Assembly: GCA_040755415.1 (NCBI GenBank)
Contig: JBFMAZ010000013.1
Location: forward strand, 10,877-74,876
Length of the DNA: 64,000 nucleotides
Source of the DNA: Thermodesulfobacteriota bacterium
GTDB taxonomy: Bacteria; Desulfobacterota; QYQD01
Direction: 5' to 3'
In this document: positions 1 to 64,000 of the stretch, piece by piece
Layout of the letters: each line of letters starts with the position of its first letter
Position numbering within the stretch: position 1 is the stretch's first letter
Made by a program: the position numbers and the translations under genes
The notes under the pieces: generated by a model
Databases searched by the model: none
Told to the model about the DNA's origin: nothing
Seen by the model: only the letters and a program-made list of their open reading frames with translations

Positions 1-605
1 TCACCCTCTGCCTGCGTATATTGAAGAACCACCAATCCTTCTGTATGTAATCTTTCTAATACAGAGGCGTCCCGGGTAATGAATTTCCCCTCGCCATGCC
101 GTACCGGTAAGTAGAGGCGGTCAATGCCCTTTGTAAGCACGCAGGGAGAATGGCTGTTCACCCGGAGGCTGGTCCAGCGATCTTCAAAGCGGCCGGAGTC
201 GTTATAGGTCAACGTTACCTCCCGTTCCGTATAGCGGCCGTCAAAGCCAGGCAAAAGGCCCAGCTTGACCATCAACTGGAAACCATTGCAGACGCCGAAG
301 ACAAGTTTGCCTGCATTAATAAAACGAAGCAACTGTTCCAGGAGGCGCTCCCCGCTGCCCCGGACCGTGGCATAGCGAAAACGATTGGCGCCGGCCTGGG
401 CGGCGCCAAGATCATCTCCATCCAGGAATCCGCCCGGCAGATTCAGAAAGTGGTACTCATCCAGGCGTTTGACACCATAAATAAGATCGCTGATATGTAT
501 GATATCTATTTCGTCCGAACCGGCCAAACGGCAGGCATGAGCCATCTCCATCTCACAATTTGTGCCATTGCCGGAAATAACAATAGAACGCACTTTCTTT
601 ACCAT
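1..605 (-). CDS. purQ: Phosphoribosylformylglycinamidine synthase subunit PurQ (glutamine amidotransferase), N-terminal ~200 aa; gene continues beyond window start
   Basis: Reverse-strand translation from ~605 reads MVKKVRSIVISGNGTNCEMEMAHACRLAGS...GVCNGFQLMVKLGLLPG (class-I GATase GVCNGFQ motif, PurQ-like). GGAGG Shine-Dalgarno complement at ~612-616. Not in supplied ORF track because truncated; the listed +strand ORF 150..632 is its antisense shadow. Confidence 0.8.
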   Translation of the reverse strand, partial: MVKKVRSIVISGNGTNCEMEMAHACRLAGSDEIDIIHISDLIYGVKRLDEYHFLNLPGGFLDGDDLGAAQAGANRFRYATVRGSGERLLEQLLRFINAGKLVFGVCNGFQLMVKLGLLPGFDGRYTEREVTLTYNDSGRFEDRWTSLRVNSHSPCVLTKGIDRLYLPVRHGEGKFITRDASVLERLHTEGLVVLQYTQAEG

Positions 606-874
606 CTGTCCTCCAAAGCGAGGCCATTATAGTCCAAGGGGGTAAAAAATCAAGCTATTCAAACCCGCTGAGACTTCCCAAGTTTTTTAAGAAATATTCG
701 CATAACGGAGTCTCTGAAGGGCGGGCTTTCCCCTCCTCGCTTGTACTCGAAGGAGGCCCGCTGTTTCAGCAGGTGACAAAAATACAGGAGATAACAGAGG
801 GGAGAAGCCAAAATCTGCTCTAGCTTATTGATATTTTTATTTTCTCTGTGCCCTGGTTAACTTTTTGACAATAC

Positions 875-2656
875 TCAAATTTCTACGAGGAGGACATGGA
901 TGTAACGCGGATCCAGGGGGGTGTGAATATCAAGAAATCCCATGTCTTCTTCTATGCGTTTATAGCAGGCTTCAAGATAGCGGGTAATACGCCCCCGCTC
1001 TTCGGGTGCAGGAGAAAAAAACGGCCCCAGCAGGGTCTTCTCCATCTCTTCTTTTATATCTAATGAAAGCTTCCGCCCCTTTTCTTTGCTGTCTCCTGTC
1101 CAAAGCCTGGGGAAAAGGATATGAAGTTCCTCAATCGTAAGAGGCCAAAGACGCGGGGTGTTTTTTAACAGCTTTTGGGCCACGACAGTAAACAGCATTG
1201 CGCTCCAGGTGAGGTCTGTGGCCATCTGAATATTGCATGCGGCCAGAGGAAGGTCCTTGATCAGGCCATAATCGGTAAAATGTTCTTTCATCAACCTGCC
1301 GATGAGTTCTGCCTCTTCCAGCCTTTCCTTAGTCTCCTCCACCTCACGTAGTGTACCAAAGTCACGATAATCATCGTCCCTACCCATTCTGTCTTCACCA
1401 AAGGGGTCGTAATAAAGCGGATGCCTCCGTAATAACCCGGTCAGGAGCGAACGCCAGGGTTCATCCGCCGGAGAAAGGTCCTTATCCACATATCCCTTAT
1501 CGACTATAGATACGGCCTTCTTCTTCAAGGCTATAGCCTGCGCATAGCCGAAGCGAAAGATTTCAGTCAGAGGTATAGCTTGAAGGAGTCCCCGGGCCCG
1601 TTCGGCTTGCCCCTGGCCGATATATTCTAAGCCGATATTAAGATAGCGGGAGGCCTTCTGAATCCCCCTCTTAATATCCTTCATCTCGTCGAAGTCAAGG
1701 ACATCTGCCATAACCACATGGTTGCATACATGGGCCCACCCGCGCTTGATGCGGTCCAGAGGCTCCTGATCCCTTATTAGTTCAAGGACCTTCAGTACAA
1801 AAGAGGGGCGTTCGGAAACAGACAGCGGATATACAGGCGCCGGAGCCATTGACTCAATATCGGATTCGATCAGAGGTAGAGGCACAGCCGCCTTTACCCG
1901 GGAAGGGTCGGGTATAGAAGGCGGTTTGTATATATCCAGGGCCTCATGAAAGGTGGGGACACCATGGTCTGCCAGCCTGGCCTGCCGCCATTTATAGGCC
2001 TCCTCCTCTATCTCCACTTCAACGTCCCAGATTATGGATTCCATTAGATCAAAGTAGAGCTTTGGATTTATCTCCCGGGCAATCTCTACAACCCTGCCTA
2101 ACGTGTCCTGCACGCCTGGCTTCTTAAAGCGAATAAGGTAATAATTATCCACGGTAAAAGGCGGGAAGGCGTCAATATCTTCAAGCCTGTCCTCTTCCAT
2201 ACCTACCTTAAAGACGCTAGCAAAATGTTTAAACAGACTCACTATGAGAGAAAAATCCACGGTATTAAGCCACGCGGCTACTTTGTCCTCGCTGCAGGCA
2301 AATAGGAGGCGCAGCCACTCAAAAATCTTATCGGGTTTAAGGCGGTCCCTTTCCCACCAATCAATATCCAGGATGAGATGTAGCTGCTCAGGGGTGATCA
2401 GACTAATGAGCGGCAGGGCATCTGTGGCCCCGATCTCTTTTATCGTAAAAAACAACTCTTCCGGCGGGAAAAGGGCCACAACCTCTTCCGGACGGCTCGT
2501 CAGTAGCACCAGGGCCTGTCTTTCCTTTGCGGAGGCGCGCATTATAAAGTCAACCCGATCCGGCAGAGGCAACCGATCCAGAAAACGGCCTGCTTCCCGG
2601 GCCTCCAGTTTCAGTAACTCACCCGGTGATTTTTCTGTATATGACTTCTCTTTCAT
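875..2656 (-). CDS. Conserved hypothetical protein, 593 aa, no recognisable motif
   Basis: Long uninterrupted ORF with good codon usage; no catalytic or transmembrane signature that I can assign. Confidence 0.6.
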   Translation of the reverse strand: MKEKSYTEKSPGELLKLEAREAGRFLDRLPLPDRVDFIMRASAKERQALVLLTSRPEEVVALFPPEELFFTIKEIGATDALPLISLITPEQLHLILDIDWWERDRLKPDKIFEWLRLLFACSEDKVAAWLNTVDFSLIVSLFKHFASVFKVGMEEDRLEDIDAFPPFTVDNYYLIRFKKPGVQDTLGRVVEIAREINPKLYFDLMESIIWDVEVEIEEEAYKWRQARLADHGVPTFHEALDIYKPPSIPDPSRVKAAVPLPLIESDIESMAPAPVYPLSVSERPSFVLKVLELIRDQEPLDRIKRGWAHVCNHVVMADVLDFDEMKDIKRGIQKASRYLNIGLEYIGQGQAERARGLLQAIPLTEIFRFGYAQAIALKKKAVSIVDKGYVDKDLSPADEPWRSLLTGLLRRHPLYYDPFGEDRMGRDDDYRDFGTLREVEETKERLEEAELIGRLMKEHFTDYGLIKDLPLAACNIQMATDLTWSAMLFTVVAQKLLKNTPRLWPLTIEELHILFPRLWTGDSKEKGRKLSLDIKEEMEKTLLGPFFSPAPEERGRITRYLEACYKRIEEDMGFLDIHTPLDPRYIHVLLVEI

Positions 2657-2728
2657 AATAATCTAACGCCTTCTAAGGCCATCAGCTTTCAGCGGTCAGC
2701 GAAAAAGAGATTTCAAATTTCAAATCTC

Positions 2729-2890
2729 GTAACACTTTAGCTGTTTGAAAAGAGCTAGTCGTCCAGAAAACGGCGCCTCGAAAATCCCCCTTAATCCCCC
2801 TTTTTCAAAGGGGGAAATGTTTCTCCTCCCTTTGGAAAAGGGAGGTTGGGAGGGATTTTAAAATACTTTTTCAAACAGCTAAACTGATAC
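2729..2890. mobile_element. MITE copy 1 (162 bp). TIR GTAACACTTTAGCTGTTTGAAAAG / CTTTTTCAAACAGCTAAACTGATAC; flanked by 8-bp direct repeat CAAATCTC.
   Basis: Same element recurs at 34540-34701, 60802-60994 and partially at 54486-54594. Internal hairpins CCCCCTTTTTCAAAGGGGG and CTCCTCCCTTTGGAAAAGGGAGGTTGGGAGG. Direct repeats CAAATCTC at 2721-2728 and 2891-2898. Confidence 0.8.
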
Positions 2891-2954
2891 CAAATCTCAA
2901 ATTTGAGATCATGAATACTGAAAGCTGAACGCTGATAGCTAAATGCTTATAATC

Positions 2955-3323
2955 TCAATAGCTAACATCGAAGGCATTCTTGATAAGTTCAAATTGCGGC
3001 TGGCCATCTACAAACTGGATGGTCACCACGTCGAAGCGGGCTCGCTGGCCGAAGAGCCCCTTCTTATTTATAAACGCCAGGGCCGTCCTGGACAACTGTC
3101 TTTTTTTGTGGGCAGTTATGGCCTCTTTGGGATCTCCATACCTGAAGGAGCCACGGGATTTAACCTCTATGAATACCAGCGCCCCATCTTCTTCCGCAAT
3201 AATGTCCAGCTCTCCCATGCGGTCCCGGTAGTTTCTGGCCAGAATAAAATAGCCGGCTTTTTTGAGAAATTTTATGGCTAAGTCCTCTCCTTTTTTTCCG
3301 GCGAGTATCTTATCCAACCACAT
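2955..3323 (-). CDS. yraN: YraN-family (UPF0102) endonuclease
   Basis: 122 aa, ...GEDLAIKFLKKAGYFILARNYR...GELDIIAEEDGALVFIEVKSR..., typical UPF0102, and the usual position next to rnhB. Confidence 0.85.
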   Translation of the reverse strand: MWLDKILAGKKGEDLAIKFLKKAGYFILARNYRDRMGELDIIAEEDGALVFIEVKSRGSFRYGDPKEAITAHKKRQLSRTALAFINKKGLFGQRARFDVVTIQFVDGQPQFELIKNAFDVSY

Positions 3324-3951
3324 ACTCCCTTACACCGCGAAAGCTCTGCCGGTGTATTGGACAGCAGCCATGTTTCTTAATGGCCTGGCGGTGTTCTCTG
3401 GTGCCATAGCCCTTGTTCCGGCCAAAGTTATACATCGGATATTGCTCATGGTACTTATCCATAAGCGCATCCCGATATACCTTGGCAATGATGGAGGCCG
3501 CGGCAATAGATACGCTTCGGGAGTCCCCCTGGGCTATGGTTTTTTGGGGAATAACGGCGGGCATAGGCACAATGCCGTCCACCAGGAGATAATCCGGCCT
3601 GGGATTGAGCTGAGCCACGGCTATTTGCATAGCCTTAAGGGTGGCCTGAAGGATATTGATTTGATCGATCTCTTCTGACTCTACGGCGCCGATGCCTATA
3701 GATATGGCCTGCCTACGGATAAGTTCATCACAAATAGCTCGCTGCCGGGCAGAAAGGGCTTTAGAATCATCTACCCCCGTAAACTCGCCGGTAGGGGGCA
3801 GAATAACAGCGGCAGCCACTACCGGTCCTGCCAACGGCCCCCGCCCGGCCTCATCTACCCCGGCTATAAACCTCACACCCTGAACGTGGAGTTTTTTCTC
3901 CCAGAATAGACGTCCGCCTCCTTCAAATTCGGGCGAGGCAAGCTCCCACAT
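3310..3951 (-). CDS. rnhB: Ribonuclease HII
   Basis: AGVDEAGRGPLAGPVVAAAVIL motif and RNase HII length. Confidence 0.9.
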   Translation of the reverse strand: MWELASPEFEGGGRLFWEKKLHVQGVRFIAGVDEAGRGPLAGPVVAAAVILPPTGEFTGVDDSKALSARQRAICDELIRRQAISIGIGAVESEEIDQINILQATLKAMQIAVAQLNPRPDYLLVDGIVPMPAVIPQKTIAQGDSRSVSIAAASIIAKVYRDALMDKYHEQYPMYNFGRNKGYGTREHRQAIKKHGCCPIHRQSFRGVREYVVG

Positions 3952-3953
3952 AG

Positions 3954-4304
3954 CTATCCCTGCCGCTGTTCCTTAATGCGAGCCGCCTTCCCGGACAGTT
4001 TGCGGAGATAGTAGAGTTTTGCCCGGCGCACCTTGCCGTTAGAGACGACCTCTACACGATCAATGCGTGGCGAATGTAGAGGAAAAGTCCTCTCTACACC
4101 TACGCCATAGGAGACCTTCCTCACAGTAAAGGTAGTGTCAGCAAGGCTCCCGCGCATACGGATAACTACCCCCTCAAAGACCTGAACGCGCTCTTTTTCC
4201 TCGCCTTCTTTTATCTTGACGTGGATCTTTACCTTGTCACCCGGTCTAAAATCAGGCAGGTCGCCCCGCATCTGTTCACGTTCAATCAATTCCATTGCAT
4301 CCAT
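3954..4304 (-). CDS. rplS: 50S ribosomal protein L19
   Basis: 116 aa, L19 signature ...[30 protein letters not shown].... Confidence 0.95.
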
Positions 4305-4315
4305 AAGGTACCTCC

Positions 4316-4885
4316 CTATCCTCTGTCACCCAAAAATCTATCTACTATAATAGCCGCAGCGCTGCGCACAGAAAGGTGATTGTACCGTGCACTTTTTTGC
4401 ACCGGGCTTAACACATAATCGGCTTGTTCTATTACCTCTCCGGCTAATCCCCAGGCCGTGCCGAAGATCAACAATAGCGGGCGTTCTCCCGCTAACAGTG
4501 TCCGGGCCTCTTCTATACCAAGCGCCGGCCCCCTTTCCCTGGCGCCTGTAGCCAGGACAACGGGTTCCTTGCCGGTTCCGGCCTGAATACTATCCCGGAC
4601 CTGTTCAATGGAATCGCTGACCCGCACCAAATTAAGGGCATCTACCCGGTCCTTATTGTACGCGCCGCCCCAGCCTGAAAGCCAATGGTCAAGTATCCGC
4701 CCTATAAGAACCTGTTGTTCTTTAACCGGGGTTATAACATGGAAGGCACCCAGACTGTATGTCTTCGCCAGCCGTGCTAAATCATGTAAGTCTAAATTGG
4801 TTACGGCTGAGGCGATAATGGAGCCTTTTTTATTATACACAGGATAGTGGACAAGCGCTATGTCCACCCGAACCTTATTTTGCAT
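4316..4885 (-). CDS. Conserved uncharacterised protein between trmD and rplS, possibly a predicted SPOUT-class RNA methyltransferase-like protein
   Basis: 189 aa. The conserved position inside the rpsP-rimM-trmD-rplS cluster is the main support for the call; the [11 protein letters not shown] segment is only a weak hint. Function is inferred, not recognised with certainty. Confidence 0.45.
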
Positions 4886-5628
4886 CAGCCGGCCTTAGGT
4901 TTGCGCTCTCTTTCGATCTCTTCCAGCAAACGGCGGTCCTCAACAGAAAGGTCAGCGGTCTTCAACAAATCCGGCCTCTTGAGCAGGGTCTGCTTCAGGG
5001 CCTCTTTGCGGCGCCAGAGAGCGATCTTCTCATGATCCCCGGACAATAAAATAGACGGAACCTCCAATCCCTGCCATACCTGCGGCCTGGTAAACTGGGG
5101 ATACTTCAGGAGGCCGCCCATAAAAGAATCTCTGGCCGCCGAGTCTGGCGAACCCAGCACACCCGGTAAGAGCCGGGTTATCGAATCAATAAGCACCAGG
5201 GCAGCTAATTCGCCCCCGGAAAGGACATAGTCACCGATAGATATCTCGTCATCTACAAAATGAAGAATCCGTTCATCAATGCCTTCATAACGCCCGCATA
5301 TAAGGAATAAATGATTATATGTACTCATTTCTCTGGCTACGGCTTGTGTATAAAGCCGGCCTTGCGGGCTGAGCAAAACCACTCGTGTTCTCGCATCTTC
5401 AGCCTTTATGGCCCGGATGGCCCGGTAGATTGGTTCGGGCTTCATCACCATCCCTTCACCACCGCCATAAGGACGATCATCCGTTACCTGATGTTTACCC
5501 GTGGTGTAGTCCCGCAGATTTATAATTCTAACGGTGGCCTTGCCTTCCTTGATGGCCTTGCCCAGGATACCCTCGGCCAGGACTGAAGATGGCAGTTGTG
5601 GGAATATGGTCAAGATATCAAATATCAT
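4885..5628 (-). CDS. trmD: tRNA (guanine37-N1)-methyltransferase
   Basis: 247 aa, [10 protein letters not shown]...PYGGGEGMVMKPEP...GRYEGIDERI... TrmD hallmarks. Confidence 0.95.
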   Translation of the reverse strand: MIFDILTIFPQLPSSVLAEGILGKAIKEGKATVRIINLRDYTTGKHQVTDDRPYGGGEGMVMKPEPIYRAIRAIKAEDARTRVVLLSPQGRLYTQAVAREMSTYNHLFLICGRYEGIDERILHFVDDEISIGDYVLSGGELAALVLIDSITRLLPGVLGSPDSAARDSFMGGLLKYPQFTRPQVWQGLEVPSILLSGDHEKIALWRRKEALKQTLLKRPDLLKTADLSVEDRRLLEEIERERKPKAG

Positions 5629-6157
5629 TCATATTCAACAAACCTTCCAGCGGGCGGACCGTTATGATCTTATTCGCCAGGTCTATTTTGACCACTACGT
5701 CCTCGATAGCCGGAATAAGATATTCTTTCGGTCCGTTTTCGACTACATAAACATCATTGCTGCCGGTCGGAAAGACGGCCTTTATCTTTCCCAACACAGA
5801 GCCATCTTCTAATTGGACCGTCAGCCCTATAATCTGGTGCCAGTAATATTCGTCAGCCGGTATTTTTCTAAGCCACTTCTTTGGACAATAGACCTCTGAA
5901 TGGATAAATGACTCCGCCTTTGTGCGGGAATCCACTCCCGATAGACCAAGAAGGACAACCCGCCCTTTCACGCCGGCAGATTCCAGCCTAAGCTCTTGAA
6001 GTCCACCTGCTTTATCTTTCAACCAGACAGCTTTTAATGCCTTGAAGCCGTCGGGCGATTCGGTGTAGGGTAAGACCTTCAATAGTCCCCTGACACCATG
6101 AGCACCAACTACTTTTCCGATGAGGATGTAATCCTCAGCCATTAGCCTGCTACTCAA
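5618..6157 (-). CDS. rimM: Ribosome maturation factor RimM
   Basis: 179 aa, [16 protein letters not shown]... RimM N-terminal motif and PRC barrel C-terminus; overlaps trmD start by 11 nt. Confidence 0.9.
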
Positions 6158-6401
6158 TGATCTCGAGGACTGCCCTCTTCCTTAACTTAGTCGAGGCAGC
6201 GCTTAAGATAGTACGCATAGATCGGGCAGTACGTCCCTGTTTGCCAATAACCTTCCCCAGGTCCTCCTTGGCCACCTTCAATTCGATGACGGAAGTCTGC
6301 TCGCCCTCTATCTCATTAACTTCCACTGCATCCGGATTATCGACCAAAGCACGTGCAATATACCTGATCAATTCCTTCATCTCTCCAAACCTCCCTAGCA
6401 T
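6150..6401 (-). CDS. KH-domain RNA-binding protein (UPF0109)
   Basis: 83 aa, ...[16 protein letters not shown]... KH motif; canonical position between rpsP and rimM. Confidence 0.85.
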
Positions 6402-6465
6402 TAGGCTCGCTCGACAATCATGCCATGCAAAAATTATTCTATACGCTATCCATTCAAAGTGGAAG

Positions 6466-6714
6466 TTATTTTTTTAACAATCCGCCACTGATAAGTAAGC
6501 TCCTTACCGTGTCTGTAGGCTTAGCTCCTTTCTGCAGCCAATCGGCCAGCTTTTGCCCGTCCACCTGGACGGCATGAGGCGTCTGCTTAGGATCATAACT
6601 ACCTATTTTATCAATAAACTTACCATCCCGCGGTGATTCCGAGTTTGCCACTACTAAACGATAAAATGGGCTTTTTTTGTCCCCTCGCCGCGCCAATCGA
6701 ATTCTAACCGCCAT
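6466..6714 (-). CDS. rpsP: 30S ribosomal protein S16
   Basis: [31 protein letters not shown]... S16. Confidence 0.95.
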
Positions 6715-6747
6715 ACTATCTTTTACCTCCCCGGTTGTTGGTTTTTA

Positions 6748-8076
6748 CTATAACGAGAATAGATTCTGTATATTTCTTAATCCACCCTTTTTGAGTTTTT
6801 TCATCATCTTTTGCATGTGCGCGAAATTTTTTAGCAACTTATTTACGTCCTGCACTGAGGTACCGCTGCCTTGAGCGATGCGCCGCCTACGGCTTCCATT
6901 TATGATTGTATAATTGTTTCGTTCCGCCTTGGTCATGGAATTTATAATAGCCTCTATCCTGACTAACTCGCTCTCGTCCGGACGTAATCCTTGCAACGAT
7001 TTGATCTTGTTTAGACCAGGAATCATGCCGATAAGCTGTTCCAGAGTCCCCATCTTTTTTATCTGCTGAAGTTGATCCCGGAAGTCCTCCAGGGTGAAAG
7101 ACTCTTTTCTGATCTTTTTCTCAAGTTCTACGGCCTTCTTAGCATCAAGAGTGGCCTGGGCCTTCTCAATAAGAGTAAGGACATCGCCCATCCCCAGTAT
7201 GCGGGAAGCCATGCGATCCGGATAGAACGGCTCTAAAGCATCCAGTTTCTCCCCCACACCAACAAATTTAATCGGCTTCTGAGTAACCGCTTTTATAGAT
7301 AGAGCCGCTCCTCCGCGGGCATCGCCATCCATTTTAGTGAGAATTATACCGGTTAGCCCCAGGGTCTGGTTGAACTTCTCGGCTATATTAACCGCATCCT
7401 GACCGGTCATGGCGTCGGCTACCAGAATAATTTCCGAAGGATCGATGGCCGCCTCGATGCCTTTAAGCTCATCCATAAGAACCGTATCAATGTGTAGGCG
7501 CCCCGCCGTATCTATGATGACGGTATCATAGGCCTTCTCCCTGGCCAGGGCCATAGCCCCTTGACAAATATCCAGGGGCTTCATGTCCGGCACAGACGGA
7601 TAGGCGGCTATATTCAAATCATTAGCTAGTTTTTGCAACTGTTCGATAGCCGCCGGCCTATAGATATCGGCCGGCACCAGGTAAGGACGCCTTCCCTTCC
7701 CCCGCAGGTGTAAGGCCAGCTTACCTGCCGTGGTGGTCTTGCCCGAACCCTGCAGACCAACCAGCATGATAGACACCGGCCATTTCCCTGAAAAATTAAT
7801 ATCTTGTTTCTGCCCCCCCATCAGGGCGGTCAATTCCTCGTGAACTATCTTAACAAGTTGCTGCCCCGGGGTAAGGCTATCCAATACCTCCTGTCCGATA
7901 GCGCGTTCCTGAACTGTATTGACAAAATCTTTAACGACTTTATAGTTTACATCAGCTTCTAAAAGGGCAAGGCGCACCTCACGCAGGCCGTCCTGGATAT
8001 TTTGCCCTGTTAATTTGCCGTACCCCCGGAGCTTCTTGAAAACGAGGTTGAGGCGTTCAGTTAAGCTTTCAAACAA
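6748..8076 (-). CDS. ffh: Signal recognition particle protein Ffh (start corrected to TTG; ORF-track start 8142 is inside the promoter)
   Basis: GTP-binding motifs GLQGSGKTTTAGKLA, DTAGR, TKMDGDARGG and M-domain. In-frame TTG at 8074-8076 gives canonical MFESLTERL N-terminus with GGGAG SD 7 nt upstream. The track's first codon (8140-8142) is the TTGACG -35 box. Confidence 0.9.
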   Translation of the reverse strand: MFESLTERLNLVFKKLRGYGKLTGQNIQDGLREVRLALLEADVNYKVVKDFVNTVQERAIGQEVLDSLTPGQQLVKIVHEELTALMGGQKQDINFSGKWPVSIMLVGLQGSGKTTTAGKLALHLRGKGRRPYLVPADIYRPAAIEQLQKLANDLNIAAYPSVPDMKPLDICQGAMALAREKAYDTVIIDTAGRLHIDTVLMDELKGIEAAIDPSEIILVADAMTGQDAVNIAEKFNQTLGLTGIILTKMDGDARGGAALSIKAVTQKPIKFVGVGEKLDALEPFYPDRMASRILGMGDVLTLIEKAQATLDAKKAVELEKKIRKESFTLEDFRDQLQQIKKMGTLEQLIGMIPGLNKIKSLQGLRPDESELVRIEAIINSMTKAERNNYTIINGSRRRRIAQGSGTSVQDVNKLLKNFAHMQKMMKKLKKGGLRNIQNLFSL

Positions 8077-8113
8077 AACACTACTCCCTGGTTTTTTGAA
8101 ACATAAAAGTGTA

Positions 8114-8142
8114 TTTATAAAATTTCTTTTGACAACCGTCAA
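8114..8142 (-). promoter_or_regulatory. Putative sigma70 promoter for ffh operon: -35 TTGACG (8137-8142 comp.), 17-nt spacer, -10 TATAAA (8114-8119 comp.)
   Basis: Read directly on minus strand: cTTGACGgttgtcaaaagaaatttTATAAAtacac; located 38-66 nt upstream of TTG start. Confidence 0.4.
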
Positions 8143-8219
8143 GCAAATTATATTTACAATTTCTTCACATAATAGTAAGCCCGAATTCTAACAATCAAAA
8201 ATAAAGAACCAAAAAAACA

Positions 8220-8247
8220 TTGCTAAGTAGAATAAACTTATTATAAT
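8220..8247 (+). promoter_or_regulatory. Putative sigma70 promoter for rpoZ-dnaJ: -35 TTGCTA, 16-nt spacer, -10 TATAAT
   Basis: tTTGCTAagtagaataaacttatTATAATttttg, ~95 nt upstream of rpoZ ATG in AT-rich divergent intergenic region. Confidence 0.35.
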
Positions 8248-8342
8248 TTTTGTTTTATGTTTCTTATGTAGCGGTAATTAGTTACCAAAAATCATGTCCG
8301 TAGGCTTTTCAGGCCCAGGGTCTAAAGAAAGGATGATATAAC

Positions 8343-8585
8343 ATGGCACGAGTTACGGTTGAAGATTGTTTAAAAAAGGTTAACAGTCGATTTGTCCTGG
8401 TTAATCTGGCGAAAAAAAGGGTTCAACAGCTACGTACCGGCGCACAACCTCTGGTTCAATCCAGAAATAAGGAAATCGTCGTGGCCTTACGCGAGATAGC
8501 GGCAGGGAAGGTCACGCATGAAAATATAGATGAATTAGGAAAGGTTGAAAAAGGGCTGCAGGTAGAAGGGGAGATTAAAGAGTAG
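8343..8585 (+). CDS. rpoZ: DNA-directed RNA polymerase subunit omega
   Basis: 80 aa, [30 protein letters not shown]... canonical RpoZ N-terminus. Confidence 0.9.
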
Positions 8586-8597
8586 AACAGTAAAGAT

Positions 8598-9689
8598 ATG
8601 ATCAAACGCGATTATTACGAGGCACTTAATGTTCCGCGGGATGCTTCTGAGGAGGAGATAAAAAGGAGCTATCGCCGCCTGGCTATGAAGTATCATCCAG
8701 ACCGAAACCCCGGAGATAAAGAGGCAGAAGAGCGTTTCAAGGAAGCGGCTGAGGCCTACGAAGTCCTTATGGATCCCCAGAAAAGAGAAATTTACAATCA
8801 TTATGGACATGAAGGACTACAGGGCGCCGGATTTAGGGGGTTCAGCGGTTTTGATGATATATTTGCCAGTTTCAGTGATATATTTGAGGAATTCTTCGGC
8901 TTTGGAACTACGAGGCAAGGTCGAACCGCTCCCAGACCGGGGGCCGACCTGCGCTATGATCTGAACATTTCATTTACCGATGCAGCGTTCGGTAGGGAAA
9001 CAGAGATAGAAATAAGTAGACTGGAGACCTGTTCGGCCTGCGGAGGCAGCGGGTGTAAAGAAAATTCCCGTCCCGGCACCTGTCCAACCTGCCGCGGAAG
9101 AGGGCAGGTCGTACGCGCAGAGGGCTTCTTCCGTATCAGCACCACCTGCCCCCACTGCCGCGGCGTAGGGACCATCATCACTAATCCTTGTTTAAATTGC
9201 GCCGGTAGTGGGCAGACACGAGTCAAAAAGAAAGTGGCCATTAAGATCCCCCCTGGTGTGGACACTGGAGCAAGGCTTCGATTGCGGGGAGAAGGGGAAA
9301 GCGGAGAAAGAGGCGGCCCACCAGGTGATCTTTACGTAGTTTTACATGTTGAGCCTCACGATTTTTTTGAACGGAAAGGCTATGATATTTATTGTCATGT
9401 ACCTATTCCCTTCACTCAGGCCGCCTTAGGCGACAAAATCGAAGTCCCTACCCTGAAAGGAATTAAAAAAGTTACTATCCCTGAGGGCATACAATCAGGC
9501 GAAACCATCGTCTTAAAGGGCGAGGGCATACCTTTTTTGCAAGGGCACGGGAAAGGGGATCAAATAATAGAGGTGATTGTCAACACACCGGTATCCCTTA
9601 CTGCCCGTCAGAAAGAAATTTTACGCGAATTTGCCGAAATCGAAGCAGAAAAACACGCCGGGTTTTTTAAGAAAATATTCCGTAAGTAA
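8598..9689 (+). CDS. dnaJ: Chaperone DnaJ (J domain + CxxCxGxG zinc finger)
   Basis: DYYEALNV...[10 protein letters not shown] (HPD J-domain), four CxxCxGxG repeats ([32 protein letters not shown]), C-terminal DnaJ_C. Confidence 0.9.
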
Positions 9690-9707
9690 AGTAGGGACTC
9701 ACAGACT

Positions 9708-10193
9708 ATGCAACCTCTAAGCCATTTTGATGCCCAGGGGAAGGCGGTCATGGCGGAGGTCGGCCATAAAGAAACCACCTATCGTCGCGCCCGGGCCACT
9801 GGTTCAGTCTTGGTAAACGCCGAAACCCTGCAAATAATTAAGGAAGGACGGGCTGATAAAGGGGATGTCCTGGGACTAGCCCGTGTGGCCGGCATCATGG
9901 CCGCCAAAAAGACCGGCGAACTCATCCCTCTCTGCCATCCATTATTCATCAGCAGTGTAGATATTACCTTTTCCCTGGATGAAACAAATAATAAGGTGTT
10001 AATCGAGGCCACGGTGAATAGCCAGGGTAAAACCGGTGTGGAGATGGAGGCATTGGCAGCGGTCTCTATCGCCGCCTTGACCATTTATGATATGTGTAAG
10101 TCAAAGGATAGAGGAATAATTATCACGGACATCTGCCTCCAGGAAAAAGAAGGAGGGAAGAGCGGCCACTATACAAGGCCAAGTGTACCGTAA
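9708..10193 (+). CDS. moaC: Cyclic pyranopterin monophosphate synthase MoaC
   Basis: 161 aa, ...KGDVLGLARVAGIMAAKKTGELIPLCHPL... MoaC. Confidence 0.9.
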   Translation: MQPLSHFDAQGKAVMAEVGHKETTYRRARATGSVLVNAETLQIIKEGRADKGDVLGLARVAGIMAAKKTGELIPLCHPLFISSVDITFSLDETNNKVLIEATVNSQGKTGVEMEALAAVSIAALTIYDMCKSKDRGIIITDICLQEKEGGKSGHYTRPSVP

Positions 10194-11016
10194 TTATCAG
10201 TTAACAATGCGCCCTCCAGAACTCGACCCTATAGATGTTACGTTACTTACCAGGAGGCTTAAAACCACGCCTTTCGCACGAGGAGAGATTCAGTATCTAC
10301 CAACCACTGGCTCCACAAATGATGTAGCGAGAGACCTGGCAGAAAAAGGCGCTCCGGAAGGGACTATAGTTATTGCCGAAAGCCAGACTAGGGGACGGGG
10401 GCGTCTGGGCCGGACGTGGCATTCACCACCGGGTACCGGCCTCTATTTTTCCATCGTCCTCCGGCCCTCGCTCGATCCATCCGACCTCCCCAAAATCACG
10501 CTGCTGGCCGGAGTAGCCGTTGCTGAAGCTATAGAAGAAACCACCGGCCTTCACCCGCTCATCAAGTGGCCGAACGACCTCCTGTTGGCAGGTAAAAAAT
10601 TAGCCGGCATACTGGCAGAGCTTTATGGCGATATTACCTCACCTTATGTTATCCTTGGGATTGGCATAAATGTTCACACGCGCCGCGAAGAGTTCCTCCC
10701 TGAACTGCAAGAAACCGCCACCTCTCTGGACATGGCCGGCGGACAAAACATCTCGCGCGCCAATCTCCTGCAGGCCATACTTACGCATCTGGGAAGGTGG
10801 TATGAATCATTCAAGAAGGGAGCGTTTCAGCCCATCCTGGACGCCTGGCGTAAGAGATGTGTTATCATCGGCGCCCGAGTCAGGATACTCTCTGGAGAAA
10901 AAGAACTGGAGGGAACCGTTGTCGATATGGATGTGACGGGCGCTTTGCTCCTTAGGGATCAGGCCGGACAGATCCAGCGTATCTTATCCGGTGAAGTCAT
11001 ACGGTGGGAAAAATGA
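10183..11016 (+). CDS. birA: Biotin--[acetyl-CoA-carboxylase] ligase
   Basis: GRGRLGRTWHSPPGTGLYFS... (BPL GRGRxGRxW motif), C-terminal BirA_C; 277 aa without obvious N-terminal HTH. Confidence 0.85.
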   Translation: MYRNYQLTMRPPELDPIDVTLLTRRLKTTPFARGEIQYLPTTGSTNDVARDLAEKGAPEGTIVIAESQTRGRGRLGRTWHSPPGTGLYFSIVLRPSLDPSDLPKITLLAGVAVAEAIEETTGLHPLIKWPNDLLLAGKKLAGILAELYGDITSPYVILGIGINVHTRREEFLPELQETATSLDMAGGQNISRANLLQAILTHLGRWYESFKKGAFQPILDAWRKRCVIIGARVRILSGEKELEGTVVDMDVTGALLLRDQAGQIQRILSGEVIRWEK

Positions 11017-11076
11017 GTTATTCGCACCCCAGCGCATCTTCGAACCGTAAGGGACATGACGACCTGAGAATTTATA

Positions 11077-11110
11077 AAAGAGGCGGGAGATTCATCCCGC
11101 CTCTTTTTTT
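11077..11110. terminator. Bidirectional rho-independent terminator between convergent birA and adk
   Basis: aaaagAGGCGGGAgattcaTCCCGCCTcttttttt: 8-bp GC stem, 6-nt loop, A-tract upstream and T-tract downstream. Confidence 0.7.
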
Positions 11111-11126
11111 GCAAATGTAGAGGGCA

Positions 11127-11804
11127 TTAGGCCAACTGGGCCATCAATTTCTCTGAGACTACATTGATGGGCGGCGCACCATCCACGGCAACTACCTTTG
11201 GCCCCGGCACTTTCTTGAAATAATTGACTGCCGCCATGGTGCCGCTGTTGGTATCGTAATAAATATCATGCCTTTTATCAATAGCGACCGTATCCTGGTC
11301 ATCGGCCCGCGTCTTTAAATCACCTCCGCAGACCCGGCAGACCAATTTCCCATCCTTTTCTACCGGCTTGATGGCATCAATATAGACATGGTTGGGATGG
11401 TTGTTGTCATTGACGCAAAGCCTTCTGCCCATAATCCTTTCCGCGGCTGTCTTGCGGTCCAGGGCGATCTCCACGACATAGTCAAGCTTGATGCTGGCAT
11501 CATTAAGCGCCTTGTGCAGGGCCTCGGCCTGGGCCACGTTACGCGGGAAGCCGTCCAGAAGCCACCCTTTTTTACAGTCATCCTCTTTAAGCCGGTTGAG
11601 GATCATGGGGATGGTGATGTCATCCGGTACCAGATCTCCCCGGTCAATGTATGCCTTGGCCTTTTTCCCCAGCTCTGTGCCCCCGCCTATATTCTTTCTG
11701 AATATAGCGCCCGATTCGATGTGGGGTATATTATACTTCTTCTGAACAATTGCCCCCTGCGTTCCCTTGCCACTCCCATTTGGACCAAAAATTAAGATGT
11801 TCAT
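11127..11804 (-). CDS. adk: Adenylate kinase (start moved to MNIL..., AGGAGG SD)
   Basis: MNILIFGPNGSGKGTQG P-loop; LID region with CRVCGG zinc-knuckle remnant; SD aaAGGAGGagtttcATG on minus strand. Confidence 0.9.
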   Translation of the reverse strand: MNILIFGPNGSGKGTQGAIVQKKYNIPHIESGAIFRKNIGGGTELGKKAKAYIDRGDLVPDDITIPMILNRLKEDDCKKGWLLDGFPRNVAQAEALHKALNDASIKLDYVVEIALDRKTAAERIMGRRLCVNDNNHPNHVYIDAIKPVEKDGKLVCRVCGGDLKTRADDQDTVAIDKRHDIYYDTNSGTMAAVNYFKKVPGPKVVAVDGAPPINVVSEKLMAQLA

Positions 11805-11923
11805 GAAACTCCTCCTTTCGCAAAAAATCACTGTTAGGACTATAGCAAAAAACCATTAATTATTTCCAGAATAAAATGAATATACATTCAAAAAATATTT
11901 GCCCCCTTCTCTATCAGCCATCT

Positions 11924-12077
11924 GAGGCTCTTGCAAAAGTCTTATGATCGGGTTGCCGTCATTCCGGCGAACTCCGGATCAGGTCCGGGGCAGGCGCCGG
12001 AATCCAGTGATTCCGACCAGATTAAGACACTACTGGACACCGGTTTTCACCGGTGTGACGACTTTTGCAAGAGGCTC
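11924..12077. repeat. TIR element family 3, copy 1: TIR GAGGCTCTTGCAAAAGTC...GACTTTTGCAAGAGGCTC, internal GNRA-tetraloop hairpin TTCCGGCGAA(C/A)xCCGGAA and CACCGGTtttcACCGGTG hairpin
   Basis: Near-identical ends and core at 25969-26099; partial related hairpin at 17552-17631. Gives spurious small ORFs ending ...VTPVKTGVQ on minus strand. Confidence 0.7.
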
Positions 12078-12248
12078 ATCTGTAAAGACTTGTATGCCCA
12101 CCCGGGCCTTTCCGCCTTTGTCCTTGACAATCATATCTAACTCATATAAAGCAGAAAAAGTTTTCTTATTTCCCCCTTTTCTTAATGACGGAAGTGGCCG
12201 ATATAGTAATAGATACAAGGGCCTTTGTGCCCTCAAGGAGGAGGATGC

Positions 12249-13835
12249 ATGTACAGAATCCTTCATAAATATTACTTGCTTTGTCTGTCTCTCCTTCTCG
12301 TAATTACTTCGTGCTGGGGCTGCGCCCGGCTAAAGGACAAACATCCGGCCGAACCGGTGGATAGCCGGCCACAGGGCAGACTCGTTATGTTTTTAAATGG
12401 CCCGCCGCAGGCCAGCCTGAATCTCACCTTTAGCCTCAGCAGCATTGCCGTCTTCAGCGAAGAAGGCGGGTGGGAAGAGTTGCCGCTTAAACCGCAACCG
12501 ATAAACTCCCGGGGTATAATCGGACGCCAGATCATCCTCGTGGAAAGCAAGCTTGTGGCCAGGACCTATGAAAAGGTGCGCTTTACCTTTGACCGGGCGC
12601 AGATCATTAAGGAAAATAAGGCCGCAGACCTTTCCATCCCTTCTGAAGGCCTGGAGATGGATTTTAAATTCAGGATAGTCAAAGGGCAGGATACTTCAGT
12701 TTTTATCAATTGGGATGTAGATGGGTCTATAGCGGATAATTATCTATTTATCCCCGCATTTGCGCTAAAGACAGAGATTCGCGGGGTAAGAAGCCAACTG
12801 GCTTATGTAACCAATGAAGAGTCAGACAATGTAACCGTTATTAATAGAGAATGGGACGAGGTTGTTTCTACCATAGCGGTAGGAAAGGCGCCATGCGGTC
12901 TGGCCGCCGGTACAAAGAAGACCAGGCTAAGGGTATATGTGGCCAATGCCAGGTCGAATAACATCACGGTCATCGATCCGACCCTAAACCAGGTTGAGCA
13001 GGCCGTACCGGTATCATTTGGTAAACAACCCCGGGCCATTGCCGCAGCGCAGACCCGGTCGGGCAAGGAATGTCTGTTTGTGGCCAATTATGCCTCTAAC
13101 AATGTCTCCATAATTGATACGGATAATTATGAAGAGATTGCACAGGTCAGGGTAGGGGTTGGCCCCATCGCCGTAATCACCGACCCCCCCACGGACACCA
13201 TATATAATATGAAAGGGCTGACGGCCAGCCAGTTGAGTCGCTGGAGGGATTACCGGGATCAACACCTGCATATATATGTAGCCAACAGTAAGACCAACAC
13301 CGTATCCGTTATTATTTTTAATACTTCTACACTTGCTGTGCAAGATACCCATACCTTAACCGTGGGCTGGAATCCGATGGCCCTGGACGTAGATGTGGAG
13401 CGGGGTAAGGTCTATGTAGCTAATAACGCCTCTGATACGCTCTCAGTCATCGATGCATTAAAGATCATGGATGGCTCCACCTCGGACGCAGTAACCACCT
13501 TAACCAATGTAGGCACGGGTGGGGTGGACATTGCGGTTGATGCCTACTTTATGAGGCTGTATCTTTTAAAGGACCGGCCCGGTGAATTGCTCTTTCTTAA
13601 GACCCCGGTGGAGGCCATCGCTGCATCCCTGAAGTCTATCATGACACCCATAACCGGATTGATCAATATGGACGGTTCTCCCCGGTCTATGGCCCTGGAC
13701 CCTGAAAGTAGAAAGTTTTATGTCGTGGATAGTGGGGGAGATGCAGTTCACGTTATAGATAAGACTACCCGACGTCAGATAAAGAGCATTCCCGTGGGTC
13801 GTAAGCCTTATGAGATTACGATGGTTCCTTTTTGA
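12249..13835 (+). CDS. YVTN-family beta-propeller repeat lipoprotein (start at MYRIL..., lipobox ITSC)
   Basis: At least five repeats of YVAN(A/Y/S/N)xSNN(I/V)(T/S)VID type; N-terminal signal peptide with lipobox; AAGGAGGAGG SD. Confidence 0.8.
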   Translation: MYRILHKYYLLCLSLLLVITSCWGCARLKDKHPAEPVDSRPQGRLVMFLNGPPQASLNLTFSLSSIAVFSEEGGWEELPLKPQPINSRGIIGRQIILVESKLVARTYEKVRFTFDRAQIIKENKAADLSIPSEGLEMDFKFRIVKGQDTSVFINWDVDGSIADNYLFIPAFALKTEIRGVRSQLAYVTNEESDNVTVINREWDEVVSTIAVGKAPCGLAAGTKKTRLRVYVANARSNNITVIDPTLNQVEQAVPVSFGKQPRAIAAAQTRSGKECLFVANYASNNVSIIDTDNYEEIAQVRVGVGPIAVITDPPTDTIYNMKGLTASQLSRWRDYRDQHLHIYVANSKTNTVSVIIFNTSTLAVQDTHTLTVGWNPMALDVDVERGKVYVANNASDTLSVIDALKIMDGSTSDAVTTLTNVGTGGVDIAVDAYFMRLYLLKDRPGELLFLKTPVEAIAASLKSIMTPITGLINMDGSPRSMALDPESRKFYVVDSGGDAVHVIDKTTRRQIKSIPVGRKPYEITMVPF

Positions 13836-13852
13836 TAGGCCGAGGATAAGGG

Positions 13853-16198
13853 TTGGATGTTAAACTTTTAAAGGTGATGGCCAGTCGTGCCATAGGCAGA
13901 TTCGCACGCCCAGGCGTATCTTCGACCGGGGCAAACAAAGTGCCTGCCCTACGGAGGTTGTGGAGGGTAGTTATAGCCCTGGCTGTGCTTATAACTTACC
14001 CCGGCCCATCTGCCTGGGCGGTAGGTATAGGCGGCACGGCCGATATTCGTTATAACGCAACCAAACAAAAAAAGGATGGAGTCAAAACAAGCGACGGTTA
14101 TAACTTTTCTCAAAATTATTATTTAAATCTGGCCGATGAAATTACCCCTGCGCTTTCTTATAGTCTCAATTTCCGGGCCAATCACAACAAAACTTCTACT
14201 ACCCAGGACAGCATAACCACAAAAACTTACAGCCAGGGCGCTGAGCCGCAGATTGAATTCAGCCTGCATAACCCTTTTTATAATGCCAGCGCCGGCTATC
14301 AACGTACAGAGAGATGGAGCGGGGCATCTATCGCTAATGAGATACGGAAGACCGGCGATTATACCTATGCCCGGTTTGATATATCCCCACGTGACTTGCC
14401 GACTCTGGCCCTGCAGTGGGGCCGTAAACGGGATTTTGATTATCTTTCGCCCACGCGCCTCGATACCACCACCGACACCTATCTCCTGAATACAAGTTAT
14501 GATTATGCCCCTTTCAGGCTTTACTACAATTATTACCTTACCCAGACCACAGATGATGCCCCCTCAGGCAATATCTATCGCACCGAGAGAGAGGCGCACA
14601 CGCATAATGGCCGGCTGGATTACGGCCAATCATTTTTTGACGGCAAGCTGCCGGTTAATGCCAGTTACCAGGCCAACTATAACCGGAATATTATGGATAT
14701 CTTTTCCACCGCCGCCGTGGTTACAGTACAGCGGACGCCTTTTCTGGGGCTTCATAAGAGGGATACGAACACAACTCCGACTCCAACCACACTCGAGCTC
14801 GCGACCCAAAACCTCCTTACAGATGGTGAAAAGAAGCCCGATGATACAAGTACAAACATCAACGTCGGGAAAACCGGATTGCCAAATTGGAACCTTAGTT
14901 CAAATCTACAGCACAATATAGGTCTGGAGCTGACCAGTACCAAATCAGTTAAGACCCTTCGCATTTACACAAACATACCCAAGAGCGACACCTCTTTTAA
15001 CGTCCCCGGGAACGCCTTGGACCTTACCGTTTACTCAGGCACCACAGCATCCAATTGGACCGCGATAACCGGTGTTGCTTCTCCGGCTCCGAGCACCTCG
15101 GCGACAGAAGACGTTTATTTTTACGAGGTAAACTTTACTGCCCAAGAAGCCAGATTTTTCAAGGTCGTCAATACCTCAGAAACAGACCGTACTAACGTAT
15201 ATATCACAGAGATAGAAGCCTATGGGGATGAGACGGAAAAAACGGATATTACTGACCGGTTCGATCAGGGTCTGAATTTTAATACCAGCCTGAAGGCCAG
15301 GCCTGATCTGTCGGTTTCCTTCAGTTTTTACCTGACGCGCAATGACGAAGAACCATCATCCCTTCCCGAGGCGGCGAGTAATCTGTTGTCAACCATTTTT
15401 AGTAAGACCCAAAAAGGGGGGGAGGGTATATCCAGGGGGACCACTACGCGGAGCTGGGGTCCTTCTGTTAACTGGCAGCCTTATAGCAAGCTCTTGACCT
15501 CTTTGCGTTTCCAAAGGCAGGATTCGTGGGATACGGAGGGGACCACCGACTCGGCATCCAATACGTATGCCTTTTCTCTTAATTCCCCGCTTCTGGATAC
15601 GCTGGATGCCACGTTTTCGGCGACCCGCAGTGAGCAGTACAGCTTTTCTGAGAAACAGACCATAAGCGACTCCCTTCTCTTCAGTACGCTGGCTAAATTG
15701 TACGACGGCGTCAACATGGTTACAGACCTGAACTATACCACCTCGGAGTCCTTTCAAACTAATATCACTACTGATACCCTTTCCCTTAATGGTAATATAA
15801 ATGCTATACTGACACGCAGGCTGAGTGGAACCTTCACTTATGGTTTTAGCTGGCCTTCGCCTGGTACGGCCTCCAACCAGCAGTCTCTGGTGTTGACTTA
15901 TCGCCCCAGTGCGCTGTTAAATTTTATGGCCTCGCTTCAGGCCGCCGATACTGGAACCGCCCATACTTTTGGCCAGAATTACAGTATAGACTGGCTCCCA
16001 GTCCCCGTACTTAATTTTAATCTGAGCGCCCAGGAGACGGAATCAGGAGACACAAAAAACCAGACCCTTACCTTCCAGAACAGGTGGCAGATAAATAGGT
16101 ATATGGATTTTCAGTTTAATTATTCCTTTGGGCGTGTTAAATCATCGTCTGAAACGGATACCCATACCTGGGGGTTCTCGTTTACCGGACGGTTCTGA
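13853..16198 (+). CDS. Large outer-membrane beta-barrel-like protein with embedded discoidin (F5/8 type C)-like domain
   Basis: 781 aa, signal peptide ...AVLITYPGPSAWA, alternating Y/T/S/N-rich amphipathic strands, C-terminal ...WGFSFTGRF (terminal aromatic F typical of OMP barrels); central segment ...VYFYEVNFTAQEARFFKVVNTSETDRTNVYITEIEAYG resembles discoidin/F5_F8_type_C C-terminal signature. Confidence 0.6.
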   Translation: MDVKLLKVMASRAIGRFARPGVSSTGANKVPALRRLWRVVIALAVLITYPGPSAWAVGIGGTADIRYNATKQKKDGVKTSDGYNFSQNYYLNLADEITPALSYSLNFRANHNKTSTTQDSITTKTYSQGAEPQIEFSLHNPFYNASAGYQRTERWSGASIANEIRKTGDYTYARFDISPRDLPTLALQWGRKRDFDYLSPTRLDTTTDTYLLNTSYDYAPFRLYYNYYLTQTTDDAPSGNIYRTEREAHTHNGRLDYGQSFFDGKLPVNASYQANYNRNIMDIFSTAAVVTVQRTPFLGLHKRDTNTTPTPTTLELATQNLLTDGEKKPDDTSTNINVGKTGLPNWNLSSNLQHNIGLELTSTKSVKTLRIYTNIPKSDTSFNVPGNALDLTVYSGTTASNWTAITGVASPAPSTSATEDVYFYEVNFTAQEARFFKVVNTSETDRTNVYITEIEAYGDETEKTDITDRFDQGLNFNTSLKARPDLSVSFSFYLTRNDEEPSSLPEAASNLLSTIFSKTQKGGEGISRGTTTRSWGPSVNWQPYSKLLTSLRFQRQDSWDTEGTTDSASNTYAFSLNSPLLDTLDATFSATRSEQYSFSEKQTISDSLLFSTLAKLYDGVNMVTDLNYTTSESFQTNITTDTLSLNGNINAILTRRLSGTFTYGFSWPSPGTASNQQSLVLTYRPSALLNFMASLQAADTGTAHTFGQNYSIDWLPVPVLNFNLSAQETESGDTKNQTLTFQNRWQINRYMDFQFNYSFGRVKSSSETDTHTWGFSFTGRF

Positions 16199-16213
16199 AA
16201 GGAGAAGGCATTA

Positions 16214-16825
16214 TTGTTGACAGTGATACATAAAACTGATAAAAGCCGAACGTGGGCGGTTGTTTTGTTATTTTGTTTATGCTTGACTTTTGTATTATTC
16301 TTGCCTGCCTGCGCACCCGGCCGAAAGACTTATCTGCGTTCGGGCGTTGATATTCGTCAGATTACAAAGGTGGCAGTTATGCCTTTTGAGAATCTGACCA
16401 ATGATCCGTATGCAGGTAAAAAGGTGCAAGATCTCATGATTACAGAACTTTTGCGCGGGGGGCGTGTGGATGTTATCGAGCCCGGCGAGGTATTAAATGC
16501 TATACGGAGTAGCGGGATTACCTCCATCAGTGCCTTGCATATTGAAAATATAAAGATTATCGGTCAGCGGCTGCGGGTCCCGGCGGTAGTGGTGGGTTCA
16601 GTCCATGCCTTCGGCGTAACGCGGGGCGTTACGATATCCTATCCCGAGGTAACTATTCACTGTATTGTGGTGGAAACCACTTCGGGGGCAATTATTGCTT
16701 CGACCCAGTACACGTCCGGTGGAACCGGCTTCTGGAGCAGGCATTTCAAGGCGGAAGGGCCTACCTTGGGCGAGACAGCCGAGGATGCGGTAAACGTTAT
16801 AGTAAGGAGTCTGTTTTTACCATGA
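16214..16825 (+). CDS. Lipoprotein, CsgG/LpoB/PelC (TolB-N-like fold)-like single-domain, paralog 1
   Basis: Lipobox LPAC; motif VAVMPFENLTNDPYAGKKVQDLMITELLRGGRVDVIE. Confidence 0.65.
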   Translation: MLTVIHKTDKSRTWAVVLLFCLCLTFVLFLPACAPGRKTYLRSGVDIRQITKVAVMPFENLTNDPYAGKKVQDLMITELLRGGRVDVIEPGEVLNAIRSSGITSISALHIENIKIIGQRLRVPAVVVGSVHAFGVTRGVTISYPEVTIHCIVVETTSGAIIASTQYTSGGTGFWSRHFKAEGPTLGETAEDAVNVIVRSLFLP

Positions 16826-17403
16826 AGCAACGGGGGGCTTATCACTTTATAATTTGTCTTTTACTGGCGTTCACCTTTTCTGGTTGCGCCCGTGCGCCCA
16901 AGCCGAGTTTTTATATACGCCAGGACTTTGACTTTAGCTTTATAAAGAGGGTAGCCGTATTGCCCTTTGATAATCTTACCAATGAGAAGTTTGCCTCGGA
17001 AAGGATTAGAAGACTGGTAATTAATGAACTTCTGGCCTCGGGCCTGATGGATGTGGTCGTAGCCGGCGATCTTTCAGCCGCCCTTAAGGCGGCCAGGGTG
17101 GAATCAGTAACGGCCCTGCCTCCCCAGCAGATCAAGGAAATTGGCAGGGCATTAAATGCGCAGGCCATTCTTACCGGCTCAGTCGAAAGATATGAGGAAC
17201 CCAAAGGTGGAACCTTTGCCGCCCCTGAAATTTCCATTTCCTTAGTGATGGCGGAGACCGATTCTGGTTCCATTGTCTGGTCAGTAAGTGTTTCTACCGG
17301 TGGGGCAGGTTTTGGGACCCGCCATTTTGGGGCACGTGCAGATACGATCAGTGAGGCATCTGAAAAGGCGGTTAAAAAGGCGATCCGGACGCTGTATCCA
17401 TGA
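16822..17403 (+). CDS. Lipoprotein, same family, paralog 2
   Basis: Lipobox FSGC; VAVLPFDNLTNEKFASERIRRLVINELLASGLMDVV; 4-nt overlap with upstream paralog (coupled). Confidence 0.65.
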   Translation: MKQRGAYHFIICLLLAFTFSGCARAPKPSFYIRQDFDFSFIKRVAVLPFDNLTNEKFASERIRRLVINELLASGLMDVVVAGDLSAALKAARVESVTALPPQQIKEIGRALNAQAILTGSVERYEEPKGGTFAAPEISISLVMAETDSGSIVWSVSVSTGGAGFGTRHFGARADTISEASEKAVKKAIRTLYP

Positions 17404-17409
17404 GAGATA

Positions 17410-17444
17410 AAATTCGAAATACGAATATCGAAATTCGAAACAAG
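17410..17444. repeat. AT-rich cgaaat repeat (family 2) short copy
   Basis: aaattcgaaatacgaatatcgaaattcgaaacaag; same words as 45471-45630, 50473-50633, 55908-56025. Confidence 0.6.
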
Positions 17445-17551
17445 ATATTGATGGTAGAGGTACGAGATTTGCCCTGCTCAATAGTTTTTTGAACCTAGTG
17501 TAGTACGCTATAAATAGCGCAACATATATTCTGGTATTCTGGTAACAAAAA

Positions 17552-17631
17552 CCGTCATTCCTGCGAAAGCAGGAATCCAGAAAGACAAAAAGACTAGATT
17601 CCGGGTCAAGCCCGGAATGACAATTAAAGTA
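17552..17631. repeat. Partial family-3-related hairpin element (GTCATTCCTGCGAAAGCAGGAATCCAG + ATTCCGGGTCAAGCCCGGAATGAC)
   Basis: Two perfect hairpins with GAAA/tcaag loops; related to core of 11924-12077. Confidence 0.55.
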
Positions 17632-17686
17632 ACGGAACTTATAGCGCACTACACTAGACACCTCCAAGTAATTATGAAACAGCCCT

Positions 17687-18733
17687 ATGTGGAAAATACT
17701 ATCCTTTCTCTTAACTCTCCTTATTTTTTTACCTTCCTGTGCCGGGCGGACAGCACTCGATAGCGATGCCAGGCTGCCGCTGGCCCGAAAAGCTATAGCG
17801 TTGATGCCTTTTGAGAACCTTTCTGATGATAAAGAGGCCATCGAAAAGGTTATGCCCTATATACGTCAGTGGTTCAAAGACGCCGGTTTTGAAATAGTAC
17901 CCGATGAAGTAGTTGAAAGATTTCTGTTGCGGCATGAAATTAGAAGTACCGGGCGTTTTTCAGATAAAACTATCCATGGTATGGAACGCGGGCTTGGAGC
18001 CGCTTATATTCTGCTGGGAAATGTAAATTCGTGCTCTGATGACCCGTTACTATCCATCTCTACCCGCCTGGTATCCGTGCCGGATGGGAATATTGTCTGG
18101 GGCGGGCATGCCAGCCGCAGTGGGGAGGAATTTAAAACGGTTCTGGGCCTGGGTAAGATTACGACCCTGGCCGGGCTTGCCCCTGTAGTAGTTGACGAAC
18201 TTTTCTCTTCCCTCAAGCGGTTCGTGCCTCCGGATAAGGCAGAACGTGAAAAATGGCGTTTCCGGGTGGCGGTAATGCCCTTTGGAAACTTGAGCGCGCG
18301 CAAGGATGCCGGGGTTATCGCCACGTATCTATTCCTTTCGGGCATAGCGCAAAAACCGGGCTGGGCGACTGTTGAATATGGTAAGGTCTGGAATACCCTG
18401 GTTTCAGAGAACTATCCATACCGTGGAGAACTGGACTATGATACGTTGCAGGCGCTGGGCAGGAAACTTGAAGTCGATGGCATCCTGCTCGGAACAGTGG
18501 AAAAATATACTGAAGATCTGGGCGCCAAAGGACAGGTTATCCCGGAGGCAGCTATCAGCCTGCGTCTTTTATATGTTCCGAATAAAACCATTATCTGGGC
18601 AGATCGACTGGGGGCTACCGGCGAAGATGATATTTTAGTCCTGGATTGGGGGCTAATAAGAACGGCCGATAAGGTTGCCGAAAAGGTAATTAAAAAGTTA
18701 GTCACGCGTCTTCCATATATTGAGGTTAGATAA
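17687..18733 (+). CDS. Lipoprotein with tandem duplication of the same CsgG/LpoB-like domain, paralog 3
   Basis: Lipobox LPSC; two copies of the (A/V)xxxMPF(E/G)NLS motif (IALMPFENLSDDKEA..., VAVMPFGNLSARKDAG...). Confidence 0.65.
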   Translation: MWKILSFLLTLLIFLPSCAGRTALDSDARLPLARKAIALMPFENLSDDKEAIEKVMPYIRQWFKDAGFEIVPDEVVERFLLRHEIRSTGRFSDKTIHGMERGLGAAYILLGNVNSCSDDPLLSISTRLVSVPDGNIVWGGHASRSGEEFKTVLGLGKITTLAGLAPVVVDELFSSLKRFVPPDKAEREKWRFRVAVMPFGNLSARKDAGVIATYLFLSGIAQKPGWATVEYGKVWNTLVSENYPYRGELDYDTLQALGRKLEVDGILLGTVEKYTEDLGAKGQVIPEAAISLRLLYVPNKTIIWADRLGATGEDDILVLDWGLIRTADKVAEKVIKKLVTRLPYIEVR

Positions 18734-18761
18734 AATGGCCCTCTAGGAAGCGAAAAAATAA

Positions 18762-18897
18762 CAAATTCCAAAGCCAAAAGTTCAAAACAATGACAAAGTT
18801 CAAATAATACCCGACAGACTTAATGGCAGAACTTATGTGCCTCTTTATAGTTGGACTTTGAATTTGATTTGACATTTGGATTTTAGGTTTTGAAATT
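18762..18897. repeat. AT-rich imperfect palindrome (family 2-like) immediately upstream of SurA-like gene
   Basis: caaattccaaagccaAAAGTTCAAAACAATGACAAAGTTCAAATaat ... inverted partner ggactttgaatttgatttgacatttggattttaggttttgaaatt. Confidence 0.55.
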
Positions 18898-18952
18898 ATA
18901 CAGTTACCTTACCTCTGACTTGCCAGAGTTAGGTTCGGTAAAGGGGTTAGAT

Positions 18953-20635
18953 ATGTCACTATTTATATTGTTACGAAACTGTATGGTGATCGGGTTGCTC
19001 CTGTTGCTTGCGGCCTGTAGCGGATTCATGACCACAGGGGGAACCCCTGTGGCCTGGGTGGATGGCGTACCGGTAACTGAGGGAGATCTAAAAGAGGCAC
19101 TAAAGATAACCCATCGCACTGAGGCCGTACGGCCGGGTGAGCATCCCGATCTTATGGTTTATGTCAATAAATTGATCGATGAGCGCCTGATTGTCCAGGA
19201 GGCCTATCGGATGGGACTGGACAAGGACCCCTGGGTGCAAAATAAAATGCACGAGTATAAACTCAGGGAATCCGTGGTACGCCTCTATAAAGAAGAGGTT
19301 CAAGACAGGATCAGGATGAGCGATGACGAGATGCGGCGATTTTATAACGAGCAGATGGAGGAGGCACATATTCGCCAAATAACACTGGGGACTGAGGAAG
19401 AAGCCCTGAATATACGGGACCAGATTGAGGCTGGTTCTGATATGGCCGCTCTCGCCCGGGAGCATTCTATCGATATATTTAAAGATAAGGGGGGCGACCG
19501 TGGGTTTTTACGCCGGTGGCAGCTCCCGGAATCAGTTAGAGATGCGGCTTTCTCCCTCAAGGATGGCCAGATAGCACCCGTGATTAAGACTTCCTCCGGT
19601 TATCAAATAATAAAAATTGAGGAGAAGAAGGCCGCACCAGAGAAAAATTTAGAGGAGATAAGGCGGGTTGCGGAGAAATCACTGCGCAAGAAAAAAGAAG
19701 AGGCGTTAGGTCAGGAAGTTTTAAAGGGATATCGAAAGCAGGCCGATATAGTCATAAGCGGAGATTTATTGGCAGAGTTGCCGGTTTCTATTGATGCAGC
19801 AAAAGATGAAAAATGGGCCAAGGATGAACGGCCTATTGCAAAAATTGGAGAAGAAATATTGACGGTTGGCCAGTTCTGTCAACAGCTCAAAGATATGCCG
19901 GAGTCTAAGTTGGTTACCGACGATCCACTGGCCTTAAAGCGCAAGTTCATAGATAGCTGGATCGACCGCAAACTTGTAGATATAACTGCCTTGAATCGAC
20001 ATTATGAGCGGGATGAAGATTTCGGTCGTATGCTTAAGTATTATGAAGAATATTTACTAAAGAAGTTGTTTGCCCAGAAGGTTATATACCCGCAGATAAA
20101 GATTTCGGACGAACTTCTCAAAAATTATTACGACAACCACCGCGATAATTATCTTAAACCGGTTCAATACCGGATACGGCAGATTACTGTAACTGACGAG
20201 GCGCAGGCCCGGACCATCCTGGAACAACTGCGCGGGGGAGCTGATTTTGCCTGGCTGGCAAAAAATAAGTCCGAAGACGGCCTGGCTGAAAAGGGAGGAG
20301 ACAGAGGCTGGATTTCAGGAGATAGCCTACCTTCTTCCTTCGCTAAGGCTGTTTGCGACCTTAAGGTTGGGGAATTGAGCGACATATTTTCAGAAAACGG
20401 CGCATATTTTATCGTAAAGTTGGAGGCCAAATCCGATGTTGAATATGAGGACTTTGAACAAATAAAGGATGCCGTGCAAAAGGACTACGTCAAGGAAAAC
20501 TATGAGCAATTATGGACAAATTATGCCGGAGAGTTACGACAGGATGCTGAAGTCAGTATAAATACCCCCTTTATCCAGGAATTGGCGGAAAGATTCTTGC
20601 CTTCAAAAAAGGCCTCGTCCCTTGACAAGCAATGA
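18953..20635 (+). CDS. SurA/PpiD-like periplasmic chaperone lipoprotein with two parvulin PPIase domains
   Basis: Start at MSLFILL... (AAAGGGG SD; lipobox LAAC). An upstream in-frame ATG at 18890 is possible. Parvulin signatures ...SSGYQIIKIEEKK and ...NGAYFIVKLEAK; SurA_N-like region. Confidence 0.75.
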   Translation: MSLFILLRNCMVIGLLLLLAACSGFMTTGGTPVAWVDGVPVTEGDLKEALKITHRTEAVRPGEHPDLMVYVNKLIDERLIVQEAYRMGLDKDPWVQNKMHEYKLRESVVRLYKEEVQDRIRMSDDEMRRFYNEQMEEAHIRQITLGTEEEALNIRDQIEAGSDMAALAREHSIDIFKDKGGDRGFLRRWQLPESVRDAAFSLKDGQIAPVIKTSSGYQIIKIEEKKAAPEKNLEEIRRVAEKSLRKKKEEALGQEVLKGYRKQADIVISGDLLAELPVSIDAAKDEKWAKDERPIAKIGEEILTVGQFCQQLKDMPESKLVTDDPLALKRKFIDSWIDRKLVDITALNRHYERDEDFGRMLKYYEEYLLKKLFAQKVIYPQIKISDELLKNYYDNHRDNYLKPVQYRIRQITVTDEAQARTILEQLRGGADFAWLAKNKSEDGLAEKGGDRGWISGDSLPSSFAKAVCDLKVGELSDIFSENGAYFIVKLEAKSDVEYEDFEQIKDAVQKDYVKENYEQLWTNYAGELRQDAEVSINTPFIQELAERFLPSKKASSLDKQ

Positions 20636-22635
20636 AGGCTAATGATATGGTGCTGCGCATGAAAAATTCGAAATTCGAAGCTCGAAATTCGAAAATTAAA
20701 GTAGTTGGCCTTGTACTATTTGTCTGCCTTATCATTTTAAGTTGTGCTGAGGCGCCGACCAGGCCTCAGCGAGGTTTCGCTCCGAAGGCATGTCTGGACT
20801 GCCATGGCAAGAAGTTCGATGATCTCAAAAAACCTTATGTCCATGGTCCGGCGCTCGAAAAAGACTGCGAAGTATGCCATGATCGCCATGGTAAGATACC
20901 CATCAGGACATTCAAAAAACCGGGTGCCGCATTGTGTTATACCTGCCATGCCGCGGAAAAACTAGGGATAAGTGAAAAAGCTGCGGTTCATACCCCTATA
21001 AAAGAAGGCAAATGTATACCCTGTCATGCCCCGCATGCCGGTGACAATAAACTCTTCTTAAAAAAGCAGGGTAATAGCCTTTGCTTTGATTGTCACCAGG
21101 AGACTCTATTTAAAGGCGCTAAAATCCATGCCCCGTTAGAAAAGGGGTGCTTGACCTGCCACAGACCTCATGCCTCACCCCAGGCCGATCATCTTGTCAA
21201 ACCAGAGACAGAGCTTTGCCTTGGTTGCCACAACTCAGGGAGCGCCTCTTTCCGGACAGCCCATCAGAATTACCCAGTGGAAAAGGCGCATTGTACGGGA
21301 TGCCATGACCCGCATGCCACGGCCCATCCTAAGTTACTAAGACCTTCTATACATAAGCCGCTGGCGGAAAAAAGGTGTAGTTCCTGCCACCGTCCATCTG
21401 CAGATAAAGAGCCGCTAAAGGCCGTGGCTCAGGATGGCGCCCTTTGCTACTCCTGCCACGAGCAGGTGGCCAGGCGATTTGAACAGGTCTGCCGGCATAA
21501 GCCCATACAAGAGGGCAAGTGCCTGGTCTGCCATAGTCCCCATGCCACGGATTTTGTCCCCCAGTTGGTTAAGGATGTCAACTCTCTTTGTTTTGCCTGT
21601 CATAAAGAGAAGGCAGGTTCTTTGAAGGCAGGTGTGCCGCATGCGCCACTCAAAAAGCAGGGTTGTACGGCCTGTCATGATGCACATGCCTCGGCTAATA
21701 CTAGATTGCTCAAGATGGAAAAAGAGAAGCTCTGTCTCGAGTGTCATAAGAAGACAGAGGAAGAACTAAGGGCAACTTATGTACATAAACCCCTTGCATC
21801 TGATCAGTGTACGACCTGCCACAACGCCCATGGATCCAATTATAAGGGAATGCTGGGCGTATCCCCGGAGGCCCTGTGCTACAGTTGTCATAAGGAGGCC
21901 AGAGATAAATTTTATAAGGCATACGTTCATACCCCGGTAAGTAAAAAGAATTGTACAGGATGTCATAAGCCGCATGGAGCAAATTATAAATCTCTTCTCA
22001 AGCATTCCAAGGTGGATATTTGTTTCTCCTGTCATGTAGAAATGAAGAACATAGGTGCAGAAGGCAAGGGTCATCCGCCATTTATGAGGAAGGAATGCCA
22101 GGGCTGTCACGACCCCCACGCCAGTAATTATCCGATGCAGCAAGCGCTTCCACCTTCTGAACTCTGTCTGAGGTGTCATAAGAACTTCGTGGCCAAAGGA
22201 AAAGACGCCCCGGCCGTACATCAGCCGGTAAAGGAAGGAAACTGTATCAGTTGCCATAGCCCGCACGGTACAAAACTGGCCAGTTTGCTCCTCAATCAAA
22301 CCGGTGAGTTGTGTCTGTCCTGTCATGGCCAGCTAAAGGAGGCGCTGCGTTCGGCCCGGGGGCATACGCCGGTCAAGCAAGGTAATTGCCGCGGCTGCCA
22401 TCTGCCCCATTACGGAGAAGAAAAAGGGCTCTTGGCCAACCGGGATCCATTCCTCTGTCTCCAGTGCCATGCTGCCGATAAACCTACCAATATCAAGGCG
22501 CATCAGGGATTGCTCCAAAACACCAGCTTATGTCTGGAGTGTCATGAGCCGCATATATCCGCCAAAGGGAGTTTGTTGAAGAAAAATGAGCACAGTCCTT
22601 TTGCCAAGAGAGATTGCAGGCTGTGTCATAAATAA
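20632..22635 (+). CDS. Multiheme c-type cytochrome, 26 CxxCH motifs, probable lipoprotein (lipobox ILSC)
   Basis: 26 CxxCH counted by eye, many as CxxCHxPH(A/G) paired-CxxCH/c7-like repeats. N-terminal 20 codons overlap a cgaaattcgaa repeat (20661-20696); alternative start ATG 20659. Confidence 0.85.
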   Translation: MKANDMVLRMKNSKFEARNSKIKVVGLVLFVCLIILSCAEAPTRPQRGFAPKACLDCHGKKFDDLKKPYVHGPALEKDCEVCHDRHGKIPIRTFKKPGAALCYTCHAAEKLGISEKAAVHTPIKEGKCIPCHAPHAGDNKLFLKKQGNSLCFDCHQETLFKGAKIHAPLEKGCLTCHRPHASPQADHLVKPETELCLGCHNSGSASFRTAHQNYPVEKAHCTGCHDPHATAHPKLLRPSIHKPLAEKRCSSCHRPSADKEPLKAVAQDGALCYSCHEQVARRFEQVCRHKPIQEGKCLVCHSPHATDFVPQLVKDVNSLCFACHKEKAGSLKAGVPHAPLKKQGCTACHDAHASANTRLLKMEKEKLCLECHKKTEEELRATYVHKPLASDQCTTCHNAHGSNYKGMLGVSPEALCYSCHKEARDKFYKAYVHTPVSKKNCTGCHKPHGANYKSLLKHSKVDICFSCHVEMKNIGAEGKGHPPFMRKECQGCHDPHASNYPMQQALPPSELCLRCHKNFVAKGKDAPAVHQPVKEGNCISCHSPHGTKLASLLLNQTGELCLSCHGQLKEALRSARGHTPVKQGNCRGCHLPHYGEEKGLLANRDPFLCLQCHAADKPTNIKAHQGLLQNTSLCLECHEPHISAKGSLLKKNEHSPFAKRDCRLCHK

Positions 22636-22680
22636 CATGGATATCTACCGCAGAGGCACAGAGGCCGTATAGATAAATGA

Positions 22681-22740
22681 CAAATATCAAAATCCAAAGT
22701 TCAAATCAATGACAAAGTTCAAATGATGAAACATTGACAA
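22681..22740. repeat. AT-rich motif copy (AAAGTTCAAATCAATGACAAAGTTCAAATGA) upstream of 16-heme cytochrome
   Basis: Near-identical 30-mer to 18779-18808. Confidence 0.55.
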
Positions 22741-22778
22741 TACCCGGAAGGTTTATGGAGTGGAGAGATATTAACAAG

Positions 22779-24011
22779 ATGAAGGTTAAGTTAGCTATAT
22801 GGCCTTTACTGGGCTTTTTTGCCTGGATACTTACGGGCGAGGCGGCGGCAAAGCCTTCGGCTGATACCTGTTATAGCTGCCATAGCCAGTTAAAAAAGGA
22901 ATTTGCGCAAAAAACCATACATGATCCAGTAGACAAGGGCCAGTGCACAGCCTGTCACAATCCTCACGCCACGAACCAGGATAAGTTTTTAAAAGACGAG
23001 ATAAACAAGGTCTGTTATAGTTGTCACAAGGGATTGGCACAGGAACTGGGGCGTGGGCACGTTCATTCCGTACTTTTGCATGATAAATGCACGCGCTGTC
23101 ACAGTCCCCATGCCTCTGCACACAGAAATCTGCTGGCTAAAGAAGCAAATAGTTTATGCCTGGACTGCCATGAAGGTGTAAAAAAGCAGCTTGCCTTTTC
23201 CTACTCTATACCGCCCTTCCGGGAGAAGAAGTGCCTTTCTTGTCACGAACCACATGTCTCCAGGGAGGAAGGGTTGGTAAGGAAAAGTATAAATCGTCTT
23301 TGCCAGGACTGTCATGGCATTAAGTGCAAGAGTAAAGGCGTTTCTCTGGCCTTTGCCCTCCAGGATGCCGACTGCACTAACTGCCATAATCCCCACGCCT
23401 CAAACAAGAAAGGGGTTTTCAACCCTGTAGCCCATCAGTCTTTCGTTGATCAAAAATGTGAGGCATGCCACGATGCGATTGCAGCAAATAAGCCCCTTAC
23501 GACAAAGCTAACCGGCCGGGCATTATGCTTTGATTGCCATGGCAATAAGAAAGATATGCTATCTAAGATATACGTTCACGCCGGAGGAGGTACCTGCACC
23601 ACCTGTCATAATCCTCATGCCTCGCAGGATAAGGGCCTTATCTGGAAGAAAGAGAAATGGCTCTGCATCTCCTGCCATTCCGACACAGACCGGCGTGAGA
23701 AGGCATCCATTGAGAAGCAAAAAGACATCCGCTGTACGGCCATAATAGAAGGGAAATGCTCCCATTGTCATGATCCACACGCCGCAAATATGCCCCGTTA
23801 CTTTAAAGGCGATGGCGTTGATATCTGTGTAAGTTGCCATAAAAGAGAACACAGCTTATCGCATCCCCTCAGGGAAAAATCTATAGATCCGCGGACTAAC
23901 CAGCCGACTTATTGCACTACCTGTCACGGAATGCATACTGCTGAAAACAAATTTATGCTCTATTTCGACCGCAAAAGGGAACTGTGTATAGAGTGTCATA
24001 AAAGGGATTAA
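22779..24011 (+). CDS. Multiheme c-type cytochrome, 16 CxxCH motifs, secreted
   Basis: Start at MKVKLAIWPLLGFFAWILTGEAAA (signal peptide); 16 CxxCH; same repeat architecture as upstream 26-heme protein. ORF-track start 22734 also possible. Confidence 0.85.
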   Translation: MKVKLAIWPLLGFFAWILTGEAAAKPSADTCYSCHSQLKKEFAQKTIHDPVDKGQCTACHNPHATNQDKFLKDEINKVCYSCHKGLAQELGRGHVHSVLLHDKCTRCHSPHASAHRNLLAKEANSLCLDCHEGVKKQLAFSYSIPPFREKKCLSCHEPHVSREEGLVRKSINRLCQDCHGIKCKSKGVSLAFALQDADCTNCHNPHASNKKGVFNPVAHQSFVDQKCEACHDAIAANKPLTTKLTGRALCFDCHGNKKDMLSKIYVHAGGGTCTTCHNPHASQDKGLIWKKEKWLCISCHSDTDRREKASIEKQKDIRCTAIIEGKCSHCHDPHAANMPRYFKGDGVDICVSCHKREHSLSHPLREKSIDPRTNQPTYCTTCHGMHTAENKFMLYFDRKRELCIECHKRD

Positions 24012-24023
24012 GGAGCTTGCGGT

Positions 24024-24983
24024 ATGGCTTTGATATTTGGCAGGATCAGGTTTTTATTAATTGTCCTTGTGCTGTGTAGCATTATGTCGGTTTTTTTCGC
24101 ACTTAATCCTTGTATTGCCCAGCAAAAGGCACCCTTTGCCCTCCAGGTTGGTTTTACACAACTGGAAGGCATGGGCAAATTGAAGCAGATCCGGAGCCTT
24201 TTCTGGTCACAGGCCAAAAATAGACTGCTTGTGGCCGATACCGGCAATAACCGCCTGCTTTTCTTTGGCGACAGCGAGGGTAAATTCCGGTTCCTGTCTG
24301 AATTTAAATCTGACAAAATGGTGTTACCCATTAGCGCTGTAGAGACCAGCCAGGGGACGATTATAGTCATTGAGCGAGGTGCTCAGAGTATTATCAGTTA
24401 TAATCCTGAGACCGGCGAGAGACGCGGCATTCTTGGGGATGAATTTCCTGATGCCTCGTCCTTCTGGCCTACTTATCTGGCCTTAGATGATAAGGACAAT
24501 CTTTATGTCGTGGATCAAGGGAACCAGAGAATTTACATTTTTGATGGAAGTCTAAGGTATAAGCTCCATATAAATTCTCCTGAACCGAAGTTCACAGGAT
24601 TTTCAGCGGTGGCAGTTGATAAGGACGGGAACATAATTGCGCTTGAGGCCCAGCGCGGTATAATCTATGTCTTCGATAAAGAAGGAAAGATTATCCGCCA
24701 GGTTAGTAAGCGCGGGGAGCTCCGCGGAGAAACTGAATTTCCGGTGGACATAGCTGTGGACGGACAGGGGCGCATTTACATCCTGGATTCTCACCGGCAT
24801 CAGGTCGTTCTTCTTGACCGGGAAGGAAATTGGCAGGGGGAGATAGGCGAAAAGGGGTGGAAGGAAGGAAAGCTCATATTCCCCCATCGGATAGCGGCAG
24901 CTTCTGATTACCGCCTGTTTATCGTTGATGCCGATGATAATCGCCTGCAGGTTTTTATCCCGGCCGGGGGATCGGGGCAATAG
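24024..24983 (+). CDS. NHL-repeat beta-propeller protein, secreted
   Basis: Signal peptide; repeats ...LLVADTGNNRLLFFGD..., ...LYVVDQGNQRIYIFD..., ...IYILDSHRHQVVLLD..., ...LFIVDADDNRLQVF... (NHL). Confidence 0.8.
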   Translation: MALIFGRIRFLLIVLVLCSIMSVFFALNPCIAQQKAPFALQVGFTQLEGMGKLKQIRSLFWSQAKNRLLVADTGNNRLLFFGDSEGKFRFLSEFKSDKMVLPISAVETSQGTIIVIERGAQSIISYNPETGERRGILGDEFPDASSFWPTYLALDDKDNLYVVDQGNQRIYIFDGSLRYKLHINSPEPKFTGFSAVAVDKDGNIIALEAQRGIIYVFDKEGKIIRQVSKRGELRGETEFPVDIAVDGQGRIYILDSHRHQVVLLDREGNWQGEIGEKGWKEGKLIFPHRIAAASDYRLFIVDADDNRLQVFIPAGGSGQ

Positions 24984-25002
24984 TTAGTGTTCATCCGGAA
25001 AC

Positions 25003-25142
25003 CCCGGTTTTTTCCCTCTCCCCTGGCGGGAGAGGGTTAGGGTGAGGGGGATAACCTAGCGATTTTCCTATCAGTTCACCCTCCCCCCCAACCCCCTCCC
25101 GTCGAGGGAGGGGGGAGTTTTTAGGGGTTTCCGGATGGACAC
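25003..25142. repeat. Complex ~140-bp GC-rich palindromic element (CCCTCTCCCCTGGCGGGAGAGGG and CCCTCCCGTCGAGGGAGGG hairpins nested in outer TCCGGAAACCCC...GGGGTTTCCGGA arms)
   Basis: Read directly; shares CCCTCCC/GGGAGGG and CCCCCTCACCC words with MITE core and in-frame palindromes. Confidence 0.6.
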
Positions 25143-25262
25143 TAGTTAGATTAACTGTAACGAGATCTTCTGAGTCATAAAATAATAAACTTAGAACCCC
25201 TCACCGTGGTCTTTAGTCTAGCCACGTGAGGGGTTTTATACTAATACGGAGGGTATAGGATA

Positions 25263-25883
25263 ATGGGTACATTCAAAAAAATCAGGATCATTGCAGTTCC
25301 ACTTATTGCAGGGGGGATTTTGTTGGCCGGCGGATGTCAGAAAAAGGAAGACATAAAAACGGCGCAAAAGGAACCGGCAATGCCTTCTGAACCGTCTATG
25401 CACGGACCTGCTTCAGCCGGGCAAGAGCAGATGCCCCCGGCCATGGGAAAACAATTCCCGAAAGAGATGCTTGAAGCCATCCGTGAAATGGAGCAAAAAC
25501 CGGATGTGAAGCCTGTTAAAAAAGGTCATGCACCGGTGGTTGTCCCCCAGGATGTCCAGGGCAAATGGAAAGCGGTAGTAATAGTAGTGGTTAATAAACA
25601 AACGAACGAAAAAAAGGATTATGTAGTAGGGATTAACAAGGAATTTGCAGTTCCCAATAGTAAGATAAAAATTAAGGTATTAAATTTCCTGCCTAATTTT
25701 TCTATGTCTCCCCAGGGGATAACATCGCTTTCTAATGAACCTAAAAACCCGGCTGCCCAAGTGATCGTTTATGAGGACGACAAGAATGTTTTTGAAGGCT
25801 GGCTGTTTGAAAAGTTTCCTCAGGTACACCCTTTCCAGCACAGGGTGTATGCTCTGTTGCTGAAAAACCAAATACCGATTTAG
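25263..25883 (+). CDS. Lipoprotein of unknown function (206 aa, lipobox LAGGC)
   Basis: Signal peptide + lipobox; Pro/Lys-rich linker; no catalytic motif. Confidence 0.6.
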   Translation: MGTFKKIRIIAVPLIAGGILLAGGCQKKEDIKTAQKEPAMPSEPSMHGPASAGQEQMPPAMGKQFPKEMLEAIREMEQKPDVKPVKKGHAPVVVPQDVQGKWKAVVIVVVNKQTNEKKDYVVGINKEFAVPNSKIKIKVLNFLPNFSMSPQGITSLSNEPKNPAAQVIVYEDDKNVFEGWLFEKFPQVHPFQHRVYALLLKNQIPI

Positions 25884-25968
25884 ATGTGTTAGCCACGAAT
25901 ACGCACGAATGTACACAAATTATACAAATAAAACAGACGCAATGAGATGCTATAAAATGGTTTCTATC

Positions 25969-26099
25969 GAGCCTCTTGCAAAAGTCTTGTAAATGGCGTT
26001 CTTGTCATTCCGGCGAAAGCCGGAATCCAGTAATTTCAAGCAGTTTAGATACCTCTGGACACCGGTTTTCACCGGTGTGACGATTTTTGCAAGAACCTC
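25969..26099. repeat. TIR element family 3, copy 2
   Basis: GAGCCTCTTGCAAAAGTC...GTCATTCCGGCGAAAGCCGGAATCCAG...CTGGACACCGGTTTTCACCGGTGTGACGATTTTTGCAAGAACCTC; matches 11924-12077. Confidence 0.7.
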
Positions 26100-26142
26100 T
26101 ATCTGTTCGAGTTTATTCGTGTCAATTTGTGGCAAGCAGTTC

Positions 26143-27147
26143 TTAATGATTGCGGTGACAGGTGCGGCAAGAGCCTGAAGAGGACATATTCGCGCCGTAT
26201 TCGAAGCGGAGGATGCTTGGATAGGGAGAACCGTGGGCACGGTGGCACGACAGACACATTACTACCTCATTGCCTGACGGGACGTTTACTTCTGACGGAT
26301 TTTTTGTACAATCGAGATTAAGCCTGGCTACGGGCACAATCGGGTTATATTCTGTATAACCGGAGAATTCCCCGTCCGGAATGGGAATATCTGTCGGGTG
26401 CCTTAACCAGGGGCTCTTGCCCCCGGTACCGGCCGCACCGTGAAAGTTACCTGCATTGGTGCCCAGGGCATCGCTGCCATGGCATTGACCGCATAAATAG
26501 CTTATGCTCTTTGGATCACGCCAGTTATCAGCCCCCTGGTATTCGTTATGCTTATCAGAGGCAGTCTTGCATTCCCATTTGTAGCCGTCTTCATTCATCT
26601 CCCGCCCGGTAACCCCCAACAGAAACCGATAACTTGTTGCTACCGTCTTTCCATCGGACGGTTTGGCAGGGTTATAGGCATGATGGGCTCCCTTCATGGC
26701 TTCGCGTGGCGAGATCTTGGTGCGGTCGCCATGGCAGCCATATTTACCGGCACATGTGAGCCGGACGCTGGTGAAATTCAAGAAGGGGTCATTTAGCCCT
26801 GGTGCGTTAATGGTATCCGGTCCTATATCCGTAAACCCATCCACATTATGGCCATGGCGACTGCCGTGAAGGCCGACATAATAAAAATTGCCGCCGGCTA
26901 AGTCTGTTCCGGAATTATGATAAACATAAGGGGTTGATCCGGCCTTACCGGTATTGCCTGTTTGTATGGCAGCGTGGCAACGGGTACAATGCTCTGCACC
27001 TTGATCTTGTGTGTCTTTTGTAACTACGGCCTTGTAGGAGGCATGACATCTTTCACAATTAGTATCTAATGCCAGTGCATTAGAACTTACCCATGTGAAA
27101 TAAGTCCATAATACAGGTATTATCAACCAACGGGACGCCGTTTTCAC
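26143..27147 (-). CDS. Multiheme c-type cytochrome (5-6 heme sites incl. one Cx4CH-type), secreted
   Basis: Signal peptide; CERCHA, CTRCHA, CAGKYGCHG, CGQCHG, CLSCHRAHG, CRTCHR. Confidence 0.8.
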   Translation of the reverse strand: MKTASRWLIIPVLWTYFTWVSSNALALDTNCERCHASYKAVVTKDTQDQGAEHCTRCHAAIQTGNTGKAGSTPYVYHNSGTDLAGGNFYYVGLHGSRHGHNVDGFTDIGPDTINAPGLNDPFLNFTSVRLTCAGKYGCHGDRTKISPREAMKGAHHAYNPAKPSDGKTVATSYRFLLGVTGREMNEDGYKWECKTASDKHNEYQGADNWRDPKSISYLCGQCHGSDALGTNAGNFHGAAGTGGKSPWLRHPTDIPIPDGEFSGYTEYNPIVPVARLNLDCTKNPSEVNVPSGNEVVMCLSCHRAHGSPYPSILRFEYGANMSSSGSCRTCHRNH

Positions 27148-27232
27148 TATTATTCCTATCTATGGATTAGGCCGGTGGTCAGAGATTTTATTATCTTATC
27201 GGCGTCCCGTTGGTTTTCTTTAGTACATGGCC

Positions 27233-28249
27233 TTAAATCCCCTTTTCGGCTATAAGGTTAGCCAGGTCTGCAAGGCGACAGGAATAACCCCATTCATTGT
27301 CGTACCAGCAAACGACTTTGGCCAGGTTGCCTCCCAGCACCTGTGTGAATTCGGCATCTATTACGCTGGAATGGGGATCCCCCTTAAAGTCAGAGGAAAC
27401 CAGGAAATCCTCCGAATAAGACATGATGCCCTTTAGCGGACCGTTAGCCGCGTCTTTCAGTGCCTTCCTGAGGTCATCTGTAGCGACATCTTTTTCCAGT
27501 AGCGCTACGAAATCTACCACGGATACGGTAGGCGTAGGAACCCTTAATGAATATCCGTCGAATTTGCCTTTGAGTTCCGGTATTACAAGCGCCAGGGCTT
27601 TTGCTGCTCCGGTCGAGGTGGGAATTATATTGCAGGCCGCAGCGCGTGCCCTTCGCAGGTCTTTATGCGGTAGATCGAGGATACGTTGATCATTGGTATA
27701 GGCATGTACAGTGGTCATAACACCTTTCACAATTCCAAATTGATCGTTAACGACCTTTGCCGGTGGAGCGAGACAATTAGTGGTACAGGAGGCATTGGAG
27801 ATAATATGGTGGCGGTCCGGGTCGTAAGCCTTCTCGTTAATCCCCATAACAATGGTGATATCTTCTTCCTTAGCCGGAGCGCTTATGATTACTTTTTTGG
27901 CCCCTGATTCCCTGTGCATATTGGCCTTGGGCCCGGTGCGAAAGAGGCCGGTGCATTCCATAACGATGTCCACCTCGACCTCATGCCAGGGTATCTGGGC
28001 GGGATCCCGTTCTGAAAAATTGCGAATTCTCCAATCACCAACGACCATTTCGCCGTCCCGGATTTCTGCCGGAACATTAAATTTTCCGTAATTGGTATCA
28101 TATTTGAGCAGATGGACGTTGGTAGGCGCATCAAACAGATCGTTAATAGCTACTACCTGCAAGTTTTCCGGGTGTCTTTCCAGTATAGCCTTTACCGCCT
28201 GGCGACCGATGCGGCCAAACCCGTTTATACCTATTCTTGCCTTTCTCAT
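27233..28249 (-). CDS. gap: Glyceraldehyde-3-phosphate dehydrogenase, type I (start corrected to [16 protein letters not shown])
   Basis: NAD-binding [10 protein letters not shown], active site SCTTNCLAP; GAGGGGAG SD before corrected ATG at 28247-28249. The track's extended N-terminus is unsupported. Confidence 0.9.
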
Positions 28250-28265
28250 GGCTTTTCTCCCCTCT

Positions 28266-28829
28266 TTAATCATCAAAAAGTCTGTATTCATAAGCAGCCA
28301 GAAGTTCATAATCTGCTTTAAGGGCTTGATGCAAGCGGGCATTCTCAATGGCGATGGCGCTGAGGTTGGCGATGGCCGTCAAGAACTCTACCTCCTCAGG
28401 GGCAAAATCCCTGCACGTGGCGGTATAGACGCGTAGTACGCCTATAGCTCGATCTTCAAGCATAAGGGGTACTACCATTACCGAGGCAATGCCTTCTTCC
28501 CTTGCCTTTTCCGGATATTGGAAGCGCGGATCAGTGCACGCGTCGCGGATAGTGACTTTCTTACCGGCCAGGGCCTCCCGGTCAATACCGCTTTTTTCTA
28601 CTTCTACTGCACCCTTACGTAAATACCCCTTACTCAATCCATAAGAGGCCCCTAGGAGCAGCCGCTTACCTTGCTTATCAAGGAGTCTTATAGAACAAGC
28701 CTTGGCCTCTACGGCCGAAGTAACTTGTTCTGCTATTTTCGCCAGGACCGTAACCGGATCCAGACTAGAATTTATTACCCTGGCTACCTCGTATAGAGAC
28801 CGGTAATAGTCCCTTTCTTTGCTTTTCAT
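28266..28829 (-). CDS. Stand-alone GAF-domain protein
   Basis: 187 aa, GAF-like fold-wide pattern (...ACSIRLLD..., ...[10 protein letters not shown]...[10 protein letters not shown]...). Confidence 0.7.
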
Positions 28830-29003
28830 AAAAATGCCTCCTTCCTCAGTGGGCTTTGGTCTTCACGAAATGCGCTATAGTTTTATATTATTAGGGAAAA
28901 ATATCTTTTTGTAAATGTAAAGATTGAAGTAAAGGATCTTGAAACGTGTGTCTTGTTGTTTAAGATGTGATGGCTATGATTTTAAAAAGGACTGGATTTT
29001 TAG

Positions 29004-31391
29004 TTAGTTCTCAATTGTACCTATGGACTGAAGTGCGGTCCGGGCCTCTTTAAAAAGGGGATTAACCTTAAGCGCCTTTTGCCATTTTCTCCTAGCCTCA
29101 GCTATGTGTCCCATTTTTTCATAAACCAGGCCCAGATGATAGTAGATTTCGTGATCTTTTTTCATCCGTTGCTGTGCTTCTTTAAGATGGTGGAGGGCTT
29201 GGGGATAATTATTTTTGAGATAATAAATCCGCCCTACTGTCTTCCAATAGAGGCTGTTTTGGTGATCGAGTTCGAGCGCTTTTTGACATAATGTATGGGC
29301 AATTTCCAGGTCGTTTTTTAGTTCAGCATAAAGCATACCCAACCAACTGAAGGAAAAGGCGTCAGCAGGGTTGCTCTTGACCGCCCTTTTAAATGCAGCC
29401 ATAGCATCTTTTTTTAGATTCAAGCCGAGATAAGCCTCACCCAGGTATCGGTATATATACCCCTTAGCATCCGGGCACTTCGCTGCTTTTTGAAAATAAC
29501 CAACGGCCTCCGTCCCTCTTTTCTGTTCTTGCAATAACTTTCCCATCTGAAAGAGGATCTCAAAATGATTCCCATTTAATGAAGCCGCCTGTTGCAGGGC
29601 CAAAAAGGCCTTGTCCGGGATGCCGGTTTTGAGATAGGCCAAACCCAGATTGTATTGGGCCATAAAATTATCTTTTTCCAGGGACAGGGTCTTCTCAAAA
29701 CAGGAAATGGCCCTTTTATACCATTTAAGCCGGGCATAGCAAACGCCCAGGCTATTTAAGAGATTGACGTCTTGCGGATCGAGGGACAGCCCCTTTTTAT
29801 ATTCCATTATGGCGCCATGGATATGGCCTGCATTGAAGAGCATATCCCCGCTTATATTGAGACTTACGGCATTAAAGGCGGTAATGGTGTCCGGGCCAAA
29901 GAAATCAGTATGTACAAGCGCCTTGTAGGCGTTAAAAGGGATCTCCTCTTTTTCATAATTGAGCGCCGGATAGCCGGCCAGGCCCATAGATACGGTCCTG
30001 CCGCACTCTTCCTTGATCTGAGATTTCAAATGCTTTCCTGCAAGAAGGGCCTCTTCCGGGCTAATATCCGGCAGGTAAATGAAAAAGGAGTCCTCAGTAC
30101 ACGGAAGGATCGACTGCCCCGGCGATAACCAGGAGTTTATCTTTTCCAGAAAAGGACTATAATCCCCTCCCCCATCCCGGGCGTCATATCTTGCCAATAT
30201 CAAGGAAAACTTCTTTGTTTTTCTCCACTTCCTTCCCAGTTTATCCGTAACCCGATGAATATTTACTGCCATTTTAAGGCTGATGGTCTCTTCGAGCTCC
30301 CGGGAAAAACAAAGAGGATAATCGAACCTGCCTTTGGCGACGGCCAGAGTCTCTTTACCTTTCTCGATAATAAGATCATATAACTTTTCTGGCGGCAGAT
30401 TCCGGCATTTTTCGTCTGAAAATCCCCCCAACCCCCCTTTACTAAAGGGGGGTGAGGGGGGATTATTTTCATTGTCCTTTGTGTCACTACACGACTTGTG
30501 TGTTTCGTTGCTGTTTATCGGATAGGTCAAAAGCCCTATAGCCGCCTTAATCCCATCCTTAAGGCGTCTTTTATTAAAAAGTTCAAATATAGCCAGACTT
30601 ATATTGCGGCCTCTCTCCTCATCACAAAAGGGCAGGACCAGGGCTAGGGTTGACTTATCTCTGCGGAACAGGCAGGAAAGAGCGATGCCTTTCAGCTCAT
30701 TTTTTATGGCCGGGATAATATCCGCCCAGAATTCACTGCGGCGGCCCGGTTTAAGGCTCGGGTTAGGGCGGCGCTTTAATGGATGATTAAAGAGTATCTC
30801 CATGAAAATTATTGAAAAGTTGGTATGCAAAGCAGGCAAATCCGGAAAGCCCTCTAGTTCGGATACAGGTTTGGTATCCCTGCCCTTCTGGCCCGTAGTT
30901 ATAAGCCGGATAAGGGTATCTTTAAAAAGTCCCGGGGCTAGTGCGCCGCTTTCCGCATCCGTAAAATAGGTCTTATATACCCGGACTTTTTCCAGGATTA
31001 ATTGGCTGAGCTTCGACCATTGGCTGGATAGTATATCTTTGTCAAATGTCCCGTCTGTATCTTTAAGTACAGCTATGCCGAGGGGCTTATTTTGCCATAT
31101 AAAAGGCAAGGATACGGAGTCGGTGTTTTTTTCAACGACAGGGACACTATTTGAAAAGACCTCTTTTATCTGAAAATCCCCCCATCCCCCCTTTAGCAAA
31201 GGGGGGTGAGGGGGGATTATTTTCATTTTGCTTTCGGTAATCAGGGGGCTAAGGATATCCGGCGCACAGTTCGCAGGCCAAAGGAGTACATCCTGGGCCT
31301 GAAAGAGAAGGCTTAAGTCATTCCTTATATCTTCCTGGAAAAGGAATATATCCTGTGGTTCTAATGAAGCTATGGAGGGCCTTTTTTCCAT
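29004..31391 (-). CDS. TPR-repeat protein (C-terminal ~300 aa of TPRs) with N-terminal uncharacterised region carrying two in-frame palindromic-element insertions
   Basis: Multiple 34-aa TPR-like repeats (…AISCFEKTLSLEKDNFMAQYNLGLAYLKTG…); insertions at 30422-30463 and 31177-31217 translated as NNPPSPPFSKGGLGGFSD and KIIPPHPPLLKGGWGDFQ. Confidence 0.75.
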   Translation of the reverse strand: MEKRPSIASLEPQDIFLFQEDIRNDLSLLFQAQDVLLWPANCAPDILSPLITESKMKIIPPHPPLLKGGWGDFQIKEVFSNSVPVVEKNTDSVSLPFIWQNKPLGIAVLKDTDGTFDKDILSSQWSKLSQLILEKVRVYKTYFTDAESGALAPGLFKDTLIRLITTGQKGRDTKPVSELEGFPDLPALHTNFSIIFMEILFNHPLKRRPNPSLKPGRRSEFWADIIPAIKNELKGIALSCLFRRDKSTLALVLPFCDEERGRNISLAIFELFNKRRLKDGIKAAIGLLTYPINSNETHKSCSDTKDNENNPPSPPFSKGGLGGFSDEKCRNLPPEKLYDLIIEKGKETLAVAKGRFDYPLCFSRELEETISLKMAVNIHRVTDKLGRKWRKTKKFSLILARYDARDGGGDYSPFLEKINSWLSPGQSILPCTEDSFFIYLPDISPEEALLAGKHLKSQIKEECGRTVSMGLAGYPALNYEKEEIPFNAYKALVHTDFFGPDTITAFNAVSLNISGDMLFNAGHIHGAIMEYKKGLSLDPQDVNLLNSLGVCYARLKWYKRAISCFEKTLSLEKDNFMAQYNLGLAYLKTGIPDKAFLALQQAASLNGNHFEILFQMGKLLQEQKRGTEAVGYFQKAAKCPDAKGYIYRYLGEAYLGLNLKKDAMAAFKRAVKSNPADAFSFSWLGMLYAELKNDLEIAHTLCQKALELDHQNSLYWKTVGRIYYLKNNYPQALHHLKEAQQRMKKDHEIYYHLGLVYEKMGHIAEARRKWQKALKVNPLFKEARTALQSIGTIEN
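30422..30463. repeat. 42-bp GC-rich palindrome inserted in-frame in TPR gene (copy 2)
   Basis: ATCCCCCCAACCCCCCTTTACTAAAGGGGGGTGAGGGGGGAT; near-perfect inverted repeat with central TTTACTAAA. Confidence 0.75.
31177..31217. repeat. 42-bp GC-rich palindrome inserted in-frame in TPR gene (copy 1)
   Basis: ATCCCCCCATCCCCCCTTTAGCAAAGGGGGGTGAGGGGGGAT. Confidence 0.75.
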
Positions 31392-31397
31392 GTTGGC

Positions 31398-32816
31398 TTA
31401 CTCCGAAAGGACTGTTTTGATGGCTTCGACAATATGTGGAATTTCTTCCGTGCTCACTGTGCGCATGTCTATGATAAATTGATCGTTTTCAATACGGCCG
31501 ATGACCGGGCGAGGAAGGCTTCGCATCCTGGCCTCCAGTTCTGTGACGGAAAATCCCCTTGGCCTGACGGCTACGGCCCGGCTGGGCAATTTCTGAAGCG
31601 GCAGTGCCCCCCCGCCTACCTGGGAATCAACATCTATAACCTGCAACGAAAGATGCTCCACGGCTATCTTTGTCAGGCGGCGGTAAAGCTGCAATGCCTT
31701 TCGGTTGATTTCAGAGATGGGCATGGTCAATAAATGTAGTGTAGGTATCTGCTTGACGGCCTCTTCCTCGTCAAGGTACAACCTTAACGTGGCCTCCAGG
31801 CTGGCCAGAGTTAACTTGTCGATTCTTAGCGCCCTATTCAGGGGATTACTTCGGATCTGTCTGACAAATTTATCCCGGCCCAGGATGATACCGGCCTGGG
31901 GCCCTCCCAGTAATTTGTCCCCGCTAAAGGTCACTATATCTGCCCCGGCCTGGAGCGCTTCCTGGACGGTGGGCTCTTTAAGCAGCCCGTAGCGGGAAAG
32001 ATCGGCAAAACATCCGCTCCCCAAGTCCTCCACCACTGGAAGACCATGTCTTTTACCCAGCGCCACCATATCCGCTAATGGAACCTCAGAAGTAAAGCCC
32101 AATATGTGGAAGTTGCTGGTATGGACCTTCATTAGAAAGGCCGTACTCTCAGTTATAGCCCGTTCATAATCTGTCAAATGGGTTCGGTTGGTCGTGCCCA
32201 CCTCCACCAGTTGTGCCCCGCTCCTGGCCATTATATCCGGGATGCGGAAGGATCCCCCAATTTCTACCAACTGCCCGCGGGAGACAATAACCTCTTTGCC
32301 CCTGGCCAGGGTATCAAGTACCAGGAGCACGGCCGCCGCGTTATTATTGACGACGAGAGCGGCCTCGGCGCCGGTCAACCGGCGGAGTATCTCTTCCACA
32401 TGCACATACCGGCTGCCGCGCTGCCCGGCAGACAGGTCAAATTCGAGGTTTGAGTAGCCGGCAGCGACGGTGTTCATCTGGTCAACCGCTGCGTCCGCTA
32501 ATAATGACCGGCCGAGGTTGGTGTGGATGACCACTCCCGTGGCGTTTATAAGTGGGCGGAGACTGGGCCGGCCAGCCTGACTTAAAAATTCCTTTAACGA
32601 TTCCGTGATATTGTCCAGAGAGGTATCCACGTGGGATGCCTGACTATTTGCGGCCAGGATTTGGCCGCGGATTTTTTCCAATACCTGGCGGATGACGGAT
32701 ACCACCAGGCGGCGGGGATATTTTTCAAGTAATGATTGTGTCTCTGAAAGAGATAATATTTCATCTACCGGAGGGATGCTTCGTAGCAGGTTATTGGTAT
32801 CTTCCCTGGATGGCAT
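31398..32816 (-). CDS. selA: L-seryl-tRNA(Sec) selenium transferase
   Basis: ...INATGVVIHTNLGRSLL... PLP-lysine region ...FSGDKLLGGPQAGII...; 472 aa. Confidence 0.9.
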   Translation of the reverse strand: MPSREDTNNLLRSIPPVDEILSLSETQSLLEKYPRRLVVSVIRQVLEKIRGQILAANSQASHVDTSLDNITESLKEFLSQAGRPSLRPLINATGVVIHTNLGRSLLADAAVDQMNTVAAGYSNLEFDLSAGQRGSRYVHVEEILRRLTGAEAALVVNNNAAAVLLVLDTLARGKEVIVSRGQLVEIGGSFRIPDIMARSGAQLVEVGTTNRTHLTDYERAITESTAFLMKVHTSNFHILGFTSEVPLADMVALGKRHGLPVVEDLGSGCFADLSRYGLLKEPTVQEALQAGADIVTFSGDKLLGGPQAGIILGRDKFVRQIRSNPLNRALRIDKLTLASLEATLRLYLDEEEAVKQIPTLHLLTMPISEINRKALQLYRRLTKIAVEHLSLQVIDVDSQVGGGALPLQKLPSRAVAVRPRGFSVTELEARMRSLPRPVIGRIENDQFIIDMRTVSTEEIPHIVEAIKTVLSE

Positions 32817-32837
32817 GTTTTAACTAGGCGTAACTCC

Positions 32838-33608
32838 TTAGCCCTTAGAAACAGTCATTGATCCCGAACGTTCCGATTGCTGTTCAAGTTGGCCGACCTT
32901 ATTAACATAAGAGCTTATACGGTCTCTATCTTCGGTTTTCAGACCTATAAATTGTAGTCCAGCCATTACTATCTTTTTATCTCCTTCCGTCCCCAGGCTT
33001 GACCATACCACCTGGCAATCCGTTTCAATAGGAAGGCTTTCGCCCGGAAGATTGAAGCGTACTGCACATCTCGCCCCCACAGACACCGGGTCATCAACTC
33101 TTACCAGTAAGCCGCCTCCTCCTATATTGACGGCATAAGCCTTGGCGAAATCCCGGCCGGATTTGAATTGAATGTCCAGGGTCTTCGCTGCACGTTGATC
33201 CTGGCGGCCGGAAAATGCGCTAATTCTAGCAGTCGTTTCACGCAGACGTTTTACCAAGGCCCTGAATACCATGCGCATATCCTGCGACAGTTTATTATAT
33301 TCATGGTCCAGGAGATCACGGTCCACGATACCTAGGGAGACGTTACCCCTGGCTATGGCCGAGGCGGAGCGCGGCGTTTTATCGACAAAACTCATTTCTC
33401 CAAAGACGTCGCCTTCTTTTAGGGTCTCTACGATAACCTTTTGCCCCCGGCAATATTTTGAGATTTCAACCTGGCCAGATAAGATCACATAGATCCAATC
33501 TCCGTAACTTCCCTCTTTAAATATATAGTCTCCGTCTTTAAACTGCATTTCATTCACAATGGAAAGCATGGGCTTCTTTTGCTCCTTGAGGGTTAAAGAC
33601 CAAAGCAC
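32838..33608 (-). CDS. Cyclic-nucleotide-binding (cNMP) domain fused to C-terminal PilZ-like domain; start uncertain (GTG 33608 or ATG 33569)
   Basis: cNMP: ...FKDGDYIFKEGSYGDWIYVILSGQVEIS...GEMSFVD...RSASAIA...; C-terminus has PilZ-like ...NIGGGGLLVRVDD...VRFNLPG... pattern. Confidence 0.7.
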   Translation of the reverse strand: MLWSLTLKEQKKPMLSIVNEMQFKDGDYIFKEGSYGDWIYVILSGQVEISKYCRGQKVIVETLKEGDVFGEMSFVDKTPRSASAIARGNVSLGIVDRDLLDHEYNKLSQDMRMVFRALVKRLRETTARISAFSGRQDQRAAKTLDIQFKSGRDFAKAYAVNIGGGGLLVRVDDPVSVGARCAVRFNLPGESLPIETDCQVVWSSLGTEGDKKIVMAGLQFIGLKTEDRDRISSYVNKVGQLEQQSERSGSMTVSKG

Positions 33609-34539
33609 CTATCCTTAACGTAAAAGATTATTTAGTAGCCCTATAAATGGGAATATTTCTTTGTTGAATTGGTACGTTACTCATTTTACATAGGTATGTC
33701 AAGATGTTATCACTTTTATGAGTGCCGGAAGGCATAATCTATCCCTCAAGACCTTAGTATTATTGAAGACATGCAAGAAGTGCCGGAGGGATAACCTATG
33801 GCCTGAATTTCGTGTTACGGTTTATATGCTGTAGAATTTGGTCGTAAATTCTGCTAGGATGTGACGGTGAGATCCGCCTCCGGCGGCATGGGACACGGCC
33901 TGGGTAACGCGCTGCAAGGCATATTAACCATAAGGAATTGTTTGACAATGGACAACGGCAGGATTCGCAAAAGAGATTCGGCAAGGCTGGTGTGGGATAG
34001 TAAGCCCCGCCGTGCGCCGAATCCCAAAGATATAGAGTTTCAGACCGCAGAGGTGGTCATCCTCAACCCTGTACATAGAGGACAGCTCCCTTTATCATTT
34101 AAAGACGGAATCTTGGGTGAGGCGGACATTGACAAGCAGAAGATGAACCGGCTCATCTGGGGTGACAACCTCCTGGCTATGCAGGCCCTGTTGGCCCAGG
34201 GATATGAAGGGAAGATAAACCTTATCTATATCGACCCGCCCTTTGACTCCAAGGCTGATTATTCCCACAAAATGACCATTCCCACTAATCCCTCTGGGAG
34301 AGGGCAGGGTGAGGGTCTTGAATTCACCAAAGAACCCTCGGTCATAGAGCGTCTCGCCTACAAAGACACCTGGGCCGGAGGCACGGACTCTTACCTTGAT
34401 ATGCTCTATCCCAGATTGCAGTTGATGAAAAGGCTGCTGGCAGAGGATGGGAGTATATATGTGCATACAGATTGGCATGTAGGGCATTATGTGAAGGTGC
34501 TGATGGATGAGGTGTTTGGGAAGGAAAATTTTATTAGCG

Positions 34540-34701
34540 GTAACACGTTAGCTGTTTGAAAAGAGCTAGTCGTCCAGAAAACGGCGCCTCGAAAATCCCC
34601 CTTAATCCCCCTTTTTCAAAGGGGGAAATGTTTCTCCTCCCTTTGGAAAAGGGAGGTTGGGAGGGATTTTAAAATACTTTTTCAAACAGCTAAACTGATA
34701 C
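34540..34701. mobile_element. MITE copy 2 (162 bp) inserted in mod; 8-bp flanking direct repeat TATTAGCG
   Basis: TIRs GTAACACGTTAGCTGTTTGAAAAG / CTTTTTCAAACAGCTAAACTGATAC. TATTAGCG at 34532-34539 and 34702-34709. Confidence 0.85.
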
Positions 34702-35665
34702 TATTAGCGAAATAGTATGGAAACGAACTGGCGCGAGGTCGATGTCAAAATATATTAATGCGATTCATGACGCAATTTACATTTATGCAAGAAATATCAA
34801 CAAAATGCTGTGGAACGGATATGTTACTGACTTTTCTGATGAGTATAAAAAGCGTTATTACAGGAATAAGGATGAACGTGGTAGATATTTTCAAGATACC
34901 TCTTTGATAGCTCCGGGCGAAGGATATTTATATGAGTGGAAAGGTATTGCAAAGCGCTGGAGATACAAAAAAGAAAAGATGGAGGAATTAGAAAAAGAAG
35001 GGAGACTTATCTATACAAATAAAGGGGGTGCCAGATATAAAAGATATTTAGATGAAATGCCCGGAGTTGCTCCTCAAGATATATGGTTAGACATCCCGCC
35101 TGTAAACTCACAGGCTTTAGAAGATACTAATTTTGACACCCAAAAACCCGAAGCCCTCCTCGAACGCATCATCAAAGCATCTTCCAATGAGGGCGATCTT
35201 GTCGCTGACTTTTTTAGCGGCTCAGGCACAGCACTTGCTGTTGCGGAAAAACTTAACCGTCGCTGGATTGGCTGCGAGCTTGGGAAGGTGGGCATACAGG
35301 TCACCCGCGCAAGGCTTGTAGAACAGCAGGCCAGGCCCTTCCTTATTGAGAACATAGGCAACTATCAAAGGGAGATGATCTATCTCACCGGCGGCAGGAT
35401 TTATGAGATGCAGCATCTCATCCTCAAGCTTTACGGCGCAACTCCCCGTGATAAATTAAGCGGACTTGGGATAAGAAAGGGTGAAGACGGCATAGAGGAG
35501 CTGGTTTATGTTGGTTACCCGGACCGGCCGGTTACCGCAAGCAAGGCGGAGGAACTGGCCATCCAGGCGCAAAAACTAGACGGCAGGGGCTATAAGAGAC
35601 TCATAATCCTGGGCTGGGATTATGAATACAACTATCATCAGGCGCTTGAATCAAGAAAGAAGGCA

Positions 35666-35707
35666 ATCCCCCCTCACCCCCCTTTACCAAAGGGGGTAAG
35701 GGGGGAT
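35666..35707. repeat. 42-bp GC-rich palindrome inserted in-frame in mod (encodes IPPHPPLPKGVRGD)
   Basis: ATCCCCCCTCACCCCCCTTTACCAAAGGGGGTAAGGGGGGAT. Confidence 0.75.
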
Positions 35708-36294
35708 TTTGTTGAGGTTATAAGCCGGGACATCCCGCCGGATATATACGATTATTTAAAAAAGGCAAGGACAGAGGAAGACATCGAAGCCCTTTCAGAC
35801 AAGGTTACCTTCTATGAAAGGCCATACCTGAAGATGGATGAACCAAGGATAAGCGATTTAAAAGACGGCAAGGTTGAGATTAGCCTGTCCATGAAACGCT
35901 ACGTCCTAATGGACATTCCCATAAGCCAGACCTCCAAGAAAGGGCAGGAAGACTATGCCGCCCTGATGAAGATAGCAAAGGATAATTTTGCGGTGCTTAT
36001 CGACTACTGGGCGGTTGACTGGGACTATGACGGTTTTACCTTCAAGAGCCAGTGGCGGGCATTCCGGGGCAACGGCAAAAAGGCCAGGACCGTTACCACC
36101 GAGGCAAAGGAGATTTTGGAAAAGAAAAGACGCATGATTGCTGTGAGGGTGGTGGATATATTCGGGAATGATGCCGGGGCTACGGTTGATTTACAATCCT
36201 GAAATAAGCAAGGGGATTATTGCATGATTTATGCGTAATCTGCAATAAGGGCCGATGTTATTGCAATATTCATCAATAAGCAAAAGAGGCTGGT

Positions 36295-37467
36295 GTGAAC
36301 CCAAAGGATTTTAAAAGTTCACCGTCAGGTGAGTGTATAAAGACTTTAAGAGACTATTGGGCGTTCATTCCTCATCCATTACCCCCTTTAATCAATTATA
36401 ACAAGGGCCTAATTCGCCTGCTCTCCGAGGCGGACCGGTTGCTGGGAGAATTATCGGGAACAGGTAGATTATTGCCTAATCCTTACCTCCTCATTGCGCC
36501 ATACAGCCGTCGTGAAGCGGTGTCAAGTTCAAGGATAGAAGGGACTCAGGCCTCTCTTAGTGATCTATTTTTCTTTGAAGCCGCAGAATTTGAGGAACCC
36601 AAAGTACCTGATGTCCGGGAAGTGCGTAATTATGTTCGAGCCATGGAATATGGGGTCGAGCGGCTAAAAGATCTGCCGGTTTCGGTAAGGCTAATTAAAG
36701 AGATACATAAAATTCTAATGAAGAATGTAAGAGGTGAGCACGCCACCCCTGGAGAACTCCGATGTAGCCAAAACTGGATAGGCCCACCGGGATGTACTCT
36801 TAACGAAGCTAAGTACGTTCCCCCGCCTGTTGAAGAAATGCACCAGGCATTAAGTAAGTGGGAAAAATATCTTCATTCAAGTGCTGATGAGCCTCCATTG
36901 ATTCAGTGTGCCTTGTTACACTACCAGTTCGAAGCAATCCATCCTTTTCTTGACGGCAATGGCCGTATTGGGAGACTTTTAATAACCTTTTTTCTTCTTG
37001 AAAAAGGATGCCTGACCCAACCTTTGCTTTATCTATCGGCATTTTTTGATAAATTCAGAGAGGAATATTATTCCAAGCTTCTTGCCGTAAGCCAAAAAGG
37101 AGATTGGCGGGGTTGGATTGAATTCTTTTTGCGCGGCGTAGCAAATCAAGCAAATGATGCTATAGCAGATGCAAAAAAAATCCTTGAACTACATGCTGAA
37201 TATCAAAAAGTCCTCAAGAGAACTAAAAAGGTTCCTGAATCTGCCCATCGGTTAATAGATGAGCTTTTTGTAAATCCTGTTATTTCGATCTCCCATTTGA
37301 GCAAAAAATGGAATATTTCGTTTAATTCTATAAAAACAGGCGTGTCAAGACTTATTGCAGTTGGCATTCTTCGTGAAGCCACAGAAAGAAAAAGACACAG
37401 ACTTTTTATTGCCCCTAGATTAATGGAACTTTTGACGGCTACGGATAAAAGGGAAACAGTAAAATAG
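36295..37467 (+). CDS. Fic-family protein (Fic_N + Fic core HPFLDGNGRIGR + C-terminal wHTH)
   Basis: Canonical Fic motif HPFxDGNGRxxR; GTG start with AAGAGG SD; stop overlaps res start. Confidence 0.85.
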   Translation: MNPKDFKSSPSGECIKTLRDYWAFIPHPLPPLINYNKGLIRLLSEADRLLGELSGTGRLLPNPYLLIAPYSRREAVSSSRIEGTQASLSDLFFFEAAEFEEPKVPDVREVRNYVRAMEYGVERLKDLPVSVRLIKEIHKILMKNVRGEHATPGELRCSQNWIGPPGCTLNEAKYVPPPVEEMHQALSKWEKYLHSSADEPPLIQCALLHYQFEAIHPFLDGNGRIGRLLITFFLLEKGCLTQPLLYLSAFFDKFREEYYSKLLAVSQKGDWRGWIEFFLRGVANQANDAIADAKKILELHAEYQKVLKRTKKVPESAHRLIDELFVNPVISISHLSKKWNISFNSIKTGVSRLIAVGILREATERKRHRLFIAPRLMELLTATDKRETVK

Positions 37468-37468
37468 G

Positions 37469-40294
37469 ATGGCCAAGAAAAAGAATCAAGAGGCATTTTC
37501 TCAGTTATATCTCGCTAATGCCCTAGAAGGCGAGGTTCAGGCATGGGTAGAACAGGGCTGGTCTGGGGTTACTCAGACCACCCTGGAGCTTTTCAATTAC
37601 TGGTTCAAAAGGGATGAAGATGCCACGGAAAGGTTTCACCCCTGCCAGCAGAGGGCCATTGAGACCGTCGTATATTGCCATGAAATCCTTCAAGCCAAGA
37701 CCCTGCCGGAAGTATTTGAGAGGGTAGCCCCGGAGGCTATTTATCAACACCTTCCATTGAAACAGGAAGTGGAGACCATCCCCTTCCCTAAGTATGCCTT
37801 GAAGATGGCAACCGGATCCGGGAAGACATGGGTGCTGGCTGCCCTCCTTGTCTGGCAATATTTCAATAAGCTTAAGGATGAGCGTCCTGGAAGTTATTCT
37901 TACCGTTTTCTGGTTGTGACCCCTGGGCATGAGGTCTTAAACAGGCTTCTTGATTCCTTTAAAGGGAAAAGGGACTTAAAGACAGACAATAGATTGCCTG
38001 AGACATCGGATTATAAACGCCCTCTGTTTATGCCCGAAGGGTCACTCTGGCGTGAAAGATTTCATCTGGATATCCTTGAGCCTGATGATGTTAAGCCTAA
38101 CACAACACCACCTGACGGTCCCTTTGTCTTTATAACCAACTGGCAGCAGTTCAGGCTTAAGTCCTCTGTATCCAGTTTATGGGATCAATTCACAGGCGCT
38201 GATGTTGAGGAAATGCCGAGAGGTGAGGTAATAGCCGATTTTCTCTCTGAGTATCCTGACCTTGTGATAATGAATGATGAGGCCCACCATGTGCATGGGA
38301 AGAAGTCTGCAAAAGGTGAAGAACTTGTCTGGCGGCAGTTTATGAATGTGCTTTATGCGAGGTTGAAGGAAAACCACAAAAAAGAACCGGGCGTATTTTT
38401 ACAGATTGATTACTCAGCCACCCCATTTTATGGAAGCGCAGAAAAAAGGGAATATTTCCCGCATATTATCTATAACTACGACCTGTTAAGCGCCATGCAG
38501 GACATGTTGGTAAAACAGCTTTTCCTTGAGCAACGACAGGCTATTGCCGGGGAATCTTTAGAAGAACTCGACTTTAGGGCTGAAAGATATGAGGCAGAAG
38601 GCGGCCATAAGAGGGGTGAAATAAAGGCCCTCTCAGCAGGACAGAAATTGTTGCTTGATATCGGCAGGAAAAAACTTGAACAACTTGCTGTTGAATTTAA
38701 AAAGAAGGGCATAACCAAAAAGCCCGTTATGATGGTCCTGTGTGAAGACACAACGGTTGCCGACCTTACAGCCGAGCATTTCGCGAGACTTACGGATGAA
38801 AACGGTCAGTATTACGATGGCACCAGGGCCCTCGTTATCCATTCCGACCTCCCTGGTAAGGAAATTGAAACAGCGAGAAAGAATCTCGACAGAATAGATA
38901 TAGATGATGATCCGCTAAGGATTGTCATTTCTGTTCTGATGCTCAGAGAAGGTTTTGATAAAAACAATATATGCGTTACCGTAGTCCTCAGGGCAACAGA
39001 GGCTGACTTATTGCTTGAGCAAATAGTCGGCAGAGGCTTGCGGCTGATGTTTCCGTCTTATGAATATCCGGAATTACAGGACGCAAAAGCAAAGGCTTAT
39101 CACCAAATAAAAAGAAAGAAAAATCCCTCCAACTCCTTTGATTTTCTTTTTGTCGTAGAGCATCCGAGATTTATAGAGTTTTATAATAAGCTTAGAGAGC
39201 AGGGATATGTATTCGGAGTGGGCGATACGAGTAAAGAGACATCAACCGGCGATATTATCCCTGTCGATGCCGTAACAGAGAGGATTCCTCTTTTTGATAT
39301 CGCCTGGCCCATACAGGTCTTTGACGAAGGAAAGATGCCCGAACTTTCGCAGATTGATATTAAAAGCCTTCCTAAGTACCGGGTTGACTTTAATCAACTA
39401 AAAAAATACCTCTCAAAGCTCATTATCCAGGAAACTCACGTGCAAACCGGCGCAAAGACAAGGGCCTGGAAATTGGACAATGAGTACTTTGACTACTCAT
39501 TTTTCTTAAGACAGGCATCAAAGGCCGTGGCTACGAGGGGAAAGACATCGATTCTTTCAGCAAAACAGGCGCAGATTGCCGAGACCATTGATGAGTATGT
39601 GTCAGAATATTGTTTTGGCAAACCCATAGATTTCTCCTCTCCGGAAAACTATCCGGTTCTCAACTATCAGCCTGTCTTCGACCATGTTGTCGAAGCGGCG
39701 AGCAACTCTATTATCAAACTCATCGAAGGCCATAAATTTGAAGTTAAGAAGGGTACATGGGGAAGACTATGCGATGTCCCGCGCATTATGGTAAGAGAAA
39801 GTAAATCGGTTGATACCGAAAGAAGCATTTACCCTAAAAACGGCTATCAACCAAAAGGTGGGGGATTTGAAAGAGATTTTATGCGGGAGGCGCTCAACAA
39901 CTCCGCCGATGTGCTTGCCTTTGCAAAGTTGGATAGACGGCATAAACTTAAAATTACCTATAGAGATGAGACAGGTATATTGAGAAATTACGAGGTTGAC
40001 TTTATAGTTAAGGCACCGGACAAAATATACCTTGTTGAAACAAAGGCGGACAAAGATATTGATAACCCTAATGTCGCCGTCAAGGTGCAGGCTGCTACCG
40101 CCTGGTGTGAGCAGGCGTCATTGGTGCCGCCACCGGAAGGTATGAACCAACCCCAACAATGGGAATATCTTATTCTTTCCGAAAGCCTGTATAAAAGTAA
40201 TAGGGGACTTTCGTTTGAAGCGCTTGTGCCTTTCTGTAAAGGGCTTAGGGATAATATTATTGCCAGGGCAAAAAGCCAACTATTTTTGTTCTAA
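37469..40294 (+). CDS. res: Type III restriction enzyme Res subunit (SF2 helicase + C-terminal PD-(D/E)xK nuclease)
   Basis: Walker A KMATGSGKTWV, DEAH box VIMNDEAHHV, motif VI QIVGRGLRL, C-terminal ...YEVDFIVKAPDKIYLVETKADKD nuclease-like motif. Confidence 0.8.
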   Translation: MAKKKNQEAFSQLYLANALEGEVQAWVEQGWSGVTQTTLELFNYWFKRDEDATERFHPCQQRAIETVVYCHEILQAKTLPEVFERVAPEAIYQHLPLKQEVETIPFPKYALKMATGSGKTWVLAALLVWQYFNKLKDERPGSYSYRFLVVTPGHEVLNRLLDSFKGKRDLKTDNRLPETSDYKRPLFMPEGSLWRERFHLDILEPDDVKPNTTPPDGPFVFITNWQQFRLKSSVSSLWDQFTGADVEEMPRGEVIADFLSEYPDLVIMNDEAHHVHGKKSAKGEELVWRQFMNVLYARLKENHKKEPGVFLQIDYSATPFYGSAEKREYFPHIIYNYDLLSAMQDMLVKQLFLEQRQAIAGESLEELDFRAERYEAEGGHKRGEIKALSAGQKLLLDIGRKKLEQLAVEFKKKGITKKPVMMVLCEDTTVADLTAEHFARLTDENGQYYDGTRALVIHSDLPGKEIETARKNLDRIDIDDDPLRIVISVLMLREGFDKNNICVTVVLRATEADLLLEQIVGRGLRLMFPSYEYPELQDAKAKAYHQIKRKKNPSNSFDFLFVVEHPRFIEFYNKLREQGYVFGVGDTSKETSTGDIIPVDAVTERIPLFDIAWPIQVFDEGKMPELSQIDIKSLPKYRVDFNQLKKYLSKLIIQETHVQTGAKTRAWKLDNEYFDYSFFLRQASKAVATRGKTSILSAKQAQIAETIDEYVSEYCFGKPIDFSSPENYPVLNYQPVFDHVVEAASNSIIKLIEGHKFEVKKGTWGRLCDVPRIMVRESKSVDTERSIYPKNGYQPKGGGFERDFMREALNNSADVLAFAKLDRRHKLKITYRDETGILRNYEVDFIVKAPDKIYLVETKADKDIDNPNVAVKVQAATAWCEQASLVPPPEGMNQPQQWEYLILSESLYKSNRGLSFEALVPFCKGLRDNIIARAKSQLFLF

Positions 40295-40363
40295 GTAAAC
40301 ACACAGAAGAAAGCGGCCCCTCCACCGTTAAATCAATCTCATAATCATGAGCCTAAGAAAGGC

Positions 40364-41161
40364 ATGCAAACAACAATGAACAATTTGATTCGTAAGATTC
40401 AGATAAATGTCCCTTTTGTCCTCCTCAAGAATAAATACCTGCCCATCATATTAAAGAACCGTATCAATCCAGAGATCGGCATAGATTGCCGGGCCCTGGA
40501 TGAATTTTCCCTGGATCAGTTTACAGAGATAGCACACCTCCTGCGTCAGGAAGACCTTTCGGTTACCCTGCACGCCCCTTTTATGGATATGGTACCGGGT
40601 TCGCCCGATCTACTTATGCGAAAAGCGACTATAAAGCGGCTACGGCAGGCATTTGAATTACTGCCGGTATTTGAGCCGCTCAGTATAATCTGCCACACTG
40701 GCTTTAACAGCCAAAGCTATCAAAATCAAGTCGATTCCTGGCTGGAAAGGAGTGTTGAGTCCTGGTTACCTTTGACAGAGCTGGCCCAGAGTGCGGGAAC
40801 AAAGGTGATGCTGGAAAACGTTTATGAGGAAAATCCAGACCTCCACGTAGCCCTACTCTCAAGGCTTAATTCACCCTGCGCTGGCTTTTGCTTTGATTTA
40901 GGGCACTGGCATGTGTTTGGCCGTACGGATATTGGCGAGTGGCTGGGAAAACTGAGGCCTTATCTGGGACAGCTTCACCTGCATGACAATTTAGGGGATA
41001 CCGATTCCCATCTAGCCCTCGGGCGTGGCAATATAGATTTCAGATCAGTTTTTTCCTGCCTGAAGAATTGCTCCCCTAAGCCGATAATTACCCTTGAACC
41101 CCATCGTGAGGAAGATGTTTTTAAGAGTGTAGAGGCCCTTAGCACCCTGTGGCCTTGGTGA
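40364..41161 (+). CDS. Xylose-isomerase-like TIM-barrel (sugar-phosphate isomerase/epimerase family) protein
   Basis: ...MLENVYEE...FCFDLGHWHVFG...GQLHLHDN... AP_endonuc_2-type metal-binding pattern. Confidence 0.65.
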   Translation: MQTTMNNLIRKIQINVPFVLLKNKYLPIILKNRINPEIGIDCRALDEFSLDQFTEIAHLLRQEDLSVTLHAPFMDMVPGSPDLLMRKATIKRLRQAFELLPVFEPLSIICHTGFNSQSYQNQVDSWLERSVESWLPLTELAQSAGTKVMLENVYEENPDLHVALLSRLNSPCAGFCFDLGHWHVFGRTDIGEWLGKLRPYLGQLHLHDNLGDTDSHLALGRGNIDFRSVFSCLKNCSPKPIITLEPHREEDVFKSVEALSTLWPW

Positions 41162-41345
41162 GAAAGGAACCCCGATGTGGTCCCCCCCTGCTTCAGCAAA
41201 TTTCGCTCAGGAACATCGGATTCCATAAAAAATGGGAGAAAACCGGAGCCATAAAGCCCTTGTAACACGAGATGCAATCTGGTAAGTTACGCAAGATTCG
41301 AAACTTATTTCTATGGGGCGATAGCCCGGGCTTGTTCTGCATAAA

Positions 41346-42482
41346 ATGGCACTAAACAGGGTTGAAATTGACCTCTCGGCCGTAGGGCATAACTTCAGAG
41401 AGGCAAAACGGCTGGTCGAGCCGGGAACGGCAGTTTTCCCGGTGGTAAAATCAGATGCCTATGGACATGGTCTTATTCCGGTTGCACAGGTCCTTCAAGA
41501 GCAGGGCGCCGATGGATTATTCGTCTCCATAATGGCGGAGGCCGTAACTTTAAGGCAAGCCGGCATCTGGGCTCCTGTTATCCTGCACCTGCCGGAATCA
41601 AAGCGGGACGCATTTGAGATTGTTGAGTTCAATATTTCTCCCGTGGTCTATAACTTTGAGCTTATAGATGCCCTTTCCAGGGAATCCCAAAATAGAGACA
41701 GGGTGGTAGGCATTTACATAAAAGTTGATACGGGCATGGGGCGCCTGGGTGTAAGCATAACTGATTTGCCGGCCATCCTTTCTTACGTTCGTGGAGAGGC
41801 CCGCCACGGCGAATCTTCGAAAGGCATCAAAGTCTTAGGGCTTATGTCCCATCTATCCTGCGCAGATGGTGGTGACCGGGACTACACTTTGATGCAATTA
41901 GATCGCTTTAATGAGGCCGTCGATATCGGCAGGCGTTTAGGGTTTGAGCTTCCTCAAAATCATATTGCCAATTCGGCCGGGCTGCTGGCTTACCCGGCGG
42001 CATGGATGAACCTGGTACGGCCGGGTATCATGATCTATGGTGCATATCCCGGTAAGGACATGCAAGGCGTAGCGGCACTAAGGCCGGTCATGACCTTTAA
42101 AAGTAAGGTGATCCAGGTTAAAAAAGTACCGGCAGGCGCCTCGATTAGTTATGGCCGGAGGTATGTTACACCCGAGGCAAAAACCATCGCTGTGGTGCCG
42201 GTAGGCTATGATACCGGATACAGCCGCTCTCTTTCCAACCGGGGAGAGGTATTGGTACGTCAAAAACGGGCGCCCGTGCTGGGCACGGTGTGTATGTGCC
42301 TGACCATGATTGATGTGAGCCACATTGAAGGCGCAGCCGTAGGTGATGAGGTGGTCATTTTCGGAAGACAGGGGGATCAGGTGATCTCCGTGGATGAGGT
42401 GGCGGACCGGGCCGGGACTATCAGTTATGACCTTCTCTGTGCGGTAGGCAGCCGTAATCCGCGACTTACAGTCAATCCTTGA
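41346..42482 (+). CDS. alr: Alanine racemase
   Basis: PLP-lysine motif VFPVVKSDAYGHG; 378 aa. Confidence 0.9.
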   Translation: MALNRVEIDLSAVGHNFREAKRLVEPGTAVFPVVKSDAYGHGLIPVAQVLQEQGADGLFVSIMAEAVTLRQAGIWAPVILHLPESKRDAFEIVEFNISPVVYNFELIDALSRESQNRDRVVGIYIKVDTGMGRLGVSITDLPAILSYVRGEARHGESSKGIKVLGLMSHLSCADGGDRDYTLMQLDRFNEAVDIGRRLGFELPQNHIANSAGLLAYPAAWMNLVRPGIMIYGAYPGKDMQGVAALRPVMTFKSKVIQVKKVPAGASISYGRRYVTPEAKTIAVVPVGYDTGYSRSLSNRGEVLVRQKRAPVLGTVCMCLTMIDVSHIEGAAVGDEVVIFGRQGDQVISVDEVADRAGTISYDLLCAVGSRNPRLTVNP

Positions 42483-42530
42483 CAACACAGCCAAACGGCT
42501 TATAAATTTAAAGACATTAATGGATTAGAG

Positions 42531-44195
42531 ATGCGAAAAAAACTACAACTATTAGTTTTAAATAGTATAAAGGCCTTTTTTGACCGGCAGGGAATAGAAT
42601 ATAAAGACGTTCCCGGCTTTCAACTTGAAAGGCCCAAAACAGAGGCCCATGGCGATTATTCGTCGAATGTAGCCTTAGTCATGGCCGGTTCTCTCAAAAA
42701 GAGCCCGCGTGATGTTGCTCAGGCGCTGTCTGAAGAGATAGAAAAAAGCGCCAATTTTTTGTCGAAAGTAGAGGTGGCAGGCCCGGGTTTCATTAATTTT
42801 TTTGTAAACGATAGCTGCTGGCGGGAGGCGTTAGCGGAGATTGACCGGGAGCGCAAGAATTATGGGCGATCTAAAATAGGCCAGGGACGAAAAGTACAGG
42901 TGGAATTTGTCAGCGCCAACCCTACCGGCCCTCTGCACATAGGACATGGGAGGGGGGCAGCCGTAGGAGACAGTCTGGCCAATCTCCTGGATGCAGCCGG
43001 ATTCCAGGTGGAAAGGGAATATTACATAAATGATATCGGCACCCAGATGGAGACCTTAGGGGCCTCCACCTATCTGCGTTACCGGGAGCTTTTAGGGGAG
43101 AAGGTTGACTTTCCAGCCAATTACTATCAGGGCGATTATATAAAGGATATTGGCCGGGCCATTATTGAGCAGGAAGGCCGGCGTTTTCTAAACGAACCTG
43201 CGGAGTCGGCCATACCATATTTTACCCGGGAGGCGCAGCGGGTAATTCTGGAGGGCATCAAGAGAGATCTTACGGATTTCAATGTCCTTCACGATCACTG
43301 GCTTAGTGAAAAGAGCCTTTTTGACACGGGTACAGTAGATAGGGCGATAGAAATACTTAAAGAAAAAGGGATGCTCTATGAAGCAGAGGGGGCGTTATGG
43401 TTTAAAGCCACGGCCTTCGGTGATGAAAAAGACCGGGTAGTGGTACGCGGGAAGGGGGCTACTACTTACTTTGCCTCAGATATCGCCTATCATCTCAATA
43501 AATTTGATAGGGGTTTTGACCTCATAATTGATATATGGGGAGCTGATCACCACGGTTATGTCCCGCGGCTTAAAGCCGCGGTTGAGGCCCTTGGCCTGCC
43601 CAAAGAAAAAGTACATATCATCCTGGTGCAGTTAGTAAATCTGATGCGCGGCGGCAGTCCGGTGGCTATGTCCACCCGTGCGGGTGAATTTGTTACGCTG
43701 CGCGAGGTTATAGATGAGGTGGGCAAGGATGCAGCCCGCTTCATATTCCTGACCCGGCGGTCGAACAGTCACCTGGATTTCGATCTCGACCTGGCCAAGA
43801 GCCAGAGCCAGGAAAACCCGGTTTATTATGTGCAATACGCCCATGCCCGCATATCCAGCGTTTTTGAGATGGCGGCAGAGAAGGATATCGAGCTATGGCC
43901 CTTAGCTAAAGTGGATCCATCCCTTTTGACTGCTCCGGAAGAGCTTCGCTTACTGAAAATGCTTTCTTTTTATCCTGAAGTAATCGAGGATAGCGCCACC
44001 ACCCTTGAGCCGCACCGCATAGCCTTTTATCTGGGCGATCTGGCCGCTGCGTTGCATAATTTTTATAATAAGCACCGCATCATCGGTGACAACGAGCCGC
44101 TTATGCAGGCCCGATTGGCCATGATCCAGGGGGTACGGCAGGTATTGAAAAATGGTCTTAAGACACTGGGTGTCTCGGCGCCGGATAAGATGTAA
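42531..44195 (+). CDS. argS: Arginine--tRNA ligase
   Basis: HIGH-type motif SANPTGPLHIGHGRGA; DALR anticodon-binding C-terminus. Confidence 0.95.
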   Translation: MRKKLQLLVLNSIKAFFDRQGIEYKDVPGFQLERPKTEAHGDYSSNVALVMAGSLKKSPRDVAQALSEEIEKSANFLSKVEVAGPGFINFFVNDSCWREALAEIDRERKNYGRSKIGQGRKVQVEFVSANPTGPLHIGHGRGAAVGDSLANLLDAAGFQVEREYYINDIGTQMETLGASTYLRYRELLGEKVDFPANYYQGDYIKDIGRAIIEQEGRRFLNEPAESAIPYFTREAQRVILEGIKRDLTDFNVLHDHWLSEKSLFDTGTVDRAIEILKEKGMLYEAEGALWFKATAFGDEKDRVVVRGKGATTYFASDIAYHLNKFDRGFDLIIDIWGADHHGYVPRLKAAVEALGLPKEKVHIILVQLVNLMRGGSPVAMSTRAGEFVTLREVIDEVGKDAARFIFLTRRSNSHLDFDLDLAKSQSQENPVYYVQYAHARISSVFEMAAEKDIELWPLAKVDPSLLTAPEELRLLKMLSFYPEVIEDSATTLEPHRIAFYLGDLAAALHNFYNKHRIIGDNEPLMQARLAMIQGVRQVLKNGLKTLGVSAPDKM

Positions 44196-44224
44196 TAAAT
44201 GACGGCGGTTAACAGGTAGGGAAT

Positions 44225-44875
44225 ATGGCTTCTAAAGGAAAGAAAGACCGGCGTATATACCAATTTGAGATCAGTCGTGGCGGATTAGTAGCCATGGGCA
44301 TAGCCGCCTTTGGCGTTCTTCTCTGGATGTTTATCTTTGGCATATGGGTAGGCCGGGATTTATTTAGCAGTGTTAACAAAGAATTTGAAGCTATGACCTT
44401 GCCTCCGGCGACGACTCAAGGTGGACAGCAACTTGAGGAACATAAACCCCTGCCGCCGGTCACCACTCCACAAGGAGAGGCTCTCTTAGGGCAAGAGATG
44501 GGCCAGGGCGGTCAACCTGTGCCAGGTCCTGAGGAGCCTGGGAACCTTCAAACAGAAGAGGCAACAGGTACTGAAAGTACAACACCTTCTCCGAAGGTAT
44601 TTTATACCTTACAGGTGGCCTCTCTTCGCGACGTAGCTAAGGCCGAAGAATTAAAGGCCGTGTGGGAAAAGAAAGGGTACGAGGTCTTTATTGTCAAGGG
44701 TGAGATACCACGGGCCGGTGTATGGTACCGGGTACAGATTGGGCGGTTTGGTACCGTAAGCGACGCCAATAGCGCTGCCAACCGTATAGCAGAGAAGGAA
44801 AACACAAAGCTATTCATAACTACGATTTCCATTCCGGTTCCCCCTGGCGAGGCTACCAAAGCAGCAAAGGAATAG
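44225..44875 (+). CDS. SPOR-domain (peptidoglycan-binding) membrane protein
   Basis: N-terminal TM helix, low-complexity linker, C-terminal SPOR ...FYTLQVASLRDVAKAEELKAVWEKKGYEVFIVKGE...WYRVQIGRFGT.... Confidence 0.75.
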   Translation: MASKGKKDRRIYQFEISRGGLVAMGIAAFGVLLWMFIFGIWVGRDLFSSVNKEFEAMTLPPATTQGGQQLEEHKPLPPVTTPQGEALLGQEMGQGGQPVPGPEEPGNLQTEEATGTESTTPSPKVFYTLQVASLRDVAKAEELKAVWEKKGYEVFIVKGEIPRAGVWYRVQIGRFGTVSDANSAANRIAEKENTKLFITTISIPVPPGEATKAAKE

Positions 44876-44878
44876 TCG

Positions 44879-45334
44879 ATGATCCGCAAGGCCCGCATAT
44901 CTGATGTCGCCAATATCCATCAATTGCTTAGCACATTTGCCAAACAAGGCGATCTACTGGGTCGATCATTAAGCGAGCTTTACGATAACCTGCGCGATTT
45001 TTATGTTTATCAGGATGGCGACCATGGGCCGGTCGTAGGTAGCTGCGCTTTGCATATCTGCTGGGAAGACCTTGCAGAGATCAGGTCTCTGGCTGTAGTT
45101 GAGGATTTCCAGAGGCGTGGCATAGGGAGAAGTCTGGTGGAGGCCTGTATCAGCGAGGCCATTACCCTGGGTATTTACAGGATATTTACCCTGACAAACC
45201 GGCCGGATTTCTTTATGCGCCTTGGATTTATAAAGATTGATAAGGCGACCTTGCCGCAAAAGATCTGGAGCGATTGCATAAAATGTTACAAATTCCCCCA
45301 GTGTGACGAGGTGGCATTGCTGTTACAGGTATGA
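44879..45334 (+). CDS. GNAT-family N-acetyltransferase
   Basis: ...IRSLAVVEDFQRRGIGRSLVE... acetyl-CoA binding motif A. Confidence 0.75.
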   Translation: MIRKARISDVANIHQLLSTFAKQGDLLGRSLSELYDNLRDFYVYQDGDHGPVVGSCALHICWEDLAEIRSLAVVEDFQRRGIGRSLVEACISEAITLGIYRIFTLTNRPDFFMRLGFIKIDKATLPQKIWSDCIKCYKFPQCDEVALLLQV

Positions 45335-45470
45335 GATGGTGGGGGCACTCAGCAGTCAGCGTGGAGAAATTTGCTGAAAGCTAATAGTTTGGGTATATTA
45401 ATAAAAAATATGACTTTAGCTTTTTGAAACAGTTATTAAGTCCGAAGGCTGACTGCTTCGAGATCAGGGC

Positions 45471-45630
45471 CAAATCCGAAATTCGAATATCGAAATTCGA
45501 AGCAAATCCAAATTCCTAATGTCTCAATGTTCAAAACCGCAGCATGAACAATTCGTTTTGGCAATTCGGATTTTGATCATTTGATATTGTTTCGGGATTC
45601 GTGCTTCGGATTTCGAATTTGAAATCACGC
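45471..45630. repeat. AT-rich palindromic element family 2 (cgaaat/ttcgaa words), diverged copy
   Basis: ccaaatccgaaattcgaatatcgaaattcgaagc ... gggattcgtgcttcggatttcgaatttgaaatc arms around ~70-bp centre. Confidence 0.65.
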
Positions 45631-45721
45631 TGTATCCTGGAATCCAGCGTATTTCGTGGCCCATAGCGTTTCAAAAACCTAAACTGTTACAATAAAAATT
45701 GATTATTAATTCGGTGTAAAG

Positions 45722-48250
45722 ATGATAGGCAGTCTATTAGCCAAGGTATTTGGCACAAAAAATGAGCGGGAAATAAACCGGTTAAGCTCAATGGTCGGTT
45801 ACATAAACAGCCTTGAGCCCGCGTTGCGTACTCTGGGCGATGAGGCGCTGCGGGGGAAGACGGCAGAGTTTAAAAACCGCCTGGTAAACGGGGAATCTCT
45901 CGATGATCTCTTACCGGAGGCCTTTGCCGTAGTTCGGGAAGCTGCCCGCCGGGTCCTGGGACAGCGCCATTTTGACGTGCAGATTATGGGCGGCATAATC
46001 TTACACCAGGGTAAGATTGCGGAGATGAAAACGGGCGAAGGGAAGACCCTGGTAGCTACCTTACCGGTCTATCTCAACGCCCTTATCGGACGCGGCGTAC
46101 ATGTGGTGACCGTGAATGATTATCTGGCCAGGCGCGACGCCGAATGGATGGGTGGAATTTATAAGTTTCTGGGCCTTTCGGTCGGGGTAATAGTGCACGG
46201 GTTGAACGATGCCGAACGCAAGCAGGCCTATTTTTCGGATATTACTTATGGCACTAACAATGAATTCGGTTTTGACTATCTCCGCGATAACATGAAGTTT
46301 AATCTTGACGATTTTGTGCAGCGTGATTTCTACTACGCCCTGGTGGACGAGGTCGATAGCATCCTTATAGATGAGGCCCGTACTCCTCTTATCATCTCCG
46401 GACCGGCGGAAGAGTCCACAGAACTTTATTATCGTGTAGATAAGATTATCCCAAAGCTCCGGGCAGAACAGGACTACGTGGTGGAGGAAAAAACCCGCAC
46501 CGTGGTCCTGACCGAGGAGGGTGTAACCAGGGCAGAAAAATTGCTCAAGACAGACAATCTCTATGATCCTAAAAACATAGAGACATTGCACCATGTGAAC
46601 CAGGCCCTTAGGGCCCATACCCTTTTTAAGAAAGATGTTGATTATATAGTCAAAGATGGCGAAGTTATCATCGTGGATGAGTTTACAGGCCGGCTCATGC
46701 CTGGTCGTCGTTACAGTGAAGGGCTGCATCAGGCCCTGGAAGCCAAGGAAGAAGTTAAAATTGAAAGCGAGAACCAGACCCTGGCCTCCATTACCTTCCA
46801 GAATTATTTCCGCATGTATGAGAAACTGGCCGGCATGACCGGTACGGCGGATACGGAAGCGGTGGAGTTTCAAAAGATCTATAATCTTGAGGTAGTCGTT
46901 ATCCCCACCAATATGCCTATGATCCGTACCGATTATCCGGATGTCATCTACAAGACAGAGAATGAAAAATTCAAGGCTGTCACACGGGAAATAAAGGAAC
47001 TTCATGCCAAGGGGCAGCCGGTTCTGGTAGGCACTATATCTATCGAGAAGTCGGAGCGCTTGAGCAGCCTCTTACGCAAGGAAGGCATCAGGCATTCCGT
47101 GCTCAATGCCAAACACCATGAAAAGGAGGCGGAGATCGTGGCCCAGGCCGGCCAGAGAGGGGCCGTGACCATCTCCACGAACATGGCTGGCCGGGGTACG
47201 GACATTGTCCTCGGCGAGGGTGTGTCTGAGTTGGGCGGGTTGCATATTGTGGGCACGGAGAGACACGAGGCCAGGCGCATTGATAATCAGCTGCGTGGCC
47301 GGGCCGGACGTCAGGGCGACCTGGGGTCTTCGCGGTTTTATCTCTCTTTAGAAGATGATCTGTTGCGCATATTCGGTTCAGAACGTATCTCCTCTATCAT
47401 GGAAAAACTGGGTATGGAAGAGGATCAGCCCATTGAACACACCCTGGTTTCTAAGGCCATTGAAAATGCGCAAAAGAGGGTAGAGGCGCAGAATTTCGAG
47501 ATCAGAAAACGCCTCCTGGAATATGACGACGTTATGAACCAGCAAAGGGGGGTTATATACAGGCAGCGGCGCGAGATTTTGGGCAGCGATAACTTGCAGG
47601 AATATACTGGAGAAATGATAGAAGATATTGTTTCGGCTATGGCGGATGCCGTGGTGGATGAAAAGAGTCTGCCGGAAGAATGGGACTTAAAGGAATTAGC
47701 AGATCGGTGTTACAGCCAGTTTTCGATTCACTTATCCTTTACCCCTGAAGAAGTCCGTAATTTAAACCGGAACAGTCTGGAAGAGCTGGTGCTGGCCAGG
47801 TTGAAAGAGGCGTATGCGGCCAAGGAAGGAGAGTTCGGTTCAGAAACACTCCGCTCCCTGGAGCGCTTTATCACCTTACAGACCGTAGATAGTCTCTGGA
47901 AGGATCACCTGCTCAACATGGATCATCTGAAAGAGGGGATAGGACTCCGTGGTTACGGACAGAAAGACCCCCTACAGGAATATAAGAAAGAAGGGTACGA
48001 GATGTTTATGGCCATGGTGGAACGCATAAAAGAAGAGACGGTTTCTACCCTCTTCCGCGTTCAGTTGGCCAGGGAGGCGGATTTAGAGACTTATCAGCGT
48101 CCCAAAAGGCAGGGGTTATCTTTAACCCGTGGCGACGAAAACGAAGGAGAAAAAGAACCCGTACGGCGGCAGACCGAGAAAATCGGGCGTAATCAACCCT
48201 GCCCGTGCGGCAGCGGCAAGAAATACAAGAAGTGCTGTGGAAGAAAATAA
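45722..48250 (+). CDS. secA: Preprotein translocase ATPase SecA
   Basis: [19 protein letters not shown]-terminus, Walker [10 protein letters not shown]-terminal zinc motif [14 protein letters not shown]. Confidence 0.95.
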
Positions 48251-49436
48251 CCTGCAGATAAAAGGCTTTTTATTTTCAGCTACCGAGGCCTCCATCAAAA
48301 AGCCGGGGCGTTTAGACGTAGGGCTTATTTATGCGGATAAGCCGGCTGTAGCGGCGGGCGTATTTACCAGAAATCGCGTCAAGGCTGCACCAGTTATTGT
48401 AAGCCGGGAGCGCCTGCGTCGGGGAACGGCTCAGGCCATCCTTGTAAACAGCGGTAATGCTAACGCCTGTACCGGAGAGCAAGGGCTGAAGGATGCCCGG
48501 GAGTCAGCGCGGGTTCTGGCCAAACATTTGAAGATAAAAGAAGGCCTGGCGCTGGTGGCCTCGACCGGCGTCATTGGTCAGTTTCTGCCGATGGAGAGGA
48601 TTAAGGAGGCCGTTCCCCCCCTGGTACAGTCCCTTTCGCCGAACCGACTGGCTGAGGTCAGCCGGGCTATCCTGACCACAGATAAGGTAAGCAAGACAGC
48701 CTTTCGCGAAGGTAATATCGGTGGCGTTCCCGTCCGTGTGGTAGCTATAGCCAAGGGGGCAGGAATGATTATGCCGCAGATGGCTACCATGCTCTGTTTT
48801 GTCATGACCGACGCCACTATAAAGGCTGATGCCCTGAGGGCATCTTTGCGTCGTGCGGTTTCGCTGTCTTTTAACCGGATCACGGTAGATGGAGATATGA
48901 GCACTAACGATTCGGTGATAATCCTGGCCAGTGGCGAAGCTAATAATAAGTGCATAAATATTGATGATTCTGCAGGCCGAAGCGTTTTTGAAAGGCTGCT
49001 GGGCGAGCTTCTTATGGACCTGGCCAGGATGATCGTACGGGATGGGGAGGGAGCCACGAAGCTGGTGGAGGTTCGGGTCACTGGCGCCGGCACGGTTGGC
49101 GAGGCCCGTAAGGCCGCTTACGCCGTGGCTAATTCCAGCCTGGTGAAGACAGCGCTGTTTGGGGAAGATGCTAACTGGGGGCGAATTATGGCCGCCCTGG
49201 GAAGGTCCGGGGTTCCCCTCGATCCGGGACGGGTGAGTATTGCCATAAATACGTTCCCCCTGGTCAAAAACGGCCTGGGTTGCGGACCGGCGGCAGAAAT
49301 GGCGGCTACCGGGGCTATGCGTCAGGAAGAATTCATCCTACACATAGACCTGGACCGGGGTTCTTCTGATTTTAACGTCTGGACATGCGACCTGTCTGCG
49401 GATTATGTACGTATAAATGCCTCATATCGCACCTGA
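48237..49436 (+). CDS. argJ: Bifunctional glutamate N-acetyltransferase/amino-acid acetyltransferase ArgJ (start moved to in-frame GTG just before secA stop)
   Basis: ...[22 protein letters not shown]..., ...[11 protein letters not shown]... (autoproteolytic ATML site). Track ORF start 48129 lies inside secA; GTG 48237 gives ~399 aa. Confidence 0.85.
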
Positions 49437-49614
49437 TCAGTATATAATCCCTTTAAAGAACTATTTGATTTTAATTGCAAAGGCGGCATTTTTGTGTTAG
49501 AAGACAACGTTTTAAATACACACACCCTCTGATTAGCCTTGGTGTCCGCTCCGGGCGGGTTTAACGGTGAAATACGGAGGGTGGTGGAACTAACCAAGGA
49601 GCAGGAGGAATATT

Positions 49615-50433
49615 ATGACTTATGTTACCATGAAACAATTATTGGAAGCCGGGGTCCACTTTGGTCACCAGACCAAGCGGTGGAATCCCAAGATGAAACC
49701 TTACATTTTCGGCACTAGAAACGGTATCTATATTATCGACCTGCAAAAGACCGTGCAATTATTCAAGGCTGCTTACGATTTTATTGCGCAGGCGACAAGC
49801 GAGGGAAAATCTGTTTTATTTGTGGGAACGAAGAAACAGGCCCAGGAGTCTATTGTAGAAGAAGCCAAGCGCTGCGGTATGTTTTATGTGAACAATCGCT
49901 GGTTGGGAGGTACCTTAACTAATTTCCAGACTATCCGTAAAAGCATTGACCGCCTGAAGACCCTGGAGGCCATGAAAGAGGATGGAAGCATCCAGCGCTT
50001 CACAAAAAAAGAAATCCTTCAAATGGAAAAGGAGATCGTTAAGCTGGAGAAATCACTGGGGGGTATCAAAGAAATGGAAAAATTGCCCGGGGCCCTCTTC
50101 GTGGTTGATCCCCGGAAGGAGTATATTGCCATAAGCGAGGCCCGGAAGCTGGGTATCCACGTTGTTGCTATTGTTGATACTAATTGTGATCCCGACGGCA
50201 TTAATTACTTAATACCCGGAAATGATGATGCGATAAGGGCTATCAGGCTTCTCACCTCACGAATAGCCGATGCCTGCCTGGAAGGCAAAGGGCGTTTAGA
50301 GGAGGCCCTTCAGTCCGAAAGTGATAAAGCTGCTGCTGCGCTTGAGACCGAGTCTCCGGCAGAGGCGGGGTTGGAAGGGGATACTGGTCTACAAGAAGAA
50401 TTGTTACCGGCCTCAGCAGAGGATGAAGGTTAA
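49615..50433 (+). CDS. rpsB: 30S ribosomal protein S2
   Basis: [33 protein letters not shown]... Confidence 0.95.
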
Positions 50434-50472
50434 CCCTGGCGATGTCAAGTTGAGAAGGAAGCGACAATTGGG

Positions 50473-50633
50473 AAATTCTAAATCCGAAACACGAAACTCG
50501 AAACAAATTCAAATGACCAAATGAGGGCAATGACCAAAACAAAAGATCGAAGAAGTTGCTGATAGACGTTTCAAACATTCGATATTTGAATTTCGGATTT
50601 GTTTCGGATTTCGGATTTCGATATTCGGATTTA
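50473..50633. repeat. AT-rich palindromic element family 2, full copy, in rpsB-tsf spacer
   Basis: gaaattctaaatccgaaacacgaaactcgaaacaaattcaaatgaccaaatga...gtttcaaacattcgatatttgaatttcggatttgtttcggatttcggatttcgatattcggattt; ~85% identical to 55908-56025. Confidence 0.75.
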
Positions 50634-50713
50634 GGTGCAGTTTTGCCACTCTGTGCGCTTCGTGGTTAATCTTTTGATAATAATATCTCAGTTGTTAAGG
50701 GGGAAGAACATAA

Positions 50714-51316
50714 GTGGAAATTTCGGCAAATGCTATAAAGGAATTGCGGGATAAAACCAATGCGGGCATCATGGATTGTAAGCTAGCTCTTAAGGAATGC
50801 CAGGGAGATATGGAAAAGGCAGTTGCCTACCTTCGTAAAAAGGGATTGGCCGTGGCCGTTAAACGCGCGGGCCGGGCGATGACCGAAGGAGCTGTTCAGG
50901 CTTATATCCATGCCGGCGGCAAAATAGGAGTGCTGGTAGAGGTCAATTGTGAAACAGATTTTGTGGCCAAGACAGACCAATTCCAGGAATTTGTTAAGAA
51001 TATAAGTATGCATATCGCTGCGGCCAGTCCTCTTTATCTCCGCAGGGAGGATGTCCCGGCCGCGGTGATAGAAAAAGAGAAGGAGATTTACCGCGCTCAG
51101 GCCGTTGAAACCGGAAAGCCGGAGAAGATCCTGGATAAGATAGTTGAGGGACGGCTAGAGAAATATTATGGTGAAATCTGCCTCTTAGAGCAAAAATACG
51201 TCCGCGATCCTGACCTTACCATCCAGGATGTCTTAAATGAGTTAATAACCAAGACCGGAGAAAATGTTTCTATCCGGCGCTTTATACGGTACCAACTCGG
51301 TGAGAATGGTGAATAA
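50714..51316 (+). CDS. tsf: Elongation factor Ts (short form, GTG start)
   Basis: [28 protein letters not shown]... Confidence 0.9.
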
Positions 51317-51321
51317 GTCTG

Positions 51322-52047
51322 ATGACCCGGCCCACCTATAAACGAGTCTTACTAAAATTAAGTGGTGAGGCCCTGATGGGCGGTCAATCCTTTGGCATAA
51401 GCCACGATGTCCTGACTTTTATCTCTGAAGAGATTAAAGAGATAATGGGCCTGGGCGTACAACTGGCGGTAGTCATTGGTGGCGGCAATATCTTTCGGGG
51501 CATAGCCGGTGCTTCCCATGGCATGGATAGGGCCTCTGCCGACTATATGGGCATGTTGGCTACGGTGATAAATGCCCTGGCCCTCCAGGATGCCCTGGAA
51601 AAAAAGGGCGTCCAGACCCGGGTGCAGACTGCCATAGAGATGCGGGAAGTAGCCGAACCCTATATAAGACGGCGCTCGATCCGGCATCTGGAAAAAGGGA
51701 GGGTGGTTATATTCGGGGCCGGTACCGGTAACCCTTATTTTACCACGGACACCACCGCTGCCCTCCGCGCCATGGAGATTCATGCCGATGTTATACTTAA
51801 GGCCACGCGAGTGGACGGGGTCTATGACCGTGATCCTCTTAAGGATAAAAAGGCCAAGAAGTTCCGTAAGTTGACCTACATGGATGTATTGCAGAGAAAT
51901 TTACGCGTTATGGATGCCACGGCTATTTCTTTAGCTATGGATCATCAAAAGCCTATAATAATCTTCAATATTCAAAAAAAGGGAAGTATTAAAAAGGCTA
52001 TCTTTGGAAAACCAGTCGGAACGATAGTGCAGGGTGCCGGACAATGA
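51322..52047 (+). CDS. pyrH: UMP kinase
   Basis: ...[11 protein letters not shown]..., ...[11 protein letters not shown].... Confidence 0.95.
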
Positions 52048-52601
52048 AGGACGAGGTCTTAAAAGATTTAAAGGCTAAAATGGAAAAGGCCATCGAGGTC
52101 TTTAAGCATGAACTGGCCAGGGTGCGTACCGGAAGGGCCTCTGTCTCCTTGCTTGACGGCATCAAGGTGGACTATTATGGCTCCATGTTGCCGCTTAACC
52201 AGGTGGCCTCCCTTACTGTACCGGAGCCCAGGCTTATTACTATTCAGCCCTGGGATACTAATGCCCTGGCCAATATTGAGCGGGCTATACTTAAATCAGA
52301 ACTGGGACTTACACCGGCAAATGACGGGAAAATTATACGGATAGCCATCCCGCCTCTTACAGAAGAACGGCGGAAAGAGATCGTTAAATTAGCTAAAAAG
52401 ATTGCTGAGGAATATCGGGTTATCCTTCGGAACTTACGCCGCGATGCCAATGAAGAACTTAAGGATTTAAAAAAAGAAAAGGTAATTTCAGAGGATGAAT
52501 CCTTTGCTGCGCAGGAAGAGGTACAAAAGATAACAGATACCTATATTCAAAAGGTGGAGCAGCTTTACACTGAAAAGGAGAAAGAGATATTGGCGTTTTA
52601 A
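52044..52601 (+). CDS. frr: Ribosome recycling factor
   Basis: 185 aa, ...[24 protein letters not shown].... Confidence 0.95.
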
Positions 52602-52605
52602 TAAA

Positions 52606-52665
52606 TAGCTCATGGCTGATAGCTGATAGCTCATGGTTAAGAGCTATGAGCCATGAGCTATGAGC
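52606..52665. terminator. Long imperfect hairpin after frr (possible terminator/mRNA stabiliser)
   Basis: TAGCTCATGGCTGATAGCTGATAGCTCATGGttaaGAGCTATGAGCCATGAGCTATGAGC followed by gaTTTTcTcT. Confidence 0.4.
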
Positions 52666-52732
52666 GATTTTCTCTCCCTGGAAATTATCCGGTCATTCTC
52701 TAACTTATCTCTCGATGTAGAGGTCGGAGACT

Positions 52733-53503
52733 TTGCCTCGCTCAGATAGCCCGTTGTTAGAACCAACAAAATTGCCCCGGCATTTAGCCATAATCATGGA
52801 TGGAAATGGACGCTGGGCAAAATTGCGTTCTCTACCCCGTATTGCCGGTCACCGGCAAGGTGCTGAATCTGTACGCGAGGTAGTCCGGGCTTGCCGGGAA
52901 ATAGGGATCAAGTTTCTTACCTTATATGCCTTTTCTCAAGAAAACTGGCAACGTCCGCCGGCTGAAGTCAAGGCCCTTATGGGTCTCCTTTCTGATTATT
53001 TAGAAAAAGAACTGGCGGAGATGCTCGCCAATGGGATATCGCTAAGGACTGTCGGGGATATAAAAAGGCTCCCCCCTCCTATTTATGAGCTATTGTTGCG
53101 TACGATTAAACAAACGAAATCTAATCAGGATATGGTTCTCACCCTGGCCTTAAGTTACAGCGGCCGTGATGAGATCGTGCGTGCCGCGCGGGAGATGGCC
53201 CGCAGGGTAAAACAGGGCATCTTACAACCAGATGAAATAAGCGAAGAATATATAAGCCAGACCCTGGATACCGCCACCGCCGGCCTACCTGATCCAGACT
53301 TCCTTATAAGAACCAGCGGCGAATATCGTATAAGTAATTTTCTCATCTGGCAAACGGCCTACACGGAAATTTATATCACCGCCGTCTTATGGCCAGACTT
53401 CCGTAGAGAGGACCTTATACAGGCACTTCTGGATTACCAGGGAAGAGAGCGGCGTTTTGGCCTGACCAGTGAACAGATTGAAAGCGCCCATGCAGCACCT
53501 TAA
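52733..53503 (+). CDS. uppS: Isoprenyl transferase (undecaprenyl-diphosphate synthase)
   Basis: HLAIIMDGNGRWA..., ...FSQENWQRP..., C-terminal ...ERRFG. Confidence 0.9.
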   Translation: MPRSDSPLLEPTKLPRHLAIIMDGNGRWAKLRSLPRIAGHRQGAESVREVVRACREIGIKFLTLYAFSQENWQRPPAEVKALMGLLSDYLEKELAEMLANGISLRTVGDIKRLPPPIYELLLRTIKQTKSNQDMVLTLALSYSGRDEIVRAAREMARRVKQGILQPDEISEEYISQTLDTATAGLPDPDFLIRTSGEYRISNFLIWQTAYTEIYITAVLWPDFRREDLIQALLDYQGRERRFGLTSEQIESAHAAP

Positions 53504-54296
53504 ACGTATAATAACCGCTCTGATTGCTACGCCCCTTCTAATAGCCATTATATGGTACGGGCCCAGGTCTGTTTTTTTGTTGGTGATTCTGGCCACGGTA
53601 GTGATTAGTTTGCTGGAGTACTACGCCCTGGCCAGGAGAACTGATCTCTCCCTCCCGGTTTATCTCGGCATCTTGTTAGGCGGCCTCATCGTCCTTTCCA
53701 GTTATAACTTTTCCTTCCCCTGCACCCTGGCCATGCTTTTCTTAGTCACGGCCTCGAGTCTTGCATACTATTTGTTCACTTATGAGCCTCATCCCAAGGT
53801 CATTCATTCAATGGGCATCTTCATTTCTGGTCTGGTATATGCGGCCTTTTTTCTATCCCACCTGGTTCTTATAAGACACCTGGCCATGGGACGTATCTGG
53901 ATCTTGTTCCTCTTGGCCGTAGTCTTTGCAGGTGATGCCGGCGCTTACTGCGTGGGCGTTCTCTTGGGACGTCGCAAGCTTTATCCGCGCGTAAGCCCGG
54001 GAAAGACCATAGAAGGAGCTATCGGGGGACTGGCGGCCAGTATCGGCGCAGCCTATCTCATGAGGATCTATTTTATCCCCTGGATGACTGTGAGACAGGT
54101 TATTTTTCTGGCCCTTTCCCTGGGGATTGCCGCTCAAATTGGAGACCTTGTGGAGTCTATGTTTAAACGGTCTGCTCAGGTGAAAGACTCAGGGAAACTC
54201 TTTCCAGGGCATGGGGGGATGCTGGATCGCATAGATGGGGTTATCCTGGCCGCACCCGTCCTGTTTTACGAGCTGGTGTTTTTCATCCGGCCATAA
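53469..54296 (+). CDS. cdsA: Phosphatidate cytidylyltransferase
   Basis: Multi-TM; C-terminal CTP-transferase signature ...SMFKRSAQVKDSGKLFPGHGGMLDRIDG.... Confidence 0.9.
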   Translation: MNRLKAPMQHLKRIITALIATPLLIAIIWYGPRSVFLLVILATVVISLLEYYALARRTDLSLPVYLGILLGGLIVLSSYNFSFPCTLAMLFLVTASSLAYYLFTYEPHPKVIHSMGIFISGLVYAAFFLSHLVLIRHLAMGRIWILFLLAVVFAGDAGAYCVGVLLGRRKLYPRVSPGKTIEGAIGGLAASIGAAYLMRIYFIPWMTVRQVIFLALSLGIAAQIGDLVESMFKRSAQVKDSGKLFPGHGGMLDRIDGVILAAPVLFYELVFFIRP

Positions 54297-54360
54297 GCTG
54301 GTTGTGAATTATATATCGATGTCATTGGCTTAGAGCGGGTGGAGCGATTTTTCTAATAAT

Positions 54361-54700
54361 TTCGAAATCCGAAGCACGAAATACGAAACAAATTCAAATG
54401 CCTAAAATACAAAATTCAAAATATAATTTGGAGTAACATTTTAGGTTTTTGAAAAATATACCTAAGCAAGGCGCTATAAGGGCCAAAATCCCCCTCAATC
54501 CCCCTTTTCCAAAGGGGGAAGTGTTTCTCCTCCCTTTGGAAAAGGGAGGTTGGGAGGGATTTAAGAATACTTTTTCAAACAGCTAAACTGATACAATTTG
54601 GAAGATCGCGCCCTTGGTTCGCTGAAATTGAATAAGGTTTTGAAAATTTGATATTTGAATTTCGGATTTGTTTCGGATTTTGATATTCGATATTCGAATT
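54361..54700. repeat. Composite: family-2 AT-rich palindrome arms (54361-54425 and 54646-54700) with a 5'-truncated MITE (54486-54594) nested at its centre
   Basis: Left arm tcgaaatccgaagcacgaaatacgaaacaaattcaaatgcc...; right arm ...tttgaatttcggatttgtttcggattttgatattcgatattcgaa; centre carries aaaatccccctcaatcccccttttccaaaggggg...ctttttcaaacagctaaactgatac. Confidence 0.7.
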
Positions 54701-54739
54701 TTTTAAAATATATTAGCTTAGAAGGGGCGGGGCGGCCTT

Positions 54740-55909
54740 TTGAAAAGACTATCTATCCTGGGTTCTACCGGCTCTATTGGGCGCAACGTCCTGGAAGTGG
54801 TAGCGCGTTTTCCGGAACGTTTCCAGGTAGCCGGCCTTTCTGCCGGCAAGAACATCGGATTGTTGATAGAACAGATTGAACGATTTAGGCCGCGCCTGGT
54901 CTCTGTTCAGGATGAGAGACTGGCTGTGGAGTTAAAGGCCCGGATCCCAGCGGGGCTGGGCGTGGAGGTTGCTTCCGGTATAAACGGGTATAGAGAGGTG
55001 GCTACGCTGCCGGAAGTTGATATGGTCGTCTCGGCTATGGTGGGTGCAGCCGGTCTCGTGCCCACTTATGAGGCCATCTGTGCGGGGAAGAATATTGCCC
55101 TGGCCAATAAAGAGGTCCTGGTTACCGCCGGTTCGCTGATTATGAAAGCAGTCAGGGATAAGGGCGTCTCCATTATTCCTGTGGATAGTGAGCATAACGC
55201 TATTTTCCAGTCCCTGTCAGGACACCGTAAAGAAGATGTCAGAAGGATCATACTTACAGCCTCAGGTGGACCGTTCTTACATTATTCTCCTGAGATGATG
55301 CACAGCATAACCCCGGCCGAGGCCTTAAAACATCCCAACTGGCAAATGGGCAGGAAAATAACTGTTGACTCTGCCTCTTTGATGAACAAGGGACTGGAGG
55401 TCATAGAGGCCAGGTGGCTTTTTGATCTCTCCGTCGAGCAGATAGCCGTGCAAATACACCCACAGAGTATAGTGCATTCTATGGTGGAGTATATAGATGG
55501 TTCCATAATTGCTCAACTGGGCATGCCGGACATGCGTATCCCGATTGCCTATGCCCTTTCCGTCCCGGAGCGGATCGATATGGGGCTTCCCCGGTTGGAC
55601 CTCCCGTCAGTAAATAACCTGACTTTTTTAGAACCGGATATGGACAAATTTCCGTGCCTGCGGCTGGCGTATGAGGCCTGTAAGCAGGGGGGGACCCTGC
55701 CCGTTGTCCTTAATGCGGCCAACGAAGTAGCGGTAGATGCCTTTCTCGAAGGCAGTATTCGATTCACGGATATTGCCCGTGTCGTGGAAGGTACCATGTA
55801 TGGTCTGGAAACTCCTGTAATCAATTCGATCGAAGATGTTCTCAGGGTAGATCATCTGGCCAGAATCCGGGCTGAAGAAGAGGTTAAAGCTTATTCACCG
55901 CAGAGATGA
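54740..55909 (+). CDS. dxr: 1-deoxy-D-xylulose 5-phosphate reductoisomerase (TTG start)
   Basis: MKRLSILGSTGSIGRNVLEVV N-terminal NADPH motif; 389 aa. Confidence 0.9.
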   Translation: MKRLSILGSTGSIGRNVLEVVARFPERFQVAGLSAGKNIGLLIEQIERFRPRLVSVQDERLAVELKARIPAGLGVEVASGINGYREVATLPEVDMVVSAMVGAAGLVPTYEAICAGKNIALANKEVLVTAGSLIMKAVRDKGVSIIPVDSEHNAIFQSLSGHRKEDVRRIILTASGGPFLHYSPEMMHSITPAEALKHPNWQMGRKITVDSASLMNKGLEVIEARWLFDLSVEQIAVQIHPQSIVHSMVEYIDGSIIAQLGMPDMRIPIAYALSVPERIDMGLPRLDLPSVNNLTFLEPDMDKFPCLRLAYEACKQGGTLPVVLNAANEVAVDAFLEGSIRFTDIARVVEGTMYGLETPVINSIEDVLRVDHLARIRAEEEVKAYSPQR

Positions 55910-56025
55910 AAAATTCGAAATCCGAAGCACGAAACTCGAAACAAACTCAAATGACCAAATGAAAGCAATGACTAAAACGAAAAATCGAAGGCGTTGCTGA
56001 TGGACGTTTCGAACATTCGATATTC
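55908..56025. repeat. AT-rich palindromic element family 2, copy in dxr-rseP spacer
   Basis: gaaaaattcgaaatccgaagcacgaaactcgaaacaaactcaaatgaccaaatgaaagcaatgactaaaacgaaaaatcgaaggcgttgctgatggacgtttcgaacattcgatattcggattt. Confidence 0.75.
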
Positions 56026-56102
56026 GGATTTGGTCGCGGCTATGCCGCGCTGTGTACTCTGTGGTTAGGCTTTGAAATACCGTGTGTAGGGAAAGAGGAT
56101 AG

Positions 56103-57170
56103 ATGACGACTGTTTTTACCGTGATAATAGTCCTGGGCGTATTGATCCTGGTGCATGAACTGGGACATTTTTTGCTGGCCAAAGTCTTTAAGGTCAGGGT
56201 CGAAAAATTTTCTTTGGGCTTTGGCCCCAGGATATGGGGCAAGGTGGCTGGTGAAACGGAATATCGAATATCAGCCGTACCCCTCGGTGGTTATGTCAAA
56301 CTTTTTGGCGAAAACCCCGGAGAAACCATCGAAGTTGATGAAAGGAACAGATCCTTTATTCATAAGAAGATATGGCAACGGGGGCTTATCGTAGCAGCAG
56401 GGCCTTTTTCCAATCTTATTTTTGCCTTTTTCATATTTTTTATCACTTTCATGATCTTCGGGCAACCTACACTACCAACGACCATAGGGGGCGTGGAAGA
56501 TAGGCTACCTGCGCAAGCGGCCGGCCTTAGGCCCGGCGATCGGATCACCCATATCAACGGCCGCCCCGTAAAAGAGTGGGATGAACTTGCCGGGATGGTC
56601 CGCAAGGGCGGTAAACAGCCGCTGGATATTTACGCGGTACGCGACGGCAAGGCCTTCAGGGTACAGATAACGCCGGTTATAACTGCGCATCGCAATATAT
56701 TTGGTGAGGAAGTTATGGTCCCGGTGATCGGGGTATCGGCTTCTGACGATATTGTTATGGACAAGATGAATCCCATCGAGGCTTTTGTAGCCGGAATCGA
56801 CCGGACCGGAAAAATTGTATATATAACATATGTAAGTATTATAAAACTGGTACAGCGGATTGTGCCGGTGTCTACCCTGGGGGGGCCTATTCTTATTGCT
56901 CAATTAGCCGGTGAGCAGGCACAGGCAGGGATGGTTCCACTTCTCTTTTTTGTGGCCTTATTGAGCATCAATCTGGGTGTTCTAAACTTGTTACCAATAC
57001 CCATCCTGGATGGTGGACATCTTCTGTTCCTGGGTATCGAGCTGATCCTGGGGCGGCCGGTCAGTCTCAAAAAAAGGGAGATTGCCCAGCAAATCGGGCT
57101 GGTTATTCTTATTTCCCTTATGGCCGTGGTCTTTTACAATGATATCGTTCGCCTCCTGGTAAAAGGGTGA
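56103..57170 (+). CDS. rseP: RIP metalloprotease RseP (site-2 protease, HExxH + PDZ)
   Basis: VLILVHELGHFLLAK (HExxH in TM1), PDZ ...GLRPGDRITHINGRPV..., LDG motif ...PILDGGHLLF.... Confidence 0.9.
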   Translation: MTTVFTVIIVLGVLILVHELGHFLLAKVFKVRVEKFSLGFGPRIWGKVAGETEYRISAVPLGGYVKLFGENPGETIEVDERNRSFIHKKIWQRGLIVAAGPFSNLIFAFFIFFITFMIFGQPTLPTTIGGVEDRLPAQAAGLRPGDRITHINGRPVKEWDELAGMVRKGGKQPLDIYAVRDGKAFRVQITPVITAHRNIFGEEVMVPVIGVSASDDIVMDKMNPIEAFVAGIDRTGKIVYITYVSIIKLVQRIVPVSTLGGPILIAQLAGEQAQAGMVPLLFFVALLSINLGVLNLLPIPILDGGHLLFLGIELILGRPVSLKKREIAQQIGLVILISLMAVVFYNDIVRLLVKG

Positions 57171-57186
57171 ATAGAGCGGGTAATAT

Positions 57187-57891
57187 TTGAAGATTCTGGC
57201 TGTCGATACGGCTACTCATACCGGTAGTGTAGCCCTCACGGATAATGAAGTAGTACTGGCTGAATACAACCTCTTCAGTAAAGAGACGCATAGCCGGCGT
57301 TTATTGCAGGCGGTAGATTATCTTTTGGCCCAAACCAGATTAGCCTTGAACGATATTGATGGCCTGGCCGTGACTATAGGGCCGGGCAGCTTTACCGGTA
57401 TCCGGATCGGCCTGGCTACTTTCAAGGGATTGGCCCTGGCCACCGGTAAACCGGTCATGGGCATATCAACTCTGGATGCCCTGGCCGCAAACTTTCCCGT
57501 GGCCGACCGTCCTGTGTTTCCGGTTATTGATGCCCGAAAGAGAGAGGTTTTTACGGCTGCTTATTATCCAGATGAGGCAGGTCGCTTGATAAAGGCCTCG
57601 CCTGAGTTAGTCCTCTTGCCGCAGGACCTTGCCGCACGGATAGAAGAGCGGGTGATACTGGTCGGAGATGGTCTCTGGTCTTACGGAGAGTTCTTTGAAA
57701 AGGAGCTTGGTGACAGGGCATTCTTTGCACCCGGCTCCCTTTCTTTTATCCGGGCTTCTAATGTGGCTTTCCTGGCTGAAGAGAAGTTTAAGGCCGGAGA
57801 GCAGGCCGATATTGTTACCATGGTTCCTACATATATCCGGCCATCCGAAGCCGAGCTAAAATGGGCCGGAAAAGATGGGGGCATATCCTGA
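57187..57891 (+). CDS. tsaB: tRNA threonylcarbamoyladenosine biosynthesis protein TsaB
   Basis: MKILAVDTATHTGSVAL... YeaZ/TsaB N-terminal fold; 234 aa. Confidence 0.85.
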   Translation: MKILAVDTATHTGSVALTDNEVVLAEYNLFSKETHSRRLLQAVDYLLAQTRLALNDIDGLAVTIGPGSFTGIRIGLATFKGLALATGKPVMGISTLDALAANFPVADRPVFPVIDARKREVFTAAYYPDEAGRLIKASPELVLLPQDLAARIEERVILVGDGLWSYGEFFEKELGDRAFFAPGSLSFIRASNVAFLAEEKFKAGEQADIVTMVPTYIRPSEAELKWAGKDGGIS

Positions 57892-57938
57892 TCAGCTTTA
57901 AGGCATAAAACAAATGTACTAAAATCGATGATAATCAG

Positions 57939-57968
57939 TTGACAAATCAGGCGGTTATTTCTTATAGT
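57939..57968 (+). promoter_or_regulatory. Strong sigma70-like promoter: -35 TTGACA, 18-nt spacer, -10 TATAGT, driving DUF465-ilvBNC leader
   Basis: cagTTGACAaatcaggcggttatttctTATAGTggac. Confidence 0.5.
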
Positions 57969-58017
57969 GGACAAGGTTCAATGAACTCGTAAAAGGTCAA
58001 ATTTACCGCAGAGGTCG

Positions 58018-58074
58018 CCTGTCTGCGTCTGCCTGTGCGTGTCCGCACGCAGACAGGTGCAACGCACAGGCAGG
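58018..58074 (+). promoter_or_regulatory. Leader RNA structure with interleaved inverted repeats (pseudoknot or mutually exclusive hairpins)
   Basis: seg1 CCTGTCTGCGT(58018-28), seg2 CTGCCTGTGCGT(58029-40), seg1' ACGCAGACAGG(58047-57), seg2' ACGCACAGGCAG(58062-73): 1 pairs 1', 2 pairs 2' in 1-2-1'-2' order. Confidence 0.45.
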
Positions 58075-58197
58075 CTGAGAACGCCGAGATAATATTCAAT
58101 AGTCAGTTGTAACGGACAACGGACAATGAGTGCTCAGCGGTGAAAAGGCTTTTTTACGGATTGATAAAGTTTAGTTCGCGAGGGATGGTAATAAGGT

Positions 58198-58416
58198 ATG
58201 GAAGAAAAAGACAAGGCGTTGATGGCTCTTTGGATAGATAAAGATGAAGAGCTTAAGAGGGCGGTAAAGGAACATCAATCGCTGGAGAGAAAACTGGAGG
58301 AGTTTAACCAGAGGCCTTATCTAACTACAGAAGAAACCATGGAGAAGAAGCATATTCAGAAGCTGAAACTAGCCGAGAAGGATAAAATAATGGCCATATT
58401 GGCCAAGTATCGATAG
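58198..58416 (+). CDS. DUF465 (YdcH-like) small coiled-coil protein
   Basis: 72 aa ...LKRAVKEHQSLERKLEEFNQRPYLTTEETMEKKHIQKLKLAEKDKIMAILAKYR matches DUF465 pattern. Stop TAG at 58414-58416 is followed 1 nt later by ilvB ATG at 58417 (adjacent, not overlapping). Confidence 0.65.
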   Translation: MEEKDKALMALWIDKDEELKRAVKEHQSLERKLEEFNQRPYLTTEETMEKKHIQKLKLAEKDKIMAILAKYR

Positions 58417-60114
58417 GTGATTCTTATGAAACTGACAGGTGCACAGATTTTGATCGAATGTTTGAAAAAGGAAGGCGTGGATCTGATCTTTGGATTTCCA
58501 GGTGGGGCGGTAATAGACATCTATGACGAACTCATGAAGTCTCCCATCCGTCACGTACTGGTAAGGCATGAGCAGGCGGCGGTCCATGCCGCTGATGCCT
58601 ACGCCCGTGTAACCGGCAAAGTGGGTGTGGTTCTCGTCACCTCCGGGCCGGGAGCTACAAATACGGTTACTGGCATTGCGTCGGCTTATGGGGATTCCAT
58701 ACCCGTGGTGGTTATGACCGGCCAGGTGCCCACCAAGCTCATTGGTAATGACGCCTTTCAAGAGGTGGATATTGTCGGCATTACCCGGCCATGTACCAAG
58801 CACAATTATCTGGTAAAGAATGTTAAAGATGTCGCACAGACTGTAAGGGAAGCCTTTCACCTGGCCCGCTCAGGACGGCCCGGGCCGGTGTTAATGGATT
58901 TACCAAAGGACGTAATGGTTGACAGGACTGAATTTAAGTATCCGGAAGTCATCAAGATGCGTACCTATAATCCGACCTATGAGGCGCATCCGGGCCAGAT
59001 AGAAAAGGCCGGCAAGTTAATCGTCCAATCCAGGCGCCCGGTCCTCTATGCCGGTGGCGGGATCATAGCCTCCAATGCGGCAGCCGAGTTGACCGAGTTG
59101 GCCACCCTCGCACAGATACCAACTACTGCTACTTTGATGGGTTTAGGCGGGTTCCCGGGCACGCATCCGCTCTGGATGGGAATGCTGGGAATGCATGGCA
59201 CCTATTGTTCGAATATGGCTGTGGCGAATTGTGACCTCCTTATCGCGGTAGGGTCTCGATTTGATGACCGGGTTACCGGTAAACTGGATGCCTTTGCTCC
59301 CCATGCCAAGATTATTCATATTGATATTGATCCCACGTCGATCAGCAAAAATGTCAGGGTGGATGTCCCGATAGTGGCTGACTGCAAAAACGCCCTTGGA
59401 AAGCTCGTCACTTTCCTCAAAGGGGAAAAGGGGATAAACTGGAAAGAAAAACATGAAGAGTGGCTGGCCCAGGTGCGTGATTGGGATAAAAAACATCCCC
59501 TTTCCTATAAAGAAGAAAAAGGGGTAATAAAGCCGCAGTATGTAGTAGAAAAACTTTATGAACTCACGAAGGGTAAGGCGATTATTACCACAGAAGTCGG
59601 TCAAAACCAGATGTGGGCCGCGCAATTTTATAAGTTTGCCGAGCCGCGTTCCCTTATGACCTCAGGTGGCCTGGGAGTTATGGGATATGGATTCCCGGCC
59701 GCCATTGGGGCCCAACTGGCAGCGCCGGATCGGACAGTCATAGACATAGCCGGAGACGGCAGTATCCAGATGAACATCCAGGAGATGGCCACGGCCATGG
59801 AACAGCGGTTGCCGGTAAAAATTGCCATCCTAAATAATCAGTATCTGGGTATGGTGCGCCAATGGCAAGAGCTCTTTTACGGAAAGCGGTATGCCGCCAC
59901 CTCACTGGCTACCGCACCTGATTTCGTCAAATTGGCGGAGGCCTATGGCGCGGTGGGGCTCCGGGCCACGAAGCCGGAAGAGGTGGAGCCGGTTATCAAG
60001 AAGGCCCTGAAAACCAAGAACCTTGTGATCATGGACTTCGTCATTCCGCAAGAGGAAAAGGTTTATCCCATGGTGCCGGCTGGTAAGGCAACTACCGAAA
60101 TGCTCTTGGTTTAA
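58417..60114 (+). CDS. ilvB: Acetolactate synthase large subunit
   Basis: ThDP motif ...[16 protein letters not shown]...[12 protein letters not shown]..., FAD region; 565 aa. Confidence 0.9.
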
Positions 60115-60251
60115 CAACGGGTAACTGTTCAGATAGCCACTAAGGCACAAAGGCACAAAGGCCTGCACTTAGATGTTTTGAAAGGATAAATCTCTAATCT
60201 TAGTGTCTTGGTGTCTTAGTGGTCGAATAGTTAAAAAACGGGAGATTGCTC

Positions 60252-60737
60252 ATGAAACACACATTTTCAGTTCTGGTTGAAAATAAGCCCGGTGTTCTTT
60301 CGCGAGTGGCAGGGCTCTTTAGCGGCCGGGGTTTTAATATTGAGAGCCTCTGCGTAGCTGAAACCCTGGACCCGGAGTTATCACTTATGACTTTAGTGAC
60401 CCGGGGTGACGAACAAATTATTGAGCAGATCAATAAGCAGTTGAATAAACTGATCAATGTGCTCAAGGTAGTGGACGTAAGTGAAGGGGATTTTGTAGAA
60501 AGGGAGATGGCTCTGGTTAAAGTCAAGGCAGAAGGGAATACCCGTGCCGAGGTCCTGCGCATGGCGGATATCTTTCGGGGCAAGATAGTAGATGTCAGCC
60601 CGAGGGAATATACCATTGAACTCACTGGTGACGAAAAGAAGATAAAAGCGGTCCTGGAATTGTTAAGACCGCTGGGGATAAAAGAGGTGGCCCGTACCGG
60701 AACCATTGCCATGCCTCGCAGCAAAAAGACGCCGTAG
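60252..60737 (+). CDS. ilvN: Acetolactate synthase small (regulatory) subunit
   Basis: [33 protein letters not shown] (ACT domain); GGAG SD 7 nt upstream. Confidence 0.9.
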
Positions 60738-60801
60738 TTATACTGAACGTCATTAGTCAATTGTCGTTTATTACTTACAGAAGTTGCAAACTTGTAATTT
60801 G

Positions 60802-60994
60802 GTAACACTTTAGCTGTTTGAAAAGAGCTAGTCGTCCAGAAAACGGCGCCTCGAAAATCCCCCTTAATCCCCCTTTTTCAAAGGGGGAATGTAGGGGGAT
60901 CCCCTTTTTCAAAGGGGGAAATGTTTCTCCTCCCTTTGGAAAAGGGAGGTTGGGAGGGATTTTAAAATACTTTTTCAAACAGCTAAACTGATAC
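60802..60994. mobile_element. MITE copy 4 (193 bp; has 31-bp internal duplication of a hairpin module); 8-bp direct repeat GTAATTTG
   Basis: TIRs as in other copies; GTAATTTG at 60794-60801 and 60995-61002; extra GGGGGATCCCCTTTTTCAAAGGGGGAA module. Confidence 0.8.
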
Positions 60995-61081
60995 GTAATT
61001 TGCAACTTGCAACTTGTAACTATCCTATTTGCTGATGACTAATGACCAGTGACGTTGCCTATAGATAAGGGAGGAAGATGG

Positions 61082-62083
61082 ATGCGGATTTATTATGACA
61101 AAGATGCTGACCTGAAAAAGTTTAAGAACAAAAAAATAGCTATTGTCGGCTATGGCAGCCAGGGACACGCCCAGGCTCAGAATCTGCGCGACAGCGGCCT
61201 TAATGTTATCGTGGCGCAGAGACCGGGTTCGGCTAATTACGATCTGGCAGTAAGCCATGGATTTAAACCCGTTAGTGCTTCCGAGGCCAGTAAGGAAGCC
61301 GATGTTATTCAGATACTAACCCAGGACCACATCCAGGCCATGCTTTATGAAAAGGATGTCCTGCCCCACCTTAAGAAAGGAAAGACCCTGGTTTTTTCCC
61401 ATGGGTTTAATATCCACTACGGGCAGATCATGCCTCCCGGGGATATTGATGTGGTCATGGTTGCGCCTAAGGGCCCGGGTCACCTGGTGCGCTCAGAGTA
61501 TGAGAAGGGGGCGGGGGTACCGGCGTTGGTGGCTATTCATCAGGATGCCAGCGGCAAGGCCATGGAAACCGCTCTGGTTTACGCCAAAGGTATCGGCGCC
61601 ACGCGGGCCGGCGTTATTGAGACTACCTTTAAAGAAGAGACCGAAACCGATCTTTTTGGGGAGCAGGTCGTTCTCTGTGGCGGAGTAACAGAACTCGTAA
61701 AGGCCGGATTTGAGACCCTGGTAGAGGCCGGTTATCAGCCGGAAATCGCTTATTTTGAGTGTCTGCATGAGCTGAAACTGATAGTTGACCTCTTTTATCA
61801 GGGAGGTATCCGCTATATGCGATATTCGGTCAGTGATACCGCAGAGTATGGCGACCTGACCAGGGGTAAAAGAATCATTACCACCGAGACGCGGCGGGAA
61901 ATGAAACGCATCCTTGAGGAGATCCAGGGCGGCGTCTTTGCCCGGGAATGGATACTGGAAAATAAGGCCAACCGGCCGGTATTCAATGCCTTGCGGCGCA
62001 AGGAGGCGGAACATCCGATAGAAGAAGTCGGCGAACGCCTGCGGGCTATGATGAGCTGGCTACAGGAAAAGAAGAAAAAATAG
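61082..62083 (+). CDS. ilvC: Ketol-acid reductoisomerase (start at [18 protein letters not shown])
   Basis: [11 protein letters not shown]..., NADPH motif [15 protein letters not shown]. Confidence 0.95.
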
Positions 62084-62093
62084 GCATTAGCCG

Positions 62094-62738
62094 ATGTTGC
62101 AGCCTAGAATCCCTGTGGCCAAAGAAGGTTACCCCTTTATTTTTATCGCCGCCTTTACGGCGTTGCTGGCAGCGCTATTAAACTGGGTTATCGTCTCCGT
62201 ATTTTTTTGGGCGGCAAGCATCTTTATCCTGTATTTTTTCCGGGATCCAGAGCGGGTGGTCCCGGACGATCCGCGCGCCATAGTCTCGCCGGCAGATGGC
62301 AAGGTCATACTGATTGAAAAGGTGACCGATGAGCGTTTCTTGCATGACCGGGCCTTGAAAGTCAGTATCTTTATGAATATCTTTAATGTCCATGTCAATC
62401 GCATGCCGTATGATGGCGTGGTAAAGGAGATACGGTATCAGGCCGGACAATTTCTGGCCGCCGATCAGGATCGGGCCAGTTTTGAGAATGAAAATAACGC
62501 AATTTTTTTTGAGATAGAGGAGAATCGGCGCATAGTTGTCGTTCAGGTGGCTGGCATACTGGCCCGGCGCATTGTCTGCTGGGCGGAGACTGGCGATAAG
62601 GTAAAGAAGGGGCAGCGGTTTGGTATGATCCGTTTTGGGTCGCGCCTCGATGTTTATTTACCTTTAAACACCCAGGTAGAAGTGAAGACAGGCCAGCCCG
62701 TTGCGGCCGGACAGACTCTTTTGGGGTATCTGACATGA
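62094..62738 (+). CDS. psd: Phosphatidylserine decarboxylase proenzyme (short archaeal-type)
   Basis: 214 aa; C-terminal FGSR self-cleavage region ...GQRFGMIRFGSRLDVYLP. Confidence 0.85.
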   Translation: MLQPRIPVAKEGYPFIFIAAFTALLAALLNWVIVSVFFWAASIFILYFFRDPERVVPDDPRAIVSPADGKVILIEKVTDERFLHDRALKVSIFMNIFNVHVNRMPYDGVVKEIRYQAGQFLAADQDRASFENENNAIFFEIEENRRIVVVQVAGILARRIVCWAETGDKVKKGQRFGMIRFGSRLDVYLPLNTQVEVKTGQPVAAGQTLLGYLT

Positions 62739-63508
62739 TCAAGAGAAGAAAAAAGAAAAGGGATAAGAGGAGACGGGGCATCTATATCCTGCCCAATCTT
62801 TTTACGACGGCCAGCCTGTTTAGCGGGTTTTATAGTATTGTTTCTGCTATGGGAGGCCATTATTACGCGGCTGCAGTGGCCATACTTATTTCCTGTGTCT
62901 TTGACATGCTGGACGGCAGAATTGCCCGTTTGACCAGGACCACCAGCCGGTTTGGGCTGGAATACGACTCCCTCTCGGATCTCGTGGCCTTTGGCGTAGC
63001 CCCGGCTATACTGGCATTTCTCTGGGCATTGCAGCCCTATCGCCGTCTGGGCTGGCTGGCTGCCTTTCTTTATGTGGCCACGTGCGCATTGCGGCTGGCC
63101 CGGTTTAACACCCAGGTTAACAACATTGACAGCCGCTATTTTAACGGCCTCCCTTGTCCTAGTGCCGCCGCCCTGGTAGCTACGAGTATTTTGCTGCACC
63201 ACGAATTATCAGGTAGTACGGGGACGTTTCAGCATCCGGGTGTGCTTATAATGATATATATCCTTTCTTATCTTATGGTCAGCACTATACCCTATCATAG
63301 TCTTAAAAGTTCACAAATCTTTCAGAAGAAGCCTTTTCATGTCCTGGTAGCGGCCATCTTGCTCATCATGGTTATAGCTATGGAGCCCCATATCACCCTG
63401 TTCATATTAACGGCACTCTATGTTGCTTCCGGGCCGGTCCTTTTTGTAGCCCTTTACCGCCGCCGGAAAGCGGAGAAACTCCTGGCTGAACAAGGCCAAA
63501 CCCACTAA
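62735..63508 (+). CDS. pssA: CDP-diacylglycerol--serine O-phosphatidyltransferase
   Basis: CDP-alcohol phosphatidyltransferase motif DMLDGRIARLTRTTSRFGLEYDSLSDLVAFGVAP. Confidence 0.9.
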   Translation: MIKRRKKKRDKRRRGIYILPNLFTTASLFSGFYSIVSAMGGHYYAAAVAILISCVFDMLDGRIARLTRTTSRFGLEYDSLSDLVAFGVAPAILAFLWALQPYRRLGWLAAFLYVATCALRLARFNTQVNNIDSRYFNGLPCPSAAALVATSILLHHELSGSTGTFQHPGVLIMIYILSYLMVSTIPYHSLKSSQIFQKKPFHVLVAAILLIMVIAMEPHITLFILTALYVASGPVLFVALYRRRKAEKLLAEQGQTH

Positions 63509-63525
63509 AAGAGAATCGCTAAGTC

Positions 63526-64000
63526 ATGAAGGATAAGATTTTTATTTTTGATACAACCTTGCGGGATGGCGAGCAATCGCCAGGCGCCAGCATGAATATC
63601 AGCGAGAAGGTGCGCATAGCGCATCAACTGGAAAAATTAAATGTGGATGTCATAGAGGCGGGATTCCCCGTGGCCTCCAGGGGCGATTTTGAAGCCGTAA
63701 AGGCCGTGGCCAAAGAGATAAAAAATATCCAGGTGGCGGCCCTGGCCCGGGCCAATACCAAGGACATCGACCGGGCCGCAGAGGCCCTTAAGGTGGCCAA
63801 ATACCCATGTATCCACACATTTATTGCCACTTCGGATATCCATCTCAAGTATAAGCTGAAAAAGAGCCGTGAAGAGGTCTTTAAAATGGCGGCGGAGGCT
63901 GTAAAGTACGCCCGGCGTTTTACGGACAGCGTAGAGTTTTCCGCCGAAGATGCCTCACGCAGTGACCTGGACTTTGTCTGCAAGGTCTTTGCCTCGGTGA
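63526..64000 (+). CDS. leuA: 2-isopropylmalate synthase / citramalate synthase family, N-terminal part (continues beyond window)
   Basis: [51 protein letters not shown]...[13 protein letters not shown]... Not in ORF track because truncated. Confidence 0.8.

Follow-up and report, generated by a model that had tools for sequence, protein, structure and literature searches.

The stretch of DNA analysed here, which is 64 kb long in its entirety and is called the window below, contains five copies of a MITE on the forward strand, four of them clear and one diverged. Copy 1 (2729-2890, 162 bp) lies in the intergenic region between a DUF6178 gene (875-2656, reverse strand) and a UPF0102/yraN-like gene (2955-3323, reverse strand), and is bracketed by the TSD CAAATCTC at 2721-2728 and 2891-2898. 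Copy 2 (34540-34701, 162 bp; TSD TATTAGCG at 34532-34539 and 34702-34709) is inserted in a DNA methyltransferase gene. Copy 3 (54433-54594) is also 162 bp long and belongs to a different subfamily; it is located between cdsA (53469-54296) and dxr (54740-55909), with the TSD AATTTGGA at 54425-54432 and 54595-54602. Copy 4 (60802-60994, 193 bp; TSD GTAATTTG at 60794-60801 and 60995-61002) occupies the intergenic region between ilvN (60246-60737) and ilvC (61082-62083). The diverged copy 5 (45408-45690, 283 bp) is a probable member that was recovered by a relaxed search for paired ends. Its termini read ATATGAC... on the left and ...CTGTTAC on the right, its interior bears an AT-rich palindrome of the type termed 'family-2', and its TSD AATAAAAA (45400-45407 and 45691-45698) agrees in 8 of 8 positions. 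An earlier note on this DNA had counted four copies; all four were confirmed, but the diverged one had been missed.

The ends of the element (GTAACACTTTAGCTGTTTGAAAAG and GTATCAGTTTAGCTGTTTGAAAAAG) form TIRs in which about 22 of 24 positions are equal between left and right. When up to three mismatches are allowed, the left-end 24-mer has seven matches in the window, compared with 0.00 expected from shuffled sequences. These matches are both ends of copies 1, 2 and 4 and the right end of copy 3, whose left end is more diverged (GTAACATTTTAGGTTTTTGAAAAA). The TSDs are perfect in all five window copies, and every octamer is different. In an alignment of copies 1 to 4, conservation ends exactly at the TIR termini and the flanking 8-mers are mutually unrelated. 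Rereading of the ends and of the flanking 8-mers of copies 1, 2 and 4 gives the same TIR/TSD anatomy as had been described before.

Copies 1, 2 and 4 are nearly identical: a single nucleotide distinguishes copies 1 and 2, and copy 4 corresponds to copy 1 with an additional 31-bp internal G/C hairpin module. Copy 3 shares about 80% identity with copy 1 in an ungapped and about 91% in a gapped alignment, its left half being the diverged one, and copy 5 shares about 74%. The near-identity of copies 1, 2 and 4 fits the recent amplification proposed in the earlier note, and these copies probably reflect a recent burst in the source genome. As single-stranded DNA, copy 1 has a predicted fold of -37.1 kcal/mol (z = -6.3), in which the paired TIRs enclose two G/C-run hairpins. 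No part of the window matches an Rfam covariance model at gathering score. In copies 1 and 4, promoter and terminator scans detected no outward promoter and only weak terminator-like hairpins, and hence we make no regulatory claim for the element.

Copy 2 and the mod-like gene

The methyltransferase (mod-like) gene that is split by copy 2 extends over 33948-36202 on the forward strand, and a ResIII helicase gene (37469-40294) is located downstream of it. The N-terminal part of the mod-like gene (33948-34539, forward strand) runs on into the MITE and ends at a stop at 34559; the C-terminal part covers 34710-36202 on the same strand, and the two ORFs flanking the insertion are found at 33861-34559 and 34742-36202. 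Excision restores the gene: when copy 2 and one TSD are deleted in silico, an ORF of 2172 nt results, which encodes 723 aa with no internal stop. According to Pfam, the restored product possesses a single N6_N4_Mtase domain (residues 119-419) that crosses the junction near residue 226, and the restored junction FGKENFISEIVWKRTG aligns without gaps with full-length intact homologues, with an identity of up to 86-88%. The view that copy 2 interrupts a mod coding sequence is therefore well founded.

An empty site is found in a homologous mod-like gene from a groundwater metagenome (L185-L187), whose flanks have a nucleotide identity of 81-86% to the window gene. In the alignment, the left flank reaches up to ...AATTTTATTAG and the right flank starts from TATTAG..., with an overlap of 6 nt. 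The target octamer TATTAGTG occurs once in the metagenomic gene and twice in the window, as is expected of an empty and an occupied site. Together, the ORF restored by excision and the empty site demonstrate directly that the MITE has been mobile.

Copy 2 has knocked out the mod-like gene, while the other window copies are intergenic. The C-terminal fragment is annotated by NCBI as a 496-aa protein, and the MITE insertion accounts for this annotation. Look-ups by exact sequence with two proteins of the window, ilvC and the mod fragment, gave no entry. In Type III-like systems, restriction needs Mod for target recognition; the disruption of mod is presumably tolerated because of this dependence.

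The family outside the window and its partner insertion sequence

A scan of genomes with the TIR pattern yielded at least 62 loci and a scan of metagenomes a further 120, so that the fetched set comprises 182 loci; the same scan of viral contigs gave 0 matches. The genome loci belong mostly to MAGs of Deltaproteobacteria, Thermodesulfobacteriota, Desulfobacterales, Syntrophorhabdus and Syntrophaceae, and are also present in Nitrospinota, in Candidatus Brocadia and in another anammox Planctomycetia MAG. The matches listed include 115 paired short elements, 69-301 bp in length, from MAGs and metagenomes. TSDs are perfect in 55 of these 115 elements and agree in at least 7 of 8 positions in 82, whereas none of the control positions shifted by 10-30 nt reaches 7/8. 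The family ends are conserved as GTA(A/T)CA-N-TTTAGC-N3-TTTGAAAA, and the interiors vary widely. Identity amounts to 94% between copy 1 and one locus (L050), to 94% between copy 3 and its closest relative among the matches listed (L059), and to 92% between the 193-bp copy 4 and a 194-bp form in MAG273 (L011). The repeat is short and non-coding both in the window (162-283 bp) and across the family, and elements of this size leave no room for a transposase.

We also considered whether the copies could be ancient and immobile host repeats, such as terminators, protein-binding sites or REP/REPIN elements made by a RAYT (REP-associated tyrosine transposase, IS200/IS605-like), in which case the flanking 8-mers would be coincidental or internal to the repeat. 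The strong self-complementarity of the MITE, its mostly intergenic location and its weak terminator-like hairpins are in agreement with such an origin. This explanation is nevertheless extremely improbable, since the flanking 8-mers are perfect and differ from copy to copy while shifted controls never reach 7/8, a homologous gene shows the empty site, copy 2 breaks a conserved enzyme domain, no Rfam model matches in the window, and the ends and the TSD length are shared by an IS. To our knowledge, REP/REPIN elements make no TSD; we reject this class for the MITE because of its clear TSDs and its DDE-transposase partner.

The autonomous partner, which was found outside the window, is an IS of 2.34-2.37 kb from the metagenome set (L077, L094, L099, L134, L176, L188, L189 and L190), whose TIRs of 24-27 bp are near-identical to those of the MITE (GTAACACTTTAGCTCTTTGAAAA). 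The consensus of its TIRs is GTAACA(C/T)TTTAGCT(C/T)TTTGAAA, and the best-matching IS copy, L134 (GTAACACTTTAGCTCTTTGAAAAAAG), agrees with MITE copy 1 in 24 of 26 terminal positions. Perfect 8-bp TSDs flank three IS copies, namely L077 (AAAGGATT), L189 (GTGATATT) and L190 (AAACGATT). The last of these is flanked by an AAA_14 ORF on one side and a DUF4143 ORF on the other, and the two ORFs look like one gene split by the IS. Four out of five of the first metagenomic IS copies have no matching TSDs, which we assume to be due to chimeric assembly across repeats. IS and MITE share the TIRs alone, and similarity past about 26 nt is weak; that the IS gave rise to the MITE through internal deletion is for this reason unsupported beyond the TIRs, and solo ends may have been the source of the MITE.

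Three further candidates for an IS were discarded. The contig-end repeats of the MAG Zod_Metabat.1176 turned out to be a 301-bp MITE, a locus with TIRs at IS-like spacing (L032) is a pair of MITEs, and a second locus of this kind (L058) consists of two element ends around sucC without a TSD.

The IS consists of two ORFs, a DUF4338 ORF (ORF1) followed by the transposase (ORF2), which overlap in the IS copies with called genes. ORF2 encodes about 460 aa from an in-frame ATG after the stop of ORF1, and longer readings of the frame, with up to about 525 aa, extend into ORF1. Its product is characterized by the Pfam domain DDE_Tnp_IS66 (PF03050) and an N-terminal zf-IS66 domain (PF13005), with E = 1e-37 to 1e-39, and it scores 256 bits against the NCBIfam model for IS66 family transposases (NF033517; cut-off 180). 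The families that the earlier note had named as candidates (IS1595, ISL3, IS256 and IS4) do not include the partner, which is a member of the IS66 family. More than 1500 homologues of the transposase were found, whose contigs mostly measure about 2.3-2.5 kb, in line with a multi-copy repeat, and named records among them read "IS66 family transposase [Deltaproteobacteria bacterium]". The collected IS copies share 57-83% protein identity with unchanged ends, which indicates an old and diverse clade.

ORF1 has about 295 aa (292-305 aa), precedes the transposase in all full copies examined and matches PF14236 (DUF4338, "DruA") with about 130 bits. In one interpretation, the domain is a GNAT-like acetyltransferase (PMC10853773). 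The PADLOC DruA model gives just 16 bits, a score that at best points to a very remote relationship with the Druantia protein DruA, and ORF1 is therefore not called a defence gene here.

The IS66 family is described in ISfinder with GTAA-type ends and 8-bp direct repeats. In agreement with this description, ISDge4 from Deinococcus geothermalis, which belongs to the ISBst12 group of the IS66 family, combines a direct repeat of 8 bp with the TIR GTAACTGCTCAGCA (PMC12898284). The partner IS resembles these elements in its DDE_Tnp_IS66 and zf-IS66 domains, its ends starting with GTAAC and its 8-bp direct repeat. It differs from canonical IS66 members, which have the layout tnpA-tnpB-tnpC; in the absence of tnpA and tnpB it is like the ISBst12 group, but its additional upstream DUF4338/PF14236 ORF sets it apart from the single-ORF organization of that group. 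Consequently, it fits neither the canonical IS66 type nor the ISBst12 group with its lone ORF. The window, in contrast to an IS66 IS, contains only the non-coding miniature. In the literature that was searched, with incomplete coverage and with ISfinder excluded, neither an IS66-derived MITE nor a DUF4338 ORF inside an IS66 element was found, and a literature string search for the TIR sequence gave nothing relevant.

Searching the 64-kb window with the proteins of the partner IS (tblastn) gave noise only, with no trace of an autonomous copy. The earlier statement that the window contains no transposase therefore stands, and a co-residence of MITE and transposase in the source genome is putative. 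Likewise, no transposase was seen between paired ends or beside the MITEs among the 62 genome matches listed. This last result would fit mobilisation by another family with 8-bp TSDs (IS1595, ISL3, IS256 or IS6), in which case the match with the IS66-type ends would be convergent; 8-bp duplications are indeed made by several IS families. We regard this alternative as very improbable in view of the 24 out of 26 terminal positions shared by the MITE and L134, the boxes GTA(A/T)CA...TTTAGC...TTTGAAAA present in all members, and the lack of any other IS type with these ends among the 182 TIR-pattern loci listed.

The repeat has every defining feature of a MITE: it is short and non-coding, possesses TIRs and TSDs, is represented by an empty and an occupied site, and has an autonomous partner. 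With a probability of roughly 0.9, we consider it a non-coding and non-autonomous passenger of an IS66-family IS. According to this model, an IS66-type DDE transposase would act in trans and bind both MITE ends at their TTTAGC and TTTGAAAA boxes; insertion would take place at staggered cuts 8 bp apart, whose repair would generate the 8-bp duplication. From the shared ends and TSD length we infer this mobilisation in trans, and with it the past or present residence of such a transposase in the source genome.

Palindromes and target choice

The earlier note placed the copies at the centres of pre-existing palindromes, and this is true for copies 1 and 4. Copy 1 lies within a palindrome of inverted heptamer arrays (2682-2940; centre score 12) with a left arm at 2682-2701 (tcagctt/tcagcgg/tcagcg) and a right arm at 2918-2940. 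In the reconstructed empty site, these arrays form a long imperfect hairpin, and the insertion point is located on its apical stem, at an apical mini-palindrome (ATCTCAAATTTGAGAT). The palindrome around copy 4 spans 60748-61054 (arms 60748-60801 and 60995-61054; centre score 11); at the reconstructed site, the insertion is located on the loop of a hairpin with arms reaching to 60748 and 61054. With the MITE in place, this locus is predicted to form one long continuous hairpin (RNA fold -127 kcal/mol, z = -9.4), in which the host stem is kept and extended. Copy 3 is hosted by an AT-rich 'family-2' palindrome (54358-54701), which is intergenic and repeated in the window (50473-50674 and 55911-56073), and its insertion point lies about 11 nt off the centre. 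At copies 2 and 5 a palindrome centre is absent, copy 2 being inserted in ordinary coding DNA. To place each copy at a palindrome centre is thus an overstatement.

Across the family, the TSDs follow the symmetric logo R-A-W-W-W-W-T-Y with 77% AT.

The frequency of centred palindromes was assessed by banded alignment of the flanks outside the TSD, with an offset of up to 6 nt. A score of at least 8 was reached at 16.5% of 79 sites, whereas the proportion was 3.5% for nearby positions and 0.7% for nearby sites matching the target consensus. When controls were drawn from the same non-coding intervals (n = 58 insertion sites), the proportions were 19% vs 4.3% at a score of at least 8 (binomial p ~3e-5) and 12% vs 1.2% at a score of at least 10 (p ~5e-6), these p-values being optimistic because control positions are not independent. 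In a separate test on the midpoints of MFE folds of reconstructed sites, 11 out of 30 fell in the top decile (binomial p ~9e-5), relative to a control that includes coding DNA. The enrichment of insertions at palindrome centres is real and amounts to 4-10 fold, yet it concerns a minority (12-19%) of the insertions.

One explanation for this bias, suggested in the earlier note, could be that the transposase is guided by extruded hairpins or cruciforms and inserts at their tips, palindrome centres being its true target. Copies 1 and 4, with copy 3 about 11 nt off, and likewise five loci elsewhere (L002, L015, L033, L051 and L135) are in accordance with it, as are the enrichment among the 58 non-coding sites under both thresholds and the independent outcome of the fold-midpoint test. 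On the other hand, more than 80% of the insertions have no centred palindrome, including copy 2 in coding DNA and copy 5, which is off any palindrome centre, and the target 8-mer has a sequence consensus of its own. Furthermore, the tips of the palindromes are AT-rich, and a preference for sequence alone would favour them. We therefore consider structure-directed target choice possible, but rather unlikely: the association with palindromes on which it was based holds as a significant bias in a minority of the insertions. A third explanation is survivorship. Because an insertion at the apex leaves the host stem intact, purifying selection could yield the same bias, and tip insertions may simply be the least harmful ones. 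Survivorship explains the palindrome bias equally well, and the cause of this bias may be structure-sensing, AT-rich sequence preference or survivorship.

Under the IS66 passenger model, the targets would be AT-rich and roughly symmetric 8-mers. Suitable ones are often found where palindromes built of heptamer repeats, which crowd the intergenic regions of these Thermodesulfobacteriota genomes, have their AT-rich tips. Since the tips are AT-rich and insertion there leaves the host stem intact, tip insertions would be over-represented without being obligatory.

Insertion at the apex of repeated extragenic palindromes has parallels in other families. IS1397 and ISKpn1 insert in the loops of BIMEs. 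IS1111 recognises a palindrome in the QMITE2 REP of Coxiella (PMC10969869). The MITE is similar to these elements in its insertion at apices or loops; they are, however, highly specific for one palindrome sequence, whereas only 12-19% of the MITE insertions are centred and the palindromes involved are unrelated in sequence.

The core of the MITE consists of nested G/C-run hairpins of about 40 nt (AATCCCCCC-N3-CCCCCCTTT-N4-AAAGGGGGG-N3-GGGGGGATT). A BLAST search of plasmids matched the G/C hairpin core alone, in Acinetobacter and Planktothrix, and found no IS. The G/C hairpin module was also observed on its own and in frame in protein-coding genes of the window, and it is absent from their homologues. 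The core can be compared with the small dispersed repeats of cyanobacteria, reportedly described by Elhai et al. 2008. The palindromic elements of Rickettsia (RPEs) behave similarly to the in-frame module (PMC10969869); they are much larger, with about 150 bp compared with about 40 nt. Two ideas can be derived from the target sites and from the module. The IS66-type transposase may sense structure and prefer the tips of extruded palindromes, and the G/C module may be an independent micro-element, inserting in frame in coding genes across phyla, that invaded the MITE or was captured by it. We offer this pair as a speculation that is probably wrong; if palindrome-tip integration were true, it would represent a mode of target choice that is undescribed for the IS66 family.

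Relation to known MITEs and implications

Two bacterial MITEs are of special interest for comparison. Chunjie from Geobacter uraniireducens Rf4 is 178-235 bp long, AT-rich and strongly folding, and is located in intergenic regions and within operons (PMC3184786); its TIRs of 21 bp and direct repeats of 9 bp are given in two sources (PMC3184786, PMC6042816). The MITE described here is similar to Chunjie in its deltaproteobacterial host, its size, its AT-richness, its strong fold and its intergenic location. The two are not identical, because TIRs of about 24 bp and TSDs of 8 bp stand against the 21 bp and 9 bp of Chunjie.

The second element, Nezha from Anabaena/Nostoc, has a length of 130-170 bp and shows empty and occupied sites among related genomes (PMC3184786), and its direct repeat is the 10-nt sequence CATTATCTAC (PMC6042816). 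Shortness and the occurrence of both empty and occupied sites are common to Nezha and the present MITE. An identity of the two is rejected, given the direct repeat of 10 nt in Nezha compared with 8 bp here and the different host phylum. We know of no link between Nezha and IS66.

The MITE is a widespread repeat, which occurs in uncultured sulfate-reducer-type bacteria, Nitrospinota and anammox Planctomycetes, and the transposase family that very probably stands behind it can now be named; the current understanding of MITE function is unchanged by this result. The repeat also breaks metagenome assemblies, as seen in one MAG of which many contigs terminate about 85 nt inside the MITE, and annotators could mask it. 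For the host studied here, the inactivation of mod may alter the barrier to foreign DNA. With regard to the poorly studied transposition of the IS66 family, the bias towards palindrome tips and the DUF4338 ORF of the partner IS provide two small leads.

Hairpin modules within genes and within the MITE

A nested G/C hairpin module of about 40 nt, with the architecture AATCCCCCC-N3-CCCCCCTTT-N4-AAAGGGGGG-N3-GGGGGGATT, occurs within coding sequences of the window. Three such modules lie in frame, two within an ORF on the minus strand (30424-30461 and 31178-31215; ORF 29004-31391) and one within the mod gene, a DNA methyltransferase gene on the plus strand (35668-35705; gene 33948-36202); the encoded peptides are IPPHPPLLKGGWGDF, NPPSPPFSKGGLGGF and IPPHPPLPKGVRGDF. 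The core of the MITE is built on the same architecture as the in-gene modules, and so is the extra 31-bp segment of MITE copy 4 (60802-60994). Among the loci retrieved from other MAGs and metagenomes by the TIR pattern, the architecture is also found outside MITEs (L092, L109, L150, L156, L162). Sequences similar to the module are present in Acinetobacter and Planktothrix plasmids, in the latter case within the CDS of an N-6 methylase.

The methyltransferase encoded by mod is variable at two sites. At the first one, the module at 35668-35705 takes the place of a short LKDKLK stretch of seven homologues. The second corresponds to columns 141-170 of the protein alignment of the homologues (A3), i.e. 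residues ~112-125 of the mod product (window ~34280-34325). Here, PLxKGG-type insertions, which vary in length, occur at one shared position in some homologues (P0122, P0125, P0121 and P0129), and other homologues have no insertion. The differing insertions at a single position suggest, on the basis of the aligned sequences, that G/C hairpin modules may have been inserted recurrently at this site.

Intergenic palindromes and heptamer arrays

The window holds a second repeat family, made up of intergenic, AT-rich palindromes about 120-200 nt long; AAATCCGAAGCACGAAACTCGAAAC and GTTTCGGATTTCGGATTT are examples of their arms. Members are located at 50473-50674 and 55911-56073, with further places at 17410 and 20664. 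The palindrome at 54358-54701 is interrupted by MITE copy 3 (54433-54594), and another one (45472-45625) lies inside MITE copy 5 (45408-45690); hence, nesting of the two families occurs in both directions.

The intergenic regions of these genomes also contain tandem heptamer arrays in inverted orientation (e.g. TCAGCNN, TGACNNN); together, the arrays make up long, imperfect palindromes whose centres are AT-rich. In the window they are found at 2682-2701/2918-2940 and 60748-60790/61030-61054, and elsewhere at L002 (~7300), L033 (~3800) and L051 (~930). These arrays are similar to heptamer repeats known from heterocystous cyanobacteria.

MITE relatives and the partner IS in other genomes

Apart from a 31-bp indel, the sequences of MITE copies 1 (2729-2890) and 4 are 100% identical. 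Yet MAG273, too, has a 162-bp as well as a 193-bp form, with 92-94% identity to the window copies (L011 4034-4227, L050 1151-1310). The two lengths in both genomes could be due to recurrent indels, to copy-to-copy homogenisation, or to transfer of both forms.

At L058 (1643-3264), two inverted element ends, 1622 bp apart, enclose an intact sucC; no TSD was found at these two ends. In sequence, the left segment and the right segment match that MAG's 301-bp MITE at its two ends. Possible origins of this arrangement are recombination, chimeric assembly, or a pair of truncated MITEs with a gene between them. In MAG Zod_Metabat.1176, many contigs (L027, L031, L038, L049, L055, L057, L062 and others) end about 85 nt into a 301-bp member of the MITE family, at an assembly k of 87, which makes the family a major source of assembly breaks in this MAG.

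Every full copy examined of the partner IS, an IS66-family element with MITE-like TIRs, possesses a DUF4338 ORF (PF14236, 'DruA', GNAT-like) upstream of the transposase gene, where IS66 elements usually have tnpA and tnpB (L094 387-1274, L099 1341-2219, L188 1636-2514, L189 1597-2514, L190 1394-2272). It overlaps the transposase gene in copies with called genes. One copy shows a weak Mom-family match.

A further repeat and putative multihaem cytochromes

Another repeat of about 130 nt has two copies in the window (11947-12077 and 25993-26099; 78-88% identical), with the internal hairpins GGACACCGGTTTTCACCGGTGTGAC and TCATTCCGGCGAA-N-CCGGA. Fragments resembling this repeat are found in L004 and L009.

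Between 20632 and 24011, CxxCH-encoding motifs, TGC-N6-TGCCA(C/T), are repeated, which points to putative multihaem cytochrome genes. Such cytochromes would fit a metal- or sulfur-respiring deltaproteobacterial host.

Follow-up and report, generated by a model that had tools for sequence, protein, structure and literature searches.

Gene content of the locus

The window analyzed here is a stretch of 64,000 nucleotides from a Thermodesulfobacteriota bacterium. It contains an operon spanning 12225-24983, in which the target barrel gene is the second gene, and an OmcS-like cytochrome gene which lies outside this operon on the opposite strand. The features are listed below, with coordinates in the window.

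12225..13835, + strand: operon gene 1, an OscD-like lipoprotein with DUF4382 and a YVTN beta-propeller (Pfam/NCBIfam matches; lipobox ITSC)
13853..16198, + strand: target gene, OscE-like, 781-aa outer-membrane beta-barrel of 28 predicted strands with a discoidin insert
13853..14020, + strand: long signal peptide of the target, residues 1-56, cleavage after AWA (sequence and alignment)
14024..14707, + strand: barrel strands beta1-beta11, residues 58-285 (DSSP of the model; kept in domainless homologues)
14717..15244, + strand: insert between beta11 and beta12, residues 289-464, made up of a linker hairpin and the discoidin domain
14804..15235, + strand: jelly-roll core of the CBM32 / F5-8 type C (discoidin) domain, residues 318-461
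15236..16195, + strand: barrel strands beta12-beta28, residues 462-781 (DSSP of the model)
16214..16825, + strand: LpoB/CsgG/TolB_N-like lipoprotein, OscF-like paralogue A
16822..17403, + strand: LpoB-like lipoprotein, OscF-like paralogue B
17687..18733, + strand: 348-aa lipoprotein with two LpoB-like repeats, OscG-like
18890..20635, + strand: lipoprotein with two PPIC-type prolyl isomerase (PPIase) domains, OscH-like
20632..22635, + strand: 26-heme c-type cytochrome lipoprotein, OscI/GSU2495-like (26 CXXCH motifs; Pfam)
22734..24011, + strand: 16-heme c-type cytochrome, OscJ-like
24024..24983, + strand: NHL-repeat beta-propeller, GSU2493-like, final gene of the operon
25092..25114, + strand: strong intrinsic-terminator-like hairpin 3' of the operon (9 pairs, 8 of them G-C, then a T run)
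26143..27147, - strand: 334-aa OmcS-family hexaheme cytochrome with 5 CXXCH and 1 CX5CH motifs, candidate filament subunit or cargo

The LpoB-like lipoproteins of the operon are also GNA1162-like. Since a phmmer search of the PDB with the 334-aa cytochrome gave no match, a family profile was needed to reveal its relationship to OmcS. This profile, which contained no Geobacter sequence, matched OmcS (6ef8) with an E value of 7e-17.

The target protein is a Sec-exported, BAM-type outer-membrane barrel. Its antiparallel strands are even in number, a signal peptide precedes them, and the chain ends in an aromatic beta-signal (...FTGRF), so that the signal peptide and terminal aromatic residue pointed out in the initial annotation were borne out, together with the barrel expected from them. 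The n-region of the signal peptide was rich in indels in the alignment of close homologues, and residues 1-57 had low pLDDT in the AF2 model. DSSP of this predicted model gave 28 strands, split 11 + 17 around the insert; a loop of 29 residues with a helix (residues 500-528) lies within the beta12-beta28 part. The pTM of the model was 0.62, which suggests that the placement of the domain relative to the barrel is uncertain. The full-length protein matched no Pfam model (E<=1) and no NCBIfam model (E<=1), and phmmer found no match to it in the PDB. The full-length family profile gave only a marginal PDB match (6q63, E 0.011), and a domain-only profile was therefore needed.

Fold, position and variability of the insert

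The central region had been read as a jelly roll of the discoidin type, with VYITEIEAYG at its end, displayed in a loop or plug of the barrel. Core motifs of such a fold were present in the target (L-x-DG, NIGLEL, W402, FFKVV, and VYITEIEAYG), as was the eight-strand jelly-roll/beta-sandwich typical of F5/8 type C domains. Residues 318-462 of the target gave no Pfam match to PF00754 or PF22633 (E<=10), and this copy is too diverged for the Pfam models. At the family level, PF00754 was matched by 12 of 33 diverse domains (best E 2e-10) and PF22633 also by 12 of the 33; P0021, P0200, and P0127 are among the family members with discoidin Pfam matches. Moreover, the domain-only profile matched solved CBM32 domains in the PDB with E values of 4e-6 to 1e-4, though the target sequence alone had no Pfam match. 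Judged by this family-level homology, the insert is a CBM32/F5-8 type C (discoidin) domain, and the earlier reading of the fold was correct. The residues conserved in the domain were all core motifs of the F5/8C fold, while the loops were its variable parts; no sugar-binding residues or binding site could be identified among the conserved residues. Sugars of the galactose type, or other surface ligands, are what CBM32/F5-8C domains usually bind.

The insert occupies residues 289-464, in the loop between beta11 and beta12. Both the DSSP of the model and the domainless homologues placed it after strand 11, an odd strand. The long loops of the barrel (9, 8, 176, and 29 residues) all lie on one face, and the turns on the opposite face are all of at most 6 residues. 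Its strand parity and variability, together with the loop lengths, place the insert most probably in extracellular loop 6, and the discoidin domain itself is probably extracellular. A count that takes the strands at residues 290-304 for the 12th of the barrel would make the domain periplasmic; it was rejected, because the domainless homologues lose residues 289-464 including those strands, and because 12 + 17 would give an odd strand number. Of the two placements offered earlier, an extracellular loop or a plug, the loop is thus preferred, and the plug is carried as a rival below.

Natural variants were found in which the insert is absent or doubled. Exactly residues 289-464 were missing in four or five homologues, and one homologue had two tandem copies of the insert. 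One domainless homologue (P0044) lies on a 5.5-kb contig in a partly matching context, preceded by a DUF4382/YVTN gene and followed by two small ORFs that lack annotation. The existence of domainless homologues indicates that the domain is dispensable for the core function.

The insert is also a sharply bounded hypervariable cassette among near-identical relatives. Nucleotide identity of about 0.9 fell to 0.56-0.78 only across 14700-15290, and at least three alleles of this region occurred among these relatives. Among relatives whose barrels were 91-93% identical, the insert was 68% identical, and the discoidin module was the fastest-evolving part of the protein. Simple positive selection was rejected as the source of this variability, since dN/dS of the insert was only 0.10-0.25 and, in most pairs of close relatives, dS was raised as well as dN. 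The dS of the insert was 2-4 times that of the barrel in most pairs, which indicates allele exchange.

Conservation of the gene block and its relation to the osc cluster

With clustering at 50% identity, searches for the barrel family returned 1234 representative clusters at a threshold of E<=1e-3, and 548 at the stricter E<=1e-30. Pfam and NCBIfam lack a model for the family, despite its more than 1200 clusters. In all 25 genome loci (L001-L025), the barrel gene was preceded by the YVTN gene and followed by the lipoprotein genes. The PPIase gene was found in 21/25 loci and the 26-heme cytochrome gene in 20/25, most absences being contig ends, and an OmcS-like gene was found in 17/25. This arrangement was kept across Thermodesulfobacteriota, Nitrospirota and Geobacteraceae, and in at least three phyla. 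These results show that the target is no one-off, and is a member of a large uncurated family tied to one operon.

A matching block follows a hexaheme gene in Geotalea uraniireducens (L026). It encodes a YVTN protein of 465 aa, a barrel of 741 aa, an LpoB-like protein of 200 aa, a 391-aa protein, a PPIase of 588 aa, the 26-heme and 16-heme cytochromes, and the NHL protein, and each gene of the window block has a reciprocal positional match in it. The target is about 24% identical to the Geotalea barrel (BLASTP E 5e-27 over residues 34-768), the family profile matched P0146 with an E value of 9e-62, and hhalign aligned the two barrel clades (A1 and A3) over 686 columns with a probability of 100% (E 3e-78). 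The model of the Geotalea barrel also had 11 + 17 strands with an insert. Further homologue searches, seeded with the Geotalea protein or with a 31-sequence alignment, returned metagenomic relatives only, and GSU2499 was not among them. In UniRef, the Geotalea homologue is called "TIGR03016 PEP-CTERM-associated outer membrane protein"; this name was rejected, since the NCBIfam model matched neither the target (E<=1) nor eight family members including P0185 (E<=0.1).

In the literature, G. uraniireducens has an eight-gene block corresponding to GSU2500-GSU2493 downstream of a GSU2501-like hexaheme gene, and the block has been linked to OmcS maturation and secretion. GSU2495 is described as a protein of about 70 kDa with 26 hemes. 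Second-hand accounts give OscH a part in folding, OscE/F/G one in secretion, and OscD one in morphology, and the "channel-like OscEFG" of G. sulfurreducens is attributed to Shen et al. (2025, Cell Chem Biol), as cited in PMC13194489 and bioRxiv 10.1101/2025.11.06.686851. A porin-like mounting model has also been discussed, with large barrels in the OmcS and OmcE regions, and the necessity of OmcS filaments in Geobacter physiology is disputed. A literature search for discoidin in the Geobacter outer membrane found nothing relevant.

On the basis of synteny, homology to the Geotalea barrel and second-hand descriptions of GSU2499, we assign the target with good confidence to the osc (OmcS-companion) cluster as an OscE-type barrel. 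The unusual surface receptor first proposed has given way to the conserved barrel of an osc-type cytochrome-nanowire assembly cluster. The architecture is real, and the system is of a known kind, since a 2025 proposal for Geobacter already gives the cluster the task of folding conductive cytochrome nanowires, exporting them and mounting them.

Proposed role and comparison with known systems

The target is probably the OscE-type outer-membrane channel of an osc-type system responsible for the folding of an OmcS-family multiheme cytochrome, its export and its mounting at the cell surface. On the periplasmic face, the lipoproteins and the PPIase would be at work, and the barrel would be the channel through which the cytochrome comes to be displayed at the surface. 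Its pore, of about 4 nm, would be wide enough for a folded, heme-loaded subunit. The insert, as extracellular loop 6, would sit at the outer mouth of this pore as an exposed, exchangeable binding cap, with the emerging filament or a glycan of the cell surface or of a partner as its ligand. Overall, the most likely reading is a channel for the export or mounting of nanowires that carries such a putative cap. That the domain binds a glycan or the filament is a tentative proposal. More speculatively still, the insert may be an outward, swappable docking module that chooses the attachment (the filament base, a glycan of the own or a partner surface, or polysaccharide on a mineral surface), diversified by recombination because it is exposed to phages and predators, and lost or doubled in some lineages while the channel is kept.

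An unlikely alternative is a porin-cytochrome conduit of the Mtr/Pcc type, in which the barrel would sheathe the 26- or 16-heme cytochrome and pass electrons to an external OmcS-like cytochrome, with no export of protein. The target shares with MtrB and other porin-cytochrome complexes (PDB 6r2q) a very large barrel made of one chain and a gene position beside multiheme cytochromes of extracellular electron transfer, and 6r2q_B was among its longest structural matches, by generic barrel similarity only. No Pfam or NCBIfam match to the MtrB/decaheme-associated OMP family was found for the target, which differs from MtrB in having 28 strands rather than 26, a discoidin insert, and an operon that also encodes a PPIase and LpoB-like lipoproteins. 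For the osc barrel, published work proposes secretion, in contrast to sheathing by MtrB.

It is similarly improbable that the discoidin module serves to plug or gate the lumen, inside it or over it, shifting aside at export like the plugs of chaperone-usher pores or TonB-dependent receptors, and is not a ligand-binding surface module. The chaperone-usher pores FimD/PapC (PDB 3ohn, 2vqi, 6e14) likewise combine a large barrel, a beta-sandwich module in mid-barrel, a surface filament and periplasmic folding helpers, and an usher-like model for cytochrome filaments has been discussed in the literature. However, the module evolves faster than the rest of the protein, is exchanged as a cassette, occurs in tandem in one homologue, and is missing in others with a similar, partly resolved context, all of which is hard to square with a plug that needs to fit the barrel wall. 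The co-encoded lipoproteins are, moreover, alternative plug candidates (cf. LptE in LptD). The target gave no Pfam match to the fimbrial usher family PF00577, and has 28 strands against 24 and an insert of the CBM32 fold. The plug of ushers follows an even strand and is periplasmic; the insert of the target comes after an odd strand, probably on the outer face.

The target might also be a surface receptor or nutrient porin that works alone, its discoidin domain binding mineral-associated or free polysaccharide beside cytochromes that are there by chance. This reading would suit the ligands typical of CBM32/F5-8C domains and the probable surface exposure of the domain, but is very improbable given the strict gene order with cytochromes, PPIase and lipoproteins in the 25 loci and in Geotalea, the lack of glycan-utilization genes in the target's neighborhood, and the domainless members in similar, partly resolved context.

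How folded, heme-loaded cytochrome filaments traverse the outer membrane and stay anchored to it is an unsettled problem in the field of extracellular electron transfer. If the target is the export or mounting channel, the barrel of the proposed machinery gains an anatomy: 28 predicted strands, a CBM32 domain probably in extracellular loop 6, domainless and double-domain variants, and a hypervariable cassette. Uncultured Thermodesulfobacteriota and many Nitrospirota have kept the block together with an OmcS-family cytochrome, and a curated family model would improve the detection of nanowire-type electron-transfer systems in metagenomes. Furthermore, the boundaries at residues 289-464 offer a clean design for deleting or swapping the domain.

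For the insert, the nearest named examples are the AlyQ CBM32 (7d2a), the C. perfringens GH84C/NagH CBM32 domains (2j1a/2w1q), and domain 1 of galactose oxidase. In these examples the domain is appended to an enzyme or adhesin, whereas that of the target sits within the loop of an outer-membrane barrel. For the whole protein, the closest counterpart is OscE (GSU2499) of the G. sulfurreducens osc cluster: the target holds the equal position in an eight-gene block and has an OmcS-family hexaheme cytochrome beside it. It differs in coming from an uncultured non-Geobacter lineage of Thermodesulfobacteriota, in a block with two OscF-like paralogues rather than one, and with an OmcS-like gene that lies on the opposite strand and carries a CX5CH site.

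The barrel gene and its surroundings

The open reading frame at 13853-16198 on the forward strand was uninterrupted and encoded 781 residues, with a TTG start codon and GAGGA six bases upstream, and its product had an identical counterpart among the called proteins of a Thermodesulfobacteriota MAG, where it is annotated as hypothetical. The initial annotation had read this product as an outer-membrane beta-barrel, and this was borne out by a signal peptide ending in PSAWA (followed by VG), by the C-terminus FTGRF, whose terminal phenylalanine was invariant in 25 homologues, and by an AlphaFold2 model that was nearly all beta. The model, built from a 25-sequence alignment, was confident (mean pLDDT 83.7, pTM 0.62) and comprised eleven long strands (58-285) and seventeen further ones (462-780) on either side of a central module. 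The Geotalea uraniireducens homologue, modelled as well (pLDDT 85.8), had the same 11 + insert + 17 layout. Pfam and NCBIfam scans of the whole protein gave no match at E ≤ 1, and a phmmer search of solved structures found no relative. The UniRef label of the Geotalea protein, TIGR03016 (PEP-CTERM-associated OMP), the only name that a source database gave to the family, was unsupported, as the NCBIfam scan was without a match. The n-region of the signal peptide was unusually long and differed by indels among homologues 84-88% identical; the start codon may vary from lineage to lineage.

The barrel gene was the second of nine co-directional genes forming an operon.

Features of the operon and of the rest of the window
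12225-24983, operon of nine genes, in this order:
Gene 1, DUF4382 and YVTN propeller lipoprotein
Gene 2, 13853-16198 (+), barrel; signal peptide 13853-14020, n-region of about 34 residues
Genes 3-4, 16214-17403, two LpoB/CsgG/TolB_N-like lipoproteins
Gene 5, 17687-18733, lipoprotein of 348 aa with two LpoB-like repeats
Gene 6, lipoprotein with two PPIC prolyl-isomerase domains
Gene 7, cytochrome lipoprotein with 26 CXXCH
Gene 8, cytochrome with 16 CXXCH
Gene 9, NHL propeller
25092-25114, strong terminator-like hairpin 3' of the operon
26143-27147 (-), OmcS-family cytochrome of 334 aa, just past the operon
33861-40294 (+), type III restriction-modification-like island
6748-8142 (-) and neighbours, ffh, rimM, trmD and an RNA methyltransferase

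Lipoboxes were present on six of the nine products (the propeller, the three LpoB-like proteins, the PPIase and the 26-heme cytochrome). Judged from its sequences, the operon suggests a lipoprotein-rich complex at the inner face of the outer membrane.

The 334-residue cytochrome carried five CXXCH motifs and one conserved CX5CH (C132-AGKYG-C138-H139), and its family profile, which contained no Geobacter sequences, matched OmcS (6ef8) over nearly the full length (E 7e-17). It was about 70 residues shorter than OmcS. The Geotalea hexaheme had its third CXXCH at the position aligned with the CX5CH, a variant that was kept in the copies from both Thermodesulfobacteriota and Nitrospirota. The restriction-modification-like island encoded an N6/N4 DNA methylase split over two ORFs (33861-34559 and 34742-36202), a Fic/DOC protein and a ResIII helicase-nuclease. 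Upstream of the cluster, at a distance of about 4 kb, lay the ffh group; according to a preprint, OmcE nanowire clusters in Desulfuromonadia adjoin ffh and tRNA-modification genes, and the proximity here may be a coincidence.

The discoidin module and its position

The central domain had also been proposed to be of discoidin type, and this was confirmed at the level of family and fold rather than by a Pfam match of the window's own domain, which gave none even at E ≤ 10 because it is too divergent. A profile from 33 diverse central domains of the family matched solved CBM32/F5-8C domains (E 4e-6 to 1e-4). In single-domain scans, PF00754 and PF22633 were each matched by 12 of the 33, and discoidin matches, precomputed or scanned, were present in three full-length homologues. 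The residues conserved family-wide (L322, N355, G357, W402, F436-K437 and T452-E455) were all core motifs of the fold, so that no binding site was identifiable in the domain from family-wide conservation.

Sub-profiles, one for each barrel half and one for the centre, were run over 235 collected family members. Both halves were found in 183 and a recognisable central domain in 168, one of which (P0021, 837 aa) had it twice in tandem. In four or five members the halves were directly joined; P0044, P0048, P0054 and P0097 (570-590 aa) missed the insert entirely. The alignment showed that these short forms were without exactly residues 289-464, including the short strands 290-304, which therefore lie outside the barrel wall. 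The predicted barrel is thus of 11 + 17 = 28 strands, and the module, placed by the model in the connection of strands 11 and 12, is a discrete insertion. At the P0044 locus, a DUF4382/YVTN propeller gene preceded the barrel gene and two small ORFs followed it; the match to the window operon was partial, since these ORFs were unannotated and the contig was only 5.5 kb.

In BAM substrates both termini are periplasmic, and an insertion after an odd-numbered strand would therefore be on the extracellular side, as loop 6. The long connections of the model (9, 8, 176 and 29 residues) were all on one face, those of the opposite face had 2-6 residues each, and at every level of divergence conservation was lower in the putative outer loops than in the periplasmic turns. 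Both observations fit the extracellular placement. The 29-residue helix-containing loop (residues 500-528, 15350-15436) adjoins the insert on the same putative outer face; it was shared by the window's clade and Nitrospirota, and was missing from the Geotalea clade as well as from the most distant homologues.

Variation of the insert

Among eight homologues 84-88% identical overall, the barrel halves were 91-93% identical compared to only 68% for the domain. At the nucleotide level, three closely related MAG loci were about 0.9 identical to the window over the whole operon, and a drop to 0.56-0.78 with sharp edges was confined to about 14700-15290, coincident with the insert. Two of these loci, L001 and L003, shared one insert allele (0.90-0.95), giving at least three alleles. 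The pattern of the window against L001 and L002 across the insert was a mosaic. In most pairs the dS of the insert was 0.7-1.8 compared to 0.2-0.45 for the barrel, and dN was raised too. Since both were raised while dN/dS stayed at 0.10-0.25, the sequences indicate an exchange of diverged alleles, not a burst of adaptive substitutions. The variable residues were in segments between the core strands, and such variability is typical of exposed surface modules.

Relation to the osc system

When representatives of clusters at 50% identity were searched with the family profile, 1234 of them matched at E ≤ 1e-3, and 548 passed the stricter E ≤ 1e-30. This family, with more than 1200 such clusters in several phyla, has no Pfam or NCBIfam model. 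The 25 genome loci compared came from MAGs of Thermodesulfobacteriota, of many Nitrospirota/Thermodesulfovibrionia and of other 'Deltaproteobacteria'. Wherever matching genes were found, the propeller gene was followed by those of the barrel, the lipoproteins, the PPIase and then the 26-heme and 16-heme cytochromes; loci missing some of them were mostly ended by contig ends. The OmcS-like gene was present in 17 of the 25, and the NHL propeller was also found.

The cultured Geobacteraceae member G. uraniireducens had a family barrel within the same block: a hexaheme cytochrome (425 aa), YVTN protein (465), barrel (741), LpoB/GNA1162-like protein (200), a 391-aa protein, PPIase (588), 26-heme (658) and 16-heme (427) cytochromes and NHL protein (298). 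The best match of each window gene in this block was its positional counterpart, and the two barrel clades aligned over 686 columns (hhalign probability 100%, E 3e-78). Tandem LpoB/CsgG/TolB_N-like paralogues were seen in the window and in Nitrospirota loci (two genes); the Geotalea locus L026 had one GNA1162/LpoB-like gene (12246-12848).

According to a 2025 preprint, G. uraniireducens and its relatives carry an eight-gene block, GSU2500-GSU2493, which follows an OmcS-like hexaheme of the GSU2501 kind. A 2026 paper names oscC (GSU2501), oscI (GSU2495) and oscJ (GSU2494), and assigns folding to OscH, secretion to OscE/OscF/OscG and morphology to OscD. In another preprint, large beta-barrel genes go with most OmcE and OmcS regions and a porin-like mounting pathway is discussed. 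By interpolation from these gene names, and via synteny and homology to the Geotalea orthologue, the barrel would be of the OscE (GSU2499) type.

In the best-supported reading, the barrel serves an osc-type system as its outer-membrane channel. An abstract by Shen et al. from 2025 reportedly describes OscEFG as 'channel-like', OscH as a chaperone that contains a PPIase, and OscD as beta-propeller-like. By standard geometry, we estimate that a 28-strand barrel would measure roughly 5 nm from Cα to Cα and enclose a lumen of about 4 nm, which would admit a hexaheme subunit already folded and loaded with haem, or the filament base. The PPIase and the LpoB-like lipoproteins would work from the periplasmic side; sealing of the pore may be a further task of the lipoproteins. 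The module would sit at the outer mouth. Because sugars or other ligands at surfaces are the usual binding partners of the CBM32/F5-8C fold family, it could be an exposed, recombination-diversified cap that docks or anchors the filament or a surface or partner glycan.

The initial annotation had suggested an unusual surface receptor; the architecture is real and precisely delimited, but the protein probably belongs to an already proposed OmcS-companion machinery, and a receptor standing on its own is the least likely of three rival readings. Alternatively, the barrel could be an Mtr-like cytochrome sheath. The third rival is a role of the domain as plug or gate; the variable behaviour of the insert speaks against a tightly fitted internal plug.

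The apparently new details are the strand count, the CBM32 insert with its probable extracellular position, its natural loss and duplication and its cassette-like hypervariability, together with the CX5CH site of the neighbouring cytochrome. They make the osc-type system more testable and leave its kind unchanged. This machinery is widespread and already proposed, and the window block shares its gene order with the osc block of Geobacter, with an OmcS-family cytochrome beside the operon.

Follow-up and report, generated by a model that had tools for sequence, protein, structure and literature searches.

Three tandem PelC-like predicted lipoproteins as probable parts of an Oet/Hml multihaem cytochrome conduit

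Three tandem genes, referred to here as P1, P2 and P3, lie inside a known Oet/Hml porin-multihaem-cytochrome cluster, and not in a polysaccharide or curli exporter, and they encode four domains whose closest relative of solved structure is PelC, the lipoprotein which forms a 12-subunit ring on the PelB barrel in PelBC, the Pel-exopolysaccharide exporter (5T10/5T11, 5T0Z, 9H80; Benedens 2025, PMC12141448). The three proteins are probably structural parts of the Oet/Hml conduit which have so far gone unrecognised. Oet/Hml is the foremost candidate for carrying electrons across the outer membrane in direct interspecies transfer between methane-oxidising archaea and the sulfate reducers that partner them, and the cluster is widespread in metal reducers and Nitrospirota; the current model of it comprises three parts, for which there is no structure. 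The conduit is nearly always accompanied by three or four conserved PelC-like domains, which are candidate subunits for its reconstitution, heterologous expression and cryo-EM, and their presence joins two fields, that of polysaccharide export rings and that of porin-cytochrome conduits.

In the window (the whole 64,000-nucleotide stretch of DNA that was analysed), the genes of the cluster, a setting which the initial annotation leaves unmentioned, lie on the + strand in the order YVTN propeller, OetI, P1-P3, SurA-like peptidyl-prolyl isomerase (PPIase), 26-haem cytochrome, 16-haem cytochrome and NHL propeller. The conserved cluster opens with the gene for a DUF4382 and YVTN beta-propeller lipoprotein (12225-13835; Pfam DUF4382, YNCE and Lactonase, NCBIfam YVTN repeats), which occupies the same position in related loci. 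Downstream of P3 come a SurA/PrsA-like PPIase with two parvulin domains and a lipobox-like N-terminus (18890-20635; Pfam Rotamase_2, Rotamase and Rotamase_3), a 26-haem c-type cytochrome of the OetB/HmlB type (20632-22635; 26 CxxCH motifs, lipobox-like I-L-S-C), which is made up of MtrA/DmsE-like repeats and has Paired_CXXCH and DmsE-family matches, a 16-haem c-type cytochrome of the OetA/HmlA type (22734-24011; 16 CxxCH motifs, signal-peptidase-I type signal peptide), and an NHL six-bladed beta-propeller (24024-24983; Pfam NHL), which is the last gene of the unit. These four genes are the published four-gene core, in the same order. The transcription unit likely ends at a GC-rich hairpin followed by a T run (25092-25114, + strand), a consensus match only; its 9 stem pairs, 8 of them G-C, make it the strongest terminator-like site on the + strand between 11800 and 26200, and the + strand sites within the cluster (14613, 15370, 16244, 19768 and 22801) have stems of 5-7 pairs with 3-4 G-C pairs.

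The OetABI/Hml cluster has been described in syntrophic sulfate reducers and Desulfuromonadales (Skennerton 2017, PMC5539420; Murali 2023, PMC10553843), and the published Oet model names only OetA, OetB and OetI and proposes no role for the three genes lying between OetI and the PPIase. In a supplementary table these genes appear unlabelled between "omb" and the PPIase, annotated as lipoprotein, DUF799 or CsgG (Murali 2023, PMC10553843). Their relationship to PelC, the census of their domains and their orthogroups are new to the present work; a literature search combining PelC-like, DUF799 and LpoB-like terms with multihaem or electron transfer listed no paper in which any of the three lipoprotein terms occurs, and none was found for the locus tags HS1_000550-554. 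In Geobacter sulfurreducens the cluster may, according to the literature, lie around GSU2494-GSU2497, and GSU2495 is the 26-haem protein. An OmpA-like peptidoglycan anchor, which one GenBank annotation suggests for the middle protein, did not turn up in the 500-aa Desulfuromonadales protein, whose only match was a weak FlgD Ig-like one.

The gene upstream of P1 (13853-16198, +) encodes a 781-aa protein with a C-terminal Phe which the initial annotation took to be an outer-membrane barrel, and its predicted model bears this out, showing a very large beta-barrel with about 28 strands. The protein is OetI by the published tree, in which TSA07108.1 and HEC99610.1, 84-85% identical to it, are leaves. 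A discoidin/CBM32-like domain is inserted in the barrel at about residues 290-460, and the model contains no periplasmic helical domain. Its best structural match is MtrB, at a sequence identity of only 8-10%, and LptD is also among the matches.

P1 (16214-16825, +; 203 aa) and P2 (16822-17403, +; 193 aa) each consist of a single PelC-like domain, copies a and b of one type (A), and P3 (17687-18733, +; 348 aa) contains two, an N-terminal domain of type C1, which includes the signal peptide (17687-18241, +), and a C-terminal domain of type C2 (18242-18733, +). All three reading frames are as the initial annotation placed them, and the 4-nt overlap of the first two genes can be read directly in the sequence as ATGA. 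The paralogy proposed there is far beyond chance, since the four alpha/beta domains (1+1+2) can be aligned over their full length, with 38% identity between P1 and P2 (E 2e-46) and 26-27% identity between P2 and both halves of P3 (E 3e-11 and 1e-8). The motif said to recur four times, written as [AVI][AVI][LVM][LM]PF[EDG]NL[TS], has exactly 4 matches in the six frames of the 64 kb window, all of them in P1-P3 and two in P3, whereas a second proposed element, G..DV(V/I), is present in P1 and P2 and is replaced by AGFEIV and PGWATV in the halves of P3. An exact look-up of the P3 protein returned no identical record.

Lipoboxes were likewise correctly attributed to all three proteins in the window (L-P-A-C in P1, F-S-G-C in P2, L-P-S-C in P3), which are accordingly predicted to be outer-membrane lipoproteins. 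The lipobox does not, however, hold as a family feature of the two-domain protein, because 47 of 50 two-domain orthologues elsewhere lack one as defined by a simple regular expression and have signal-peptidase-I type signal peptides instead. Among the P1 and P2 orthologues whose lipobox could be recognised, most have 18-22 residues between the lipobox Cys and the first strand, and A, G or S predominates at the +2 position. Between P2 and P3 lies an intergenic spacer of 283 nt (17404-17686) filled with genome-wide short repeats, among them a member of family D2 (17410-17458) and a hairpin repeat (17556-17577). No + strand terminator was found in this spacer, and an Rfam scan of 11000-26500 gave no match, so that the gap is repeat DNA and not a known RNA; it is not part of the machine. 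Contigs of close relatives end at this spacer.

The CsgG/LpoB/PelC-like fold suggested at the outset was borne out and can be sharpened, because among solved structures PelC is the closest relative both in sequence profile and in predicted fold. When the profile of the P2 family was searched against the PDB, ring-forming PelC came first (5T11, E 4e-9; 9H80_C, E 1.7e-5; 5T0Z, E 0.011), rather than an unrelated family with no ring-forming precedent, and LpoB reached only E of about 0.1; a phmmer search with P2 also found PelC (5T11, E 3e-6). The AlphaFold model of P3 (pLDDT 82.7, pTM 0.81, with a short, low-confidence N-terminus) has PelC chains as its top Foldseek matches, with target-normalised TM-scores of 0.65-0.78, followed by GNA1162, FlgT, LpoB, CsgG and TolB-N. 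The Pfam LpoB family scores above its gathering threshold for P2 (31.2 bits vs 22.3) and P3 (25.9) and below it for P1, but the NCBIfam LpoB equivalog TIGR02722 gives only 26 and 19 bits where 110.55 are required, a combination which indicates membership of the superfamily and not orthology. Pfam CsgG, with 14-15 bits, falls short of its threshold of 20.8, TolB_N and GNA1162 are weak and also below their Pfam thresholds, and the P3 model, with domains of about 165 aa, has no transmembrane or extended hairpins of the CsgG type.

The genomic setting of the family was surveyed in 80 loci from Nitrospirota, Thermodesulfobacteriota, Desulfuromonadales, Acidobacteriota and NC10, and in these the PelC-like gene nearly always follows a barrel gene. 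The open reading frame that ends immediately before the first PelC-like gene is haem-free and at least 550 aa long in 57 of 63 loci, and its final residue is aromatic in 49 of those 57, so that the association with the adjacent barrel which had been proposed for the window is strongly supported by synteny. Multihaem cytochromes are linked in 67 of the 80 loci, most of the others being short contigs, and where there is enough downstream DNA a cytochrome of at least 10 haems is found in 49 of 55 loci and a PPIase in 48 of 55. A minimal variant of the cluster comprises the barrel, one PelC-like lipoprotein, an NHL propeller and a decahaem cytochrome. This linkage bears directly on the reading that the proteins have a true PelC/Pel-, CsgG- or LpoB-type function (polysaccharide export, curli or peptidoglycan synthase activation) unrelated to cytochromes, which is highly improbable: the likeness to PelC in sequence and fold and the passing Pfam LpoB score speak for it, but the cytochromes accompany the family in most of the loci surveyed, the flanks consist of housekeeping genes with no pel, csg or PBP genes among them, and the LpoB equivalog and CsgG results given above point the other way.

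The best cross-locus match of a domain occupies the same domain position in 40 of 40 cases for P1 and in 38, 39 and 39 of 40 cases for the other three positions, by which each of the four positions can be assigned to an orthogroup of its own. Sequence comparison distinguishes three ancient orthologous types: A, which is duplicated here as P1 and P2, and C1 and C2, which are fused here in P3. Separate genes encode C1 and C2 in some lineages and they are fused in many others, which argues that the two are physical neighbours, and the number of PelC-like domains per locus is 4, 3 or 1. In all types a Gly-rich loop after strand 5 carries a conserved aromatic (FW in a, F in b, F in c1 and W in c2); a conserved loop of the P1 orthologues reads GG..FW.RHFG.

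A hetero-oligomeric ring is suggested by the combination of PelC homology, four non-redundant orthogroups and gene fusion, and of the mechanisms considered a hetero-oligomeric collar appears to be the best supported. The linkage to barrel and cytochromes, the Cys-to-strand spacing and the +2 residue also count in its favour. That P1-P3 are dedicated accessory subunits of the OetI-type conduit in the form of such a collar is close to an even proposition, falling slightly short of it; ring formation, stoichiometry and a role in holding cytochromes are what we infer from these observations. The N-terminal lipid anchors would most likely tether the proteins to the inner leaflet of the outer membrane, and the PelC-like domains would assemble side by side into a collar at the periplasmic rim of the MtrB-like barrel (about 28 strands), much as PelC forms its ring on PelB. 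Such a collar may stabilise the barrel, and it may position a haem wire, composed of the 26-haem lipoprotein and the 16-haem periplasmic cytochrome, at the barrel entry. A strict stoichiometry of 12 = 3x4 is not required, since some variants have three domains and others only one. The hypothesis is testable in a tractable host.

Several observations count against a collar. LpoB, GNA1162 and TolB-N, which share the fold, form no rings, the D-loop Asp of PelC is absent, the domains are mostly basic, there is no TPR stalk, the domain count varies (4, 3 or 1), and the two-domain protein is usually without a lipobox. Some of these would fit scaffolds that are not rings, in which single copies of the domains serve as adaptors for barrel turns, the YVTN or NHL propellers or cytochromes, or one domain fills the lumen of the barrel, as LptE fills that of LptD. 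Such an arrangement is unlikely, since the closest relatives by sequence and structure are ring-forming PelC and not LpoB, and the aromatic loop resembling that around PelC Trp-149 and the C1-C2 fusion suit side-by-side packing, although the fold-sharing proteins act as monomers or dimers, the domain number differs between cluster variants, the D-loop Asp is missing, and the structural matches of the barrel include LptD.

It is also possible, but somewhat doubtful, that the proteins are transient biogenesis factors which work with the SurA-like PPIase to fold and insert the barrel, or to thread or export the 26-haem cytochrome, and are not stoichiometric parts. In nearly every locus the PelC-like genes are flanked by the genes for the barrel and for a chaperone-type PPIase, PelC itself acts in an export step, and several of the partners are lipoproteins that need sorting; three or four orthogroups maintained over several phyla, together with a conserved aromatic loop that would face the membrane, are nevertheless better suited to fixed structural positions. 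We know of no chaperone with a PelC-like fold.

Beyond a simple collar, the Oet conduit could be a far larger machine, either a collar which clamps the haem wire or a PelBC-like gate which threads giant cytochromes to the surface, and this must at present be considered improbable. In such a machine 12 domains might be arranged, for example, as 3x(a+b+c1+c2) or 4x(A+C1+C2), with the haem wire, which we take to be about 200 Å long as estimated from the haem spacing in MtrA, running through the 28-strand barrel; as an export gate, the barrel, the collar and the SurA-like chaperone would form a re-used gate of the PelBC type. If true, either version would give extracellular electron transfer an architecture of a new kind and would provide the first PelC-type ring that is heteromeric.

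Comparison with PelC itself reveals both likenesses and differences. Both families consist of lipoproteins of about 160 aa (lipidation being predicted for P1-P3) whose genes adjoin that of an outer-membrane barrel. In PelC, Trp-149 sandwiches the lipid anchors and is needed for the assembly of the ring and of PelBC, and in all four types an aromatic in the Gly-rich loop falls within two alignment positions of it, an equivalence which is uncertain because the alignment is gapped there. PelC Asp-119, which lies in the D-loop G-L-D119-G and contacts arginines of PelB, aligns instead with a hydrophobic position (Phe in the P2 loop KGGTFAAPE), and none of the four orthogroups has a conserved D-loop Asp. 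PelC is a single homo-oligomer encoded beside PelB in the pelABCDEFG operon, whereas here three or four paralogous domain types, two of them fused, are encoded among cytochromes, propellers, a PPIase and a barrel of about 28 strands. PelB consists of TPRs and a 16-strand barrel, and the electronegative PelC ring has 12 subunits and a 3.2 nm pore. In contrast, three of the four mature domains here are basic, with pI values of 8.7, 8.8, 6.0 (N-terminal domain of P3) and 8.4, although a whole-domain pI is a crude proxy for surface charge. The TPR/stalk helix of PelB is needed for the docking of PelC and has no counterpart in the model of the MtrB-like OetI, and the 28-strand barrel is much wider than the 16-strand barrel of PelB, so that the PelC ring, with its 12 subunits and 3.2 nm pore, would have to be altered to fit it. 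P1-P3 were rejected as true PelC orthologues because pel genes are absent, the D-loop Asp has not been retained and most of the domains have a basic pI.

The alpha/beta fold is also shared with LpoB, GNA1162/DUF799, CsgG, FlgT and the TolB N-domain. LpoB, the activator of PBP1b, differs in having a long disordered linker that spans the periplasm, as against the 18-22 residues from Cys to first strand found here, and orthology with it was rejected because of this and the TIGR02722 scores far below cut-off; identity with CsgG was rejected because the domains score below the Pfam threshold, the P3 model lacks the transmembrane hairpins that form the 36-strand pore, and CsgG ranks after PelC, GNA1162 and LpoB among the structural matches. 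The likeness to MtrCAB (6R2Q) lies in the barrel, of which MtrB is the top structural match, and in the 26-haem protein, which has MtrA/DmsE-like decahaem repeats. The low sequence identity between MtrB and the OetI barrel sets the two apart. To our knowledge the Mtr complex contains no PelC-like lipoproteins, propellers or PPIase. With the Oet/Hml cluster, finally, the window has everything in common that defines it here: the PPIase, the 26-haem and 16-haem cytochromes, the NHL and YVTN propellers, and OetI.

The three lipoprotein genes, here called P1 (16214-16825, 203 aa), P2 (16822-17403, 193 aa) and P3 (17687-18733, 348 aa), lie on the same strand, and each ORF begins with a signal peptide that terminates in a lipobox-like sequence (L-P-A-C, F-S-G-C and L-P-S-C, respectively). 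P1 and P2 share 38% identity (E 2e-46), each half of P3 is 26-27% identical to P2 (E 3e-11 and 1e-8), and the four domains, one each in P1 and P2 and two in P3, can all be aligned end to end. The initial annotation described three tandem paralogous lipoproteins with a motif that recurs four times, and this observation is confirmed, because the ORFs, the paralogy, the four motif copies and the lipobox-like sequences were all found: in a six-frame translation of the window the motif occurs exactly four times, always inside the P1-P3 ORFs, and the 4-nt overlap claimed for the first two genes reads ATGA. By a simple regular-expression lipobox test, P1, P2 and their orthologues are nearly always predicted lipoproteins. 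A test of the same kind detects no lipobox in 47 of the 50 two-domain P3 orthologues (loci L014-L056), which have signal peptides of the signal-peptidase-I type; the lipobox-bearing two-domain orthologues in the scanned loci are those of L012 and L013, close relatives of the window, and L054 (NC10), and P3 lipidation is predicted to be mostly confined to the window clade, with one NC10 locus in addition.

The CsgG/LpoB/PelC-like fold proposed for these proteins is upheld by domain families, by profile searches of solved structures and by structural matches. P2 and P3 score above threshold against the Pfam LpoB domain family, matches of P1-P3 to TolB_N, CsgG and GNA1162 are weak, and scoring against the curated equivalog model for LpoB falls well short of the cut-off. 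The best match of the single P2 sequence among all solved structures is PelC (5T11, E 3e-6; 9H80 chain C), and a P2 family profile of 25 sequences matches PelC from three species with E values of 4e-9, 1.7e-5 and 0.011, with LpoB and GNA1162 remaining at about 0.1. The AlphaFold model of P3 (pLDDT 82.7, pTM 0.81) contains two alpha/beta domains, and its top matches in the PDB are exclusively PelC chains (TMt 0.65-0.78), followed by GNA1162, FlgT, LpoB, CT253, CsgG and the TolB N-domain. Within the fold superfamily, P1-P3 are closest to PelC.

The main addition to the initial annotation is that these genes sit in an Oet/Hml electron conduit, a porin-multihaem-cytochrome cluster. The 781-aa ORF upstream of P1 (13853-16198), which encodes the outer-membrane barrel OetI, has no match in Pfam; its model (pLDDT 81) predicts about 28 long strands arranged as a barrel and an inserted beta-sandwich domain that spans approximately residues 290-460, and in a Desulfuromonadales orthologue the insert scores just short of the threshold for F5/8 type C. 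The gene before the barrel encodes a lipoprotein with a DUF4382/YVTN propeller. Downstream of P3 lie four genes, for a SurA-like PPIase with two parvulin domains, cytochromes with exactly 26 and exactly 16 CxxCH motifs, and an NHL propeller, after which the strongest plus-strand terminator-like hairpin is found. Skennerton et al. (PMC5539420) described the PPIase, the 26-haem and 16-haem cytochromes and the six-bladed propeller as a core of four genes, present in the partners of archaea that oxidise methane, in Desulfuromonadales and in other groups, and termed its flanking genes "proteins of unknown function". The names OetA, OetB and OetI come from Murali et al. (PMC10553843), whose supplementary table places three unlabelled genes, annotated as lipoprotein, DUF799 or CsgG, between the barrel ("omb") and the PPIase (for example AMM40357-40359 of Ca. 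Desulfofervidus auxilii); TSA07108.1 and HEC99610.1, leaves of the OetI tree in that study, are 84-85% identical to the window barrel. An incomplete search of the literature found no paper on the role or PelC relationship of the three genes. The find is moderately new: the cluster has been described before, and the kinship with PelC, the set of three domain types and the pattern of fusions appear undescribed.

Short intergenic repeat families are abundant across the genome (17404-17686, 18757-18805, 20664-20712, 22683-22731, 11947-12077, 25993-26099 and many more sites), including the family AAATTCGAAAT.CGAA, with 8 copies, and hairpin repeats such as GTCATTCC.GCGAAAGC.GGAATC. A repeat copy fills the gap between P2 and P3, where the contigs of close relatives end. 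The real start codon of the 26-haem cytochrome may lie downstream of 20632, because this annotated 5' end overlaps the copy at 20664-20712. Past the cluster, a DUF2155 protein gene (25263-25883) and an opposite-strand cytochrome gene (26143-27147), whose equivalents in related loci carry 5 CxxCH motifs, are conserved in position in close relatives. At 33861-36202, two adjoining ORFs both match the N6/N4 DNA methylase family, although the first covers the profile only in part; they may represent a methyltransferase gene that has been split or duplicated.

Judged from database searches, the PelC-like proteins of the cluster are a small, specialised family: P3 has only 15 relatives in a set of 5.8 billion proteins, and the P2 profile retrieves 121 cluster representatives (E <= 1e-30) among 1.84 billion. 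A genome scan with this profile produced 80 loci, every one in a metagenome-assembled genome, from Nitrospirota/Thermodesulfovibrionales, Thermodesulfobacteriota, Desulfuromonadales, Acidobacteriota, NC10 and unclassified bacteria. Loci of the window type conserve the order NHL, YVTN, barrel, P1, P2, P3, PPIase, 26-haem and 16-haem cytochrome. In 57 of 63 loci, the ORF that ends just upstream of the first PelC-like gene is haem-free and 550 aa or longer, and 49 of these 57 ORFs have the aromatic C-terminal residue that is a barrel-like trait; the suggested association with the barrel is strongly supported by synteny. Where 4.5 kb or more of downstream sequence is available (55 loci), a cytochrome with at least 10 haems is present in 49 and a PPIase in 48. 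P1-P3 very probably serve the Oet conduit specifically, as subunits or as factors; that they are transient biogenesis or export factors acting with the PPIase seems rather unlikely. In a distant minimal variant (L084-L090; e.g. L088 8066-14164), a barrel of 610-670 aa is accompanied by one lipoprotein resembling PelC/LpoB (about 250-280 aa), by an NHL propeller and by a decahaem cytochrome to which a thioredoxin-like domain is fused. Desulfuromonadales loci (L070-L081; e.g. L074 10574-12073) have a 12-haem cytochrome upstream of the barrel and a middle protein of about 500 aa, in which one PelC-like domain is detectable and the extra sequence has only a weak FlgD Ig-like match.

PelC-like domains were counted in each locus with an iterated domain HMM. 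All complete loci of the window type have 1+1+2 domains, those of NC10 and Acidobacteriota have 1+2, those of Desulfuromonadales and one further group have 1+1+1, and the minimal variant has a single domain. The best cross-locus match of a domain is the domain at the same position in 40/40, 38/40, 39/40 and 39/40 cases, which gives one orthogroup per position, and three-domain systems map onto types A (P1 and P2), C1 (N-terminal in P3) and C2 (C-terminal in P3). These sequence relationships point to an ancestral set of three non-interchangeable domain types, of which A is duplicated in the window lineage and C1 and C2 are fused in many lineages; because C1 and C2 are separate proteins elsewhere, their fusion argues that they are physical neighbours. 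The best-supported reading, to which we give slightly less than an even chance, is that the predicted lipoproteins P1 and P2 would form, with P3, a hetero-oligomeric collar where OetI opens to the periplasm, which would stabilise the barrel and hold the cytochrome wire in position. We infer ring formation here; that P1-P3 are instead non-ring adaptors, or a plug like LptE, is unlikely.

A genuine Pel, LpoB or CsgG function is very improbable, and membership of the Pel system is rejected: there are no pel genes around the window cluster, the domains are mostly basic, and features of PelC and PelB differ. Twelve PelC subunits form a ring that sits on the periplasmic rim of PelB, a 16-strand barrel. 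The assembly is defined by three features: the TPR/stalk helix of PelB nucleates the ring, Asp-119, in a loop flanked by Gly, contacts arginines of PelB, and the lipid anchors are sandwiched by Trp-149, which assembly requires (Benedens et al. 2025, PMC12141448). In the profile alignment the position of Asp-119 is hydrophobic and non-conserved in the P1-P3 types, and the OetI model, unlike PelB, has no predicted periplasmic helical domain. Near Trp-149, all four orthogroups have a loop rich in Gly in which an aromatic residue is conserved (GG..FW.RHFG, GGA.F.ARHFG, G.DF and LDWG); equivalence to Trp-149 is uncertain because the alignment is gapped at that place. P1-P3 are relatives of PelC that may work in a PelC-like way.

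Follow-up and report, generated by a model that had tools for sequence, protein, structure and literature searches.

How can a GC-rich palindrome sit inside protein-coding genes without breaking them? The question is raised by the window, the whole 64,000-nucleotide stretch analyzed here, which comes from a sulfate-reducer-type bacterium (Thermodesulfobacteriota). An imperfect palindrome of 42 nt, ATC6-N3-C6TTT-N3-AAAG6-N2-G6AT, occurs three times in it, always within an open reading frame (ORF) and free of stops. A preliminary description had placed two copies in the gene for a 795-aa TPR protein and one in mod, none of them disrupting the frame, and this was borne out. Its coordinates were right for two copies (30422-30463 and 35666-35707), but the remaining one starts at 31176 rather than 31177. 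Translation of the window ORFs reproduced the peptides quoted there, NNPPSPPFSKGGLGGFSD and KIIPPHPPLLKGGWGDFQ for TPR and AIPPHPPLPKGVRGDF for mod. The features concerned are as follows.

29004..31391, minus strand: host gene 1, 795 aa, with an N-terminal region without Pfam matches and C-terminal TPR repeats
31167..31223, minus strand: whole insertion at TPR site 1, 57 nt, 19 codons, KIIPPHPPLLKGGWGDFQI
31176..31217, minus strand: core palindrome copy 2 (TPR site 1), 42 nt, translated IPPHPPLLKGGWGD
30411..30503, minus strand: whole insertion at TPR site 2, 93 nt, 31 codons, THKSCSDTKDNENNPPSPPFSKGGLGGFSDE
30422..30463, minus strand: core palindrome copy 1 (TPR site 2), 42 nt, translated PPSPPFSKGGLGG
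33861..36202, plus strand: host gene 2, type III-like mod (N6_N4_Mtase), in two ORFs (33861-34559 and 34742-36202) with a MITE between them
34540..34701, plus strand: MITE interrupting mod, 162 nt, 8-bp target-site duplication TATTAGCG
35666..35710, plus strand: copy 3 (mod), 45 nt, the 42-nt palindrome plus TTT, in place of 18 nt of ancestral linker

A relaxed core pattern was matched 11 times in the window, compared with 0.02 matches expected from shuffles; apart from the three copies, the matches were four pairs forming the cores of the 162-nt MITE. As single-stranded DNA the copies fold into hairpins of -18 to -23 kcal/mol (z -3.3 to -5.8 versus shuffles). The repeat unit extends past 42 nt: 71 nt, the arms TGAAAATAAT...ATTTTCA among them, are shared by the two TPR copies at 90% identity. 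The palindromes are unlikely to be assembly artefacts, because the same inserts recur in independent NCBI, JGI, ENA, and Logan assemblies. Rfam at gathering thresholds gave no match anywhere in the 64-kb window, and full-text literature searches with DNA strings and encoded peptides of the element returned nothing relevant.

We regard all three sequences as copies of a short REP/RPE-like GC-rich palindromic repeat that were inserted into pre-existing coding sequence and retained there, with a probability of roughly 0.8. The comparison with RPEs, in the sense of a selfish-type palindrome lying in frame in genes, is supported, because orthologues were found without the segments and the wider family is not overwhelmingly intergenic.

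The first of these two lines of evidence came from protein and DNA alignments, in which orthologues without the palindrome also lacked the peptide and the boundaries were sharp; the segments had been proposed to be lineage-specific insertions, and the alignments agreed. Among TPR orthologues (53 to 87% identity), the segments were either present or absent, with sharp edges. At the DNA level, the changes were a 57-nt insert, a 93-nt insert between ACGAA(A) repeats, and an exchange of 45 nt for 18 nt in mod. The insert at TPR site 1 falls between the ancestral ATG and AAAGAG, and this site is empty in L121 and L126 (P0010, P0012). The insert at TPR site 2 is flanked on both sides by the direct repeat ACGAA(A), seen on the plus strand as TTCGT at 30411-30415 and 30504-30508, and the empty site in L120, L123, and L121 reads AGCAACGAAAAATGCC. 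In mod, with L250 as the empty-site DNA reference, the 18 nt replaced were TTGAAGGATAAACTCAAG, encoding LKDKLK and themselves weakly palindromic. ALKDKLK-type or other sequence occupied the insert point in 117/120 mod homologues, and the element was present only in the window, P0040, and P0042. By these alignments, all three window copies are insertions relative to orthologues.

In close relatives, the sites were empty or held decayed or compound copies. At TPR site 1, L125 had a compound version and L123/L124 had half-deleted ones, and double-hairpin compound versions occupied the same TPR sites in P0005 and P0006. In P0005, P0007, P0009, and P0011, a deletion between TTGAAAAAA repeats removed half of the element together with 13 host codons, and the mod copy of L128 had lost 9 nt between two C6 runs. 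Copies are thus seen in the aligned sequences to decay via slippage or deletion between internal repeats.

Both TPR inserts lie in coil in an AlphaFold model (AF2; segments 41-78 and 293-330), as does the Mod insert in the P0040 model (coil 479-491, between H468-478 and E492-497); with pLDDT values of 62 and 68, the confidence of these models is modest, and the low values over the inserts stem partly from alignment gaps. A loop location of all three inserts, which had been suggested as a check, was therefore what the models gave. A metagenomic MurD gains 20 aa from the element directly before the GxxGTNGKTT strand, a segment absent from every solved MurD; in other host proteins the element is positioned between Pfam domains. 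For the Mfd host, the alignment to the PDB ended short of the insert. The inserts are predicted from the models to contribute proline/glycine-rich loops.

Retention of the copies would be explained by four properties: insert lengths are divisible by three, the C- and G-runs read as Pro-Pro...Gly-Gly and are stop-free in most frames on either strand, the peptide (N/I)PPxPP[LF]xKGGxGG[FIL] is a flexible loop, and surviving copies lie in linkers that tolerate them, between domains or secondary-structure elements. Selection would then be a mere filter on the sites where copies survive. By analogy with REP/RAYT, the copies may have spread as non-autonomous DNA hairpins mobilized in trans, and gene conversion at hotspots (local copy-and-replace) may have added to the spread.

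The junctions bear on how the copies arrived. A constant target-site duplication was sought at the three junctions, and the result was inconsistent (about 3 to 4 nt, 5 to 6 nt, and none); classical cut-and-paste MITE transposition was therefore not supported. The identity of the 42-nt element as a MITE was rejected for want of a constant duplication, the 162-nt MITE of the window having clean 8-bp ones. Different elements were also observed at identical sites (the mod linker and TPR sites 1 and 2) across lineages, which counts against the main explanation, and selection for permissive loops alone accounts only partly for such recurrent sites. It is rather unlikely, though worth weighing, that copies are made or renewed mainly by recombination at sites already holding hairpin-forming sequence, other copies serving as the source for gene conversion or template switching, with dedicated transposition playing a minor part. 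The mod linker holds the window element, GGGGCGCATGGCAATGCGCCC in L251, or others; TPR site 1 has the window version or the P0006 compound, and TPR site 2 differs between P0012 and P0001. The replacement of a weakly palindromic 18-nt segment in mod, the likeness of the two TPR copies beyond the conserved unit, and junction repeats of varying, microhomology-like length point the same way. However, recurrent sites are also expected from permissive-loop selection, and occupancy of hundreds of unrelated loci, in many phyla and in phages, requires access to naive sites.

Inserts of the TPR gene were more conserved (98 to 100%) than the rest of the gene (88 to 90%), which is unexpected for neutral junk, counts against the main explanation, and suggests either a constrained hairpin or recent homogenization. 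In the L127 comparison, the insert was 99% identical and the surrounding coding DNA 88% (Fisher p = 3e-7), this being one of four comparisons that depend phylogenetically on one another. The hairpins could on this evidence be functional nucleic-acid elements under selection, as transcription attenuator or terminator, mRNA stabilizer, ribosome pause site, or protein-binding site, with the peptide as a by-product. Copies have terminator-like hairpin scores with T-rich tails on both strands, half and doublet forms of the family lie directly downstream of genes as REPs do, and one arm subfamily places a G-run and ATG in a Shine-Dalgarno/start arrangement. Nevertheless, orthologues function without inserts, copies in other lineages are plainly decaying, the host genes are mutually unrelated, and recent spread or gene conversion could equally explain the conservation, so that we regard such a function as unlikely.

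In the preferred reading, insertion and retention of a mobile-type repeat, the three copies belong to a wider family. Members share the unit WAAT-C6-N2-3-C6TTT-N3-AAAG6-N2-3-G6-ATTW (about 48 nt), and their extended arms differ by subfamily; in the arm consensus W-A-A-T adjoining C6, A/A/T are found at 99%, 98%, and 97%. Scans located the element at no fewer than 119 genome loci, spread over Desulfobacterota, Nitrospirota, Beta- and Gammaproteobacteria, Methylomirabilota, Planctomycetota, Binatia, Omnitrophota, and further groups. Metagenomes gave at least 120 loci and viruses 84 stretches, one Mu-like phage having 5 copies. Half, single, and inverted-doublet forms give the family a REP/REPIN-like architecture, and across many phyla and phages it occupies intergenic, gene-end, and intragenic positions. 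An inverted pair 6 kb apart in L072 was considered as a composite element and rejected; gyrA, trpE, and other housekeeping genes lie inside, and the pair is therefore taken as plain intergenic copies.

A large intergenic excess would have spoken against the RPE comparison. In the wide sample, 54/127 full copies (~43%) lay in long ORFs, a census made by ORF length, which is an unreliable criterion in high-GC contigs, and several of these copies were confirmed within Pfam-annotated genes. In contigs below 45% GC, 30/44 full copies (68%) were in long ORFs, equal to the null of 0.68. Full forms had a long-ORF share of 43 to 72% and half forms 38% among genome loci, again by an ORF-length criterion that is weak at high GC. 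The 42-nt form, a multiple of three, was not enriched in genes relative to the 43-nt form (about 42% versus 41%). The hosts were unrelated to one another and often essential, murD and mfd among them.

In every window copy, sense frames 0 and 2 were open and frame 1 had stops, in keeping with the earlier count of two stop-free frames; on the antisense strand, one frame was open and two had stops. Avoidance of the stop-containing frame was indeed seen in the window copies, but it is not evidence of targeting, because survivorship alone produces such avoidance. All three window copies also share one orientation, in which the arm with the TCA spacer lies 5' on the coding strand, as had been noted; as a general rule this failed, since metagenomes gave 22 sense versus 15 antisense copies of the asymmetric form. 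The same DNA is read in five frame/orientation combinations, which argues for a DNA-level element and not a protein motif. That PPxPPLxKGGxGG is a selected linker or binding site, with the DNA palindromy secondary, could draw on the similar peptides of many hosts and on the usefulness that Pro/Gly-rich linkers can have. It is hardly credible, however, given that the same DNA is also intergenic, occurs in both orientations and three frames, and yields differing peptides (NPPxPPF.., IPPxPPL.., KSPxPPF.., IPPxPLxQRGxRGD). The DNA symmetry is the conserved level, orthologues occur without the segment, and no orthologue was seen to keep the peptide with non-palindromic codons.

The mod gene raises a further alternative. 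It contains an in-frame copy, as first described, but it is not an intact gene, since the MITE splits it here: the Pfam N6_N4_Mtase profile is matched at positions 1-74 in the first ORF and 93-213 in the second, and two relatives, L128 and L250, have the gene uninterrupted. Phase variation is classically associated with type III mod genes, and the four C6/G6 tracts might make hosts frameshift-prone contingency loci, with mod resembling a phasevarion switch. C7/G7-run variants among the copies and the 9-nt slippage deletion between C-runs fit this, but 6-nt tracts are short for efficient phase variation, and most hosts are housekeeping genes (murD, mfd) in which switching off would be harmful; we therefore hold it to be very improbable.

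The Rickettsia palindromic elements (RPEs) are among the closest known systems. As far as the summary of Ogata et al. 2000/2002 in PMC10969869 goes, RPE-1 to RPE-10 are about 100 to 150 bp long and restricted to Rickettsia and its nearest relatives, are found in frame in unrelated, often housekeeping genes with a large genic fraction, and add a translated peptide compatible with the fold. The element is likewise a multicopy palindrome, in frame, absent from orthologues, and located in loops in the models. It differs in its unit of 42 to 57 nt built of C6/G6 runs (inserts of 45 to 93 nt), in its occurrence in many phyla and phages, and in its REP-like half and inverted-doublet forms; set against the RPE description, it appears to have no sequence features in common.

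In-frame palindromes had at first been held to be well known only in Rickettsia and a few others, but intragenic in-frame REPs occur in several non-Rickettsia taxa (PMC3733652), so that this mode of insertion is less exclusive than first assumed. REPs are mostly downstream of genes, some lying in frame inside genes, and insertion is reported to recur at one gene site among related species (Di Nocera et al. 2013, PMC3733652; Bertels & Rainey 2011, PMC3116915). Like REPs and REPINs, RAYT-associated imperfect palindromes of 20 to 40 nt with a conserved tail, the element forms singlets and inverted doublets (PMC3733652, PMC3116915). Unlike them, it ends in WAAT/ATTW and not in a GTAG or CGTC tetranucleotide, it is not known to be linked to a RAYT, it crosses phyla, whereas REP families are usually species- or genus-specific, and by ORF length the genic fraction of its full form appears far higher. 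ERIC, Correia/NEMIS, and the Coxiella QMITE, likewise small and non-autonomous, in some cases lie within genes and are translated (PMC10969869, PMC5896051). MITEs have IS-derived terminal inverted repeats and a duplication of fixed length, which sets the 42-nt element apart from them. Cyanobacterial small dispersed repeats are reportedly tiny hairpin repeats, nesting in one another and in MITEs and found occasionally in coding regions, and mitochondrial GC clusters or double-hairpin elements are likewise tiny, nesting, and occasionally coding; likened here by description, both have other sequences and other hosts.

In-frame palindromes are textbook selfish DNA that remodels proteins, mostly linked to Rickettsia. 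Here, a far shorter GC-rich family does likewise in free-living environmental bacteria of many phyla, in phages, and in essential enzymes. It offers natural loop-insertion experiments in proteins and a marker of strain-level genome dynamics in MAGs, and it is a likely source of spurious small "hypothetical" ORFs and of annotation and assembly problems. Defined sequences and pairs of filled and empty sites are now at hand for asking what moves or maintains the hairpins. We put forward only tentatively that the family is an undescribed, pan-bacterial and phage-borne set of coding-compatible hairpins, moved by neither RAYT-on-GTAG-REP nor a classical MITE transposase, and that it is actively maintained instead of decaying, whether through concerted evolution at hotspots of insertion or because the hairpin itself is under selection. 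Were this the case, essential proteins (MurD, Mfd) would have gained new loops from a general source that had gone unnoticed, one whose sequence is effectively pre-adapted to translation into Pro/Gly loops in most frames on either strand.

No transposase was detected in the window by a Pfam run on 40 ORFs, a point against the main explanation. The palindrome at 25003-25142 had been taken as a larger relative of the element; it is a separate MITE with the direct repeat TAGTTAG and different internal hairpins. It has a target-site duplication of its own and lacks the C6TTT...AAAG6 core, so it is not such a relative. Three further copies accompany the MITE in mod.

2729..2890, plus strand: MITE copy, target-site duplication CAAATCTC, 99% identity to the mod MITE copy
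54433..54594, plus strand: MITE copy, target-site duplication AATTTGGA
60802..60994, plus strand: MITE copy, target-site duplication GTAATTTG, the core containing an additional, nested 31-nt hairpin module

In the core of the MITE that interrupts mod, the hairpin module is present in a C5 version (AAAATCCCCCTTAATCCCCCTTTTTCAAAGGGGGA).

The GC-rich 42-nt palindrome, with the pattern ATCCCCCC-N3-CCCCCCTTT-N3-AAAGGGGG(G)-N2-GGGGGGAT, was found three times in the window, in each case inside an ORF, as stated in the preliminary description. The peptides quoted there for the three copies were also correct on translation.

30422-30463, inside the minus-strand TPR ORF: 42-nt element copy (TPR site 2)
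31176-31217, inside the minus-strand TPR ORF: 42-nt element copy (TPR site 1)
35666-35707, inside ORF 34742-36202: 42-nt element copy in mod
29004-31391, minus strand: TPR host ORF, 795 aa, with C-terminal TPR repeats
34742-36202: mod host ORF, C-terminal part of an N6_N4 DNA methylase of the type III mod kind
33861-36202: mod (split), interrupted by a 162-nt MITE at 34540-34701

In each copy, two of the three sense frames are open and the third contains stops, and the genes read the open frames, as had been proposed for these copies; on the antisense strand, stops interrupt two frames and leave one open. The copies form strong DNA hairpins (-18 to -23 kcal/mol), and no shuffle folded equally well. 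A relaxed core pattern matched the window 11 times versus 0.02 expected from dinucleotide shuffles, and eight of these matches were paired hairpins in the four copies of the 162-nt MITE. The two TPR copies have 71 nt in common at 90% identity, including the arms TGAAAATAAT...ATTTTCA; thus, the repeat unit runs past 42 nt into the arms.

Alignment of the TPR and Mod proteins to orthologues identified the segments as insertions, absent from many TPR orthologues and from most of 120 mod homologues. The 13 TPR orthologues (53-87% identity) aligned well save for a few length differences, among them both element positions. Site 1, which follows Lys-Met at residue 56, was filled in orthologues P0001-P0004, empty in P0008, P0010, and P0012-P0014, and occupied by a different or degraded version in P0005, P0006, P0007, P0009, and P0011; in the DNA, 57 nt are inserted between ATG and AAAGAG. 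Site 2, at residues ~296-326, was filled in P0001-P0003, enlarged in P0005, present in another form in P0012 (60% identical), and empty in the remaining orthologues. Its DNA insertion is 93 nt long with the direct repeat ACGAA(A) on both sides, and the empty site reads AGCAACGAAAAATGCC. Among the 120 mod homologues, the element was found only in the window, P0040, and P0042; most of those without it have ...RKKALKDKLKVEV... at the insertion point, and the window has 45 nt where the syntenic relative L250 has 18 nt. All length changes at the three sites were multiples of three. An assembly artefact is unlikely, because the same inserts are present in independent NCBI, JGI, ENA, and Logan assemblies. 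At all three sites, a repeated DNA palindrome has been inserted; the palindrome observation is confirmed, and its interpretation as in-frame insertion is supported after corrections. The TPR alignment (A1) also contains an eight-residue presence/absence segment at columns 308-315 (RFIPPHLV or RFISPHLV in P0002, P0004, P0005, P0008, and P0010), where P0012-P0014 have a longer, unlike sequence and the window has no segment.

The structure prediction suggested in the preliminary description placed all three inserts in coil in AlphaFold2 models of modest confidence. In the TPR model (mean pLDDT 62), they occupy coil 41-78, between E34-39 and H75-80, and coil 293-330, between E281-290 and H326-330. 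In intact Mod P0040 (pLDDT 68), helix 468-478 and strand 492-497 enclose the insert, which lies in coil 479-491. Alignment gaps account in part for the low pLDDT at the inserts. In a metagenomic MurD, the element forms 20 extra residues at the junction of domains 1 and 2, directly before the GxxGTNGKTT motif; none of the solved MurD structures has this segment. In other hosts, the placement of the element between domains likewise fits a loop location. Element insertions are tolerated in loops.

The element family is common to many phyla and phages. A scan of a genome collection with CCCCCCNNNCCCCCCTTTNNNAAAGGGGG yielded at least 119 stretches, for which we estimated a chance expectation of ~0.02 from 23 fixed bases. 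Among the matches listed, the hosts were Desulfobacterota, Nitrospirota, Nitrospinota, Beta- and Gammaproteobacteria (with isolates of Lysobacter, Iodobacter, and Thiorhodococcus), Methylomirabilota, Planctomycetota, Aminicenantes, Binatia, Omnitrophota, and others. The full two-arm form was found at no fewer than 120 metagenome loci and the element in 84 stretches of viral contigs, with five copies in one Mu-like phage region. The conserved unit is WAAT-C6...G6-ATTW, in which the positions beside C6 are A, A, and T in 99%, 98%, and 97% of arms. Farther out, the arms divide into subfamilies (CCAGAAAT, ATGAAAAT, CTGAAAAT, and TTTCAAAT); the window copies carry CTGAAAAT and AAAATAAT. The unit occurs as a half unit (AAATC6-N3-[C6TTT-N3-AAAG6]), as an inverted doublet of two half units spaced 10-25 nt apart, and as a single hairpin of 41-43 nt with one stem-loop common to both units. 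Half units are located downstream of genes; in locus L072, for example, one follows gyrA. In the subfamily CATGAAAAT...ATTTTCATG, a G-run lies ~7 nt ahead of an ATG on both strands, resembling a Shine-Dalgarno sequence and start (e.g., loci L132, L190, L242, L245, and L223). Many of these copies directly precede long ORFs or form the start of short MKIPP... ORFs, and they are a possible source of starts or spurious small proteins.

A copy was scored as genic when spanned by a stop-free frame of at least 120 codons from start codon (or contig edge) to stop, with at least 10 codons on each side. In the wide search, copies were not overwhelmingly intergenic: among the metagenome matches listed, 54 of 127 full copies were inside ORFs, versus ~74% of random positions on the same contigs. 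On listed contigs below 45% GC, 30/44 copies were genic, equal to the null of 0.68, versus 16/57 against a null of 0.71 at 45-55% GC. A core of 42 nt, a multiple of three, showed no genic enrichment over a 43-nt core. Pfam recognised seven of ten host ORFs as genes carrying the element (Mfd/TRCF, MurD, a GH57 branching enzyme, an amidohydrolase, a GT2-TPR protein, an SNF2 helicase, and another N6_N4 methylase), and in several of these the element lies between domains. The asymmetric form was read in sense in 22 and in antisense in 15 of the metagenome copies listed, in five frame/orientation combinations, and all peptides were (N/I)PPxPP[FL]xKGGxGG-like or the alternative IPPxPLxQRGxRGD. Thus, the common orientation noted earlier holds in the window but not as a rule, being a small-sample effect. 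The frame with stops is likewise avoided by the window copies, a pattern that survivorship would produce by itself.

Copies decay by slippage or through their own internal repeats. The mod copy of relative L128 has lost TCACCCCCC by slippage between two C6 runs. In P0005, P0007, P0009, and P0011, a deletion between two TTGAAAAAA repeats, one element-borne and one host-borne, removed the right half of the element and 13 host codons. Compound two-hairpin versions occur in P0005 at TPR site 2 and in P0006 at TPR site 1. In a metagenomic ORF (L202, 1394-1585), two copies 153 nt apart with near-identical flanks (..NNPPLPPFSKGGEGGFSGGN..) suggest tandem duplication of an insert-bearing segment within the gene.

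In the lineage of the window, the inserts are unexpectedly conserved. Against L127, the inserts (30411-30503 plus 31167-31223) are identical at 149/150 positions versus 88.3% for the rest of the TPR gene (Fisher p = 3e-7), and the three other relatives show similar trends; across L127, L128, L250, and L120, identity to the window is 98-100% in the inserts and 88-90% in the rest of the gene. Neutral filler should show the reverse pattern. This conservation could reflect a hairpin constraint, or recent homogenisation or transfer.

The same sites (mod linker, TPR sites 1 and 2) carry different hairpin elements in different lineages. The mod linker, which contains the 42-nt element in three sequences, longer variants in others, and GGGGCGCATGGCAATGCGCCC in a Brocadiaceae-type Mod, is an insertion hotspot for several hairpin families. 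TPR site 1 has two unlike versions among lineages, and at site 2, P0012 has the right-hand but not the left-hand junction in common with the window. Recurrent use could arise because the loops are permissive, because existing hairpins are targeted, or because one element replaces another by conversion. A second mod site contains an in-frame 27-nt hairpin, TCCCTGCAGGCTTTAAGCAGGGA (L129/L251, 'KHVPAGFKQG'). In L251 mod, near 'MKSVGAHGNAPK', the unrelated GC-rich hairpin GGGGCGCATGGCAATGCGCCC lies in frame in the same linker.

The units may be non-autonomous hairpin elements moved in trans, a mechanism we infer, with selection acting as a mere filter on where they persist. Their C-run/G-run make-up would leave most frames stop-free and encode Pro-Pro...Gly-Gly, well suited to loops, so that many insertions would be harmless. 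The junction repeats (~3-4 nt, 5-6 nt, or absent) argue against a classical MITE mechanism, and the AAT/ATT ends against membership of the GTAG/CGTC REPs.

In-frame palindromic insertion is already known as a phenomenon. In-frame MITE and REP insertions are documented, and a 2024 review calls such fusions "not unusual," with RPEs the extreme case (PMC10969869). The earlier view that they are well known only in Rickettsia and a few others was too narrow: intragenic REPs coding for 20-30 residues occur in Opitutus, Thauera, Xanthomonas, and Rickettsia, and in two Xanthomonas species, different REPs lie at roughly equivalent positions of recB (Di Nocera et al. 2013, PMC3733652). The element works like RPEs but differs in size, host, and families; it works like tagged REPs but has no GTAG/CGTC tag, and its family includes the doublet architecture of REPs/REPINs. 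A literature text search found neither its sequence nor its peptides in any paper. What is unusual is its distribution across phyla and phages, the very high share of genic copies in low-GC hosts, and its excess conservation.

Besides housekeeping and multihaem cytochrome genes, the window contains a type III restriction-modification island made up of mod, a Fic gene, and res; Pfam searches of 40 ORFs found no transposase. Both host proteins match proteins of an NCBI Thermodesulfobacteriota MAG at 100% identity. The N-terminal 232 codons of mod (33861-34559) are parted from the rest by a 162-nt MITE with the 8-bp target-site duplication TATTAGCG, whereas mod is uninterrupted at the corresponding chromosomal position in relatives L128 and L250. 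This insertion is recent, since the copy is 99% identical to that at 2729-2890, and the restriction-modification system is probably inactive or altered.

2729-2890, 34540-34701, 54433-54594, and 60802-60994: 162-nt MITE copies with clean 8-bp target-site duplications
25003-25142: separate intergenic MITE, ~140 nt, TIR CATCCGGAAACCCC...GGGGTTTCCGGATG, direct repeat TAGTTAG at the flanks
17410-17458, 20664-20712, 45472-45520, 50473-50674, 54358-54406, 54637-54701, and 55911-56073: AT-rich AAATTCGAAAT-like repeats

The 162-nt MITE has the terminal inverted repeats GTAACACTTTAGCTGTTTGAAAAG / CTTTTTCAAACAGCTAAACTGATAC, and its core, a two-hairpin module, is indeed related to the 42-nt element; in the 60802-60994 copy, a further 31-nt hairpin module is nested within the core. 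The palindrome at 25003-25142, previously taken for a larger relative, is instead a separate MITE with its own TIR and TAGTTAG repeat. It is missing in L250 and L123, and its position is taken by an unrelated insertion in L127 and L128. The AT-rich intergenic repeats comprise several families (D2, D5, D8, and D10), some >100 nt and 86-88% identical. Another intergenic repeat, of ~130 nt with 78-88% identity, lies at 11947-12077 and 25993-26099 and includes the hairpins CACCGGTTTTCACCGGTG and TCCGGCGAA..CCGGA.
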